A DNA stretch of 64,000 nt from Agathobacter sp. (lineage in GTDB: Bacteria > Bacillota_I > Bacilli_A > RF39 > UBA660). A program made the position numbers and the translations under genes. The notes under the pieces are model-generated. The model had not been told where the DNA came from. It searched no databases and was given only the letters and a program-made list of their open reading frames with translations. Location of the stretch: contig CAVGEW010000040.1 of assembly GCA_963628465.1 (NCBI GenBank), positions 4,539-68,538 on the forward strand, given 5' to 3'. Of this stretch, positions 1 through 64,000 are shown piece by piece (positions within the stretch are counted from its first letter, which is position 1; each line of letters starts with the position of its first letter).

Positions 1-2178
1 ATCTTCAGTATTACTACTAGGCACAAACACTACTTTGATATTTTTATTATATGCAGCAACCAACTTTTCCTTGAGTCCGCCAATTTTTAAAATATTTCCA
101 TTTAAAGAAACTTCCCCTGTAAAAGCATAATTACTTGGTATATTTTTATTTTCTTTAATACTACATAAACTAGCAGCAACCGCAAGTCCAGCAGATGGGC
201 CATCTTTTTTACTTGAAGCATCCAAGAAATGGATATGGATATCTTCATTATGAAAATTATACTTATATTTATTTCTAAGCATACTTATAACCACTTCAAT
301 ACTTTCTTTTAAAATATTTCCTGTATTACCCGTGATAGTTAATTTATTTGTTCCTTTACATGAGACAACCTCTAATTTAGAGATAGTTCCCCCATAGCTT
401 GATACCGCCAAAGTATTTACCGTACCAATTTCATTAACTAATTCCATATCTAACTTATACTTAGGGCTTCCAAGTAATTTAACTACTCTTTCTTCATTTA
501 GAATTTTAACATTATTAATAGTTATTTTCCTAGCTAAAGATGATAGTACTCTTTCTAAGTCTCTCACACCTGATTCCTGAGTATAATTATTTATTATAAA
601 ACATAATAATTCATCACTAAATTTTATCTTACTATCATATACCATGTTATCTAAAAGTATCTTAGGTAACATATAATTCTTGGCAATATCCTTCTTTTCA
701 ATAGAGGTATAACTACTTAAATTTATTACTTCTACCCTATCTAGTATAGCTGTTGGTATATCATTTACATTATTAGCTGTCAGAATAAAGAGAATACTAC
801 TTAAATCAAATGGCTCTTCGATATAGTTGTCAACAAAAAATTTATTTTGATTTGGATCTAATATTTCTAAGAGTGTTGCTGCAGGGTCACCTTTATAGTC
901 TTTAACCATTTTGTCTACTTCATCAATTAGAATAACTGGGTTATTACTTCCACACTTATATAGACCTTGGATAATTTTACCAGGGGCAGATGCTAGATAT
1001 GTTCTTCTTGTACCAATAAGTTCAGTTGAATCGTTTAAACCGCCGACACTTATTTTATAAAAGTCTCTGTTTAGTGCTTTAGCAATAGACATTGCAATCG
1101 TTGTTTTACCAACGCCCGGAGGACCCACAAGACAAATGATAGGGCTTGCAATATGTCTATTTAAATTTTTAATAGCTATATATTCACTAATTCTAGTTTT
1201 AATTTCAGCCATACCAAAGTGGGATTTATCAAGGGCTTTATAAACGGCATCAAAATTAGCATTTTCTTTCTTAGCTTTATTCCATGGCAAATTAATAATC
1301 CAATCTAAATAATTATGCATAACACTTATTTCCGGACTAGCTTCATTCATTATTTCGTATTTATCTATTTCATGATTTATATGATTTTTTATATTTTTAT
1401 CTATTTTTAATTTATCAAGGGCACTACGATACTCTAAGACTTCTTCACTTTTCCATGAATCTTCCCCAAGTTCCTTTTTTAAAACATTTAACTTTTCTTT
1501 TAAAATAAACTTTCTTTGATCATTTTGAAAAGACTCATCTACCTTTTCTTCAAGTTCATTGTCTATTTGAGCAAGCTTTATTTCTTCGTTCATATCCTTT
1601 ATTAAAGACTTAGCCCTTTTTATTGGATTAATCTCCTCCATATACTCTAGTTTTTTAACAATATTAAATGGTAAGAAAGATGTTATAGCATCAGTTATTT
1701 TATTTAAATCTTTATTATTTTCCACAAAGCTTATTATATCATTAGATACCCCTTTTGAAGTGTTTATATATTCTTTTAAAACTCCAAGAAGTTTTTTTAA
1801 AATAGCATTTTCTTCCTCAGGTATTAAAGAAGGTAAATCTATATACATAACTTCACTATATAGTACATCATTATTTACTTCTTGAAAATATTTATTAACA
1901 GCAACTCTTCTTAAACCACGAAGTTTTACCTCAATAACTCCATCATTATCAAGCTTATTCTTAATTTTGGCAATAACCCCAACTTGAGGTAAATCATCCA
2001 GCGTTGGTTCTTCTTCAAGAGAATCGGTAGGAGCAATAACAAGTATTTCCCCCTTAAAATTGGCACTGGCTTCATTTATAGCTTTGCCGCTTATGACATT
2101 ATTTAATTCAAGTTTTATTTCTTGATTAGGAAGTATAACTAAATTTTTAAGTAAAACAACTGGAATATTAAAAGACAT
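1..2178 (-). CDS. lon: ATP-dependent Lon protease (C-terminal end outside the window)
   Basis: Manual minus-strand translation from ATG at 2178-2176 (AGGAGG RBS upstream) gives a Lon N-domain, AAA+ Walker A 'GPPGVGKTT' and the protease catalytic 'DGPSAGLAV' motif. Not in the ORF track because it runs off the window start. Confidence 0.9.
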   Translation of the reverse strand, partial: MSFNIPVVLLKNLVILPNQEIKLELNNVISGKAINEASANFKGEILVIAPTDSLEEEPTLDDLPQVGVIAKIKNKLDNDGVIEVKLRGLRRVAVNKYFQEVNNDVLYSEVMYIDLPSLIPEEENAILKKLLGVLKEYINTSKGVSNDIISFVENNKDLNKITDAITSFLPFNIVKKLEYMEEINPIKRAKSLIKDMNEEIKLAQIDNELEEKVDESFQNDQRKFILKEKLNVLKKELGEDSWKSEEVLEYRSALDKLKIDKNIKNHINHEIDKYEIMNEASPEISVMHNYLDWIINLPWNKAKKENANFDAVYKALDKSHFGMAEIKTRISEYIAIKNLNRHIASPIICLVGPPGVGKTTIAMSIAKALNRDFYKISVGGLNDSTELIGTRRTYLASAPGKIIQGLYKCGSNNPVILIDEVDKMVKDYKGDPAATLLEILDPNQNKFFVDNYIEEPFDLSSILFILTANNVNDIPTAILDRVEVINLSSYTSIEKKDIAKNYMLPKILLDNMVYDSKIKFSDELLCFIINNYTQESGVRDLERVLSSLARKITINNVKILNEERVVKLLGSPKYKLDMELVNEIGTVNTLAVSSYGGTISKLEVVSCKGTNKLTITGNTGNILKESIEVVISMLRNKYKYNFHNEDIHIHFLDASSKKDGPSAGLAVAASLCSIKENKNIPSNYAFTGEVSLNGNILKIGGLKEKLVAAYNKNIKVVFVPSSNTED

Positions 2179-2266
2179 AGAGCACCTCCTAAAACTTAAA
2201 GTTTATTATAACCAACTAAAGGTTATTTGTAAAGTCTAAACACAAGATTTTTCTAAATTTCATAAA

Positions 2267-3079
2267 ATGTATAGAGGTGCGATTATGATTAATTGGTATA
2301 TAAATTTATATTATCCTTGGCAAGCTTTTATAGCAACCCTATTTACATGGGGAATAACATCTTTAGGTTCCGCAGTTGTTTTTTTATTTAAAAATGTTAA
2401 AAAGACTGCGATGGATGCGATGCTTGGATTATCCGCAGGTGTTATGCTGGCAGCAACCTTTTGGAGTCTACTTTCTCCGGCTTTAGAAATGGCCGAGGAA
2501 TTAAAACTTATCTCTTGGCAAATAGTTTCCCTAGGTATATTATCCGGAGGCTTACTTCTTTACGTTGGAGACAAAATATTTGCTAGAGTATCTCTTAAAG
2601 AAACAAATTCAAATAGCCTAAGAAGAAGTTTAATGTTAATATTTTCTATAACTCTTCATAATATTCCCGAAGGTATGGCAATTGGTGTCGCTTTTGCATC
2701 CGTTGCTTACCATTTAGAGGGAGCAACCCTTACATCCGCAGTAATGTTAGCAATAGGCATTGGAATTCAAAACTTTCCGGAAGGTTCTGCCGTCTCACTG
2801 CCTTTAAAAAGAGATGGAGCAAGTCCTAAAAAAGCTTTCTTATTCGGAGCATTAAGTGGGGTTGTAGAGCCTATTTCGGCAATAATCGGAGCTTTGCTTG
2901 TTATAAAAGTTCGAATTCTCTTACCTATATTACTTTCTTTTGCCGGTGGAGCTATGATATATGTTGTAATTGAAGAACTAATACCCGAGAGTCAATCTAA
3001 CGAAAAAAAAGACCTAATGGCCCTATTCACAATATTTGGTTTTATCATTATGATGATATTTGATGTAGCTTTAAAATAA
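2267..3079 (+). CDS. zupT: ZIP-family metal (zinc) transporter, ZupT-like
   Basis: Polytopic membrane protein with the repeated 'HNIPEGMAIGVAF' and 'QNFPEGSAVS' signatures typical of ZIP transporters. Confidence 0.8.
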   Translation: MYRGAIMINWYINLYYPWQAFIATLFTWGITSLGSAVVFLFKNVKKTAMDAMLGLSAGVMLAATFWSLLSPALEMAEELKLISWQIVSLGILSGGLLLYVGDKIFARVSLKETNSNSLRRSLMLIFSITLHNIPEGMAIGVAFASVAYHLEGATLTSAVMLAIGIGIQNFPEGSAVSLPLKRDGASPKKAFLFGALSGVVEPISAIIGALLVIKVRILLPILLSFAGGAMIYVVIEELIPESQSNEKKDLMALFTIFGFIIMMIFDVALK

Positions 3080-3095
3080 ATTTATCAATAGAAAA

Positions 3096-3140
3096 ACATC
3101 TAAATCAACGAAGTTAATTTAGATGTTTCCTTTTGTAAAC
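3096..3140. terminator. Bidirectional rho-independent terminator between zupT and the YtxH-like gene
   Basis: 11-bp stem 'aacatctaaat'/'atttagatgtt' with U-tracts on both strands. Confidence 0.5.
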
Positions 3141-3143
3141 AAA

Positions 3144-3569
3144 TTATTTAGCAGCTTTTTCTTCAGCTTCTAGTTTAGCAACTATTTTCTTTAGGGCATC
3201 AGCTGTAGCTGTTTTAAGTTCGCTAACACTTTTTTCTACTACTGGTGTTCCTTTTTCAACAGCTAATTTATATAATTCATCAGCTTTCTTTTGAATCTTA
3301 GTAGCTTTTTGTTTAGCAATTTTTAAAGCTTTTTCTTTATCTAAGTCTTTTAATTCTTTTTGAAGTTCATTTACTTTTTTAACAATGCTTTTCTTAACAT
3401 CTTCAGCTTTAATAGACTTAACTTGTTCTAAAACTTCATCAAATTTCTTCTTTAAATCCGCTCTTGTTTCCTTTCCTGTTTTAGGAGCAAATAGTAATCC
3501 TAATCCTGCTCCAATTGCTGCTCCAGCAACAAATTTTCCTAATCCATTTTTTTTCATATTATTCTTCAC
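3144..3569 (-). CDS. YtxH-like general-stress protein (N-terminal TM, coiled coil)
   Basis: 'GLGKFVAGAAIGAGLGLLFAPKTGKETRADL' N-terminus characteristic of the YtxH/DUF948-associated family. K/E-rich coiled coil. Confidence 0.55.
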   Translation of the reverse strand: MKNNMKKNGLGKFVAGAAIGAGLGLLFAPKTGKETRADLKKKFDEVLEQVKSIKAEDVKKSIVKKVNELQKELKDLDKEKALKIAKQKATKIQKKADELYKLAVEKGTPVVEKSVSELKTATADALKKIVAKLEAEEKAAK

Positions 3570-3846
3570 TATCTTCCTTTCTTTTTTTTCTAAATAATAT
3601 TTTACTAAATAAATTTCCAGTTACTTCTACAACTTTATCTGTAAAAGAAGCAATCTTATCAGTTGTAAAATCTATTATACTAAATATTGAGTTTAACGAT
3701 TCTACTTTTTCATTAACGTTATCTACTACTTTTTCTATCTTATCCATAGTTATTATAGTCTTAATTCCTAAAATTATTCCTATGGTTAATAAAGCTATAA
3801 GCAGCAAATAAATTATAATTGGTAAAAAATTTAACCAAAATTCCAC
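3559..3846 (-). CDS. DUF948-like small membrane protein
   Basis: Single N-terminal TM plus coiled coil. Overlaps the neighbouring start and stop in an operon-like arrangement. Confidence 0.5.
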   Translation of the reverse strand: MEFWLNFLPIIIYLLLIALLTIGIILGIKTIITMDKIEKVVDNVNEKVESLNSIFSIIDFTTDKIASFTDKVVEVTGNLFSKILFRKKRKEDSEE

Positions 3847-4745
3847 TAGACATCACCATCCTCTCGATTATCATACATAGAATCTATTAAATCAAATAAG
3901 TCATTTTCTAAAGTATCATCATCTTCCACTTTATCTTTTTCTGTTTTAACAGGTTCTGTTTTTTGAGTTAATTCTTCCAATTCTTCGTCAACTTTTTCAT
4001 AAACTTCAGGTTCATTTATGACTTCATCTAGAGAATCTAATTTATTTTTGACATCATCTCTTGTATCAATTATCATATCCGAAGTATCTTCCAAAAGTTC
4101 ATCAATGGTTTTTACCTTTTGTTTCTTTTCTTCTTCATCTTCTTTAAGTTTAACTGTAACAGTCTCTTCATAATAAGTGCTTACTGGTGCTTCTTTTTTC
4201 TTTTCCCCAAAAGCTTTGTTTCTAACAATGTCAATGTCAAGATTGTTTACATCACTAGATGAATCTTTTTGTTTAATATCTTCTGGTTTATAATCTTCGT
4301 TAAGTATCCCGTACACAGGGGAAATAATTGGTGATGGTTTAAACTTTTTCTTTTCGACTACTTCAGTTCTTTCAATTCTTTCATACTTACCTAAATCATA
4401 TTTCTTTTCAACTTTACGTTTCTTTTCATATTCTAAAACATTAGTCGTAGCTTTAGGTTTTTGAATTCTACTCATACTTGAAAATTCTTCTTCATCAAAA
4501 TCGGGGAATGAAAAGCTTTTGTCAGACTTAAATATTTCTCTCTCGCTTAATAATTCTGGCACTTCTTCCTTTTTAACAGGTTCTGCCTTAGGAAGCTCAG
4601 TAACAATATTTTCCTTCTTTTGAGGCTCTATTTTCTCAGCAATGGGCTTTTGAACTGACTTTACATCCTTTTTCTTCGCGCTTTCTGTTTCATCTTCCTC
4701 TATTTCATCAAATAATATCCCTTTAATTTTATTAAGTAATCCCAT
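3846..4745 (-). CDS. Highly acidic Glu/Lys-rich hypothetical protein
   Basis: 299-aa ORF with low-complexity E/K/D-rich composition. Co-directional and coupled with DUF948 and YtxH. Confidence 0.45.
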   Translation of the reverse strand: MGLLNKIKGILFDEIEEDETESAKKKDVKSVQKPIAEKIEPQKKENIVTELPKAEPVKKEEVPELLSEREIFKSDKSFSFPDFDEEEFSSMSRIQKPKATTNVLEYEKKRKVEKKYDLGKYERIERTEVVEKKKFKPSPIISPVYGILNEDYKPEDIKQKDSSSDVNNLDIDIVRNKAFGEKKKEAPVSTYYEETVTVKLKEDEEEKKQKVKTIDELLEDTSDMIIDTRDDVKNKLDSLDEVINEPEVYEKVDEELEELTQKTEPVKTEKDKVEDDDTLENDLFDLIDSMYDNREDGDV

Positions 4746-4758
4746 GATATCCGCCTTT

Positions 4759-5394
4759 CTAGTTAATCAAATCTGGGTCTGGAATTTTGTCATCTTCCTC
4801 GCTACTTGTGCTGCTATCTACGGTCAGATAATCACTTTCACTACCCTTGGTATTGAATATATTAAACTCAATCTCGCTAAAATTAAGGACATCTTCACCC
4901 ATCAAATTAGCAATTATACTATCATTATACTCAACACTTTTTAATATGTTTATAATAGATAACATAGTTTCATTTAAACTATTTTCATCTACTATCACTT
5001 CTATTTTAGCATAATTATACATAATTTCAACTAAATATTTATCATTTTTTAATAAATTTACTTCAACATAGCCAAATTTGTTGTCAAATTCAATCTTTTT
5101 TGATATTTTAGCATTATTATTTATCTCATATTCTTTAGTTACTTTTTTATAATAACTTACGATATCAACATATAAATAATACTTATATCTAGCGTCTGTG
5201 ATAGATTCATTATATAAAGAGCTATCAGATACTTGCATTCCTCTTGGAAGATAATAACTATAGCCTGTTCGATATATATTAGCTTTAGCTTTTCTTGTTG
5301 CAATATTATTTATAATATCATCATAACTTAAATCATTTATTTTAGTGCACCCTGTTATAAAGAACAAACACATTATAATTAATACTTTTTTCAT
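4759..5394 (-). CDS. Lipoprotein, hypothetical
   Basis: Signal peptide with lipobox 'FFITGC'. Confidence 0.6.
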   Translation of the reverse strand: MKKVLIIMCLFFITGCTKINDLSYDDIINNIATRKAKANIYRTGYSYYLPRGMQVSDSSLYNESITDARYKYYLYVDIVSYYKKVTKEYEINNNAKISKKIEFDNKFGYVEVNLLKNDKYLVEIMYNYAKIEVIVDENSLNETMLSIINILKSVEYNDSIIANLMGEDVLNFSEIEFNIFNTKGSESDYLTVDSSTSSEEDDKIPDPDLIN

Positions 5395-5465
5395 AGCTAA
5401 CCTCTATTTAATTATACCATGCTAATTTTAAGATGTAAATTAAAAATTGTATACTTATGTATAGA

Positions 5466-5510
5466 AAAAATCTTTAATTTCAGCGAAAATAAGCCAAATT
5501 AAAGATTTTT
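5466..5510. terminator. Perfect 15-bp-stem hairpin (bidirectional terminator-like) downstream of trmB
   Basis: 'aaaaatctttaattt' (15-nt loop) 'aaattaaagattttt'. U-tract on the minus strand (gaaaaaa on +) and TTTTTGTTT on the plus strand. Confidence 0.45.
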
Positions 5511-5692
5511 GTTTAAAAGATTTGTCGAAAATTGTCGAAAGTGTTGCAATCTATTTTTTTATGTGTATAATAACTCATTGTTACCCGCAAAAATAATATA
5601 TCTTTAACTTCTAACCGCACATAAGGGTAACAAACAAGGCTAATTATAACCAACCAATCGATACTTTACCCAAATATAATTAGCCTAGAATC

Positions 5693-6334
5693 TCAAAGTT
5701 TCTTTGAGATTTCTTTTTTTACATCAACATATTTTATTTTAATGCCCATATTAGAGAATCTTTCTTCATATTCAGTTTTAATGTTAGGTATATCCTCATT
5801 GTGTAAGTCATAGCTTATTTTATTTATAGTATATCCATACTTTTTATATTCATCTAGACTATAGGCAAATAAATCATCATTGTCAGTTTTTTGTATTATA
5901 TGAGCATTTTCTTTAAAGAATCTATCATATACTTTTAAATAATTACTTGATGTAAGTCTTCTTTTAGCGTGTCTATCCTTCGGCCATGGATCAGAAAAAT
6001 TAAGATATATAGTATCTATCTTATTATCAAGTAAATCTTCAATACTTGCTATATCACCAATTAATATTTTAAGATTACTAGGTTTATATTCATTTATCTT
6101 CTTAATAGCAACACTTGCAACACTACTAAATTTTTCAACCCCAATAAAGTTTATATCAGGGTTATTTAAAGCCATATTTAAAATAAACTGTCCTTTTCCC
6201 ATTCCTATTTCTAAACAAATTTTGTTATCATTATCAAAGACACCATCATAAAAGTAATCACAATTATTTATTAACTCATCTTTATCCTTTGGATTTCTCA
6301 TTCTCATTATTATCAACTTCCATTTCTTTATCAT
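5693..6334 (-). CDS. trmB: tRNA (guanine46-N7)-methyltransferase
   Basis: 'LEIGMGKGQF', 'NFSDPWPKDRHAKRRL' TrmB signatures. Confidence 0.85.
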   Translation of the reverse strand: MIKKWKLIIMRMRNPKDKDELINNCDYFYDGVFDNDNKICLEIGMGKGQFILNMALNNPDINFIGVEKFSSVASVAIKKINEYKPSNLKILIGDIASIEDLLDNKIDTIYLNFSDPWPKDRHAKRRLTSSNYLKVYDRFFKENAHIIQKTDNDDLFAYSLDEYKKYGYTINKISYDLHNEDIPNIKTEYEERFSNMGIKIKYVDVKKEISKKL

Positions 6335-6358
6335 ATAATAATTGTAAGGAGGCTACTT

Positions 6359-6652
6359 ATGAGAAAATCACGAAACTCGTTTTTTACAGAATCAAACATG
6401 AATTACTCTAATTTTCAGGCCCAAGGAGCAATGCCATATGGTAATAGTGCCAACTACAATTCCTTCTATCAAGGACAAATGCCTAATATAGGTATGCCAT
6501 ATGTAGATAATTCAGACTCTATTGAAAATAGAATTGCTAAAATTGAAAGACAAATAAATAGAATAAATGCAAGAATAAATAAACTAGAAAGCTTAAATAC
6601 AACGTTCTTAGATGATACAATAGATACATCTAACAATATGTATATGCTTTAA
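6359..6652 (+). CDS. Small hypothetical protein with C-terminal coiled coil
   Basis: Strong AGGAGG RBS 7 nt upstream of ATG. Q/N/Y-rich N-terminal half. Confidence 0.45.
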   Translation: MRKSRNSFFTESNMNYSNFQAQGAMPYGNSANYNSFYQGQMPNIGMPYVDNSDSIENRIAKIERQINRINARINKLESLNTTFLDDTIDTSNNMYML

Positions 6653-6829
6653 TTATAGATAATCATTGCACTAAAACAATATATCTGTTCTTCACCACAC
6701 ACGGCAATTGCCACTTGATACTTGATATCTATTATATCAAAATCTCCGGAATTTAGGAAGTTATTTATAGCACTTTCTAAATCTTTTTCATGTCCTTCAT
6801 CAATAACTTTAACTTTCATACATTAATCA
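6649..6829 (-). CDS. cse60: Sporulation protein Cse60-like (59 aa, below the ORF-track cutoff)
   Basis: Manual translation: MKVKVIDEGHEKDLESAINNFLNSGDFDIIDIKYQVAIAVCGEEQIYCFSAMIIYN. Matches the remembered Cse60 pattern (hydrophobic-D-E-HEKDLE...IDIKYQVA...IYC.SAMI). Confidence 0.55.
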
Positions 6830-6921
6830 CCAAAGTTATTATACAATAGCTATTTCAAAAAATTTGTTGGTTATTGTAATTATTAAAAAAATTGCAAGCT
6901 CTATTTGGGCTAAAAGTTAAT

Positions 6922-9006
6922 TTAAGAATTATGTACTTTCTTAGACTTAATATATTTATCAAGACCTCTAAAGCCATTTGATTGATAATCAAATTCTTTT
7001 ATAATAGAATAATCTTTTATATTATGTTTATCTAAATACCTTTTCATAGAATCTTCAGTTATAGTATTAAAACTTATTTTATCATGAATTCGACCTAATA
7101 ATTCTTTACTAAAAGTATTTTCATAGGTACTTTTACCTGGCATAAAACCTATTTTATAACTAGCTAAAGCATTACTAGTCGCAAATATATAAGTATTCTT
7201 AAAGTCTATTTTATCCCCCTTAGAATTAGTTACATAGCCTTCATCTAGGATTTGTAAAAATAAATTAATAACACTAGGATGAGCTTTTTCTAATTCATCA
7301 AGTAAGATGATAGAACAAGGATTCATTCTAACCTTATCAAAGATATTTTCATCATCATACCCTATGTATCCTGCACTTGAACCTATAAGTCTTGATATAG
7401 ATATACTTTCATTATATTCACTTAAATCAAGTCTAATTAGAGGAATAGATAAAAACGTAGCAATATCTTTAACTGTTTTAGTTTTACCAACTCCAGTTGG
7501 TCCTGATAAAAGAATTGATACTGGAGATAGTTCATCTTTTCTTTTTAAAGCATCTATTATACTAGTAATAGCGTCTTCTTGAGAAATTATATTATCTAGG
7601 AGATATTCTTTTAAACTGTCAAAATCAAAATTTAAAAGAGGTATATTATTCTTTCTTAAAAGGACTTCTTTTATATCAGAATCTAATAATTTGTTAGGCG
7701 TATTTTTTTTCTTATTTATTTTTTCCCTAAGTTTTATTTCCATACTTCGGTATTTTAAAGCTTCTTCAAAGTTATTATTTTTGACCATATTTTCTTTAGT
7801 CTTTATAATATTATTTAGTTTATCCTTTAACTTAGATATATCTTTTTCTCTAGGACACTTTACTTCCTTCATAGCACATACACTATCAAGTAAATCAATT
7901 GATTTATCTGGATTAAATCTATTTAAGATATATCTATCGGTAAGATTTACTATGCTTTTAATATTATTATCTGTTATTTTTATATTATAGTGTTTTTCAA
8001 AGGAAGGTTTTATTCTCGAAAGAATATATTCTGTTTCTTCCTTAGACGGTTCATTTATTTTAATTATTTCAAATCTTCTTGCTAAAGCTCTATCTTTAGC
8101 TATATATTTATTATATTCATTCGTAGTTGTTGCCCCGATTATTTTTACTTTGCCCCGAGCAAGGTATGGTTTTAAAATATCACTTGCATTAATAGCACCT
8201 TCAGCTCCGCCTGCACTGGCCATAGTATGGATTTCATCAATAAAAAGGATTATCTCAGGATTGTTTTCTATTTCTTTGATTACTTTGTTTAATTTTTCTT
8301 CAAACTCTCCGCGATACTTAGTACCTGCGATAAGTGCCGACATTTCTAAAGACACTATTTTTTTATCCTTTAGCTTACTTGGGACATTACCATTTTTGAT
8401 TCTTCGAGCTAATTCTTCGACAATAGCACTCTTACCCACTCCTGCAGGACCTATAAGCAAAGGATTATTCTTATTTTTGCGAAGTAATGTTTCTATAACA
8501 AGATTTAATTCTGCGTCTCTACCTACTAACAAATCATCACTATCTAATAAAGACATATCTTTGCCTATATTATATAATTCTAACTTCTTATTACTTTTTT
8601 TATAGCTTTTTCTTATATCATCATATAATTTATCTATGTCTATATCCATACTTAGAAGAATTCTGATAGCTATACCTTCCCCTTCATCAAGAATAGCAAT
8701 TAATAAATCCATAGGTTCTAAAGTCATATTCCTAGTTATTTCACTAGCTTCTTTAATAACTCTTTTAAGTAAAGGAGTATATATACCGCAGTAAACATCA
8801 TTATTAGAAACCACTGAAAGAAGTTCATCTAAAAAATTATCATAAGAAAGACCATATTCTAATAAAATATTTCTAATTTTATCATTATTTTGTATTAAAC
8901 TAAGAAATAAATGTTCTGTTCCTACATAAGGATGATTTAACTCCATAGCTATTTTCTCAGCCTTTTTAAATACCTTCTTAACTTCTAAACTATAATTATT
9001 ATTCAT
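6922..9006 (-). CDS. clpC: Clp-type double-AAA+ ATPase (ClpC-like, short form)
   Basis: Clp_N-like N-terminus. AAA1 'LIGPAGVGKSAIVEELARRI', UVR-like coiled coil, AAA2 'LLSGPTGVGKTKTVKDIA'. Confidence 0.75.
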   Translation of the reverse strand: MNNNYSLEVKKVFKKAEKIAMELNHPYVGTEHLFLSLIQNNDKIRNILLEYGLSYDNFLDELLSVVSNNDVYCGIYTPLLKRVIKEASEITRNMTLEPMDLLIAILDEGEGIAIRILLSMDIDIDKLYDDIRKSYKKSNKKLELYNIGKDMSLLDSDDLLVGRDAELNLVIETLLRKNKNNPLLIGPAGVGKSAIVEELARRIKNGNVPSKLKDKKIVSLEMSALIAGTKYRGEFEEKLNKVIKEIENNPEIILFIDEIHTMASAGGAEGAINASDILKPYLARGKVKIIGATTTNEYNKYIAKDRALARRFEIIKINEPSKEETEYILSRIKPSFEKHYNIKITDNNIKSIVNLTDRYILNRFNPDKSIDLLDSVCAMKEVKCPREKDISKLKDKLNNIIKTKENMVKNNNFEEALKYRSMEIKLREKINKKKNTPNKLLDSDIKEVLLRKNNIPLLNFDFDSLKEYLLDNIISQEDAITSIIDALKRKDELSPVSILLSGPTGVGKTKTVKDIATFLSIPLIRLDLSEYNESISISRLIGSSAGYIGYDDENIFDKVRMNPCSIILLDELEKAHPSVINLFLQILDEGYVTNSKGDKIDFKNTYIFATSNALASYKIGFMPGKSTYENTFSKELLGRIHDKISFNTITEDSMKRYLDKHNIKDYSIIKEFDYQSNGFRGLDKYIKSKKVHNS

Positions 9007-9051
9007 AGAATCCTCCTTATTAATTCTATGTAAGTTATGGAAAATATTTAA

Positions 9052-9651
9052 TTATTTTATACAATTAAAAGGACATTTACTACATAATGGATTCTTAGCT
9101 TTACAAGTATATCTACCTAAAAGTACTAATTGATTATGAACCCTATTCCAAGTATCCTTAGGAAAAAACTTCATTAAATCTTGTTCTATTTCCAAGACTT
9201 CACTACTTTTAGATAGACCTATTCTATTTGCAACTCTTGCTACATGGGTATCTACGGCAATTGCTGGCACATTAAAAATATTAGATAAAACTACATTACA
9301 TGTCTTTCTACCTACGCCAGGTAAACTTTCTAGATATTCTCTATTACAGGGAACTACTCCGTTATAATCTTCAACTAATCTATTAGCTACTTCTTTTATA
9401 TATATAGCTTTTCTTTTGTAGGTACCTACTGGATATATAATACTTTCAATAGTGTTTAAATCAGCTTTAGCTAAAGAAAATATATCATATTTAGAAAATA
9501 AAACTTTAGTTACTTCATTTACTCTTTTATCCGTGGTTTGAGCAGATAAAACCGTAGCTATTAAAAGTTCATAGTCTTTATTAAAGGTAAGTTCACAAAC
9601 AGGATTTGGTACAATAATATCTAATTTTTTTAATACAGCATTACTTTTCAT
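9052..9651 (-). CDS. nth: Endonuclease III (DNA glycosylase/AP lyase)
   Basis: HhH-GPD 'LPGVGRKTCNVVL' and C-terminal 4Fe-4S Cys cluster 'CKAKNPLCSKCPFNC'. Confidence 0.9.
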   Translation of the reverse strand: MKSNAVLKKLDIIVPNPVCELTFNKDYELLIATVLSAQTTDKRVNEVTKVLFSKYDIFSLAKADLNTIESIIYPVGTYKRKAIYIKEVANRLVEDYNGVVPCNREYLESLPGVGRKTCNVVLSNIFNVPAIAVDTHVARVANRIGLSKSSEVLEIEQDLMKFFPKDTWNRVHNQLVLLGRYTCKAKNPLCSKCPFNCIK

Positions 9652-10273
9652 TTAGCCAATCAAAATTCATAACACTAGTTTCGTATAAAGGGGCTTCAGG
9701 TTCTTCTTCCATCATCTTTTTGATATCTTCAGGTTTCTTTATACCTTTTCTATTCCATTCATATAAAACTTTATCTACATATCTAAGTGTTAACGCTCCA
9801 TTATAAACAGCTTCCTTTAAAGCAGCTTCAATTAACCTTTCACTAAAACCACTTTCAATCCATGCATTTATTATTTCATAATCTGTATTAGATAATGTTC
9901 TTCCAAATTCTTTTTCAAATGTTTCATATATATCAGTTTTAATATTTTCTTTTTCTTTTGATTTATAATCACTTCTTATTTCACTATAAAAATTTTCTAA
10001 AGAAACAGATTCTTTTATTTTGCCAAAACAATCTTTTTCAGCTTTTACATTAATTATTTTCTTACTCATTAAAGAACCATAAGCCTCTATTACATCATCG
10101 TCCTTCATATTCAAGGTTTTAGCTATTACTTTAATATCAAATACTACATCGTAAGAATTATCAAAATATAAAAGAAGTAAAAACTCATTTAAAGACAAAT
10201 TTAACTTTAAGGCCTCTTTTATAAATATACTTTCTGCCACAAGTTTTTTATTATCTTTAAACATAGTTCTCAC
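9641..10273 (-). CDS. dnaD: DnaD-domain replication initiation/membrane attachment protein
   Basis: C-terminal DnaD-like domain 'LIEAALKEAVYNGALTLRYVDKVLYEWNRKGI'. Conserved nth-dnaD adjacency. Confidence 0.7.
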   Translation of the reverse strand: MRTMFKDNKKLVAESIFIKEALKLNLSLNEFLLLLYFDNSYDVVFDIKVIAKTLNMKDDDVIEAYGSLMSKKIINVKAEKDCFGKIKESVSLENFYSEIRSDYKSKEKENIKTDIYETFEKEFGRTLSNTDYEIINAWIESGFSERLIEAALKEAVYNGALTLRYVDKVLYEWNRKGIKKPEDIKKMMEEEPEAPLYETSVMNFDWLNEK

Positions 10274-11334
10274 TTCCTTTTCTTTAAATACTCTATTATT
10301 TTATCTTTTTTATTACTTAGTTTATTACTAAGTATTTCTTTTTCTAAAGTTTTATAAACACCACTTATTACTTTGTTATCATTATATATATCAAGGATAT
10401 CTTTACTTGTAATATCTATATCACTTTTAGACTTTATGGGTAATTTATTATACATTTTACTTATTTTTTTATAGTCTATATTCATTATTTTACCAGCGAT
10501 AGAAGAAACATATAAACCATAATTATAAAGTATAAAATTATCTATTTTACCATGGTTTTTTACCTCGGTAATCTTTATTATATTCCCTTTTTCTATATTT
10601 GTAAATGGGATATTTGCGACTTTTATTTGCGACCACATTCCAAGTAAGTCATCAACATAATTTATGTGGCTATATTCTATACCTAAGATAGTGGAAATGC
10701 CTGTAGATTCCATTAATTTTAAAGCTTTATTAAAATTTTTACTAAGAAGTATTTTTTCTAATTCTGATTTAATTCTATCCTTAGATAAAGTACCTATGAG
10801 ATAGTTATATTCTTTTATTACAGAAAGCAGGTCTTTATCAATTTCAAAATCTAAGATAGTTGCAAATCTAATAGCACGCATAATTCTAAGAGGGTCTTCC
10901 TTAAGCTTTACTTTGGGATCACCAATCATTTTAATGACTCTACCGTTTAAATCCTTGCACCCATTTAAAGGGTCAATTATTTTCTCAGTTTTATCCATAC
11001 ATATAGCATTTATAGTAAAGTCTCTACGTAAAAGGTCTTCCTCTAGATTATCTATATAAACTACATTACTCGGCTTTCTATTTACATAGTTTAAATCTTT
11101 TCTAAAAGTAGTTATATCTATATTATAGTTATCAAACTTTATATTAACACTTCCATAGTTACTTTTAGAACTATTAAAAATATTGTGAATAGCTTTAGGT
11201 AATGCGTTAGTAGCTATATCTACATCTTTAGAAGATATACCAAGCAAATAATCCCGAACAAAACCTCCGACTAGAAATGCTTGGTAGCCGGCTTTTTCTA
11301 AAGTATCAAGTATTTTTACTATATTTTTTTCCAT
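10270..11334 (-). CDS. cca: CCA-adding tRNA nucleotidyltransferase / polyA polymerase family
   Basis: 'GGFVRDYLLG...DVDIAT' Pol-beta NTase head motif. Confidence 0.8.
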   Translation of the reverse strand: MEKNIVKILDTLEKAGYQAFLVGGFVRDYLLGISSKDVDIATNALPKAIHNIFNSSKSNYGSVNIKFDNYNIDITTFRKDLNYVNRKPSNVVYIDNLEEDLLRRDFTINAICMDKTEKIIDPLNGCKDLNGRVIKMIGDPKVKLKEDPLRIMRAIRFATILDFEIDKDLLSVIKEYNYLIGTLSKDRIKSELEKILLSKNFNKALKLMESTGISTILGIEYSHINYVDDLLGMWSQIKVANIPFTNIEKGNIIKITEVKNHGKIDNFILYNYGLYVSSIAGKIMNIDYKKISKMYNKLPIKSKSDIDITSKDILDIYNDNKVISGVYKTLEKEILSNKLSNKKDKIIEYLKKRK

Positions 11335-11370
11335 TTATGTATTCCCCTTTTAATTATATCAAACTAAGAA

Positions 11371-11400
11371 AGAAAAAAACATCCCTTTTAGAGATGTTTT
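11371..11400 (-). terminator. Rho-independent terminator after the AlbA_2-like pseudogene
   Basis: Stem 'aaacatc'/'gatgttt' followed on the minus strand by a 7-U tract. Confidence 0.4.
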
Positions 11401-11473
11401 ACAATAAATTTATAATATTATTACTTTTATACTCAAAAGAAAAGGAATAAACTCTGCAGAGCTTATTACAAAG

Positions 11474-12030
11474 CTACTTTTTTCTCCATACAGGTTTAGT
11501 ATCGGAACCAACATTTATTATTAAATCTTGATTTTTCAAATATGTTAATGCCATTTTTCTAGCTTGCTCTATTAAGTCAATTCTTAAATCATCCATTGTA
11601 GCATTAGAAATTAAAGTTGTATTATTGGTAATATCAAAGTCACCATCTTCATTTCTATCATATATTTTATTAGCTGTTTTATGCGCCTCAGAACTTTTGT
11701 GGATAAAAATATATAAAATATGTTTTTCATTATAAATGAAGTCTTTTATATCCAAATGAACTGTTGGAAATATCTTTGGAGGATTATTACAAAGATTAGC
11801 AAAATATTTCTTAATACTACTTATAACATCTTCAGAAATTCCGACAATTGAACCAGCATCTTTAATGCCAAGAAAAATATGTCCCCATTTCTATTAAGCA
11901 TTGAGCAAATAGATTCAAACAAATTATTAGGCAAAGTTTTTTAGACTTCTTTAAACACTACCGTTGTACTTTCTCCATGTTTAATAATATAAAGCAAATT
12001 ATCCGGTAATTTGTTATGATTCAGGATTAA
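11474..12030 (-). pseudogene. Disrupted AlbA_2 (divergent-AAA/Schlafen-like) DNA-binding domain gene
   Basis: Three consecutive reading-frame pieces. An N-terminal piece 'LPDNLLYIIKHGESTTVVFKEV*' (AlbA_2-like GES.T.EFK) lacks a canonical start and ends in TAA. A frameshifted piece 'MLNRNGDIFFLALKMLVQLSEFLKML*' follows. The in-track ORF continues '..LGIKDAGSIVGISEDVI..' (AlbA_2 'GG.I.IGV.D.G.I.G'-like) without an ATG. Confidence 0.45.
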
Positions 12031-12114
12031 TTCCTCCTTCGTATAAACCTATTGTAACAAAATATTTCTAAAATGTCATTAATAAATTAATTTAGTGGGG
12101 CTGTTAATAGGGGC

Positions 12115-12142
12115 TTGACAAAGTCTTTAAAATGCGTATAAT
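12115..12142 (+). promoter_or_regulatory. Consensus sigma-A promoter (TTGACA-16-TATAAT)
   Basis: Exact TTGACA at 12115-12120 and exact TATAAT at 12137-12142. GGGG RBS 9 nt before the ATG at 12174. Confidence 0.55.
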
Positions 12143-12173
12143 AGATAATGCACTTTGAAAGGGGAAATTAAAT

Positions 12174-12728
12174 ATGAAAGATTACTGTGGAAATTGTGAA
12201 TATTATGATTTAAACCAAAAAGAATATTGGGGAAGTAGATATTATTGTACAAAAACATATAAATACAGAGAAAATAATGAAGGTGCATGTAATTTATATA
12301 TTCAAAAGAAAGCTCAGACTTCTGATTGCTTTATAACTACGATAATATGTGAAAAACTTGGTTACCAAGATAACTGTGATATCTTAGAAACATTAAGATT
12401 TATAAGAGAAAGTTATTTAAAGAAAACTGAGGAAGGTAGAGCTTTATTACAAGAATATGATATTATAGGTCCGGTAATAAGCGCTGAAATAGCTAAATGT
12501 TCAGTGATTGATTCAATGATGTTAGCTAAAAAATATATCTTGCCTTGTTATGATTTAATTAAACATAATAATTATGTTGATGCAATTATGATATACACAG
12601 AAATGGTTATGATGTTAAAAGCAAGATTTAGTTATGCTTTTGAAGATGCTAATCTTGACTATAGCTATCAATCACCAACTGAAGAACTTGGTAAAGCAAG
12701 AGTCAGAATAAAACCAGCAAATGCTTAA
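12174..12728 (+). CDS. Small Cys-rich protein of unknown function (N-terminal CxxC..C..C)
   Basis: 184-aa ORF under a consensus promoter. Cys cluster 'CGNCEYY..YYCT..CNLY' and conserved-looking 'CFITTIICEKLGYQDNCDILETLRFIRESYL' block. The stop lies within the terminator hairpin. Confidence 0.55.
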   Translation: MKDYCGNCEYYDLNQKEYWGSRYYCTKTYKYRENNEGACNLYIQKKAQTSDCFITTIICEKLGYQDNCDILETLRFIRESYLKKTEEGRALLQEYDIIGPVISAEIAKCSVIDSMMLAKKYILPCYDLIKHNNYVDAIMIYTEMVMMLKARFSYAFEDANLDYSYQSPTEELGKARVRIKPANA

Positions 12729-12741
12729 TTTGCTGGTTTTT
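12714..12741. terminator. Bidirectional rho-independent terminator
   Basis: Stem 'ccagcaaat'/'atttgctgg', 5-nt loop, TTTTT on + and a weaker U-tract on minus. Sits between convergent genes. Confidence 0.55.
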
Positions 12742-12742
12742 G

Positions 12743-13498
12743 TTATCTATTATTGAATTTAGCTACCAAAGCATCGAACATGTTTTCACAAGCTTTTAAG
12801 AATGCTTCTTTGTCAGCAGTAAAATCTACTGGAGTTTCAACACTTGCCTCAGGAATCGGCTCAACACTTGGCATTGGCGCTACAGTAACTTCTGGCATAA
12901 CCGGTGCTACTACTTGTGATTCAACAGGTGCCGCAGGCATTACTGGTTCGCTTGGTGCAGGACTAATGTTTGGCATTTGGATAGGTTCGCTAACTATCTC
13001 TGGAGTACCAATATTAACTGGCATTACTGGTTCGCTTGCAACTGGAGTAACTTCTGGAGTGCTAACAATTTCTGGGGTGCCAAGGTTAACCGGCATCACT
13101 GGTTCAGCAGCAACTTGAGGTTGAACAGGTGTATCTATTGCTCCAACAGGTTTATAACTATTTTTTAAAACATCAAAAGATGCAACTGGAAGTGTTAATT
13201 GCTTAAAGAATACATCTTCAGCTCCTAAAGTATTGGGTACACTAATATAATCTACTTGATTACCAGAAATAATTAACCTAAGTATTTCTTTAACAGCATT
13301 CCATTCAGTATCAGGCACAACACTCAAACTATTATTCACAAGTTTTGAAACCAAAATAATTGGAAGCCCCATTGTTCCATTCATTTCATTATCAAGTGCT
13401 ACATACTCTCCACTTGTGCTTTTAAAAGCTGTTACAAGTGGTTTTTCTAAAACTCCACCAGATGTGGTATTAATTTTTATTTTTTCCATTTTATTCAA
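12743..13498 (-). CDS. Hypothetical protein with a Pro/Val-rich tandem-repeat C-terminal half
   Basis: Globular N-terminal 120 aa, then repeats 'EPVMPVN(L/I)GTPEIVS' x2 and 'SEPVMP' x3. Confidence 0.5.
   Translation of the reverse strand: MNKMEKIKINTTSGGVLEKPLVTAFKSTSGEYVALDNEMNGTMGLPIILVSKLVNNSLSVVPDTEWNAVKEILRLIISGNQVDYISVPNTLGAEDVFFKQLTLPVASFDVLKNSYKPVGAIDTPVQPQVAAEPVMPVNLGTPEIVSTPEVTPVASEPVMPVNIGTPEIVSEPIQMPNISPAPSEPVMPAAPVESQVVAPVMPEVTVAPMPSVEPIPEASVETPVDFTADKEAFLKACENMFDALVAKFNNR
12900..13110 (-). repeat. In-frame tandem repeat (about 84-bp unit) encoding PV-rich repeats
   Basis: Repeated 'gttccaatattaactggcattactggttcgcttg...' blocks visible on the + strand. Also gives rise to a spurious + ORF. 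Confidence 0.5.
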
Positions 13499-13530
13499 TC
13501 CCTTCTCTATTCTTATTTAATTATATCAAA

Positions 13531-13806
13531 TTATTTTATCTTTTTCAATATAAAATATTTACAACCATAAGCACAATAATTTTCGATATAATCATCGACT
13601 TTAGCAATATCATTTACAGGTTTAAAATATTTATTATCTTTATCATTAAATCCTTTAAGTCTTACTTTACCATATGCATAATCCCCTAAAATATAATCAA
13701 AACCATCAAAATAATCTGTTATTTTTCCCTCTAAATCACTTATATCTAAAGCATCTTTTTCATTTTTAATTACTTCATATTTTTTATTATCAATAAGAAC
13801 TTCCAT
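13531..13806 (-). CDS. yutD: YutD-like (DUF1027) protein
   Basis: 'DYFDGFDYILGDYAYGKVRLKGF...YCAYGCKYFILKK' matches the YutD family pattern. Confidence 0.6.
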   Translation of the reverse strand: MEVLIDNKKYEVIKNEKDALDISDLEGKITDYFDGFDYILGDYAYGKVRLKGFNDKDNKYFKPVNDIAKVDDYIENYCAYGCKYFILKKIK

Positions 13807-13815
13807 AAAACCTCC

Positions 13816-14643
13816 CTATATTAGAATAAATACAATAATGCCAAGCACCATTAACACTGTACATACTGCACTAATAACTAAAAGAATATCAACATAACCA
13901 TTACCACTAGTAACTTTGTTATTTTCTCTTTCTATAGCTTCAATAGCCTTATCTAGTAAATATTCTTTGTTAATAGCATTTTCTCTTATTTTAAAGTAAT
14001 CATATACTTCAGAATTAACCTTATCAACATCTCCACTTGCCATATTCTTTATATCATCAAAACTGTAATTTAAAAGTTCATATGCTTTAACATTTAAATA
14101 ATGTTTTTCTTTAGGAAGAATAGTTTTAATATTATTCTTCATTTGAATCTTAAAATATCTATCCACTTCTAGAATATCACTAGCTTGTAAGAAATTATAT
14201 GATACTCTTAAAGGATTCTTAGAATATGGGGTATATAATAATTCATAAAATTCTATTACTTCAGCTTCTGTTAAATAAAATTCCAACTTCTTTTTTATCA
14301 ACATATCTACGAGTTCTTTTTGAATTATTATAAAATAAGGGTTCTTGTTTTTAATAGTTCTTTTCTCATTTTCATGTTCAAAATCAGAGAATAATTGGAT
14401 ATTTGATAAGAATACTTCAACTTCTGTTATAGAATAGCCAAACTTACTTAAATTTTCTTTTAAAAGGTCTTCATCCCCCATTACTTTAGGGTTAATAATA
14501 TCAAGTTCACTATAAATGGATACAAGGCACCTTAAAACCACGACTAGAAAAGAGTTATAAGTAACTCCTTGGATATTTTGGCTACTTTCTAAGTAATCAT
14601 CAATAGCTTCAGTAAAGGCTTCATTAATAAATACTTTATCCAC
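13816..14643 (-). CDS. Hypothetical protein with C-terminal TM anchor
   Basis: 275-aa ORF with a C-terminal hydrophobic helix. No recognisable motif. Confidence 0.4.
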   Translation of the reverse strand: MDKVFINEAFTEAIDDYLESSQNIQGVTYNSFLVVVLRCLVSIYSELDIINPKVMGDEDLLKENLSKFGYSITEVEVFLSNIQLFSDFEHENEKRTIKNKNPYFIIIQKELVDMLIKKKLEFYLTEAEVIEFYELLYTPYSKNPLRVSYNFLQASDILEVDRYFKIQMKNNIKTILPKEKHYLNVKAYELLNYSFDDIKNMASGDVDKVNSEVYDYFKIRENAINKEYLLDKAIEAIERENNKVTSGNGYVDILLVISAVCTVLMVLGIIVFILI

Positions 14644-14751
14644 TTTATTCTCACCCTATTTAAATTGTATCATACAAAATGGGGGAATGGAATACCTAAA
14701 ATACTTGTTTTACTTTATTTTAACAAAAAAATTAATAAAGAAGTTCTATTT

Positions 14752-15540
14752 CTAGAACTTCTTTATTAATTTTTTTTCTATTAAAGTAATAATTTTATAT
14801 AACAAGAAAGAAATAATTAAAAGGATTAATATACCTGCCATAACAAGGCTTAAATTAAATACTTGTGTTCCATAAATAATTAGATAACCAATACCAGCGT
14901 GGCTTACTAAAAATTCCCCCATAATTACACCTATCAGGCTCATGGATATGCATAACTTCATGCTAGATATAATGGTGTTGTAAGAACTTGGTATAACTAA
15001 TTTAAAAAGTATTTGTATTTTACTTGCTTTAAAAGATTTTAATAATTTTAATTTTTCTATGTCGGTATTTAGAAATCCATTATAAATAGTTATAATGTTT
15101 ATAATTAAATTAATAAGCAGAGCCATTACAATAACACTTTTTATATTAGCGCCTGCGATAATTATAATAAGAGGCCCTAAAGCAACCTTAGGCAAAGAAT
15201 TTACCATTGTTAGAAATGGATCAAGGATGCTAGATAAAATAGGTATTTCATAAAGAATAATAGCAATTATAAAGCCAAGTAATAAACCTAGAATAAAGGC
15301 AATTAAAACTTCTTCTAAAGTAACAAATATATGGTTAAATAAATTATTTTGCATGCCTAAATTTATAATAGTTGTTATAATTTTACTTGGTTTTGAAAAG
15401 ACAAAACTATTTATTATATTTTTATTTGCTAAGTATTCCCATGTACATAAGAAAAGTATTACAATAAGTATTTGTGAAAAGAGAACAATTAATTTTCTTT
15501 TTTTAATACCTTTGATAAATTTTTGTTGTTCACTAGACAT
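14752..15540 (-). CDS. ABC transporter permease (SsuC/TauC-like, BPD_transp_1)
   Basis: 6-TM permease with EAA-like loop. Operon with ATPase and SBP. Confidence 0.8.
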   Translation of the reverse strand: MSSEQQKFIKGIKKRKLIVLFSQILIVILFLCTWEYLANKNIINSFVFSKPSKIITTIINLGMQNNLFNHIFVTLEEVLIAFILGLLLGFIIAIILYEIPILSSILDPFLTMVNSLPKVALGPLIIIIAGANIKSVIVMALLINLIINIITIYNGFLNTDIEKLKLLKSFKASKIQILFKLVIPSSYNTIISSMKLCISMSLIGVIMGEFLVSHAGIGYLIIYGTQVFNLSLVMAGILILLIISFLLYKIITLIEKKLIKKF

Positions 15541-16279
15541 TTTTATCTAAATCCTTCCATAATAAGTCATAATAGTAACCAAATTCTTTAGCCTTTCGAT
15601 TATTCGTGGGAATAGATTTATTACTTAGATTAATTTCGTATATATTTTTAATTTTCGCCGGTCTTTTAGATAAAACTATAATTCTATCCGCAACACTTAT
15701 AGCTTCGGCAAGGTCATGGGTTATCATTATAACCGATTTTTTTTCGCTTTTTATAATATTAAATACATCATCGCTTACCGATAGTCTTGAAACATAATCT
15801 AAAGCTGAGAAAGGTTCATCAAGCATCAAAATGTCAGGTTTTAAAGCAAGTGTTCGAATCAAAGCCACTCTTTGTCTCATTCCCCCAGATAACTCATGAG
15901 GATATTTTTCTAAAAAATCCCGAAGGCCATATTTAATAAGTAAATTCTTAACAAATTTAATATTTTCTTTATTTTTTTTCTTTTCAATATCTAAACCTAA
16001 ACAGGCATTATCTAGGATATTAAGCCAAGGAAACAAGGCATCTTCTTGAGGCATGTAACCAAACTTTATGCCATTTTGTATTTTAATTTGCCCCTCTGAA
16101 GGCTTATCAAGACCTGATAATATGTTTAAAAGTGTCGATTTACCACAGCCACTTGAACCTACGATAGCTAGTATTTCTTCTTTATCTAAAGCAAAAGAAA
16201 TGTTATCTATAGCTTTTATTTCTCCTTTTATAGTTTGATAGTTTTTACATAAATTAGTTACTTCAAGTATTTTACTCAT
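15533..16279 (-). CDS. ABC transporter ATP-binding protein (SsuB/TauB-like)
   Basis: Walker A 'GSSGCGKST', signature 'LSGGMRQRVAL', Walker B 'ILMLDEPFSALD'. Confidence 0.85.
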   Translation of the reverse strand: MSKILEVTNLCKNYQTIKGEIKAIDNISFALDKEEILAIVGSSGCGKSTLLNILSGLDKPSEGQIKIQNGIKFGYMPQEDALFPWLNILDNACLGLDIEKKKNKENIKFVKNLLIKYGLRDFLEKYPHELSGGMRQRVALIRTLALKPDILMLDEPFSALDYVSRLSVSDDVFNIIKSEKKSVIMITHDLAEAISVADRIIVLSKRPAKIKNIYEINLSNKSIPTNNRKAKEFGYYYDLLWKDLDKNV

Positions 16280-17261
16280 AAAAGTTATTAACTAAATCTT
16301 TATATGGAACATAATCATCAAGTAAATTAAAATCTATTAGAAAATCCTCTAAGTTGGTAAATAATCCTTCACTTATATATGGACTATCAAGAAAACAGTC
16401 ATATTCTTTATATCTATCTATCATTTGCGCTAAATCTTTTATGCTTGTATCGGGAAATTGATTAATAATTTCCTTAGCTATTACTTCAGCATCATTATCT
16501 AGAGTATATTTAATACCCTTGTTTATAGCGTTTGTAAATCTTTCTATAATATCACTATTATTTTTAATATAGCTTTTTCGAGCATAAAAGGTTGTGTAGG
16601 GAACTTCCCCAGAAAGCATCCCAACAGATGCAACAACTGTTCCATAGCCTTCATTAACTAATTTTGTAGCATTAGGTTCAAAAAGGTTTACAAAATCCCC
16701 ATTACCCCCGATAAACGAACCTGACAATGCTGAAAATTCCACCGCCGTATTTACATTTATTTTACTGGTGTCAATACTGTTTTTCTTAAGTGCATTTAGA
16801 AAATTTAAGGCTGGCATCCCGGTAGAACGACCTACGAGAATTTCTTTGTTATATAAATCTTCTAGTTTAAAATCTTTATAATCATTCCTAGATACGATAA
16901 ACTGTCCATCTCGTTTAGTAAGCCCAGCGAAAATTTGTAAGTAATCTTCTTCATCTTGCTTGTAAACATATATTGCTGATTCAGCCCCCGCAAAACCTAT
17001 TTGGACATCACCAGATAAAACTGCACTACTTACTTTATCTGCTCCAGGTGTAAGAATAAGTTCTAAATCTATCCCTTCATCTTCAAAATACCCTTTTTCT
17101 ATCGCAACATAAAGGGGACTATAAAACGAACTGTGAGTAACCTCCGCTAGTTTTATTTTAGTAAGTGCTGTTTTATTATCCTTTCTAAAACCAAATGTAA
17201 CTAAGACTATACCTATTAATATAACCATACATAAAAGTCCAATAATAATTCTTTTTTTCAA
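16272..17261 (-). CDS. ABC substrate-binding lipoprotein (NMT1/THI5/SsuA-like)
   Basis: N-terminal TM/signal sequence. Periplasmic-binding fold motifs. Confidence 0.7.
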   Translation of the reverse strand: MKKRIIIGLLCMVILIGIVLVTFGFRKDNKTALTKIKLAEVTHSSFYSPLYVAIEKGYFEDEGIDLELILTPGADKVSSAVLSGDVQIGFAGAESAIYVYKQDEEDYLQIFAGLTKRDGQFIVSRNDYKDFKLEDLYNKEILVGRSTGMPALNFLNALKKNSIDTSKINVNTAVEFSALSGSFIGGNGDFVNLFEPNATKLVNEGYGTVVASVGMLSGEVPYTTFYARKSYIKNNSDIIERFTNAINKGIKYTLDNDAEVIAKEIINQFPDTSIKDLAQMIDRYKEYDCFLDSPYISEGLFTNLEDFLIDFNLLDDYVPYKDLVNNFYE

Positions 17262-17584
17262 AAATAATTCCTCCCTCTAGGGTAATATATGTTTTTTTAT
17301 AGAAAATGTTTTTATAATTGACCTTCTAGTATTTATAGCAATTTAAAATTTAGTTTTTTGGGCAATACTATTGACTAACTTGTAGCGATAACTTTACTGG
17401 AATTATTAAAGAAGAAAAGATATGATGATTATTTAATACAGTTTAATGTGTAACCTTTTTTAGGTTTAACAAAAAAAAAAGCAAAATCATAGCGATTATA
17501 GTTGAGTTAAGTACCAAATAAATAAATATAAAACCAGTTGAATATGCACTTCTTACAAATGAAATATATAAAAGTTGGTCTGGT

Positions 17585-17809
17585 ATGAAAGTAAGTAATA
17601 CAAAGAATATAAAGGACTTAGAAAAGAGTCTTTTAAGAGATAATATGACTAGTATAGAAGTATTACTTACTGATTTAGGAGAAATTGCCGCTCGTGATAT
17701 AGCAAAGTCAGAGAATCCTCAGGGTTTTAAAGAAAATAAAGTTCTAACGTATTTAAATTATATGAGTTACCTCACGGTAACTCATTTTCTTCTTCATTTC
17801 TATTTTTAG
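17585..17809 (+). CDS. Small hypothetical ORF (doubtful)
   Basis: 74-aa ORF with no clear RBS. Kept at low confidence. Confidence 0.2.
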   Translation: MKVSNTKNIKDLEKSLLRDNMTSIEVLLTDLGEIAARDIAKSENPQGFKENKVLTYLNYMSYLTVTHFLLHFYF

Positions 17810-17880
17810 TATCTAACTTTTGATTTACTATTTCGACTTATCTTTTATAAATACCTTTATTTGATACAGATGCGAACAAT

Positions 17881-18681
17881 TTATTTAAAAAAATCTCTTT
17901 TATTAAAACTACTCATCATAAATCTAAAAGCAGCTTTTCTATTTGTAAGATAGTTAAATTTAACATTGTTTTTATTGTTAACAATTATCTTATCTACTAA
18001 AAATTTAGCTATTACATCAGGATAATCGCCTAATATATTGTAAACTTTTTTGACATTCTCAGGAAGTTCAAACCTATCCGTTCCCATTGAATGAGTAATA
18101 AAATCGGTTATCATTATACCAGGAGATAGTACACCTACCTTAATTGGTAGTTTTTTTATTTCTACTTCTTTAGCCAAAGCTTTGAAAAAGTATGTTAAGC
18201 CTCTTTTGCTAGTTCCGTATATTGATAAACCTAAGATTACATTATCATTACTTCCATGTCCTTCGACACCATATATTTGACCATATCCTTGTTTTATCAT
18301 TTGATTCATAGCAATTTTAGACCCTATGATAGCACTTTTTAAATCTATATCAATTAATCTACTTACCTGAGAACTTTCTACTTCCCAGATTGGCACCATC
18401 ATTTGGTTTACGCCAGCGTTGTTAATCCAAACATCAACACCAGCAAAGTTTTGGATGGTTTTATCCATTAAATTTTGTAAATCTACTTCTTTAGTTACAT
18501 CACAAACTAAAGCTAGAACTTTGCCACTTCCCTTAATATTTTTTTCAAGTTCTTTTTTAGCTTCTTCAAGTTTTTCTTCAAGTACATCTGATATAACTAC
18601 ATTATAACTATTTTTTCTAAATTCTTTAGCAAGTTCAAAACCAAGTCCTCGAGCAGAACCGGTGATTACTACTGTTTTCAT
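17881..18681 (-). CDS. Short-chain dehydrogenase/reductase (SDR)
   Basis: 'TGSARGLGFELAK' cofactor motif and 'YGTSK' catalytic motif. Confidence 0.8.
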   Translation of the reverse strand: MKTVVITGSARGLGFELAKEFRKNSYNVVISDVLEEKLEEAKKELEKNIKGSGKVLALVCDVTKEVDLQNLMDKTIQNFAGVDVWINNAGVNQMMVPIWEVESSQVSRLIDIDLKSAIIGSKIAMNQMIKQGYGQIYGVEGHGSNDNVILGLSIYGTSKRGLTYFFKALAKEVEIKKLPIKVGVLSPGIMITDFITHSMGTDRFELPENVKKVYNILGDYPDVIAKFLVDKIIVNNKNNVKFNYLTNRKAAFRFMMSSFNKRDFFK

Positions 18682-21527
18682 TTATCTACCTCTTCCTTAG
18701 TAAAATAATCAAATTTTTTTAAGCTTAATATTTTTGCTAAAAATTCACCTGTGTATGAATCTTTACATTTAGCTACATCCTCTGGAGTTCCAGTTACTAC
18801 GACTTTTCCTCCATATTTGCCACCATCTGGGCCTAAGTCTATTATATGGTCTGCAACCTTTATAACATCTAAGTTATGTTCAATTACTATTACTGTATCG
18901 CCATTATCTACGATTCTATTTAATATTACTAAAAGTTTCTTTATATCATCAAAGTGAAGACCTGTTGTTGGTTCATCTAGGATAAACACTGACTTACCAG
19001 TAGCTTTTTTTTGAAGCTCCTTAGCAAGTTTAACCCGGCCTGCTTCTCCACCTGATAAAGTTGGTGCTGATTGACCTAACTTAATATAAGAAAGGCCTAC
19101 ATCATCCATAACCTTTAGTTTATTATAAATCTTCGGAACATTGGCAAAGAATTCTAGGGCTTCACTAACTCGCATATCTAAAACATCACTTATATTTTTG
19201 CCTTTGTATTTTATTTCTAGGGTTTCTCTATTGTACCTTTTGCCTTTACAAACATCACAAGGGACATAAACATCCGCTAGAAAATGCATTTCAATCTTCT
19301 TAACACCATCACCCCAGCAATTTTCACATCTACCACCCTTAACATTAAATGAGAAACGGCCTTTGTCATATCCCCGCATTTTAGCTTCTTTGGTTTGAGC
19401 AAATAAATCTCTAATGTCATCAAATACACCAACATAAGTTGCAGGATTACTTCTTGGCGTACGACCTATCGCATCTTGAGTAATTTGTACTACTTTATCG
19501 ATATTTTCAAGACCTTTGATTTCTTTGCAAGCTCCAGGAACAACTTTACTATTGTATATTTCTAAAGCTAATCTTTTATATAATACTTCATTTATAAGAG
19601 AAGACTTACCAGAACCTGATACACCAGTTACAACAACAAACTTATTCAATGGTATATCAACATTTATATTCTTTAAGTTATTTTCTTTAGCACCTTTGAT
19701 ACTTATTTTAAGACCATTACCTTTTCTTCTGGTTTTAGGAACTTCAATTTCAAGCTTACCACTTAGATATTTACCTGTTAAACTATTTAGATTTTTCATA
19801 ACTTCTTCGGGAGTACCATAGGCCATAATTTCTCCACCATACTCCCCTGCCCCAGGGCCAACATCCACCAGAAAATCGGCCGAAAGCATTGTGTCTGCAT
19901 CGTGTTCAACTACTATCAGAGAATTTCCTAAATCACGCATTTCTTTCAAAGAATTAATTAATCTTTCATTATCTTTTTGATGAAGACCAATACTAGGTTC
20001 ATCTAAGACATATAAAACGCCGGATAATTTAGAACCAATTTGCGTTGCTAGTCTTATTCTTTGGGCTTCGCCTCCCGATAAAGTACCGGCACTTCTTGTA
20101 AGAGTAAGGTATGATAAACCAACATTTTCTAAAAATTCAAGTCTTGATATAATCTCTTTTAAAATAAGGTTGCTTATTTCTTTTTCTTCGTTATTAAGTT
20201 TTAGTTTTTTAAGAAAATCTAACAAATCACTTATAGACATATCACAAATATCAAAGATATTTTTATCATTAATATATATAGATAAAACGGATTTTTGAAG
20301 TCTTTTTCCTTTACATGTTGGGCACTGTGTTTCAATCATATAACCTGAGAGCCAATCTCTTATCCAGCCACTTTTAGTTTCGACATATCTTCTTTCTAAA
20401 GCAGGTATTACCCCTTCATAAGTACCTTTAGTGTTTCTTGTGCTACCTGTCTTAGAAACGTACTTAAATTCTAGAATTTCACTAGTGCCATACAATATAT
20501 AGTTAAGTTTTTCTTCAGGGATATCCTTAACAGGAGCAAACATATTTATATCATAGTGCTTACAAACAGTTTCTATTTGGGTAAAATAAGTATTTGAATC
20601 CATGCTTAAAGCAGTTATAGCACCCTCAACTAATGATTTATTAGAATCAGGAATAAGCAAATCTTTACTTATATGAAGTTTAGTACCTAGACCTTTACAT
20701 TCTTCACAAGCACCATATGGGGCATTAAATGAAAATAGCCTTGGCTCAAGCTCTGGTATAGAGTAATTACATATTTTACAAGCATATTTTTCACTCATAA
20801 ATATTTCTTCATCATCTATAAGTATTACCACTTTTCCATCTGCTTTTTTCGTGCTTGTTTCAATAGCCTCAAAAATTCTTGAATACTCATCTTTATCAAC
20901 AGTTATTTTATCTATGATAATATCTATATTATCTTTAATATTCTTTTCTAAGGTTATTTCTTCATTTAAACTCATTATTTTGCCATTTACTCTTACCTTA
21001 GTAAATCCTTCTTTTCTTAATTCATCAAATAAATCCTTGTGTGTTCCTTTTTCTCCATGAACAACGGGTGCTAAAACGCTCACAGTTTTACTTGTGTACT
21101 CCATGACTTTATTGGTCATTTCTTCGATACTTTGACTTTTAATTGGAATATGATGATTTGGGCAATATGGTATACCAATTCGCGCAAATAAAAGGCGTAA
21201 ATAGTCATAAATTTCGGTGATAGTACCAACGGTTGAACGAGGGTTTTTATTCGTAGATTTTTGGTCAATGGATATTGAGGGACTTAAACCTTCGATTGAA
21301 TCAACATCTGGTTTTTCACTTACCCCAATAAATTGTCTAGCATAAGCAGATAGACTTTCTACATATCTTCGTTGCCCTTCAGCATAAATAGTGTCAAAAG
21401 CTAAACTACTCTTTCCTGAACCAGATACTCCGGTCATAACTACAAGCTTATTTTTAGGTATTTCTAAGTCAACATTTTTTAGATTATTTTCTCTAGCACC
21501 TTTTATAATTATTTTATCATTATTCAT
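18678..21527 (-). CDS. uvrA: Excinuclease ABC subunit A
   Basis: 949 aa with two ABC ATPase modules and zinc fingers. '[10 protein letters not shown]' occurs twice. Confidence 0.95.
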
Positions 21528-21619
21528 TGTAGATTACACCTCTTTTTTATTTTAACACAAAACATATTTTTCATGCAAAAACAATATATCACAAACATAC
21601 ATTTGGAGTCAAGAAAAAG

Positions 21620-21648
21620 TTGACAAATGTCCGCTTTTGTGGTAGTAT
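21620..21648 (+). promoter_or_regulatory. Sigma-A-like promoter (TTGACA-17-TAGTAT) for the 21694 gene
   Basis: Exact -35 and a good -10, about 45 nt before the ATG. Confidence 0.4.
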
Positions 21649-21693
21649 ATGGGCAACTTGAAAAGTTTAATTTTATGAAGGGGGTACGATAAT

Positions 21694-23103
21694 ATGTACG
21701 AAGAAGGAAATAAACATTTAAGTTTAAATTGGGGGTCACTTATTATAAAACTTGTGATTCTAGCAATCATAGTATTTGCTGCAGGATGGATTTATATTAA
21801 AATAACAAATAAATCTGGAGCAAGTAATAAGACTACTATTGCTGATAACAACAGCGAATATATCAATAACATAGCTACGATGAAAAATGCAGCGATTGAA
21901 TATTTCACAGAATCAAAATTACCAGAAAAAGTTGGTTCAAGTGAAAAAGTTACACTTGGACAAATGATTAATCAAAAATTAATAATTGACTTTACTGATG
22001 ATGGTAAGACTTGTGATACTACTTCAAGTTATGCTCAAGCTACTAAAACAGCAGATGGCAATTATGCTTTAAAAGTTTCCTTGACATGTGGAAAAGAATC
22101 TGATTTTATAGTAACAACTATTGAAAAGAAAGAATGTAGCAATAATAGTTGTTCAAATACTAATACAGAAGATACAAATAGGAACGAAACTACAGAAACT
22201 AAGAGTAATACAAACACTAATACATCAAGTAATACATCTTCAAGTAGTAATAATTCAAACTCTAGTAATAACGCAAGTTCTAGTTCTAAAACAACTACTA
22301 CAACTACCACTACTACAAAAATTACTATAAAAGTAAAATGTATCAATGGTTGTTGTCAAACAGATTGTAATAATAACACAACAGGCACAAAAGTAAGATA
22401 TTATAAATATATGAAATATAGTGATTGGGAAATTGGTTACTCTACAGATAGCAATGCAGAAAATAAACAACAAACTGTAAAAACATATAATTATTGTAAA
22501 AAATATAATAAAACTTTTTATACAACAAGTTATGTAACCAATAAAAAAACATCAGGTTCTTATAGTTACAAAATTCAATTTACTGATTTACCAAGTGATG
22601 TTAATAATGTTACATTAAATAGTAGTTCATACTTTAGTAATTCTACAAGTGATTATCAAGAATATATAAATTCTCGTGGAAATTTGTATATGACTGGAAA
22701 TACTGGAAAGAATAATCTAGTAATAACTGATGCTAATTCATTTAAAAATTCTTCATTAAAGAGTAATAACTTTACATTTAGTGTTGGGAATGTAACAAAA
22801 GAATCTAATACATGGTATACAACAATTAATGTTAATTATACAAACTTAAATGGTGTTACACCATATTGTGTTACTAGTAGTGGATATTATACTTACTTAG
22901 TACCAATTAAGTTTAATATAAGTTATACTACAGAATGTAAAAGAGATTTAGAAAGCAATAAAAACAAATATGCAAATTATTTAGCAACTGATGAAAAAAA
23001 TGAAAACATTTGGTTTCATAGAACAAAAGAATATGTATGGAGTAAAGAAACCTCTCTATCAGGTTATACTTATACTGGAGAATATGAAGATAGGACTGTT
23101 TAA
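21694..23103 (+). CDS. Membrane-anchored Thr/Ser/Asn-rich low-complexity protein with Cys motifs
   Basis: N-terminal TM helix. Poly-T/S/N tract ('KTTTTTTTTTK'). 'CINGCCQTDC' and multiple Cys. Confidence 0.5.
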   Translation: MYEEGNKHLSLNWGSLIIKLVILAIIVFAAGWIYIKITNKSGASNKTTIADNNSEYINNIATMKNAAIEYFTESKLPEKVGSSEKVTLGQMINQKLIIDFTDDGKTCDTTSSYAQATKTADGNYALKVSLTCGKESDFIVTTIEKKECSNNSCSNTNTEDTNRNETTETKSNTNTNTSSNTSSSSNNSNSSNNASSSSKTTTTTTTTTKITIKVKCINGCCQTDCNNNTTGTKVRYYKYMKYSDWEIGYSTDSNAENKQQTVKTYNYCKKYNKTFYTTSYVTNKKTSGSYSYKIQFTDLPSDVNNVTLNSSSYFSNSTSDYQEYINSRGNLYMTGNTGKNNLVITDANSFKNSSLKSNNFTFSVGNVTKESNTWYTTINVNYTNLNGVTPYCVTSSGYYTYLVPIKFNISYTTECKRDLESNKNKYANYLATDEKNENIWFHRTKEYVWSKETSLSGYTYTGEYEDRTV

Positions 23104-23125
23104 GTCCTATCTTTTTCTAAAAATA

Positions 23126-23983
23126 TTATTTCTTAACTTTTTCAATCGTGCCTGTTTTTTCTAACTCTATTTCTTCTTTTCTAAAGTTTAAAGCCATACC
23201 TATGGTAAAAGCATAAGCAAGTAAATAAATCCAAAACATTAAAATTACGATGTTAGCTAGTCCTCCATAAAAGGTTGAATAATGAGCTATATTATTGATG
23301 TAATACGAATAAATGTAAGTAATAACAACCCATGAAAAGGTGGTAAATAAAGCACCGTATCCAACGTTTTTGCTTCTCACCCTTTTATTTGGGGCCATGG
23401 TATAAAGTATCTTTATAAAGAAATACATTATAAGCCAAGTAATAGGGCCTTGTAAAAAATTTATTACCATTGAAACATTATTAGTTACATTATTATTAAT
23501 TGAAGCATACTCTATTAACTCAATAATCTTGTTACCAAAGACAGGAACTATTAACATAAATATAAATAGTAATACTAGAACAAAAGTCATTATAAAGGCT
23601 TTTATTCTTCTTCTAAAAAAACCTTCTTGTTTTTCACCATAGATAGTATTTGATGTAATAATGATAGATGCCGGTCCATTAGATGCAATAAAGTAACCGA
23701 TGATTACTACCAAAAAGAAACCTATACCTTTGCCAGAACCACTACTTGTAGCTAGTAACATACTTGCTATATCAGCACCAAAAACAGAATCTATGAAGTC
23801 ATAAATAACATCTGTTGATAAATTAAGTAAGGCAGCCTCATAAGATATTAGAGTTATTGTTGGCACAATAGCTAAAACAAAGAAGTAAGCAAGTTGACCT
23901 GGTAAAATTGCCATTTCTGGTTTAAATAACGACTTTTTAAAATTATCCCAAAAATCATTTAATTCTACTTTAATCTTCTTCAT
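23126..23983 (-). CDS. YihY/BrkB-family membrane protein
   Basis: 6-TM protein with an N-terminus typical of the YihY family. Confidence 0.7.
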   Translation of the reverse strand: MKKIKVELNDFWDNFKKSLFKPEMAILPGQLAYFFVLAIVPTITLISYEAALLNLSTDVIYDFIDSVFGADIASMLLATSSGSGKGIGFFLVVIIGYFIASNGPASIIITSNTIYGEKQEGFFRRRIKAFIMTFVLVLLFIFMLIVPVFGNKIIELIEYASINNNVTNNVSMVINFLQGPITWLIMYFFIKILYTMAPNKRVRSKNVGYGALFTTFSWVVITYIYSYYINNIAHYSTFYGGLANIVILMFWIYLLAYAFTIGMALNFRKEEIELEKTGTIEKVKK

Positions 23984-25985
23984 TAGAATTATTATCCTTG
24001 CTTTTCTTCATATCTTCCACAGCTTCATTTAAAGCATCTTCGATAGTTTTAATATCATCTAAAATCATACTAAAGCCGAATTCAGCACCAAAGTCATATG
24101 GAAGTTTCTTTATCTCTTTATTTAATTTAAAAATATAATTACTTACTTGTTTTTGACTATATCCCATAAGATATATCACAAACTCATTACCATCAGTACG
24201 CATTATTTCACTGTTGTCAAGTTGAGTTTTAACCAAAACATTGGCAAGAGCTTTGATTTGTTTATCCCCTTCATTATAACCATATTGGTCATTTATTTCT
24301 TGAATCTTATTTAAATCGACCACCACAATAGTTTGAGGATAAATCGTATTATTATTCCATGTTTCTATATTTTCGTTTAAGAAGTTTCTGTTTTTTAAGC
24401 TAGTTAATTGATCAATAAATTTCATTTTATCATCTTTTTTTATTTTTCTAGCAATAGTTATTTTCTTACTTCTTTTAAATATAATAAGTAAAATAAGTGC
24501 CGCAAGAATAACTATGTAAAGAATATATTCCGCTATTTTAGTTATAAGTGCACCACTTTTAATAGTTTCTTGATGATTTAAAAGTCCTTCAATAACTATT
24601 TCATTTTCATCTAAAATATCAATATATTTATTAAGTAGCCTATATAAAGCACTATCAGTTCTTACTTTAAAAGTATATTTATTTTGAATATAATCAGTAT
24701 ATCTTACACTATAATTATCTAGTTTATTTTCTTTGTAATAATCAAATGTTTTTTTATCTATAATAAGATTAACATCTTTTTTATTAAGTTTAAATAATTC
24801 TTTTAAAGAACTAAATGTTTTTACATCAATTCCCTCGATAGAATTAACATAATCATATATTTTACTATTTTCTTGAACATAGACAGTTTCCCCTATCAAA
24901 GAATTTATAGACTTTATAACAGTGTTATTATTCTTAGATAAAGCAATCGCATATTCTATATTAAGTCCATCTGTTTGATAGTAATCATCTGTGAAATTAT
25001 AGTAATTAAAGTATAAATCTACATCACTTGATTTAATAGCTTTAGTAAACTTATTAAAGGTTTTATATTTTATAAAATTAAATTCTACATCAGCAAAATC
25101 ACTAAATTTACTTAAATAAACAGCGACAATACCCCCATATTTACCACCAGTTATAACTTCATAAGGTGATGCATTAACAAAGCCATAGTTATATGAAACA
25201 CTTTGCATACTATCAACTTCAGTTTCAGTTATATTCATACTTTGGGTAAAAGTATCAAATAAGTTATCATTAAATTCATCTTCAAAATCATTTTTCCATG
25301 TATTATAAAATTTAGTTAAGACACTAGATAATTTATCATCTATAATACTTAAAGTAAAATATTTCTTTACATCACTAAAATGATATATAACATTATAATC
25401 TTTACTTAATATTACATCTAAATATTCCATTAAAGGAACAAGCATATAATTACTATCTTCATTCATACTTAAAAGAAGTTCATCTTTAGTTTCAAATTGG
25501 GTAAATGACACATTAGATGCTTTTTTAATATATTTAGAAACATAAGTTAAATCAGATGCTAAGATTCCAATCGTTTTACCATTTAAATCTTCTTCCGTAG
25601 CTACATAATCATCGGTTTTACTTACAAGAACATAATGGTCTGTATAAAAGATTATATCACTATCAGATACATCCGTTTTTTGATTAAATGTAATGCCGCT
25701 TGGGTTACTTCCAGCATTAAATGTAATTGGGTTTATGGTAAGTTCATATTCATCTTCGAAGTCATCAATAAAGTCATAAAAGACACCACTTCCATCCTTA
25801 CCAAAAACATTAATATTGTTAATAACATTAATATTTTGAATTGTACCAATACTTTCATTAACCCAGTTTCTTTCAGCCACAGTTAATTTATTTTTATCAT
25901 TTAATAATATATATAATAGTCCGGCAATTAAAGCAACTATTACAACACTTATAATTATTATAATAATATTTTTCTTTTTTTTCAT
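23970..25985 (-). CDS. Membrane-anchored GGDEF-domain protein with two extracytoplasmic PBP-like domains and a degenerate active-site motif (RTDGNEF)
   Basis: 'DQLTSLKNRNFL', 'VVDLNKIQEINDQYGYNEGDK' GGDEF-domain blocks. The signature reads 'RTDGNEF' instead of 'R(Y/F)GG(D/E)EF'. Confidence 0.7.
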   Translation of the reverse strand: MKKKKNIIIIIISVVIVALIAGLLYILLNDKNKLTVAERNWVNESIGTIQNINVINNINVFGKDGSGVFYDFIDDFEDEYELTINPITFNAGSNPSGITFNQKTDVSDSDIIFYTDHYVLVSKTDDYVATEEDLNGKTIGILASDLTYVSKYIKKASNVSFTQFETKDELLLSMNEDSNYMLVPLMEYLDVILSKDYNVIYHFSDVKKYFTLSIIDDKLSSVLTKFYNTWKNDFEDEFNDNLFDTFTQSMNITETEVDSMQSVSYNYGFVNASPYEVITGGKYGGIVAVYLSKFSDFADVEFNFIKYKTFNKFTKAIKSSDVDLYFNYYNFTDDYYQTDGLNIEYAIALSKNNNTVIKSINSLIGETVYVQENSKIYDYVNSIEGIDVKTFSSLKELFKLNKKDVNLIIDKKTFDYYKENKLDNYSVRYTDYIQNKYTFKVRTDSALYRLLNKYIDILDENEIVIEGLLNHQETIKSGALITKIAEYILYIVILAALILLIIFKRSKKITIARKIKKDDKMKFIDQLTSLKNRNFLNENIETWNNNTIYPQTIVVVDLNKIQEINDQYGYNEGDKQIKALANVLVKTQLDNSEIMRTDGNEFVIYLMGYSQKQVSNYIFKLNKEIKKLPYDFGAEFGFSMILDDIKTIEDALNEAVEDMKKSKDNNSNEED

Positions 25986-26473
25986 TATTCTTCACTTTCT
26001 AGTGGCGTATTATTATTCCAAACAAGTCCAGAACCTGCCACATTTTTTGCACCCAAAATAGTAAATCCATCACTATTTTCGCTTTTTTCACACTTTAATG
26101 TAAAATTAATATCATAGAAAGATAATATATCTTCAGATAAATTAACAATACTTGTTGCTGCAAGACCTTTAGCTTCTTCTAAAGATGTATCTTGAACAAA
26201 ATCTATGATGATGTAAATTATTTTACCCTTAGTATTCATACTTACTTCCGTAACGCTTTTATTTTCTTTTAAAGATGCGATGTATTCATTTTTCATAGTT
26301 TCCGTAATTGGGTATTTATCTATTCCCTCAAGACGGTCACCATAGACATCTTTATTTCCACCTAGAAAGAAAGAAAATGTTACAATGATGATTGCCACAA
26401 GGCACGCAACTAATATAGCACCTAAGACAATAAGAACCTTATTTTTCCCCCATGATTCTTTTAATTTTTTCAT
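25985..26473 (-). CDS. Hypothetical membrane-anchored protein
   Basis: N-terminal TM followed by a soluble domain. Confidence 0.4.
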   Translation of the reverse strand: MKKLKESWGKNKVLIVLGAILVACLVAIIIVTFSFFLGGNKDVYGDRLEGIDKYPITETMKNEYIASLKENKSVTEVSMNTKGKIIYIIIDFVQDTSLEEAKGLAATSIVNLSEDILSFYDINFTLKCEKSENSDGFTILGAKNVAGSGLVWNNNTPLESEE

Positions 26474-26510
26474 TTTTCACCTCTTTAAGTAATATAATTA
26501 TACTATTTAT

Positions 26511-29372
<2,862 letters not shown>

Positions 29373-29376
<4 letters not shown>

Positions 29377-31460
29377 TTTTCTATCCTCCTTAAACCTGGA
29401 TAATTATTTAAGAACTTCTTTATTCCAAATCTTTTATTAAAAGCGACCGTAACAAATCTATCATCATTATCTATGATTACACCCCTACCAAATGAGGCAT
29501 GCATAACGACTTCACCATGTTTATAATCAATTTTTCCATTTTCATAAAAGTTTTGTTTGTTAAATTGTTTAAAATCATTATGGCTTTCTTCTCTTTCAAT
29601 TAAGTTACTATCTATTTCCGAAATAAATCTTGATGGCATATTAGCATTAACCGTACCATATAACATTCTTTTCTTAGCATTGGTAATAAATAATCTTTCT
29701 TTAGCTCTAGTTATCCCTACATAACAAAGTCTTCGTTCTTCTTCAAGCTCGCTATCTTCCCCAAGACTCATGTGGTGAGGCATGATGCCTTCCTCCATAC
29801 CAATTAAAAATACAACCTTAAACTCTAAACCTTTCGCCGAATGCATTGTCATCAAAGTTACAGCATTATCTAGATTTTCATGGTCAGAAGAATCTGCGAC
29901 AATACTTATATCTTCCAAAAAATCTTCTAAACTTACAGCACCTGTTTCTTTTTGATAACTTTCAGTAATACTTTTAAATTCCATTAAGTTTTCAAGTCTT
30001 ATCTCAGCCTCTAGCGTTTTTTCATTCTCAAGTTCACTTTTCATACCAGATTTTTCTAACACAACATCAATAAGCTCCGTAAGGTCAATATCCTTGGCCC
30101 TTTCCGTAAGTTCTAAAATTAATTTTTTAAATTCCAATTCTTTAGGTTTACTCAAACAGTTAAACATACATTCATTATTTTCTTTAGCTAAAGCCCTTAT
30201 GTTAGCTATCGATGTATCCCCAATTCCCCTTCTTGGTACATTGATAACCCTTTCTAAGGAAACATCATCTTGATGATTAGAAATAAGTCTTAAATAACAA
30301 AGTAAATCTTTAATTTCCTTTCTCTTATAAAAGTAATAGCTACCTACGACTCTATATGGCCAATTTTCTTTTAAAATGGCATCTTCGACATTTCTTGATT
30401 GAGCATTAGTTCTATATAAAATAGCAAAATCATTGTAGGTATAACCTTCTTTAAGTAATTTTTTTATATTATCTACGACTAACTTTACTTCATCTTTTTC
30501 ATTATTACCTCTGAGATACTTAATTTTAACTCCATCACCATAAGTACTATATAAATTAACTTCTTTTCTTTCTTGATTATTCTTTATAACACTATTTGCA
30601 GCATTTAATATATTATTTGTACTTCGATAATTTTGATTTAAAGTAATACAAGTACTATCAGGATAATCTTTTTCAAAATTAAGTATATTTTTATAGTTAG
30701 ACCATCTAAATCCATAGATACTTTGATTTACATCACCAACCACAAAAAGGTTGCGATATTTACTAGCAAGAAGTTTAACTAATTTATATTGTACTTCATT
30801 AGTATCTTGGTATTCATCTATTAAAATATAGCGATATCTTTCTTGATATTTATCTAGGATATCATCATTTTCTAAGAACAATTCTACTGGTTTTTTTAGT
30901 AAGTCATCAAAATCAATAGCATTATTTCTTTTAAGTATTCGTTCGTAAACAAAGTACACTATGGAAGCAACTTTTTCGGAGGGTGAAGTTAAGTACTTAT
31001 CTACCTCAGCATCACTTAACATTTCATTTTTAATATAACTAATTTTATTTTTAACATAGCTAGGACTATATTCTTTAGGATTTATATTATAGTCTTTCAT
31101 TATTTTTTTGATAATACTTGTAGAATCGTCACTATCAATGATAGTAAAATTAGTTGTAAGCCCTAGTTTTTCCGTATTTTCTCTGATTACTTTAAGACCA
31201 AAAGAGTGGAAAGTTCCTACAAAAGCATAGTTATTTTCCACAATATTACTTACTCTATCTCGCATTTCTTTCGCAGCCTTATTGGTAAATGTTATAGCCA
31301 AAATATTACCAGAATATACACCTTCATTAATCATGTTGGCAATCCTTGTTGTTAACACCTTAGTCTTTCCAGAACCAGCACCTGCTAAAACAAGGCATGG
31401 GCCATCTTTATGCAATACAGCTTGTTTTTGTTCTTTATTTAAACCCTCTAATAAGTTCAT
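29373..31460 (-). CDS. pcrA: ATP-dependent DNA helicase PcrA/UvrD
   Basis: 'AGAGSGKTKVLT' Walker A, UvrD helicase motifs. Conserved pcrA-ligA neighbourhood. Confidence 0.9.
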
Positions 31461-31480
31461 AAACTCCTCCTTGCAAATTT

Positions 31481-32146
31481 TTATTTTACCTTTCTATCTT
31501 CACTTAACTGACTAAAATCTAAGACTTCAGAGTCACTAGGTCTATTGTTAAATTCAATTCTTTGAACTTTTTTAGTAGTTTTGCCTACAGCATCTGTTGC
31601 AATATACAAAATCCAATATTGATCTTTGTTTTCAAGTTCATTTACTTCATGATAGACTTTATGAGTAATCGTAACTCCCGGCTTATCATCAGTAACTTCA
31701 AGATGATCATAACTTATAGCATCGATTGAATCCACAAAATAAATATCATCGTAAAATTTAATTGATGGCCCTCTTATGTCATCCTCGTTGTTAATATCAT
31801 CTAAATAATCTTTGCCAAGAGGATTCGCTACCCACCCCCATTTATTTTTTTCATATTCAACATGATACCAAAAATTACCATTATGATTCTCATAATCATC
31901 AACTTTATAAACTTGGTTTTTTTCAACTTTGCCTAGTTCTGCACTATTTTGATCAGGTTCCTCACGAACCTTTATGTATTCATTAACAACCTCAATATGC
32001 CAGCCTTCCTTAATTTTCTTAACTCTAGCATTTTCTCTTATATCTAAGGTAATAAAAACTCCTAAACAAACTAAGCCTACGAATATCAAAAAACCAAATA
32101 TAGATTTTAATTTTTTCACACTATCACATCCATCATAATTATACAT
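31481..32146 (-). CDS. Membrane-anchored SH3b-domain protein
   Basis: N-terminal TM. 'GWHIEVVNEYIKVREEPDQNSAELGKVEKNQVYKV' bacterial SH3-like. Confidence 0.45.
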   Translation of the reverse strand: MYNYDGCDSVKKLKSIFGFLIFVGLVCLGVFITLDIRENARVKKIKEGWHIEVVNEYIKVREEPDQNSAELGKVEKNQVYKVDDYENHNGNFWYHVEYEKNKWGWVANPLGKDYLDDINNEDDIRGPSIKFYDDIYFVDSIDAISYDHLEVTDDKPGVTITHKVYHEVNELENKDQYWILYIATDAVGKTTKKVQRIEFNNRPSDSEVLDFSQLSEDRKVK

Positions 32147-32207
32147 AATTTTTTTATATTTTACTAGTCCTTTATTTTATGTTATAATCTTTTTGAGGCG
32201 ATGAAAT

Positions 32208-32522
32208 GTGAAAAAATATAAATATCAAAGACTTAATAAAGATGAGAAAAAAGATGCTAAAATCAAGTTTTACCAAACAAAACAAGGAATGTTTTTAAAG
32301 AAGAAATTTAATCGTATCCTTGTTTATAGTATTATTTTAATTTTATTTGGTATCTATTTGTTAATAGATACATTTATAAATAGTAAAACTTATAACCAAT
32401 ATATTTATGGGGCAATAATTATTATATTTGGTATTAGTTTTCTAGTATTGCGATGTTATATACAAATGAGAAAGATAAATGAGTTTATAACAAAAAAGCC
32501 AAAGAAAAATGGAAATCATTAA
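32208..32522 (+). CDS. Small 2-TM membrane protein (GTG start)
   Basis: GTG start, GAGG RBS 9 nt upstream, TATAAT at 32183. Confidence 0.4.
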   Translation: MKKYKYQRLNKDEKKDAKIKFYQTKQGMFLKKKFNRILVYSIILILFGIYLLIDTFINSKTYNQYIYGAIIIIFGISFLVLRCYIQMRKINEFITKKPKKNGNH

Positions 32523-32555
32523 ATTGATTTCCATTTTTTCTAACAATAATCTTAA

Positions 32556-50034: not shown

Positions 50035-51017
50035 TATTCCACCTCCAGACTAATAGCATGAGCAATCGCGGGAATTGTGGCATGCTGATTAACACTCGTT
50101 GGACTATGAAGAGCTCCAGTTGCCACTAGTAAAATCTTTTTATATTTTTTATTAAGCAATATCTTATTAAATAAAACTATAGGTAAACAAGCTGGACCAC
50201 TTCCCCCAGCATAAGTCTCTTGGCTATCTAAATAAAGTTCACAGCCAGCATCCAAACATTTTTTTAACTTTATATCATACACTATTTCTAAATAATCTTT
50301 TAAAATATTACTGCCTACACAACCTAAATCTCCAGTTAACACTAAATCATAATAACTTGCATCTCTTTTTAAATTATCTAAATGAACCGCGATAGTTGAT
50401 GCAGCAGCAGGTGCCATCGCTGCCCCTAAATTATTAGCATCAGTTACCCCCAAATCTACAGGAACACCAATCGTAGCACTTTCTATTTTTATTTTGCTAA
50501 AGTTTTTACTTAAAAGCGTTGCTACTGCTCCAGTTGTTGTAAATGTCGCAGTATGAGGTTTCGGAGCCCCATACTCAACTGGATATCTAAACTGTCTTTC
50601 CGCAGTTAGATTATGACTACTCGTAATATTTAAAGCTTTTTTTAACTTGCCGCTATCAAGCATTACAGCCCCCACAATTAAACCTTCTACAAAGGTTGCA
50701 CATGCCGAATAAAGACCTAAAAAAGGAATATTATAATCTCGTGCACTATAATTACTAATAGCTATTTGATTAGTTAAATCTCCCCCAACTAGTAAATCTA
50801 TGTTACTTAAAGCTAAATTATTTCTTCTAATAATATTATCTATCACAAGTTTTTGCATCTTTACTTCTGCTTGTTCAAAAGTCTTTTCCCCAATATAATA
50901 ATCATCCATCACTAAGTCAAGTCTTCTTAAATGGCTATTTTTCTCTAATGGACCTACAACTGTATAATAATCATTTAAATAAACATTTCTAAATTTAAAA
51001 CTAGCCATAAATAACAA
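50034..51017 (-). CDS. spoVAD: Stage V sporulation protein AD
   Basis: Thiolase-like fold protein of 327 aa in the spoVAC-D-Eb context. Confidence 0.85.
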   Translation of the reverse strand: MLFMASFKFRNVYLNDYYTVVGPLEKNSHLRRLDLVMDDYYIGEKTFEQAEVKMQKLVIDNIIRRNNLALSNIDLLVGGDLTNQIAISNYSARDYNIPFLGLYSACATFVEGLIVGAVMLDSGKLKKALNITSSHNLTAERQFRYPVEYGAPKPHTATFTTTGAVATLLSKNFSKIKIESATIGVPVDLGVTDANNLGAAMAPAAASTIAVHLDNLKRDASYYDLVLTGDLGCVGSNILKDYLEIVYDIKLKKCLDAGCELYLDSQETYAGGSGPACLPIVLFNKILLNKKYKKILLVATGALHSPTSVNQHATIPAIAHAISLEVE

Positions 51018-51438
51018 TCCTCACAATCACCAAAATAAACGCAGACACTATGCCATATAAAATAACTGAGCCCGCTAGTTTAAAAAAATTAGCGCCTAGT
51101 CCTGTTATCAAACCATCCTTTTTATACTCAAGAGCACTAGATGCCACACTATGAGCAAAACCTGTCGTAGGAATAATTAAGCCACACTTAGCTTTAGTTA
51201 CCCAAGAATCAAAAAAACCTAATGCAGTTAGAAATGAAGCCACGCCAATAACAATAAGAGCAACAATAAGACCAGTTTCAACTGATGAAAAAGCAAAACA
51301 ACTCTTTAAAATAACAGACAGAGCCTCTGCTAAAAAACCAATTAATCCCCCCACTAAAAAAGCCACTCCTATATTTTTAAGTTTCGCCTCTTTTGGAGTA
51401 TGCTTTTTAACTAATAACTTATAATCATCTTTATTCAT
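51001..51438 (-). CDS. spoVAC: Stage V sporulation protein AC
   Basis: 4-TM small protein. 'KHTPKEAKLKN..FLVGGLIG'. Confidence 0.8.
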   Translation of the reverse strand: MNKDDYKLLVKKHTPKEAKLKNIGVAFLVGGLIGFLAEALSVILKSCFAFSSVETGLIVALIVIGVASFLTALGFFDSWVTKAKCGLIIPTTGFAHSVASSALEYKKDGLITGLGANFFKLAGSVILYGIVSAFILVIVRIVIYG

Positions 51439-51470
51439 AAATATTCACCATTTATATTATGAATTAATTT

Positions 51471-52115
51471 TTATCTACTATACATGTAATTTTTCATTTT
51501 AGTTAAACTTCTTTTTTCATATCTCGACACCATTACTTGGGTTATACCTAGCTTTCTAGCCGTTTCACTTTGAGTTAAATCTTCATAATATCGACTTTTA
51601 ATAATATCTTTTTCCAAAGTATCTAAAGAATCTATACTATTTTTAAGTTCTAATTTATCATCTAAAGAAATAGCCTCTTCTTCCCTAAGTACTTCATGCA
51701 AACTTCTTTCATCACTTTTAACTTCATCTATAGATACAAAACTATTTGCAAAAGATAAAACTTGTTCTAACTTTTCTTCTTCCATCTCAAGGTAAGCCGC
51801 AAGCTCTTTATTTGATGGTTCACGCATTATTTCTTGGGCAAGTCTTACCCTACCTACATCTATCATTTTAAGAAGTTTATTAATGTCTTTATTTAGTTTA
51901 ATTTCCTTATTATTTGCTAATAAATACATTTCCCCAAAGATATAATTATAAGCATAAGTACTAAATTTAGTTGTACCATCATCATGAAAATTTTGATAAG
52001 CTTTAATAATACCAAGTACCCCAGCTTGATATAAATCATTTTTATCAACACCATAAAACTTCTTAGCAATAGTCCATATTAATCCTGCACTTGATTTAAT
52101 CAATTCCTCTAGCAT
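51471..52115 (-). CDS. Sporulation-type sigma factor (SigF/SigG-like, 214 aa)
   Basis: Sigma-70 region 2 'GLIWTIAKKF..YQAGVLGIIKA..F.TYA' and region 4 HTH 'LTQSETARKLGITQVMVSRYEKRSL'. Confidence 0.75.
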   Translation of the reverse strand: MLEELIKSSAGLIWTIAKKFYGVDKNDLYQAGVLGIIKAYQNFHDDGTTKFSTYAYNYIFGEMYLLANNKEIKLNKDINKLLKMIDVGRVRLAQEIMREPSNKELAAYLEMEEEKLEQVLSFANSFVSIDEVKSDERSLHEVLREEEAISLDDKLELKNSIDSLDTLEKDIIKSRYYEDLTQSETARKLGITQVMVSRYEKRSLTKMKNYMYSR

Positions 52116-52450
52116 TATAATGCCTCCATTTCTTTATAAGCTTCTACCTCTGTTTTAACAATTGGTAATTTCAAATATTTACATAAATAGACATTTGCAT
52201 TATTAACACCACACACCCTTATAGTCCCTTTATTACACTTAATATAGTATTTACTATTTAATAAAGAATCTATACCAGCATTATCTACCATTTCTAACTT
52301 CTCAAAATTATACACAAGATTCTTAATATCATGTTTCTTTATAACAGTATTTAGATAATTATTTATTTTAAAACTTGCTTTTCTATCTAAGATACCTTTA
52401 AGTCTCGCAAATAAAACTTCATTTTTATACTCTAACTCTAGTTTAAACAT
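52115..52450 (-). CDS. STAS-domain anti-sigma-factor antagonist (SpoIIAA-like)
   Basis: 111-aa STAS fold. The phosphoacceptor block reads 'MVDNAGIDSL' (Asn where Ser is expected). Confidence 0.6.
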   Translation of the reverse strand: MFKLELEYKNEVLFARLKGILDRKASFKINNYLNTVIKKHDIKNLVYNFEKLEMVDNAGIDSLLNSKYYIKCNKGTIRVCGVNNANVYLCKYLKLPIVKTEVEAYKEMEAL

Positions 52451-52598
52451 ATTTACATCTCCTTACATATCTAGTTTAGAGGATATTTTTCTAACTTTAA
52501 ACAGTTTCGACAAAACATGTCAATTTTCTTACACATTAGTTTACACACATTTTACACTTTCATTATATTAAAATATATGATATAATCTTTATGGGCTT

Positions 52599-52685
52599 GC
52601 CTGTATGGCGGAATCGGTAGACGCGATAGACTCAAAATCTATTTTCAGTGATGGAGTTCCAGTTCAAGTCTGGATACAGGCACCA
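52599..52685 (+). tRNA. tRNA-Leu (anticodon CAA), long variable arm
   Basis: Acceptor 'gcctgta'/'tacaggc', anticodon stem-loop 'ataga-ctCAAaa-tctat', T loop 'ttcaagt', CCA encoded. 87 nt. Confidence 0.9.
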
Positions 52686-52723
52686 ATTTAAAATTTACTA
52701 GATTTTTTATTTAGAAAAGAATA

Positions 52724-54091
52724 CTATGTTTCCACAATAGTATTCTTTTCTAATTTTTCATTCTTTATTTCTTTTGGTTTATCATTTACAAGATTCTTTC
52801 TTTTATCTTTTTTCTTACCCTTTTTCTTAGTTAAAATAATAATTATAATTATCATTAAAACAAGCACTCCACTAAAACCAAAAATAATATAAGTATAAAG
52901 GTCTACTTTTTTATTTAAATCTAATACATATTCATCATTATAATTAATAAGTGATTGCATCTTTTTATCATACATGTAAAAACCTTTATCACCAGTTTCA
53001 ACGTTAACACCATATATAATCACGTAGTTAGAATCTTTTTTATAGTAATATCCCTTTACTAAGATGCCATTTATTTCTATTTCGCCTTTGGTATATCCTT
53101 TAATTTCTTCACTAGATTCAAGTGGATATATTGTTATTTTATTAACACCTATTTCATAATAAGGTGTATATTTACTAGATTCTTCATCATATATAAATAG
53201 ACTAATACTTCCTTCTTCATCTTTTAGACCTACAAGAACTAAGTTAGTATATTCATTTTTATATGCTGGTATATCAAAATCATTTATTTTGACTATATAT
53301 TCTGCATAAAGACTTATCTCAGGTAAGTTTTCTTTTAACTTAACCACTGTGTAATTTTTACCATCAACTTCCACATTTATAGGGTTTTCGTCTTTTACTT
53401 CCACATTAACTACATATGTTTTTTCAGCTCCACTTTGGGCTCTTACCACTATTTCAAATTTATTTGTGCCAGGTACAACAGTTTTTGTTCCATCGCCTGT
53501 TACAGATGCTGTTTTATCTTGAAGTGAAGCAATAATATTTACTTCTTTAGTTCCTTCAGGAACAACTAGGTTATATTCCAAAGTATCGGCATTAAATTCA
53601 GGCGTTAAAGTAAAACCTTCGACTTCTAGAGTTTTTAAGCTGTTATTTTTTGAATAACTTGCTTCAAGTTCGGCTTGAGTTATGATATTAATAGTTTTGC
53701 TACTACTAGTAAGAGTTATTTGACTTAAATCATCAAACGCATAAGCTAGATAACTATCAACAACAACTTTAGTACTTCCTTTTTTCAGTGTTTTAAACGT
53801 AAATGTATATGACTTACTTTTGATGCCCGTCGAGCTTGATGCAGCCATTCGGTTTCCATTACTTTCTGCATTAGTACTTTTAAGTTGTAAATAATTTTTA
53901 TCATAATTAAGAGACATTTCCCAACTACCTATCGAAGTTGCACTTGAAATAGTTACTGTTACAACTACATTATTGCCTACGACAACCGTAGATGAACTAG
54001 CAACCGTTATTTTTCCACTTGCAGCACTCGCCACACTAGGGAAAGCTATTAAACAAAATAAACTAATAAATAATATTTTTATTTTTTTCAT
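52724..54091 (-). CDS. Cohesin-domain + cadherin-like beta-sandwich surface protein, C-terminal TM anchor
   Basis: Signal peptide. Cohesin-like 'VVVTVTISSATSIGSWEMSLNYDKNYLQL'. Cadherin-like 'LKTLEVEGFTLTPEFNADTLEYNLVV'. TM plus KKKGKKKDKRK. Confidence 0.55.
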   Translation of the reverse strand: MKKIKILFISLFCLIAFPSVASAASGKITVASSSTVVVGNNVVVTVTISSATSIGSWEMSLNYDKNYLQLKSTNAESNGNRMAASSSTGIKSKSYTFTFKTLKKGSTKVVVDSYLAYAFDDLSQITLTSSSKTINIITQAELEASYSKNNSLKTLEVEGFTLTPEFNADTLEYNLVVPEGTKEVNIIASLQDKTASVTGDGTKTVVPGTNKFEIVVRAQSGAEKTYVVNVEVKDENPINVEVDGKNYTVVKLKENLPEISLYAEYIVKINDFDIPAYKNEYTNLVLVGLKDEEGSISLFIYDEESSKYTPYYEIGVNKITIYPLESSEEIKGYTKGEIEINGILVKGYYYKKDSNYVIIYGVNVETGDKGFYMYDKKMQSLINYNDEYVLDLNKKVDLYTYIIFGFSGVLVLMIIIIIILTKKKGKKKDKRKNLVNDKPKEIKNEKLEKNTIVET

Positions 54092-54104
54092 TTTCCACTC
54101 CTTC

Positions 54105-55859
54105 TTACTGCTCTATTTCATAAGTACCTAAAATTCTTTTTTGTACTTGCAACAAATCTAAAGCATTAACTTGCCCATCTTTTGAGGTGTCCGCAGCCTC
54201 AAGATAAGCTCCAGTTAAAGTATATGTACCCAAGATATTTTTTTGAACTTGCAATAAATCTAAGGCATTTATAATGCCATCACCAGATGTATCTCCCTTT
54301 ATAACAACTTCTAAAATTTCTGTGCTATTTTGATTGTTTATAGTTATTTTATCACCAGTTGCAATCACGCCACTAGTTTTACTATTGTTATTTGCATCCA
54401 TAATGCTTACAGTTGCATTCCCACCAACAGCTTGCAAAGCGCCTTTCACAGAAGCAACATCACTGCCTAAGGCAATACCTGAAATATATTTTGATGTATA
54501 TTTATAACCGCTTGATGTTACAATTGTTGAAATAGGAATGCTAGTAGGATTTGGAGTATCATTTTTATCATCATCGACTGCCCCATTGCTACTATTATTA
54601 ATTGTAGAATTCATATTATTATAAACAGGAATCTTAAATGTTAATTCAAGACCAAGTAAGTTATTTTTTTCATAAGCATTATATGAGGTACTTGCCTCAC
54701 TCATTGCGCCCGCTAAATTAGTCATATATTGATGAGTAAATAGTTTACCTTCGCTGCTTGTTGCCACATTAAACTTTTGTAAATAACCAGTATATTGGTC
54801 TTTTAAAATATAACCACCAGCGAACTGGTCTATTCCTCCGTTTATTGCTGCTACGACACCATTCCAACCAGATTTAACTGCATAAGTAAGACCACAATAA
54901 GTTGTGCCATAATTTGCAACACAAGTATCAGTAACGCCAAAATTAAAGAAATTATAGTAATCTAAATAATCAGCCGTAGTTCCTTTATAAAGATTTTCAA
55001 GGCTAGTTCCTGTGCCAAGTTCTACTCTCATCTTAGATGCTATTGCTATCGGACTCGCTTTATCTACACTACCAGCAATAATTATATCTTTTAAATCTAG
55101 TTTGTTCTTCGCTACATTTAAATGATAATTATAAAAATCAGCCCCCGTTAAAATAGTTGAAACAGCACTTGGATAACTATTAACCAAGAGATTATCATAA
55201 GATTGGTCAAGGAATTGAAATATATACTTTTCTGTAAAAGAGTTTCGAGGGTCCATATAATAAGCTACTCCTGTTTGTGAAGGTGCAACATAACCACCGG
55301 GTGACGTTGCTGTACATGTTTCATCAAAGAATGTTTTATCATAAGTACCCTTATAAATATAGTTTCGACCACATTCACTTTCTCTATTTACAACATAAGA
55401 CCAGTCCATATTAATATTTATAGCTTTGAAAGACCAAGTGGGATGATTTTCTTTTAAATCACAAAGACCTCCCCAATAACTTGAAGGAATCCCTGCCTGA
55501 CTTAATGTTTTCTCACATTCAGTTGAGGGAGGAACATCATCACTAGTATAAGATTTAATTAATAAAACATCATCACTACATACATATCCATCAACATCTG
55601 TATAATAACTCATATGATACCAACCGCCATTACATCTTAAATGATTGTTAACATCATCATACAATTTATCATCTTTGAGTAAATAATAATCATTTTTATA
55701 AAGAAGACCTACTCTTTTTCCATTAGTTCCTCCTGGGTCATACCTTAAATTAGTTTGATTATATAATATTTTAACTCTATATGTATAAGAAGCAGCTTTA
55801 ACATTTAAAACCCACGCAAAGGACAAAACAATAGTAATAATAAATATAATTTTTTTCAT
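54105..55859 (-). CDS. Secreted SH3b + putative N-acetylglucosaminidase-like peptidoglycan hydrolase with C-terminal type-I dockerin
   Basis: Start moved to the internal Met 'MKKIIF..' with an AGGAGG RBS. 'YYMDPRNSFTEKYIFQFLD' resembles glucosaminidase family blocks. Tandem dockerin repeats 'GDTSGDGIINALDLLQVQKNILG'/'KDGQVNALDLLQVQKRILG'. Confidence 0.55.
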   Translation of the reverse strand: MKKIIFIITIVLSFAWVLNVKAASYTYRVKILYNQTNLRYDPGGTNGKRVGLLYKNDYYLLKDDKLYDDVNNHLRCNGGWYHMSYYTDVDGYVCSDDVLLIKSYTSDDVPPSTECEKTLSQAGIPSSYWGGLCDLKENHPTWSFKAININMDWSYVVNRESECGRNYIYKGTYDKTFFDETCTATSPGGYVAPSQTGVAYYMDPRNSFTEKYIFQFLDQSYDNLLVNSYPSAVSTILTGADFYNYHLNVAKNKLDLKDIIIAGSVDKASPIAIASKMRVELGTGTSLENLYKGTTADYLDYYNFFNFGVTDTCVANYGTTYCGLTYAVKSGWNGVVAAINGGIDQFAGGYILKDQYTGYLQKFNVATSSEGKLFTHQYMTNLAGAMSEASTSYNAYEKNNLLGLELTFKIPVYNNMNSTINNSSNGAVDDDKNDTPNPTSIPISTIVTSSGYKYTSKYISGIALGSDVASVKGALQAVGGNATVSIMDANNNSKTSGVIATGDKITINNQNSTEILEVVIKGDTSGDGIINALDLLQVQKNILGTYTLTGAYLEAADTSKDGQVNALDLLQVQKRILGTYEIEQ

Positions 55860-55957
55860 GTCAAATCCTCCTTGTATCATAATAATTATACCAAAGTACA
55901 AGCAAACTTACAATTTATTTACACTTTAAAAAGTAAATAAATGTAAAAGAAAAAAAG

Positions 55958-56425
55958 CTACTTAAAATATATGCGAGCTTTAGATAAATTTTTAAGCCTA
56001 TTTATTTTAATATAGCTTTGAGTTGATGAAAAGATTAAACTGTAAAGAGAACCGCAAATAGATACCCAACCTGACATTAAAATTATATCTCTTAAAATAC
56101 TAGCAAATCCAGTGTAATAAAGAATAATTAAAGCAATACCTATTACTAAAAGAATCGCTTTTCTATCTTGTTCTTTTTCATAAGCATACAACATATCTTT
56201 AACCATAATACCATAATTTTTTCTTATAATATCTATCATATTTTGTTTCTCTTCATCATTTATTTTAACTTTACTATCAATATTTATAATTATTTTATCT
56301 TTATGACTTCCTTCAAGACTTTCTTTATATATATAGTTACTTAAATTTTCATTTATTTTATGATTATTAAACTTATTATAGAAATCACTTTTTTTATTTA
56401 GATTAACTAGTATCTTCGTTGTCAT
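55958..56425 (-). CDS. Hypothetical 2-TM membrane protein
   Basis: 155 aa with C-terminal hydrophobic helices. Immediately upstream (in operon order) of the dockerin hydrolase. Confidence 0.4.
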   Translation of the reverse strand: MTTKILVNLNKKSDFYNKFNNHKINENLSNYIYKESLEGSHKDKIIINIDSKVKINDEEKQNMIDIIRKNYGIMVKDMLYAYEKEQDRKAILLVIGIALIILYYTGFASILRDIILMSGWVSICGSLYSLIFSSTQSYIKINRLKNLSKARIYFK

Positions 56426-56428
56426 TTA

Positions 56429-57649
56429 TTACCTCTTTTCATCTACATAACGAATATTTATATCAACATCACCGCTTATGCCATCTACCCTACCATTACT
56501 ACACATTTGCCAAAAATCATAATCACCAGTATAGTTTGTATTTTTAGTATAATGAGCTAACCATACAGGATAACCTGTAGAAAGCCAAATATTTTCTAAA
56601 TATGTTTTACTACTATAAAGCATTGCCTCATACCCAGCTTCTTTTATAGTATCCATAAAACCTTTAGCAATGTTTGTAAGTCCAAAGAAACTAACATCAA
56701 ACTGATTAAAACTACTCCAATTTTCCCAGTCAAAAGCAATTGGTAAATCAACTTTATAATCTTTGATTTGCTCAACTATCCATTTCGCATCACTTACCGC
56801 TCTATCATAGGTACTTGCATAAGAATAAAAATAGATGCCTACGGGAATTCCTACTGCATTGGCATTTTCTATATTTTGTACAAATTTACTATCCACAAAA
56901 TTATCCCCATTAATGCCAGTTGATGAACCTACTCTTATAATGATAAATTCAACACCCGCAGCCTTTAACTTACTAAAATCAATATTCCCTTGCCACTTAG
57001 ATACATCAATACCTATCTGTGTTTCACTAGTTTTATAATCGCTTTTTACATCATTAAACAAAGTCGTTGTCTTACTAGAGGTAGAACTACTTGTATTCTT
57101 AGCTTTATTAACATTTAAAGAAAATTCTTTTTCAGTTTTATTACCACTTGAATCTTCTGCTTTAAATACAAGTTTATAAGATCCTACTTCATTTAAGTCA
57201 TATTCACCCTCAATTAAACAAGAAGGCTTACTATCGTAGTTATCCCCACACATTATTTTATCAAGTAAATTATCTTCACTACCTACGTTTACATTATAGC
57301 TTTTGCCAAGCCAAATAATCGGTGCCTCATTATCCACCACATTTATTTCATAACTATATTTAATCTTTATTCCATCGTCATTTATATATTCAAACACAAT
57401 ATCTTTTTTACCTAATTTTTCAGTATCAATTACATAATCATCTATTATTTTTCCATTGATACTTTCTATAAAAGAAGATACTTTATAAGTATCAGCAAAT
57501 TCTGCATTAAGTTCATCTACCAAAGTTATTTCTACTTTCGCAGTTTTAACTCTAATATATTTATATAAAAAATATCCCCCTATAGTAAGAATTACTACAG
57601 CAAACAAGATGCAAACTATTATTACTACTTTCTTTTTGTTCATAAGCAC
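56429..57649 (-). CDS. Membrane-anchored GH25 muramidase (lysozyme) with Ig-like domain
   Basis: 'GIDVSKWQGNIDFSKLKAAGVEFIIIRVGSS' GH25 N-terminal catalytic block, 'DWENW' region, N-terminal TM. Confidence 0.75.
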   Translation of the reverse strand: MLMNKKKVVIIVCILFAVVILTIGGYFLYKYIRVKTAKVEITLVDELNAEFADTYKVSSFIESINGKIIDDYVIDTEKLGKKDIVFEYINDDGIKIKYSYEINVVDNEAPIIWLGKSYNVNVGSEDNLLDKIMCGDNYDSKPSCLIEGEYDLNEVGSYKLVFKAEDSSGNKTEKEFSLNVNKAKNTSSSTSSKTTTLFNDVKSDYKTSETQIGIDVSKWQGNIDFSKLKAAGVEFIIIRVGSSTGINGDNFVDSKFVQNIENANAVGIPVGIYFYSYASTYDRAVSDAKWIVEQIKDYKVDLPIAFDWENWSSFNQFDVSFFGLTNIAKGFMDTIKEAGYEAMLYSSKTYLENIWLSTGYPVWLAHYTKNTNYTGDYDFWQMCSNGRVDGISGDVDINIRYVDEKR

Positions 57650-57652
57650 CTA

Positions 57653-58036
57653 TTAAATCCATTTAGAAATATATATAACTCTTGTAGTATATTCTTCATA
57701 ATTATCAAATATTTGTAGTATAGAACGTATAATTTCTTTTAAAATATCTTTAGCATCTTTTCTAATTCTAATTTGCATTATTTGTTTTTGCATTTCTTTT
57801 CTAAATAAATAATCATCTATATACTTATTTACTACTTTATCTAAATTAATAACACTTTCAACATCTTCAGGATTATTTACATCAATTCTAAAGATATATT
57901 CTTGATAAAGTTTAATTAATTTCTTAGATACAATATCTTCTTCATAAGGACTAAATTCTATTATTTTATAAAAGTTTGGACATAACCCAATTATTTGTTT
58001 ATTTGTTTGCATAACATCACCATCTATCTTTACCAT
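57653..58036 (-). CDS. Hypothetical cytoplasmic protein
   Basis: 127-aa ORF with no recognisable motif. Confidence 0.35.
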   Translation of the reverse strand: MVKIDGDVMQTNKQIIGLCPNFYKIIEFSPYEEDIVSKKLIKLYQEYIFRIDVNNPEDVESVINLDKVVNKYIDDYLFRKEMQKQIMQIRIRKDAKDILKEIIRSILQIFDNYEEYTTRVIYISKWI

Positions 58037-58077
58037 AAGTTTACTACATTTAAAAACATTTGTAAATATAAAAATAG

Positions 58078-59646
58078 TTATTTTTCAAATTTCATCAAAA
58101 ACTCAGTTTTTAACCCTTTTCGTGGTTTTTTAACAAGTTCAATTTTCCCTTTATGCATTTCCACAAGATTTTTTACAATGGCCAGACCTAACCCATTACC
58201 CTCACCAGAAGTTCTAGCATTATTACTAGTTATAAATGGTTCAAATAATTTATCTTTAATACTCTTATCAATACCAACTCCATCATCACCAACAATAATT
58301 TTTAAGCCATCATCTACTTCCATTTTAAAATAAATCGTTGTTCCTTTTTTATTATATTTAATGGAATTATTAATAAGATTATCATATATTCTACGAAAAG
58401 CTTTTTCATCTATATCAAACATTATTTTATCAAGGATTATATCAACCTCAAGATTCATGTCAGCATCTTCGATTTCATTATATTTTTCGGCCAAATAATT
58501 TCTTGTAAACTTTACTAAATCTATTTTATTTTTATTTAAAATATAATCAGGATGGTCTAGTTTAGCATATAAAAACAGTGAATCAATAGTATCAGATGCC
58601 ACGAGAGATTTATCATAGATACTTTGCATATATGCTCTTTTTTTATCATTAGGCACCAAGTCATCTAAGAACGCTTTAGAATAACCACATATAACTGTAA
58701 GGGGTGTCTTTAAATCATGTGATAAATTAGCAATAACTTTTTGTTTATCTTCATAAACCTTAGCTTTTTCTTCATTGCTTTCCTTTAGCTTTTTCATCAA
58801 ATTTTCAAAACTACAGGCAACTTCTTCGAATTCTTTAGGTAAGTATTCTTCCCTTTTTAATGTATTATCACTTTCATAAGAAGCAATAACTTTATTTAAA
58901 ACGTTTAAACTTTTTTTTACTTTTCTATTAAACAAGATAGTCTCCGCAACAATTAAGATAAGCAAGATAGGTACCGATACAAACCAAACCTTTTCGGATT
59001 TTTCCACTGCTGCATCATAACTTTCAGTTGTAAATGTAGGTGACATAAACAAAAGAGTTCTTTTGGTATTATCTAGATTACTTTTAAATTCATACTTTTC
59101 TACCATTTGAAAATCGCTATAATAGCCATTTAAAAGTTCTAGTTCCCTTTTAGTTAAACTAGTTTTATCATTAAATAGATCACCTTCAATAACATCTAAG
59201 TCAGAATTAAGATAGACATGACCAACAACTATCTCTTCTTCAGCATCTTCATCATAAGTAGTTTTATATATTTTATAAATTATTTTATTATTCTTTTCTT
59301 TAAAATTATAAACATTATAATAATAAGTTCCATTATAATCGGAAATAAATTCTAAATCATCACCACTTATTACATCAGCACTTACCCTATTATATATAAG
59401 CTCATTATTTTCATCATATATTGCAAAATCACAACCTGGAAGTTTAGATAAAGGAATTCCATCATAATCTTCATACTCTAGTTTTTCTTCATATCTCAAA
59501 AAATCATCAAGAGTTAAAAAACTATTGTTAAGTCGCCAATTAATTAAAAATATTGTAGCAAATGTAACACCTAAGATGATTAAAGTATAAATAGCAAATT
59601 GAAAAATAATATATTTACTAAAACTATAATTCTTCTTTGTTTTCAA
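58078..59646 (-). CDS. Sensor histidine kinase (2 TM, about 170-aa extracytoplasmic domain)
   Basis: HisKA 'LSHDLKTPLTV', HATPase 'GDDGVGID', 'GEGNGLGLAIVK'. Confidence 0.85.
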   Translation of the reverse strand: MKTKKNYSFSKYIIFQFAIYTLIILGVTFATIFLINWRLNNSFLTLDDFLRYEEKLEYEDYDGIPLSKLPGCDFAIYDENNELIYNRVSADVISGDDLEFISDYNGTYYYNVYNFKEKNNKIIYKIYKTTYDEDAEEEIVVGHVYLNSDLDVIEGDLFNDKTSLTKRELELLNGYYSDFQMVEKYEFKSNLDNTKRTLLFMSPTFTTESYDAAVEKSEKVWFVSVPILLILIVAETILFNRKVKKSLNVLNKVIASYESDNTLKREEYLPKEFEEVACSFENLMKKLKESNEEKAKVYEDKQKVIANLSHDLKTPLTVICGYSKAFLDDLVPNDKKRAYMQSIYDKSLVASDTIDSLFLYAKLDHPDYILNKNKIDLVKFTRNYLAEKYNEIEDADMNLEVDIILDKIMFDIDEKAFRRIYDNLINNSIKYNKKGTTIYFKMEVDDGLKIIVGDDGVGIDKSIKDKLFEPFITSNNARTSGEGNGLGLAIVKNLVEMHKGKIELVKKPRKGLKTEFLMKFEK

Positions 59647-60325
59647 GTTTATAACCTAACCCCCTAACAGTTTTGATATAGTCCGGCTTTGCTGGATTAT
59701 CCTCAATCTTACCCCTTATATTTGAGATATGAACCATCATTGTATTATCATCAGTATCATAATAATCGCCATTAATGCATTCATATATTTGACTTTTTGT
59801 AAAAACTTTACCTGGTGATTTCATCATCATAGACAAAATCTTCATTTCCGTTGAAGTAAGAGGCACTATTTTATCATTTTTCTTAAATACATATTTATTT
59901 AAATCTAAAGAAAGTTCACCAACATGTATTGTGCCTAATTCATCACCTAAAGACTTATATTCAGAGCACCTTCTAAGTATTGCTTTTACATAAGCCACTA
60001 ACTCCAAAGGATTAAAAGGCTTAGTTATATAAGCATCAGCCCCGATATCTAGACCCAAAACTTTATCACTATCCATATTTTTCGCCGAAGTAATAATAAT
60101 AGGCACATTACTTATTTTCCTTATTTCTTTAATAAGTTCATAACCATTTAAACCAGGCATCATTATATCGGCGATAACTAAATCATATTCATTTTTATTA
60201 AAACTTTCTAAAGCATGAATTCCATCATAAAAACAAGATACAATAAATTCATTACTTTCTAAATAAAGTTTTAAAAGTTCTACGATGTCTTTGTCATCTT
60301 CCGCAATTAAGATTTTATTTTGCAT
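59624..60325 (-). CDS. OmpR-family response regulator
   Basis: REC 'ILIAEDD...VIADIMMPGLNGY', winged-helix C-terminus 'IKTVRGLGYKL'. Confidence 0.85.
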   Translation of the reverse strand: MQNKILIAEDDKDIVELLKLYLESNEFIVSCFYDGIHALESFNKNEYDLVIADIMMPGLNGYELIKEIRKISNVPIIITSAKNMDSDKVLGLDIGADAYITKPFNPLELVAYVKAILRRCSEYKSLGDELGTIHVGELSLDLNKYVFKKNDKIVPLTSTEMKILSMMMKSPGKVFTKSQIYECINGDYYDTDDNTMMVHISNIRGKIEDNPAKPDYIKTVRGLGYKLENKEEL

Positions 60326-60407
60326 AAATAATCCTCCTTAAATCAATATGAGTATAGCATACTATTGACACTTTTTCAAACATTAGAAAAGAATGCTTTT
60401 AGCATTC

Positions 60408-62663
60408 TTATAACTTAAATTGTGAATTATATAAATCGGCATAGAAGCCATTTTGTTTCATAAGTTGTTCATGATTTCCCTGTTCTATAATATTACCATT
60501 ATTCATAACAAGTATTAAATCTGCATTTTTTATTGTGGATAATCGGTGGGCAATTATAAATGATGTCTTACCCTCGGTTAATTTATCCATCGCTTTTTGA
60601 ACTAATTCCTCAGTTCTTGTATCAACATTACTTGTGGCTTCATCAAGTATTAAAAATGGAGCATCTTGAAGCATACCACGAGCAATAGTTAGTAGTTGTC
60701 TTTGTCCTGCAGAAACAGAATCATTATCACTTAAAATAGTGTTATATCCATCAGGCAAAGTCTTTATAAAATGATCTAGACCCACTGTTTTACAAACCGC
60801 TTTGACATCCTTTTCATTTACACCGGTTGTATTATAAATAATATTATCTTTGATAGAACCATTAAATATCCAAGTGTCTTGAAGAACCATAGTAAATAAG
60901 CTATGAATATTTTCTCTAGTTAACTCTTTCGTGGAAATTCCATCAATAAGTATTTCTCCATGATTAATATCATAAAACTTCATAAGTAAATTTACCATTG
61001 TTGTTTTACCTGCTCCAGTTGGACCTACGATGGCAATTTTTTGCCCCGCCTTAGCTTTAGCACTAAAATTATTTATTGTTGGTTTATCATTACCTTCGTA
61101 TTTAAAATCTACATTTTTAAATTCAATATTACCTTTCACAGCCTTTTTATCTAAAACTTTTGTAAATTTTGATTCATCTGCCATTTCTTTTTCATCTAAG
61201 AATTCAAAAACTCTTTCACTAGCGGCCGCAGTTGATTGAAGACTTGTCATAGCTTGAGCAATTTGAGAAAGTGGTGACACAAATAATCTAACATAAACAA
61301 TGAAAGCAACGATTACACCAAAACTAATATAACCATTTAAGGCAAGACTTGCGCCAACAATACAAACTGCTACATAACCAAAGTTACCAATAAAGCCCAT
61401 CATAGGCATCATAAGACCTGATAAAAACTCACTTTTCCAATTGGCTTTATATAACTTATCATTTAATTTATCAAATTTTTCATTAGAAACTTTTTGTCCA
61501 TTATAAGTTTTAACAACGTTAAGCCCTGAATAAACTTCTTCAATGTGACCATTTAAATTACCAAGTTCATTTTGCTTAGCTACGAAATATTTTTGTGATT
61601 TACTAAGAACTAAAGCCATAAATATAAAACCAAATAAACTTGCTACAATCGCCGTAATTGCCATAACTACATTAGTAACAAACATCATAATCGTAGTACC
61701 TACAAACAAAGTAATTGCACTAACTAAAGTAGACAATGATTGATTCATTGATTGAGCAATCATATCTACATCATTAGTTACTCTAGATAAAGTATCACCC
61801 ACAGAATGTTTATCAAAATACCAAAGTGGCAATTTATTTATTTTACTAGAAATATCTCCTCGTAATTTCCTTGCAAAATTATTAGAAACATCACACATAA
61901 ATATAGCTTCAAAATAATTAAATATAGCACTTATCAAATAAATACATACAAGCCATATTGTAATTGTTTTAATTTTATCAATATTCATATAAGGCTCTAT
62001 AACTGTCTTTACCGAATCAGGCACCTTATCTATTTGCGCATATATTTTAGCTGCATCAGCATCTTTATCCATAGAACTTAATATAACAAGAAAATCTCTT
62101 TGTTCTAAAGAACTTATCTTAGTTCCATCTATTTCCATTTCCACAAATAACTTATTAGCTATACTATCAGGTATAACTAAATCACCGTTTAAACTCTTTA
62201 CAAAAGTAATTGTATCTTCATCTAAATATAAAACATTTAACACACTATCAGGTAAACTAGCTAAACCCTTTATTATTTCTTCTTGACTAGCGTCTTTTAA
62301 AGATTGTAAAAAATTATTTAATTTTAATACATCTTCTTTAGGCATATTAGATGCAGCCATTGCTTTAGCAATGCTCTCATCATCAAAAGATATAATCTTA
62401 CGTATATTTTCCTCATTAAACTGAGCAGTTACTTTATTGGACAATTCTTCAAATACATCTTTTTTAAGAACTAATCCGGCGGATATTTCATCGGTTAAAT
62501 CAGATAAAATATTCGGAGTTACAATTGTAAGAATCGCTCCAAGGGTAGCTAATACTAAAGAAGTTATTATTAAATTTTTAAAACCAGATAATTCTTTAAT
62601 TAATCTTTTTATAGCCCCTTTAAAGTCTTTGGCTTTTTCAGCGCTTCTATTTGGTTTTGGCAT
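60408..62663 (-). CDS. ABC exporter, fused permease/ATPase half-transporter with extended N-terminal region
   Basis: 6 TM plus NBD. Walker A 'GPTGAGKTT', signature 'VSAGQRQLL', 'ILDEATSNVD'. Confidence 0.85.
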   Translation of the reverse strand: MPKPNRSAEKAKDFKGAIKRLIKELSGFKNLIITSLVLATLGAILTIVTPNILSDLTDEISAGLVLKKDVFEELSNKVTAQFNEENIRKIISFDDESIAKAMAASNMPKEDVLKLNNFLQSLKDASQEEIIKGLASLPDSVLNVLYLDEDTITFVKSLNGDLVIPDSIANKLFVEMEIDGTKISSLEQRDFLVILSSMDKDADAAKIYAQIDKVPDSVKTVIEPYMNIDKIKTITIWLVCIYLISAIFNYFEAIFMCDVSNNFARKLRGDISSKINKLPLWYFDKHSVGDTLSRVTNDVDMIAQSMNQSLSTLVSAITLFVGTTIMMFVTNVVMAITAIVASLFGFIFMALVLSKSQKYFVAKQNELGNLNGHIEEVYSGLNVVKTYNGQKVSNEKFDKLNDKLYKANWKSEFLSGLMMPMMGFIGNFGYVAVCIVGASLALNGYISFGVIVAFIVYVRLFVSPLSQIAQAMTSLQSTAAASERVFEFLDEKEMADESKFTKVLDKKAVKGNIEFKNVDFKYEGNDKPTINNFSAKAKAGQKIAIVGPTGAGKTTMVNLLMKFYDINHGEILIDGISTKELTRENIHSLFTMVLQDTWIFNGSIKDNIIYNTTGVNEKDVKAVCKTVGLDHFIKTLPDGYNTILSDNDSVSAGQRQLLTIARGMLQDAPFLILDEATSNVDTRTEELVQKAMDKLTEGKTSFIIAHRLSTIKNADLILVMNNGNIIEQGNHEQLMKQNGFYADLYNSQFKL

Positions 62664-64000
62664 TTTCTAATTCCTCCTTCGAAAGTTGTGATAAAGCTAT
62701 CTCTTTATAAACATCACAATTTTTAAGTAGTTCTTCATGTGTCCCAATCCCCACGGATTTTCCGTTATCAAGAACTATTATTTTATCTGCATTTAAAATT
62801 GTACCTATTCTTTGGGCTACTATCAAACTAGTGGCATCTTTTGTGTATTTTTTAAGCTCGCTTCGCAAAATGGCATCAGTTTTATAATCAAGAGCTGAGA
62901 AAGAATCATCAAATATATATATTTCTGGATTTTTAGCAATAGCTCTTGCAATTGCTAATCTTTGTTTTTGACCACCAGAGATATTTGTTCCACTTTGAGC
63001 TATATGCGATTTGTATCCATCATCCATCTTAGATACAAAATCATCAGCTTGAGCTACCACAGACGCTTCTTTTATCTTTTTATTAGTAATTTTTTCTAAA
63101 GATTCACCGTAAGAAATATTAAAGTTTACATCCCCATTAAACATTACAGCCTTTTGAGGGACATAACCAATAAGCTTATACAAATAATCTAGTTTATAAT
63201 CTTTAATATTTATCCCATCAATAAATATTTCTCCATCAGTTGCATCATAAAATCTGACAATTAAATTAACTAAAGTAGATTTTCCTGAACCCGTTGAGCC
63301 TATGAACGCTACAGTATCCCCTTTATTTGCTTTAAAAGATATATTTTTTAAAACATATTCCTCAGCATCAGGGTATTTAAACGAAACGTTCTTAAACTCT
63401 ATCGTACCTACTTCTTTCTTTTCCTCTAAATATCCATCTTCAATAGATACTTTAGTATCAAAAACTTCATTTATTCTTGCTGCAGAAACTTGTGCTCTTG
63501 GTAATATCATAAAAATCATTGCAAGCATTAAAAATGACATAATAATTTGCATCGCATAAGAAGAAAATACTACCATATCTCCAAATAAAGCAATTTTATC
63601 TACCATTAAAGCGTCCTTAATTAAATAAGCACCAATAAAATATATTACAAGGGTAAGCATGTACATAATTAAATACATAACCGGTGACATAATAGACATA
63701 GATTTTTGATTAAATAATTGCAAATTAGTTAAACTATCGTTTACATCTTTAAATTTTGCTTCTTGATAATCTTCCGCATTAAAGGCTCTCACTACCCTAA
63801 TGCCTGTAAGGTTTTCTCTTGTTACTTCATTTAATTTATCCGTTAGCTTTTGAACAATTTTAAACTTAGGTAAGACAACTACCGTTAAAGTACCAATCAC
63901 CATAAGCAAAATTACAACTGCTATACCTGTTACAGCACTCCATTGCCAACTCTTATTAAGAATCTTCGTAATAGCCCAAATGGCCATAACTGGCGCTTTA
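62647..64000 (-). CDS. ABC exporter half-transporter (N-terminus beyond window end)
   Basis: The frame stays open to the window edge. TM region plus NBD: 'GSTGSGKSTL', 'ISGGQKQRLAIARA', 'IFDDSFSALD'. Confidence 0.8.
   Translation of the reverse strand, partial: KAPVMAIWAITKILNKSWQWSAVTGIAVVILLMVIGTLTVVVLPKFKIVQKLTDKLNEVTRENLTGIRVVRAFNAEDYQEAKFKDVNDSLTNLQLFNQKSMSIMSPVMYLIMYMLTLVIYFIGAYLIKDALMVDKIALFGDMVVFSSYAMQIIMSFLMLAMIFMILPRAQVSAARINEVFDTKVSIEDGYLEEKKEVGTIEFKNVSFKYPDAEEYVLKNISFKANKGDTVAFIGSTGSGKSTLVNLIVRFYDATDGEIFIDGINIKDYKLDYLYKLIGYVPQKAVMFNGDVNFNISYGESLEKITNKKIKEASVVAQADDFVSKMDDGYKSHIAQSGTNISGGQKQRLAIARAIAKNPEIYIFDDSFSALDYKTDAILRSELKKYTKDATSLIVAQRIGTILNADKIIVLDNGKSVGIGTHEELLKNCDVYKEIALSQLSKEELENAKTK

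Follow-up and report, generated by a model that had tools for sequence, protein, structure and literature searches.

In Bacillus subtilis and Geobacillus the spoIIA operon has the order spoIIAA-spoIIAB-sigF, and the genes spoIIAA, spoIIAB and spoIIE are regarded as highly conserved or universal in spore-forming lineages (Galperin et al. 2022 preprint). Here we describe a locus, found on a 64 kb stretch of DNA (the window), in which a gene for a SpoIIAA-like STAS protein runs directly into a sigma factor gene, and which raises the question of how such a sigma factor would be governed when the kinase gene is missing from between them and the antagonist has Asn at the expected phosphorylation site. 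A sequence-only reading of the window had proposed a rewired or reduced forespore sigma module.

The nearest named relatives of the window are 'Firmicutes bacterium CAG:460' (sigma factor 77% identical), 'Clostridium sp. CAG:609' and Candidatus Onthocola, and further relatives include numerous MAGs from the guts of humans, chickens, rabbits and goats that carry the label 'uncultured Tenericutes' or 'uncultured Bacilli'. With the genus CAG-460 placed in order RF39, family UBA660 (PMC13155120), the window belongs to an uncultured member of the Bacilli, in order RF39 and a UBA660-like family.

Gene order and signals at the STAS-sigma locus

The STAS gene (52450..52115, minus strand; 111 aa) is preceded by a ribosome-binding site, AAGGAG, at 52464..52459, and the SigF-like sigma gene (52115..51471, minus strand; 214 aa) by GGAGG at 52127..52123, 8 nt 5' of its start codon. 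Base 52115 is common to the stop codon TAA of the first gene and the ATG of the second (TAATG), and the ORF calls agree with the initial claim that the two genes overlap at this position and leave no room for a kinase. The same reading had allowed for a mis-translated anti-sigma ORF at the junction; the only further ORFs in the STAS-sigma interval, one of 41 aa and one of 50 aa, are read in different frames and look spurious, and none is longer than 50 aa. The chance that a kinase is concealed here by an assembly error or by an overlooked short ORF is vanishingly small, and this explanation is refuted by the base shared between stop and start and by the recurrence of the identical junction in 78 independently assembled genomes and on many metagenome contigs.

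Downstream on the minus strand lie spoVAC (51438..51001; 145 aa; Pfam SpoVAC_SpoVAEB, 85 bits; NCBIfam spore_V_AC, 128 bits), spoVAD (51017..50034; 327 aa; Pfam SpoVAD, 360 bits) and spoVAEb (50034..49684; 116 aa; NCBIfam spore_V_AE, 105 bits), in this order, i.e. the minimal C-D-Eb form of spoVA. They had been described as an operon downstream of the sigma gene, and while the three genes are confirmed, their separateness is not. Only 32 nt lie between sigma and spoVAC, no terminator precedes the intrinsic terminator at 49661..49618 (minus strand; a 20-bp stem, then a T-rich tail), and because this sole strong terminator sits after spoVAEb, the genes from STAS to spoVAEb form one five-gene unit, which it closes. 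The spoVA genes also have an internal promoter of their own, of forespore type (51483..51455, minus strand; GTATA-N17-CATAATA), the -35 element of which lies within the last sigma codons. Of 73 loci, 63 carry the pattern G[ACT]AT[AG]-N17/18-CA[ACT]NNTA ahead of spoVAC, compared with 0.5% of background windows, and the sequence GTATA-N17/18-CATAATA upstream of spoVAC matches the sigma-G/F forespore consensus of B. subtilis. The spoVAC promoter may also be described as being of the sigma-G type. In B. subtilis spoIIA and spoVA are neighbours, and the spoVA genes here likewise lie directly downstream of sigma, behind a promoter of sigma-G/F type; unlike in Bacillus, the window spoVA is reduced to C-D-Eb and joined into the STAS-sigma transcription unit.

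Upstream of the STAS gene, the putative operon promoter region (52523..52473, minus strand), the elements of which were taken from the alignment of relatives, contains a Spo0A box, TGTCGAA (52512..52506, minus strand), about 60 nt before the start codon. A -35-like TTTAAA at 52501..52496 is followed, after a 17-nt spacer, by a -10-like TAAACT at 52478..52473, and an upstream TTGACA at 52523..52518 is possibly a degenerate inverted 0A box; a pattern scan chose a different second hexamer (TTGACA-18-TAAAGT, 52523..52494). The consensus of 79 anchored upstream regions reads TTTTGACAT..TTTTGTCGAAg.TGTTTAAA-N17-CTATATT/CTAAACT, and this conserved architecture can also be written TTTTGACAT..TTTTGTCGAA..TGTTTAAA-N17-CTATATT/CTAAACT, with the Spo0A box inside. 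A same-strand TGNCGAA occurs at -53 to -74 of the STAS start (mostly -58 to -65) in all 80 loci, whereas its background frequency is 8.8% of 250-nt windows. By gene order and by this box, the STAS gene is the first gene of a sigF operon presumably under Spo0A control, the Spo0A dependence being read from the motif. The -10 element looks sigma-A-like, unlike that of Bacillus spoIIA, which is sigma-H-like.

A tRNA-Leu(CAA) gene lies upstream of the operon and divergent from it, at 52599-52685. Elsewhere in the window, the interval 37.3-40.1 kb was considered as a second spoVA-like operon or as the site of a SpoIIAB-sized gene and rejected; it has no SpoVA or HATPase matches and is a Tad-pilus-like cluster.

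Identity of the STAS protein and the sigma factor

The 111-aa protein contains a STAS domain (Pfam PF01740, 26.5 bits against a cutoff of 22.6), and its best NCBIfam match is spore_II_AA (TIGR02886) at 47.8 bits, short of the equivalog cutoff of 114.75. It aligns without gaps to the SpoIIAA structures 1auz, 1th8 and 1tid (phmmer against the PDB), and these ungapped alignments cover B. subtilis, Geobacillus stearothermophilus and the entries 1h4x/1h4y. Residues D56-N57-A58-G59 fall on the D-S-S-G of SpoIIAA, so that Asn57 occupies the position of the B. subtilis phospho-Ser58, and a MAFFT alignment places it there as well; the Asn that the sequence-only reading had put at the phospho-site is thus borne out. 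An AlphaFold2 model of the protein (pLDDT 93.9) has the beta-beta-alpha-beta-alpha-beta-alpha-alpha order of SpoIIAA, with N57 opening helix alpha2, the N-terminus of which in the window protein carries this Asn rather than a phosphorylatable Ser. The closest folds are the SpoIIAA chains 1tid_B and 1th8_B, both from SpoIIAA-SpoIIAB complexes (TM 0.89). As judged from these alignments, the STAS protein is a SpoIIAA ortholog that scores below the equivalog level. Our search of the literature for a B. subtilis SpoIIAA S58N mutant found nothing usable.

The sigma protein matches all of the sigma-70 regions r2, r3 and r4 in Pfam. Among NCBIfam models it scores highest with spore_sigF (TIGR02885, 141.8 bits), followed by SigB/F/G (138.5 bits), SigG (90-96.5 bits) and SigB (69.4 bits), and its best PDB match is the G. 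stearothermophilus sigma-F, 1L0O_C. The initial call of a SigF/G-like factor therefore holds as to a forespore-type sigma, although its ambiguity between F and G does not, the NCBIfam scores favouring SigF. Both window proteins lie far under the NCBIfam equivalog cutoffs, unlike their Bacillus counterparts (47.8 against 114.75 for the STAS protein; 141.8 against 321.45, the SigF cutoff, for sigma).

The sigma factor had also been called short, and the missing part can now be placed. Its alignment begins at position 14 of the TIGR02885 model, and because residue 3 of the query aligns with residue 31 of 1L0O_C, the 214-aa protein is about 30 residues short of a canonical sigma-F at its N-terminus; an upstream extension of the ORF is impossible. 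The sigma factors of relatives are of 212-224 aa, with ORFs taken from the most upstream start codon.

Set beside the spoIIA operon of Bacillus and Geobacillus, the locus is alike in that its STAS protein is nearest to SpoIIAA, its sigma factor is nearest to sigma-F and a Spo0A box lies upstream. It differs in having neither spoIIAB nor a phosphorylatable Ser, and in a sigma factor that is shorter by those N-terminal residues.

The kinase-less arrangement and its acceptor site among relatives

A scan of one genome per species yielded 209 relatives, of which the best 80 were analysed (sigma identity 85-49%). A STAS ORF lies directly 5' of sigma in 78 of these 80 species loci, the distance between the two ranging from -29 to +11 nt. 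The complete order STAS-sigma-spoVAC-D-Eb is found in 69 of them as well as in the window, while five species loci have STAS-sigma without a downstream spoVA. The STAS-sigma order also recurs on many independent metagenome contigs. In the remaining two species (loci L038 and L050) the STAS gene has been cleanly deleted, and the operon promoter is kept directly ahead of sigma.

The adjacent SpoIIAB/RsbW-type anti-sigma kinase of a partner-switching module is absent. Searches with B. subtilis and G. stearothermophilus SpoIIAB as queries (phmmer --max) found no SpoIIAB-like ORF in the window and 86 loci, about 0.85 Mb of related loci; the best match (E = 0.19) was a 522-aa HisKA/HATPase_c sensor kinase of ordinary type that adjoins a response regulator. 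Among window ORFs of at least 90 aa, Pfam recognised a single HATPase_c domain, in a HisKA sensor kinase, and no PP2C/SpoIIE domain. The gene spoIIAB is thus missing from the operon of the window and from that of no fewer than 78 related species. For the window's own genome, of which 64 kb is covered, loss of the kinase from the whole genome would be expected from the literature (see below) and from the evolutionary signature of the acceptor site.

That signature is plain in the column aligned with Ser58. Across 80 orthologs (79 relatives and the window) it holds Glu in 35, Asn in 28, Ser in 5, Asp in 4, Gln and Gly in 3 each, and Pro and Ala in 1 each; the neighbouring Asp and Gly are retained across the relatives. 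When 1.84 billion representatives were searched exhaustively with a profile, only 488 relatives came up at E ≤0.001, and in about 140 of the best of these the acceptor column reads S23, E21, K19, I17, N12, L10, Y7 and others, with Asp retained at -1 in 131 of 138, Gly at +2 in 130 of 137, and the core fold positions common with SpoIIAA kept. A residue that varies so freely is therefore selected for neither phosphorylation nor phosphomimicry. We had considered a phosphomimetic lock, with Glu or Asp at the acceptor, as a general rule and rejected it: the wider family also has Lys, Ile, Leu and Tyr there and tolerates almost any residue, so the Glu or Asn of individual proteins is no evidence of a locked state.

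The STAS gene as a whole is a different matter. Over four species groups its dN/dS spans 0.05-0.37, the group of the window having 0.053, as compared with 0.08-0.15 for sigma and 0.04-0.13 for SpoVAD, SpoVAC being also well below 1, and by these ratios the STAS gene is under purifying selection comparable with that on sigma and SpoVAD. Conservation has been lost at the acceptor Ser but not in the STAS fold or at the Asp and Gly beside it, and purifying selection persists. A large uncultured gut clade is characterised by this variant of spoIIA, which has neither the kinase nor the Ser. With the kinase-less junction in 78 of 80 species, an unconstrained acceptor and no SpoIIAB-like ORF in the window or its relatives, the proposed reduction of the forespore sigma module is supported, as is, by the comparative data on relatives, the suggestion that replacement of Ser by Asn is consistent with loss of the partner kinase.

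Control of sigma-F and the question of sporulation in RF39

From these observations we infer that the phosphorylation-driven partner switch of SpoIIE, phosphorylated SpoIIAA and SpoIIAB cannot govern sigma-F in the RF39 clade. Because the operon has lost its kinase and the STAS partner that has been kept is non-phosphorylatable, control of sigma-F would have to take a route yet undescribed.

The best explanation, to which we give somewhat better than even odds, is a kinase-less five-gene unit in which sigma-F is subject to direct, stoichiometric action by the STAS protein. Phosphorylated Spo0A would switch the operon on, and translational coupling would lead to STAS and sigma-F being made at about 1:1. 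The basic, phospho-independent STAS protein would then act on the acidic sigma-F itself, by holding it, by playing an anti-sigma-like part or by modulating its activity, which would make both kinase and phosphatase dispensable; the internal promoter of sigma-G/F type would subsequently drive spoVA in the forespore. The median pI of RF39 STAS proteins is 9.6, as compared with 5.9 for B. subtilis SpoIIAA, and that of RF39 sigma factors is 5.3. Distance matrices of STAS and sigma are correlated (r = 0.68), and a partial Mantel correlation of 0.40 remains once SpoVAC, D and Eb are taken into account (0 of 2000 permutations attained this value), while partial correlations of STAS with the SpoVA proteins are -0.15 to 0.12; AT-driven Lys bias and the physical linkage of the genes confound the weak charge and mirror-tree signals between STAS and sigma. 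Taken together, the coupling, the charge reversal, the correlated divergence and the lack of another partner encoded nearby may lean slightly toward direct STAS-sigma action.

The two species without STAS bear on what kind of action this would be. Their clean loss of the gene, with the promoter kept, indicates that STAS modulates sigma-F and is not indispensable, and since sigma-F exists there without it, a modulator or anti-sigma-like role fits better than that of an obligatory activator. A stronger form of direct action is that the four-protein switch (SpoIIE, SpoIIAA, SpoIIAB, sigma-F) has collapsed to two, the STAS protein, once an anti-anti-sigma, having changed partner and become the only regulator dedicated to the N-terminally shortened sigma-F, to which it would bind directly and with no phosphorylation involved; we regard this as a tentative proposal, with the odds against it.

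Partner switching could also have persisted without phosphorylation. An anti-sigma-F encoded elsewhere, either a SpoIIAB/RsbW-like protein that has diverged strongly and lost its kinase activity or a small anti-sigma of unrelated origin, would hold sigma-F until displaced stoichiometrically by STAS, with control exerted through abundance, stability, redox state or a ligand rather than through phosphate. The Mycobacterium tuberculosis SigF-UsfX-RsfA/RsfB system offers precedents, UsfX being an anti-sigma with no active kinase and RsfA a STAS antagonist that works without phosphorylation, and the UsfX-RsfB complex 8ih8 is among the fold matches of our STAS model. That the model superposes best on SpoIIAB-bound SpoIIAA, that D56 and G59, the residues framing the loop through which SpoIIAA binds its partner, hardly vary, and that STAS is conserved and would be co-expressed with sigma are all consistent with this. 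The M. tuberculosis system, however, has kept an anti-sigma of HATPase fold, whereas none is detectable in the window or related loci, and no other candidate for the partner was found in this DNA; the RF39 genomes of a KEGG-orthologue survey are described as largely missing spoIIAB (PMC10868615). The two species that keep sigma and its promoter without STAS are a further difficulty, because in a canonical circuit with a hidden SpoIIAB the loss of SpoIIAA would lock sigma-F off. We consider persistence of such a switch unlikely.

The STAS protein might instead no longer have anything to do with sigma-F, serving in nucleotide or ligand binding or with some other partner, and leaving Spo0A and chromosome position alone to control sigma-F. 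Its hypervariable acceptor site and its loss from 2 of 80 species that retain sigma would fit such a role, and STAS-only proteins with unknown, non-sigma targets have been described (PMC8256260). Against this, tight 1:1 translational coupling persists down to 49% sigma identity, STAS covaries with sigma and not with the SpoVA proteins, and SpoIIAA remains its closest relative in both sequence and fold, and we find an unrelated role quite improbable.

The STAS-sigma pair of RF39 has partial parallels among known regulators. SypA, BtrV, RbaV, HmpV and HsbA are likewise single-domain STAS proteins, with outputs that extend beyond the classical anti-sigma kinase, but the STAS-only regulators reviewed in 2021 keep the Ser and a kinase or phosphatase partner (PMC8256260), whereas the RF39 STAS family has neither. 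In sigma-SsdA of Actinoplanes missouriensis, STAS and sigma are also coupled physically and stoichiometrically; there, however, sigma and the STAS domain form one polypeptide, and this domain binds the anti-sigma domain of a separate protein, SipA (PMC10733313), while in RF39 STAS and sigma are distinct proteins coupled through translation, and no anti-sigma is known for them.

To our knowledge sporulation has never been demonstrated for RF39, which counts against the favoured explanation. A 2024 survey of KEGG orthologues devotes a single sentence to the absence of spoIIAB and spoIIE from most of RF39, and predicts that the group sporulates with altered regulation (PMC10868615). This sentence is the only prior notice that we found, and it is silent on the kept STAS gene, the lost Ser and the shortened sigma factor. 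The gene loss has thus already been noted in the literature, while the kept, selected and phospho-dead antagonist, and the question that it poses for sigma-F control, have not been described before. Turicibacter, for comparison, has the canonical AA-AB-sigF set. The machine-learning predictor SpoMAG found spoIIAB, one of nine such genes, in all of its predicted spore formers and assigned RF39 MAGs a sporulation probability of 0% (PMC12536801).

Such a prediction would accord with RF39 not sporulating at all, the operon being a decaying remnant or a sigma module put to another use, and the loss of spoIIAB and spoIIE an erosion of the pathway; RF39 genomes are reduced, and in five species spoVA is missing beside sigma. 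Against decay stand dN/dS values that are under 1 by a wide margin for the genes of STAS, sigma, SpoVAC and SpoVAD, the Spo0A box in every locus and the forespore-type promoter in most, and one RF39 locus (L076) has an intact spoIIGA-sigE pair, its SigE being 55% identical to that of B. subtilis with the pro-sequence included. These conserved promoter signals and the intact spoIIGA-sigE argue for a sporulation program that is in use rather than decaying. The sporulation predicted in the 2024 survey (PMC10868615) also speaks against a non-sporulating RF39, which we hold to be very improbable.

The other forespore sigma factor, sigma-G, probably exists in the clade, as suggested by sequence comparisons with low-GC relatives. 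No sigG is adjacent to spoIIGA-sigE in the RF39 locus with the intact pair, but canonical 256-aa SigG genes occur in four low-GC relatives (L089, L094, L101 and L157; 250-270 bits against B. subtilis SigG). Between one of these (L089) and L076, FtsZ is 79% and SigE 68% identical, and PNPase genes beside SigG-type and kinase-less loci are only 70-73% identical; contig look-ups, which led to metagenome contigs or different MAGs, found no SigG gene together with a kinase-less operon in one genome. It is unlikely that sigma-F and sigma-G have merged into a single forespore sigma.

A large and common gut clade has kept a presumably Spo0A-controlled sigF, sigE/spoIIGA and spoVA under selection while apparently dropping both switch enzymes. 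The pair of 111-aa and 214-aa proteins can easily be tested in vitro or in B. subtilis, although the host is uncultured. If RF39 does not sporulate, the operon would be a clear example of the re-use of a developmental sigma module. If RF39 does sporulate, sigma-F activation and its compartment specificity would need another route, and predictors of sporulation from gene content that rely on spoIIAB would misclassify the clade. Should a two-protein switch prove true, it would provide the first STAS protein to act as a direct sigma-binding factor, and a natural minimal solution to compartment-specific sigma activation.

Variation in the STAS–sigma operon

Among 80 related species, two lack the gene for the SpoIIAA-like STAS protein altogether (locus L038, 5869-5976; L050, 5894-5994; positions within each locus). 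In both, the SigF-like sigma gene is directly preceded by the same Spo0A-box promoter as in the other loci, and the STAS deletions are therefore clean. Five species (L059, L073, L077, L080, L086) carry STAS-sigma without spoVAC-spoVAD-spoVAEb within 4.7-6 kb downstream; the downstream region of two of these (L077, L059) instead has a PNPase gene at a distance of a few kb. In the window, the -35 element (GTATA, 51479-51483) of the forespore-type promoter of spoVAC falls within the codons of the conserved C-terminal '...YMY' of sigma. As these codons encode the -35 element, the sigma C-terminus and the spoVAC promoter are under mutual constraint.

An exhaustive profile search placed the STAS protein in a fairly large family of STAS proteins 100-120 aa long (among representatives P0267-P0414), in which the loop (I/V)D-x-x-G(I/L) is conserved and the acceptor position, the column aligned to phospho-Ser58 of SpoIIAA, is unrestricted: S, E, K, I, N, L and Y all occur there.

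Loci of sigE and sigG

In the RF39 locus L076, ftsA-ftsZ-spoIIGA-sigE (2380-6630) is found two genes ahead of STAS-sigF, without a sigG after sigE. Its relative L089 has the canonical order spoIIGA-sigE-sigG (4180-6510), and in L094, L101 and L157 sigE and sigG are separated by two large unannotated genes. In low-GC Bacilli contigs, a conserved ORF of ~80 aa, with no Pfam match on record, occurs immediately upstream of SigG-like genes (L167, 5708-5950; L189, 4-249); genes for a PRC-barrel protein, lspA and rluD lie downstream of SigG in the same contigs.

Neighbourhood of the operon in the window

A block running from PcrA/UvrD through an NTP transferase, LigA, a ~165-aa ORF and a GGDEF protein to BrkB adjoins STAS on its upstream side in the CAG:609-like species (L001-L006, 1-8253), whereas in the window it occupies 23126-31460, ~20 kb from the operon and on its opposite side; a rearrangement has therefore occurred.

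Immediately downstream of the spoVA terminator are genes for a Cys-rich secreted protein of 1070 aa (45526-48738) and, alongside it, a membrane-anchored protein of 259 aa, next after a Tad/Flp-pilus-like cluster (37371-49514 for the whole region; all minus strand). Within the cluster, a CpaF-type T2SSE ATPase is encoded at 42435-43517, a pair of SAF/RcpC-CpaB proteins at 43534-45084 and a DUF5411 protein at 45102-45515, besides several ORFs without a family match (37371-42415). At the other end, immediately upstream of the tRNA-Leu/STAS promoter region, two neighbouring minus-strand genes (52724-55901) encode secreted proteins, one with a cohesin and a cadherin-like domain (52724-54091) and one with a C-terminal type I dockerin (54105-55901); these possibly form a cohesin-dockerin pair, here in a gut bacterium with a reduced genome.

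Also encoded in the window is a ClpC-like AAA+ ATPase with Clp_N and two AAA modules (6922-9006, minus strand). In B. subtilis, SpoIIAB is degraded by ClpCP. If sigma-F here is controlled by an unstable inhibitor, this ATPase could be relevant to the operon.

Follow-up and report, generated by a model that had tools for sequence, protein, structure and literature searches.

A cellulosome-type cohesin-dockerin connector that appears to tether a GH73-type autolysin to the membrane in gut Bacilli

The cohesin-dockerin connector of cellulosomes appears to be reused in gut Bacilli to hold a cell-wall hydrolase on the surface of the cell that makes it. The 64-kb stretch of DNA analysed here (the window) encodes a predicted secreted GH73-type glucosaminidase that ends in a type I dockerin, followed directly by a gene for a membrane protein that carries a single cohesin. 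The favored reading, with a probability of roughly 65%, is that the two proteins form a dedicated 1:1 tether that depends on calcium and holds an autolysin acting on the cell's own wall. This reading draws on the domain identities, the topology signals, the obligate pairing of the two genes, the co-variation of cohesin and dockerin, and an envelope-related gene neighborhood in relatives. A tether of this kind had been proposed in the initial annotation and is supported, as every element open to computational testing held; from these elements we infer the binding of the two modules and the activity of the enzyme.

Gene organization

The two genes share the minus strand in tandem order, the enzyme gene upstream of the partner gene and 13 nt apart from it (Table 1); they are not divergent, contrary to what had been stated before. 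The enzyme reading frame yields 584 aa from the ATG at 55859 and 598 aa from a TTG at 55901. The ATG is supported as the true start because it is preceded by the ribosome-binding site GGAGGA, and the TTG falls within a promoter-like site. In a consensus scan, promoter-like sites in this region showed no excess over shuffled sequence, so that this site counts for little. As part of the tether reading, and with the probability given for it as a whole, the two genes are taken to form a two-gene operon.

Table 1. Coordinates of the enzyme and partner genes and of their predicted features in the window.
Feature	Residues	Position	Strand	Basis or remark
Enzyme gene	584 aa	54105..55859	-	signal peptide, SH3b, GH73-type glucosaminidase, X module, type I dockerin
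Predicted Sec signal peptide of the enzyme, MKKIIFIITIVLSFAWVLNVKA	1-22	55794..55859	-	sequence; model helix 2-15
SH3b-type domain	25-105	55545..55787	-	Foldseek, family profile, SH3_3 in relatives
GH73-type endo-β-N-acetylglucosaminidase catalytic domain	110-420	54600..55532	-	family profile and Foldseek
Invariant Glu280 codon	280	55020-55022	-	
Alpha/beta "X" module, directly before the dockerin	440-518	54306..54542	-	model, pLDDT 82-93
Type I dockerin	519-584	54108..54305	-	two near-identical segments of calcium loop and helix
Partner gene	455 aa	52724..54091	-	signal peptide, cohesin, cadherin-like domain, two beta domains, membrane helix, Lys-rich tail
Predicted Sec signal peptide of the partner, ending in PSVASA	1-23	54023..54091	-	sequence; model helix 2-16
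Compact cohesin module, furthest from the membrane	24-140	53672..54022	-	PF00963, Foldseek
Cadherin-like beta-sandwich stalk domain	148-234	53390..53650	-	PF12733; pLDDT ~90
Two beta-rich domains, adjoining the membrane	236-385	52937..53386	-	model all-beta, pLDDT 73-86
Predicted single transmembrane helix, YIIFGFSGVLVLMIIIIIILT	~396-420	52832..52906	-	hydrophobic stretch; model helix 386-423
Lys-rich disordered tail	421-455	52727..52831	-	sequence; pLDDT below 50
Ribosome-binding site GGAGGA of the enzyme gene		55866..55871	-	6 nt before the ATG at 55859; read directly
Ribosome-binding site GGAG of the partner gene		54098..54101	-	inside the 13-nt intergenic gap; read directly
Promoter-like TTGTAA-17 nt-TATAAT (with TG), upstream of the enzyme gene		55885..55913	-	consensus scan and direct reading

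Structure of the hydrolase

The enzyme (AlphaFold model, pLDDT 88) starts with a cleavable-type signal peptide that, judged from its sequence, is probably cut after VKA, and it has no anchor helix in sequence or model. The SH3b-type domain that follows is likely a cell-wall binding module. Foldseek matches this region to 2kt8 and 2krs, and the family profile matches 2krs and 2kq8. SH3_3 is found in 41 of the 51 enzyme family members, and the window enzyme itself gives no SH3_3 match at E <= 0.1.

The central domain had been likened to N-acetylglucosaminidase autolysins, a likeness that is borne out by profile, fold, and catalytic residues alike. The enzyme family profile matches the solved structures of SagB (6u0o, E = 1.4e-21), Acp (5wqw, 1.8e-20), AtlE (4pi7, 4.8e-20), and Atl (6fxo, 2.1e-18), as well as 6fxp. 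Foldseek superimposes the modeled catalytic domain on GH73 structures of these proteins with target-normalized TM scores of 0.63-0.72 and E values down to 6.6e-10; the closest solved relative is SagB (TM 0.64-0.72). E280 is kept in all 51 family members and aligns to the catalytic E155 in the LETG of SagB. Y378, which belongs to the motif HQYMTN (residues 376-381), is kept in 50 of the 51 and aligns to the Tyr of HQYATD, a YATD-type motif. The Pfam Glucosaminidase model PF01832, suggested earlier as a check, matches neither the window enzyme (E <= 0.1) nor any of the 51 relatives (E <= 0.01), and NCBIfam returns a weak partial SagB match only (38 bits, cutoff 425). By family profile and predicted fold, the enzyme is a GH73 member, and because PF01832 does not recognize its catalytic domain, it is placed on a divergent branch of the family. 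Its predicted activity is the cleavage of the GlcNAc-β-1,4-MurNAc bond in peptidoglycan.

A disordered linker (residues 426-435, pLDDT below 50) lies between the GH73 domain and the dockerin. It is followed by the conserved X module, which has no Pfam match and contains the conserved motif TIVTSSGY.

Structure of the dockerin

The duplicated type I dockerin described earlier is confirmed at each level. Dockerin_1 (PF00404) matches residues 521-577 over its full length (model positions 1-57 of 57) with 52.8 bits against a cutoff of 22.9, and it is found in 51 of 51 enzyme family members. The two segments, DTSGDGIINALDLLQVQKNILG and DTSKDGQVNALDLLQVQKRILG, are identical in 18 of 22 residues. Both calcium loops are intact and present D/S/D/N/D at the ligand positions 1/3/5/9/12 (D523/S525/D527/N531/D534 and D557/S559/D561/N565/D568), a pattern that is conserved across the 51 family members. 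Ser at ligand position 3, which EF-hand loops allow, is replaced with Asn or Asp in a few relatives. The dockerin model superimposes on 1ohz_B (TM 0.93 at 0.8 Å) and 2ccl_B (TM 0.90 at 0.9 Å). Dockerin folding needs calcium, and binding to the cognate cohesin would likewise be calcium-dependent. The near identity of the two halves suggests that the dockerin may bind in either of two orientations.

Structure of the membrane partner

The partner (AlphaFold model, pLDDT 81.5) begins with a predicted signal peptide whose sequence points to a cleavage site at its PSVASA end. The module behind it had been called a cohesin-like beta-sandwich, and this assignment holds: PF00963 is matched with 28.2 bits (cutoff 24.1) by residues 27-116, covering model positions 2-95 of 139 and hence only part of the model. 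At ~115 residues, the domain (pLDDT ~90) is shorter than classical cohesins, and only 26 of 51 partner relatives match PF00963 at E <= 0.01. The predicted fold is nearest to non-cellulosomal cohesins from Clostridium perfringens, namely 2w1n (E = 1.9e-8) and 2jh2 (target-normalized TM 0.70; 3.5 Å over ~130 columns), with type II cohesins next in the list. A search with the cohesin module alone retrieves Pfam-verified multi-cohesin scaffoldins with four to seven strong cohesin repeats each. Since PF00963 matches the partner and D/S/D/N/D is intact in the dockerin, neither a missing cohesin HMM match nor a broken calcium pattern speaks against the tether.

The cadherin-like domain noted before is likewise present (PF12733, 34.5 bits and above its curated cutoff, residues 162-231) and occurs in 50 of 51 partner family members. 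The two beta-rich domains behind it have no Pfam match even at E = 10 and are conserved in the family, including the version from Clostridia (locus L083). The C-terminal membrane helix and Lys tail of the initial annotation reappear in the model as a helix that leads into a disordered tail; by the positive-inside rule, this tail would be cytoplasmic. The modeled partner crosses the membrane once and carries the cohesin at the end that lies farthest from the membrane and faces outward.

Pairing and co-variation of cohesin and dockerin

The enzyme-partner pair is a conserved, obligate cassette. In species-level genomes with enough downstream DNA (n = 77), the partner follows the enzyme directly in 77 of 77 loci, with a spacing of -16 to +20 nt. 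The pairing holds down to ~33% enzyme identity and into one Eubacteriales genome, and the pair stays while the flanking genes differ between loci. Its cohesin subtype occurs almost only in the partner architecture, as a lone N-terminal module of 430-600-aa proteins. Since many uncultured gut Bacilli have the cassette, and since a lone cohesin and dockerin with a GH73 enzyme have been mentioned for Ruminococcus bicirculans (see below), the earlier claim that such tethering is unusual is toned down.

The distance matrices of cohesin and dockerin correlate with r = 0.90, compared to 0.80 or less for all other domain pairs (partial Mantel r = 0.82, p = 0.0005). The signal owes its strength to a few divergent lineages; in the main clade alone, cohesin-dockerin is still the top pairing, but r is only 0.54. 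The 64-kb window contains no other cohesin or dockerin. A multi-cohesin scaffoldin that could collect several dockerin enzymes was not found in it either, and with one cohesin, one dockerin protein, and a peptidoglycan hydrolase as cargo, a cellulosome or amylosome is rejected for these 64 kb.

Gene neighborhood

Across 79 loci, the recurrent neighbors of the pair are genes for an LCP ligase (47), LtaS (28), GT4 (15), and UppP (10). In 12-13 loci, the gene directly behind the pair encodes a P-type cation ATPase. Among the neighbor genes, none of an immunity type is conserved alongside the pair. In the window genome, the neighbors are not envelope-biogenesis genes: a membrane-anchored GH25 muramidase is encoded 0.5 kb upstream, and spoIIAA-sigF-spoVA genes lie downstream. 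In the window genome and its four closest relatives, spoIIAA-sigF follows the pair on its strand at a distance of ~270-320 nt. Between the two units lies a convergent tRNA-Leu gene. This adjacency is seen in 5 of 83 loci, one of which (L004) is the window sequence itself, and is lost beyond the closest relatives.

Proposed mechanism

The enzyme would be exported via the Sec pathway, bind the wall through its N-terminal SH3b domain, and cut the glycan strands of peptidoglycan as a GH73-type endo-β-N-acetylglucosaminidase. The partner would be exported as well and kept in the membrane by its C-terminal helix, with the Lys-rich tail in the cytoplasm and, on the outside, three or four beta-sandwich domains forming a stalk tipped by the single cohesin. 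The dockerin, loaded with calcium, would plug into this cohesin outside the cell and so keep the hydrolase non-covalently at the end of a stalk rooted in the membrane, in or at the wall. A hydrolase tethered in this way would not diffuse off into the gut lumen, and its site of cutting in wall growth, turnover, or cell separation would be limited.

A bolder extension is tentative and rather doubtful: the cassette could be an unrecognized, widespread form of autolysin control, in which the calcium-dependent plug fixes the GH73 enzyme at a set height on a rigid stalk that serves as a molecular ruler. Because of this set height, only one defined layer of the wall would be cut, in coordination with the LCP and LtaS machinery, whose genes lie next to the pair. 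In many uncultured gut Bacilli and some Clostridia, the cassette would then represent a counterpart of SagB-SpdC that is modular and non-homologous.

Alternative readings

The same architecture could serve as a weapon that shows the hydrolase on the producer's surface to lyse neighboring bacteria. Dockerin-bearing lysozymes and D-Ala-D-Ala carboxypeptidases from rumen metagenomes have been read so (PMC6487960), a "lyticome" has been proposed as a concept (PMC6403190), and the GH25 muramidase gene near the pair would fit. This is unlikely, as anchoring is by a membrane helix that lies under the wall of the producer itself rather than by an SLH or sortase link at the surface, the pair is 1:1 and not a multi-enzyme scaffold, wall-biogenesis genes (LCP, LtaS, GT4, UppP) recur next to it, and a conserved immunity-type gene is missing from its neighborhood. 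Slightly less likely still, the partner could be a regulator that keeps the docked hydrolase inactive or sequestered until a change in calcium or a wall signal frees or activates it. The calcium dependence of dockerin folding, which is established family knowledge, and the P-type cation ATPase gene behind some pairs agree with such a role; moreover, many autolysins are controlled by membrane partners, for example SagB, which is scaffolded by SpdC (bioRxiv 10.1101/2020.05.21.109470). The analysis, however, gives no sign that the partner contacts the catalytic domain, from which the dockerin is set apart by the disordered linker, and matches to Inhibitor_I42 in partner relatives are weak, below the cutoff, and overlap the cohesin region.

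Sequence alone cannot tell the specificity of cohesin and dockerin, and the cohesin is compact, divergent, and barely above its Pfam cutoff. Instead of binding each other, the two modules might each have another target, such as a wall polymer or the modules of other species, with the genes paired for another shared role; scavenging of foreign dockerins has been suggested for some scaffoldin-only microbes (PMC11557425). Co-variation at r = 0.90 that is specific to these two modules, strict pairing in all 77 loci, a single copy of each module in the window, and the extracytoplasmic location of both make this improbable. The least probable reading is a role specific to sporulation, for example in engulfment, cortex remodeling, or mother-cell lysis. 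It is suggested by the position of the pair upstream of spoIIAA-sigF-spoVAC/D/E in the five closely related genomes, but the pair persists in all loci while this adjacency does not, the tRNA-Leu gene parts the two units, and elsewhere the neighbors are vegetative envelope genes.

Implications

Wall-cutting enzymes of Gram-positive bacteria are placed by wall-binding repeats, by a membrane helix of their own, or by partners such as SpdC or FtsEX. How their position is controlled without self-lysis or loss of the enzyme is only partly understood. If the tether reading is true, a dedicated cohesin-dockerin plug would be a new anchoring principle for wall hydrolases, and the cellulosome connector would be a device for extracellular coupling in general, including a housekeeping use that may predate or be more widespread than the part it plays in fiber degradation. 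Being minimal (one cohesin, one dockerin, one operon) and very well conserved, the system would lend itself as an easy experimental model and as a compact orthogonal pair for protein display. In addition, the cassette is a marker for a large number of uncultured gut Bacilli of little-known envelope biology.

Comparison with known systems

The dockerin strongly resembles those of cellulosomes. It superimposes within 0.8-0.9 Å on 1ohz and 2ccl (Clostridium thermocellum Xyn10B-CipA), to which it is 36-39% identical; further comparators are 2vn5 from Clostridium cellulolyticum and the amylosome of Ruminococcus bromii. Dockerins of C. cellulolyticum carry Ala-Leu at positions 10-11, as does the present one (A532/L533 and A566/L567), whose strong internal symmetry is typical of dual-binding dockerins. 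In contrast to cellulosomes, the present system has no multi-cohesin scaffoldin, carbohydrate-binding module, or polysaccharide-degrading enzymes. Its anchor is a transmembrane helix instead of an SLH or sortase anchor, and the pair is 1:1 and encoded in one putative operon.

The closest structural matches of the cohesin, 2w1n and 2jh2 from the GH84-family toxin complexes of C. perfringens, share only ~20% identity with it. In both cases, a cohesin-dockerin pair serves secreted glycoside hydrolases outside of plant-fiber degradation. In C. perfringens, the modules connect secreted enzymes with each other, and the targets of these enzymes are host glycans, whereas here one module sits on a membrane anchor and the predicted target of the enzyme is peptidoglycan.

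SagB-SpdC from Staphylococcus aureus follows the same logic, as a membrane partner protein holds a GH73 glucosaminidase. SagB has its own N-terminal membrane helix. Its partner SpdC resembles CAAX proteases, has eight helices, and orients the active site of SagB (bioRxiv 10.1101/2020.05.21.109470). Only the catalytic domains of the two systems are related; the link proposed here is modular and consists of a cohesin-dockerin plug on the end of a long single-pass stalk. A complex of the SagB-SpdC type is rejected, as the enzyme has no anchor helix and the partner is unrelated to SpdC and contains no CAAX-protease domain.

Peptidoglycan hydrolases with a dockerin are also known from the proposed lyticome, that is, the dockerin-tagged lysozymes and cell-wall hydrolases of Ruminococcus champanellensis and rumen cellulosomes (PMC6403190, PMC6487960). 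These enzymes are passengers on large plant-fiber cellulosomes and have been proposed to attack competitors, whereas the present enzyme has a dedicated membrane partner and, in relatives, wall-biogenesis neighbors. For the non-cellulolytic gut Firmicute R. bicirculans, a lone cohesin and a dockerin "associated with a GH73 enzyme" are mentioned (Ze et al. 2015, PMC4611034, citing Wegmann et al. 2014). As in the present pair, one cohesin and one dockerin are linked to GH73. The mention is one passing sentence that does not extend to architecture, topology, distribution, co-variation, or function. In R. bicirculans, the genes probably form the same cassette because the Eubacteriales locus L083 shows the same order, with an SH3-GH73-dockerin gene followed by the gene for a cohesin membrane protein. 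The cassette is a variation on existing precedents, namely this mention and the dockerin-tagged lysozymes.

Gene layout and domain architecture

The enzyme (signal peptide, SH3b, GH73-type glucosaminidase, X module, and type I dockerin) and its partner, a cohesin protein with a membrane helix, are encoded by adjacent genes. The initial annotation took the two for divergent neighbors, a description that has to be corrected: the pair is a co-oriented tandem, as both ORFs lie on the minus strand 13 nt apart and the partner ATG has its own GGAG within this gap. The 598-aa enzyme ORF that starts from a TTG at 55901 is a mechanical maximum. GGAGGA precedes the ATG at 55859, and a TTGTAA-17-TATAAT site lies upstream of this ATG, with the TTG inside the site. 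The promoter scan returned 38 sites against 40 expected and is thus uninformative; the terminator scan, which found none after the partner gene, is likewise uninformative. A tRNA gene stands between the pair and the spoIIAA-sigF genes.

Features of the enzyme–partner pair and its surroundings in the window (nucleotide positions unless residues are stated)
Feature	Position	Strand	Remarks
Enzyme gene	54105-55859	-	584 aa from ATG at 55859; upstream member of the pair
Partner gene	52724-54091	-	455 aa; downstream member of the pair
tRNA-Leu(CAA)	52599-52685	+	Convergent with the partner gene, 38 nt past its stop codon
SpoIIAA-like and sigma-F-like genes	51471-52450	-	STAS-type SpoIIAA-like gene (111 aa) abutting a short sigma-F-like gene (214 aa)
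Three upstream genes	55958-58036	-	Tightly packed; 127-aa protein, GH25 muramidase, 155-aa membrane protein
Partner, signal-peptide helix	N-terminal, first element		AlphaFold model
Partner, compact beta-sandwich (cohesin)	Residues 25-137		AlphaFold model
Partner, cadherin-like sandwich	Residues 152-233		AlphaFold model
Partner, two further beta domains	Residues 239-383		AlphaFold model
Partner, long helix with hydrophobic membrane segment	Residues 386-423		AlphaFold model
Partner, Lys-rich tail	C-terminal to helix 386-423		Disordered; AlphaFold model
Enzyme, X module	Residues 440-518		Conserved alpha/beta module directly before the dockerin

Enzyme: predicted glucosaminidase and dockerin

The dockerin of the enzyme is matched over its full length by Pfam Dockerin_1 (52.8 bits), and the modeled C terminus superposes on the Clostridium thermocellum dockerins 1ohz and 2ccl at 0.8-0.9 Å. 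Both segments carry the calcium pattern D/S/D/N/D at ligand positions 1/3/5/9/12, as well as Ala-Leu at positions 10-11 and Gln-Lys at 17-18, and they share 18 of 22 residues with each other. Near-identical halves are typical of dockerins that can bind in two orientations. In one other lineage (L064, 4577-6295), segment 2 is degenerate (GSMDSNSTNVTALNLL) with its calcium ligands lost, and segment 1 is intact; this dockerin would have a single binding orientation left.

The Pfam glucosaminidase family PF01832 matches neither the enzyme nor any of 51 relatives, and a weak partial SagB match in NCBIfam is the sole library lead for the catalytic domain. This miss does not refute the earlier view of the central domain as glucosaminidase-like, because the family profile and the predicted fold both place it in GH73. 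Against solved structures, the single sequence aligns with type I dockerins and gives weak matches to the GH73 enzymes SagB, AtlE, Acp, and Atl, which the 51-member profile detects strongly, at 1.4e-21 (SagB, 6u0o), 1.8e-20 (Acp, 5wqw), 4.8e-20 (AtlE, 4pi7), and 2.1e-18 (Atl, 6fxo). Glu280, invariant in the family, is aligned to E155 of the SagB LETG motif, and HQYMTN of the enzyme to HQYATD. The AlphaFold model (pLDDT 88) matches these four enzymes with TM scores of 0.63-0.72, normalized to the target (Foldseek). Its N terminus is SH3b-like by Foldseek, and SH3_3 is found in 41 of the 51 relatives. The X module has no Pfam family even at E = 10.

Partner: a divergent cohesin on a predicted membrane stalk

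In the partner, Pfam finds Cadherin-like at 34.5 bits and, over residues 27-116, Cohesin at 28.2 bits against a cutoff of 24.1; the Cohesin alignment spans model positions 2-95 of 139. At E ≤ 0.01, PF00963 detects only 26 of 51 partner relatives. The AlphaFold model (pLDDT 81.5 overall, about 90 over residues 30-230) has its top Foldseek matches in the non-cellulosomal Clostridium perfringens cohesins 2w1n (E = 1.9e-8) and 2jh2 (TM 0.70 normalized to the target, 3.5 Å); numerous type II cellulosomal cohesins rank next. The sequence was tested independently by searching the 117-residue cohesin module alone against 1.84 billion representative proteins, which gave 274 clusters. In nearly all of them the protein is 430-600 aa long and has the module at residues ~24-140; a few long matches are genuine scaffoldins that carry 4-7 strong Pfam cohesin repeats. 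Since the structural matches agree with a module search that reaches true scaffoldins, the cohesin assignment stands, for a short, divergent version. Inhibitor_I42, which appears in 20 partners, stays below its cutoff and covers the cohesin region, and was set aside as a beta-sandwich cross-match.

The membrane-proximal domains have no Pfam family even at E = 10. From the signal peptide, the C-terminal helix, and the positive tail, we infer a type I membrane protein with the cohesin farthest from the membrane.

Pairing and co-variation across genomes

Gut metagenomes contain thousands of relatives of each of the two proteins, and almost none of these is named. Among species-representative genomes, at least 595 related stretches were found, the best 79 of which were compared. 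They stem from MAGs of uncultured gut Bacilli, part of them deposited under the names ‘Tenericutes’, CAG:460, or Candidatus Onthocola, and from one Eubacteriales genome. A partner homolog follows the enzyme in all 77 loci with enough downstream DNA, at a spacing of -16 to +20 nt, and the pairing holds down to about 33% enzyme identity. In Firmicutes bacterium CAG:460 (L011, 7752-9181), the partner gene appears split, with two matches and an 802-nt gap after the enzyme gene; a frameshift, a pseudogene, and an assembly error are all possible causes. The partner of the Eubacteriales MAG (L083, 7516-8910) is barely recognizable over its full length, yet has a Pfam Cohesin match. Cohesin, membrane helix, and membrane-proximal beta domains are all retained in it, and a long Pro/Glu-rich linker takes the place of the cadherin-like domain; the dockerin at this locus has other recognition residues.

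Co-variation was assessed from pairwise distance matrices of eight domains in 51 pairs. Cohesin and dockerin distances correlate with r = 0.90, the top of all domain combinations and above pairs of domains that share a chain (dockerin-X 0.70, cohesin-cadherin-like 0.62). Controlling for the GH73 domain and the partner C-terminal domains leaves a partial Mantel r of 0.82 (p = 0.0005). With the eight most divergent lineages left out, r falls to 0.54, still the top value for both modules. In the divergent lineages, dockerin and cohesin distances keep rising together beyond the point where the GH73 distance levels off, at about 0.63, and dockerin positions 10-11 are no longer Ala-Leu. The 64-kb window holds no second cohesin or dockerin. 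Co-variation, strict pairing, and this lack of any other cohesin or dockerin in the window together are good indirect support for a cognate relation of the two modules, which are predicted to bind each other.

Genomic neighborhood and likely role

Clustering of the flanking ORFs of the 79 loci revealed recurrent families: a LytR-CpsA-Psr ligase (47 loci), a small polytopic membrane protein encoded divergently upstream (40), an LtaS-type sulfatase (28), a GT4 of the TagO/MraY-like type (15), a P-type cation ATPase (12-13), and UppP/BacA (10). None of these is present in this window, and flanking genes vary between loci. The recurrent neighbors form an envelope-biogenesis neighborhood, which favors a role on the cell’s own wall over attack on other bacteria. 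The small membrane protein, of about 140 aa and without an assigned family, is encoded at L010 (4873-5301, minus strand) and at 37-40 further loci. In roughly half of the loci its gene precedes the enzyme gene, at a median distance of 145 nt, and in such lineages the protein could represent a third component; no homolog was detectable in this window. The ATPase lies just downstream of the pair in L001 (11292-13910), L002 (12923-15553), L044 (9314-11944), and about 10 more loci, and has N- and C-terminal domains typical of calcium pumps. Its position is suggestive, since the dockerin needs calcium.

Broader conserved units in the window were rejected. A larger operon would include the upstream genes for the 155-aa membrane protein and the GH25 muramidase (406 aa), which has an Ig-like domain, an N-terminal membrane helix, and a GH25 domain with strong matches to phage endolysin families. 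Outside this species, neither these two genes nor that of the 127-aa protein travels with the pair. The idea of a constant tie to the downstream spoIIAA-sigF genes fails similarly, since their association with the pair is limited to the four closest genomes. The usual order is spoIIAA-spoIIAB-sigF, from which the window differs: no SpoIIAB-type anti-sigma kinase gene lies between the SpoIIAA-like and sigma-F-like genes, and spoVAC, spoVAD, and spoVAE follow.

Derivation from a phage or prophage lysin was considered. Enzyme homologs occur in two faecal virome records labeled ‘UNVERIFIED: Bacteriophage sp.’ (L084, MT836697.1; L085, MT836742.1). In PHROGs the partner has no match, and the enzyme matches a tail hydrolase only weakly. 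The records read as unverified virome scaffolds of bacterial chromosome, again with the pair; the Pfam-scanned ORFs are those of L084, which encode LtaS, YfhO, GT2, ClpC, and RadA-like proteins. A phage origin was therefore rejected. The L084 enzyme has a cadherin-like domain ahead of its dockerin.

Comparison with known systems

The observation behind the initial annotation, a dockerin-bearing hydrolase beside a membrane-anchored cohesin protein, is real, and its interpretation as a tether is supported, with binding and activity as predictions. Cohesin-dockerin pairs outside cellulosomes occur in C. perfringens toxin complexes, whose cohesins 2w1n and 2jh2 are the closest structural matches to the partner cohesin. 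Another example is the Ruminococcus bromii amylosome (PMC4611034). Dockerin-tagged lysozymes on cellulosomes have been read as weapons, giving rise to the ‘lyticome’ idea (PMC6403190, PMC6487960), and genome surveys have recorded proteins with a single cohesin and a C-terminal membrane helix (PMC11557425). SagB, the closest relative of the catalytic domain, likewise works with a membrane partner, SpdC, through an interface quite different from the cohesin-dockerin of the pair (bioRxiv 10.1101/2020.05.21.109470). In Ze et al. 2015 (PMC4611034), a lone cohesin and a dockerin associated with a GH73 enzyme are mentioned for Ruminococcus bicirculans; no other mention of such an arrangement was found in the literature searched. 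The general idea is therefore not new, and the arrangement has, in these sources, been glimpsed once before. What appears not to have been described is the dedicated two-gene cassette, the membrane-stalk partner, the breadth of distribution in uncultured gut Bacilli, the co-variation of cohesin and dockerin, and the link to wall-biogenesis genes.
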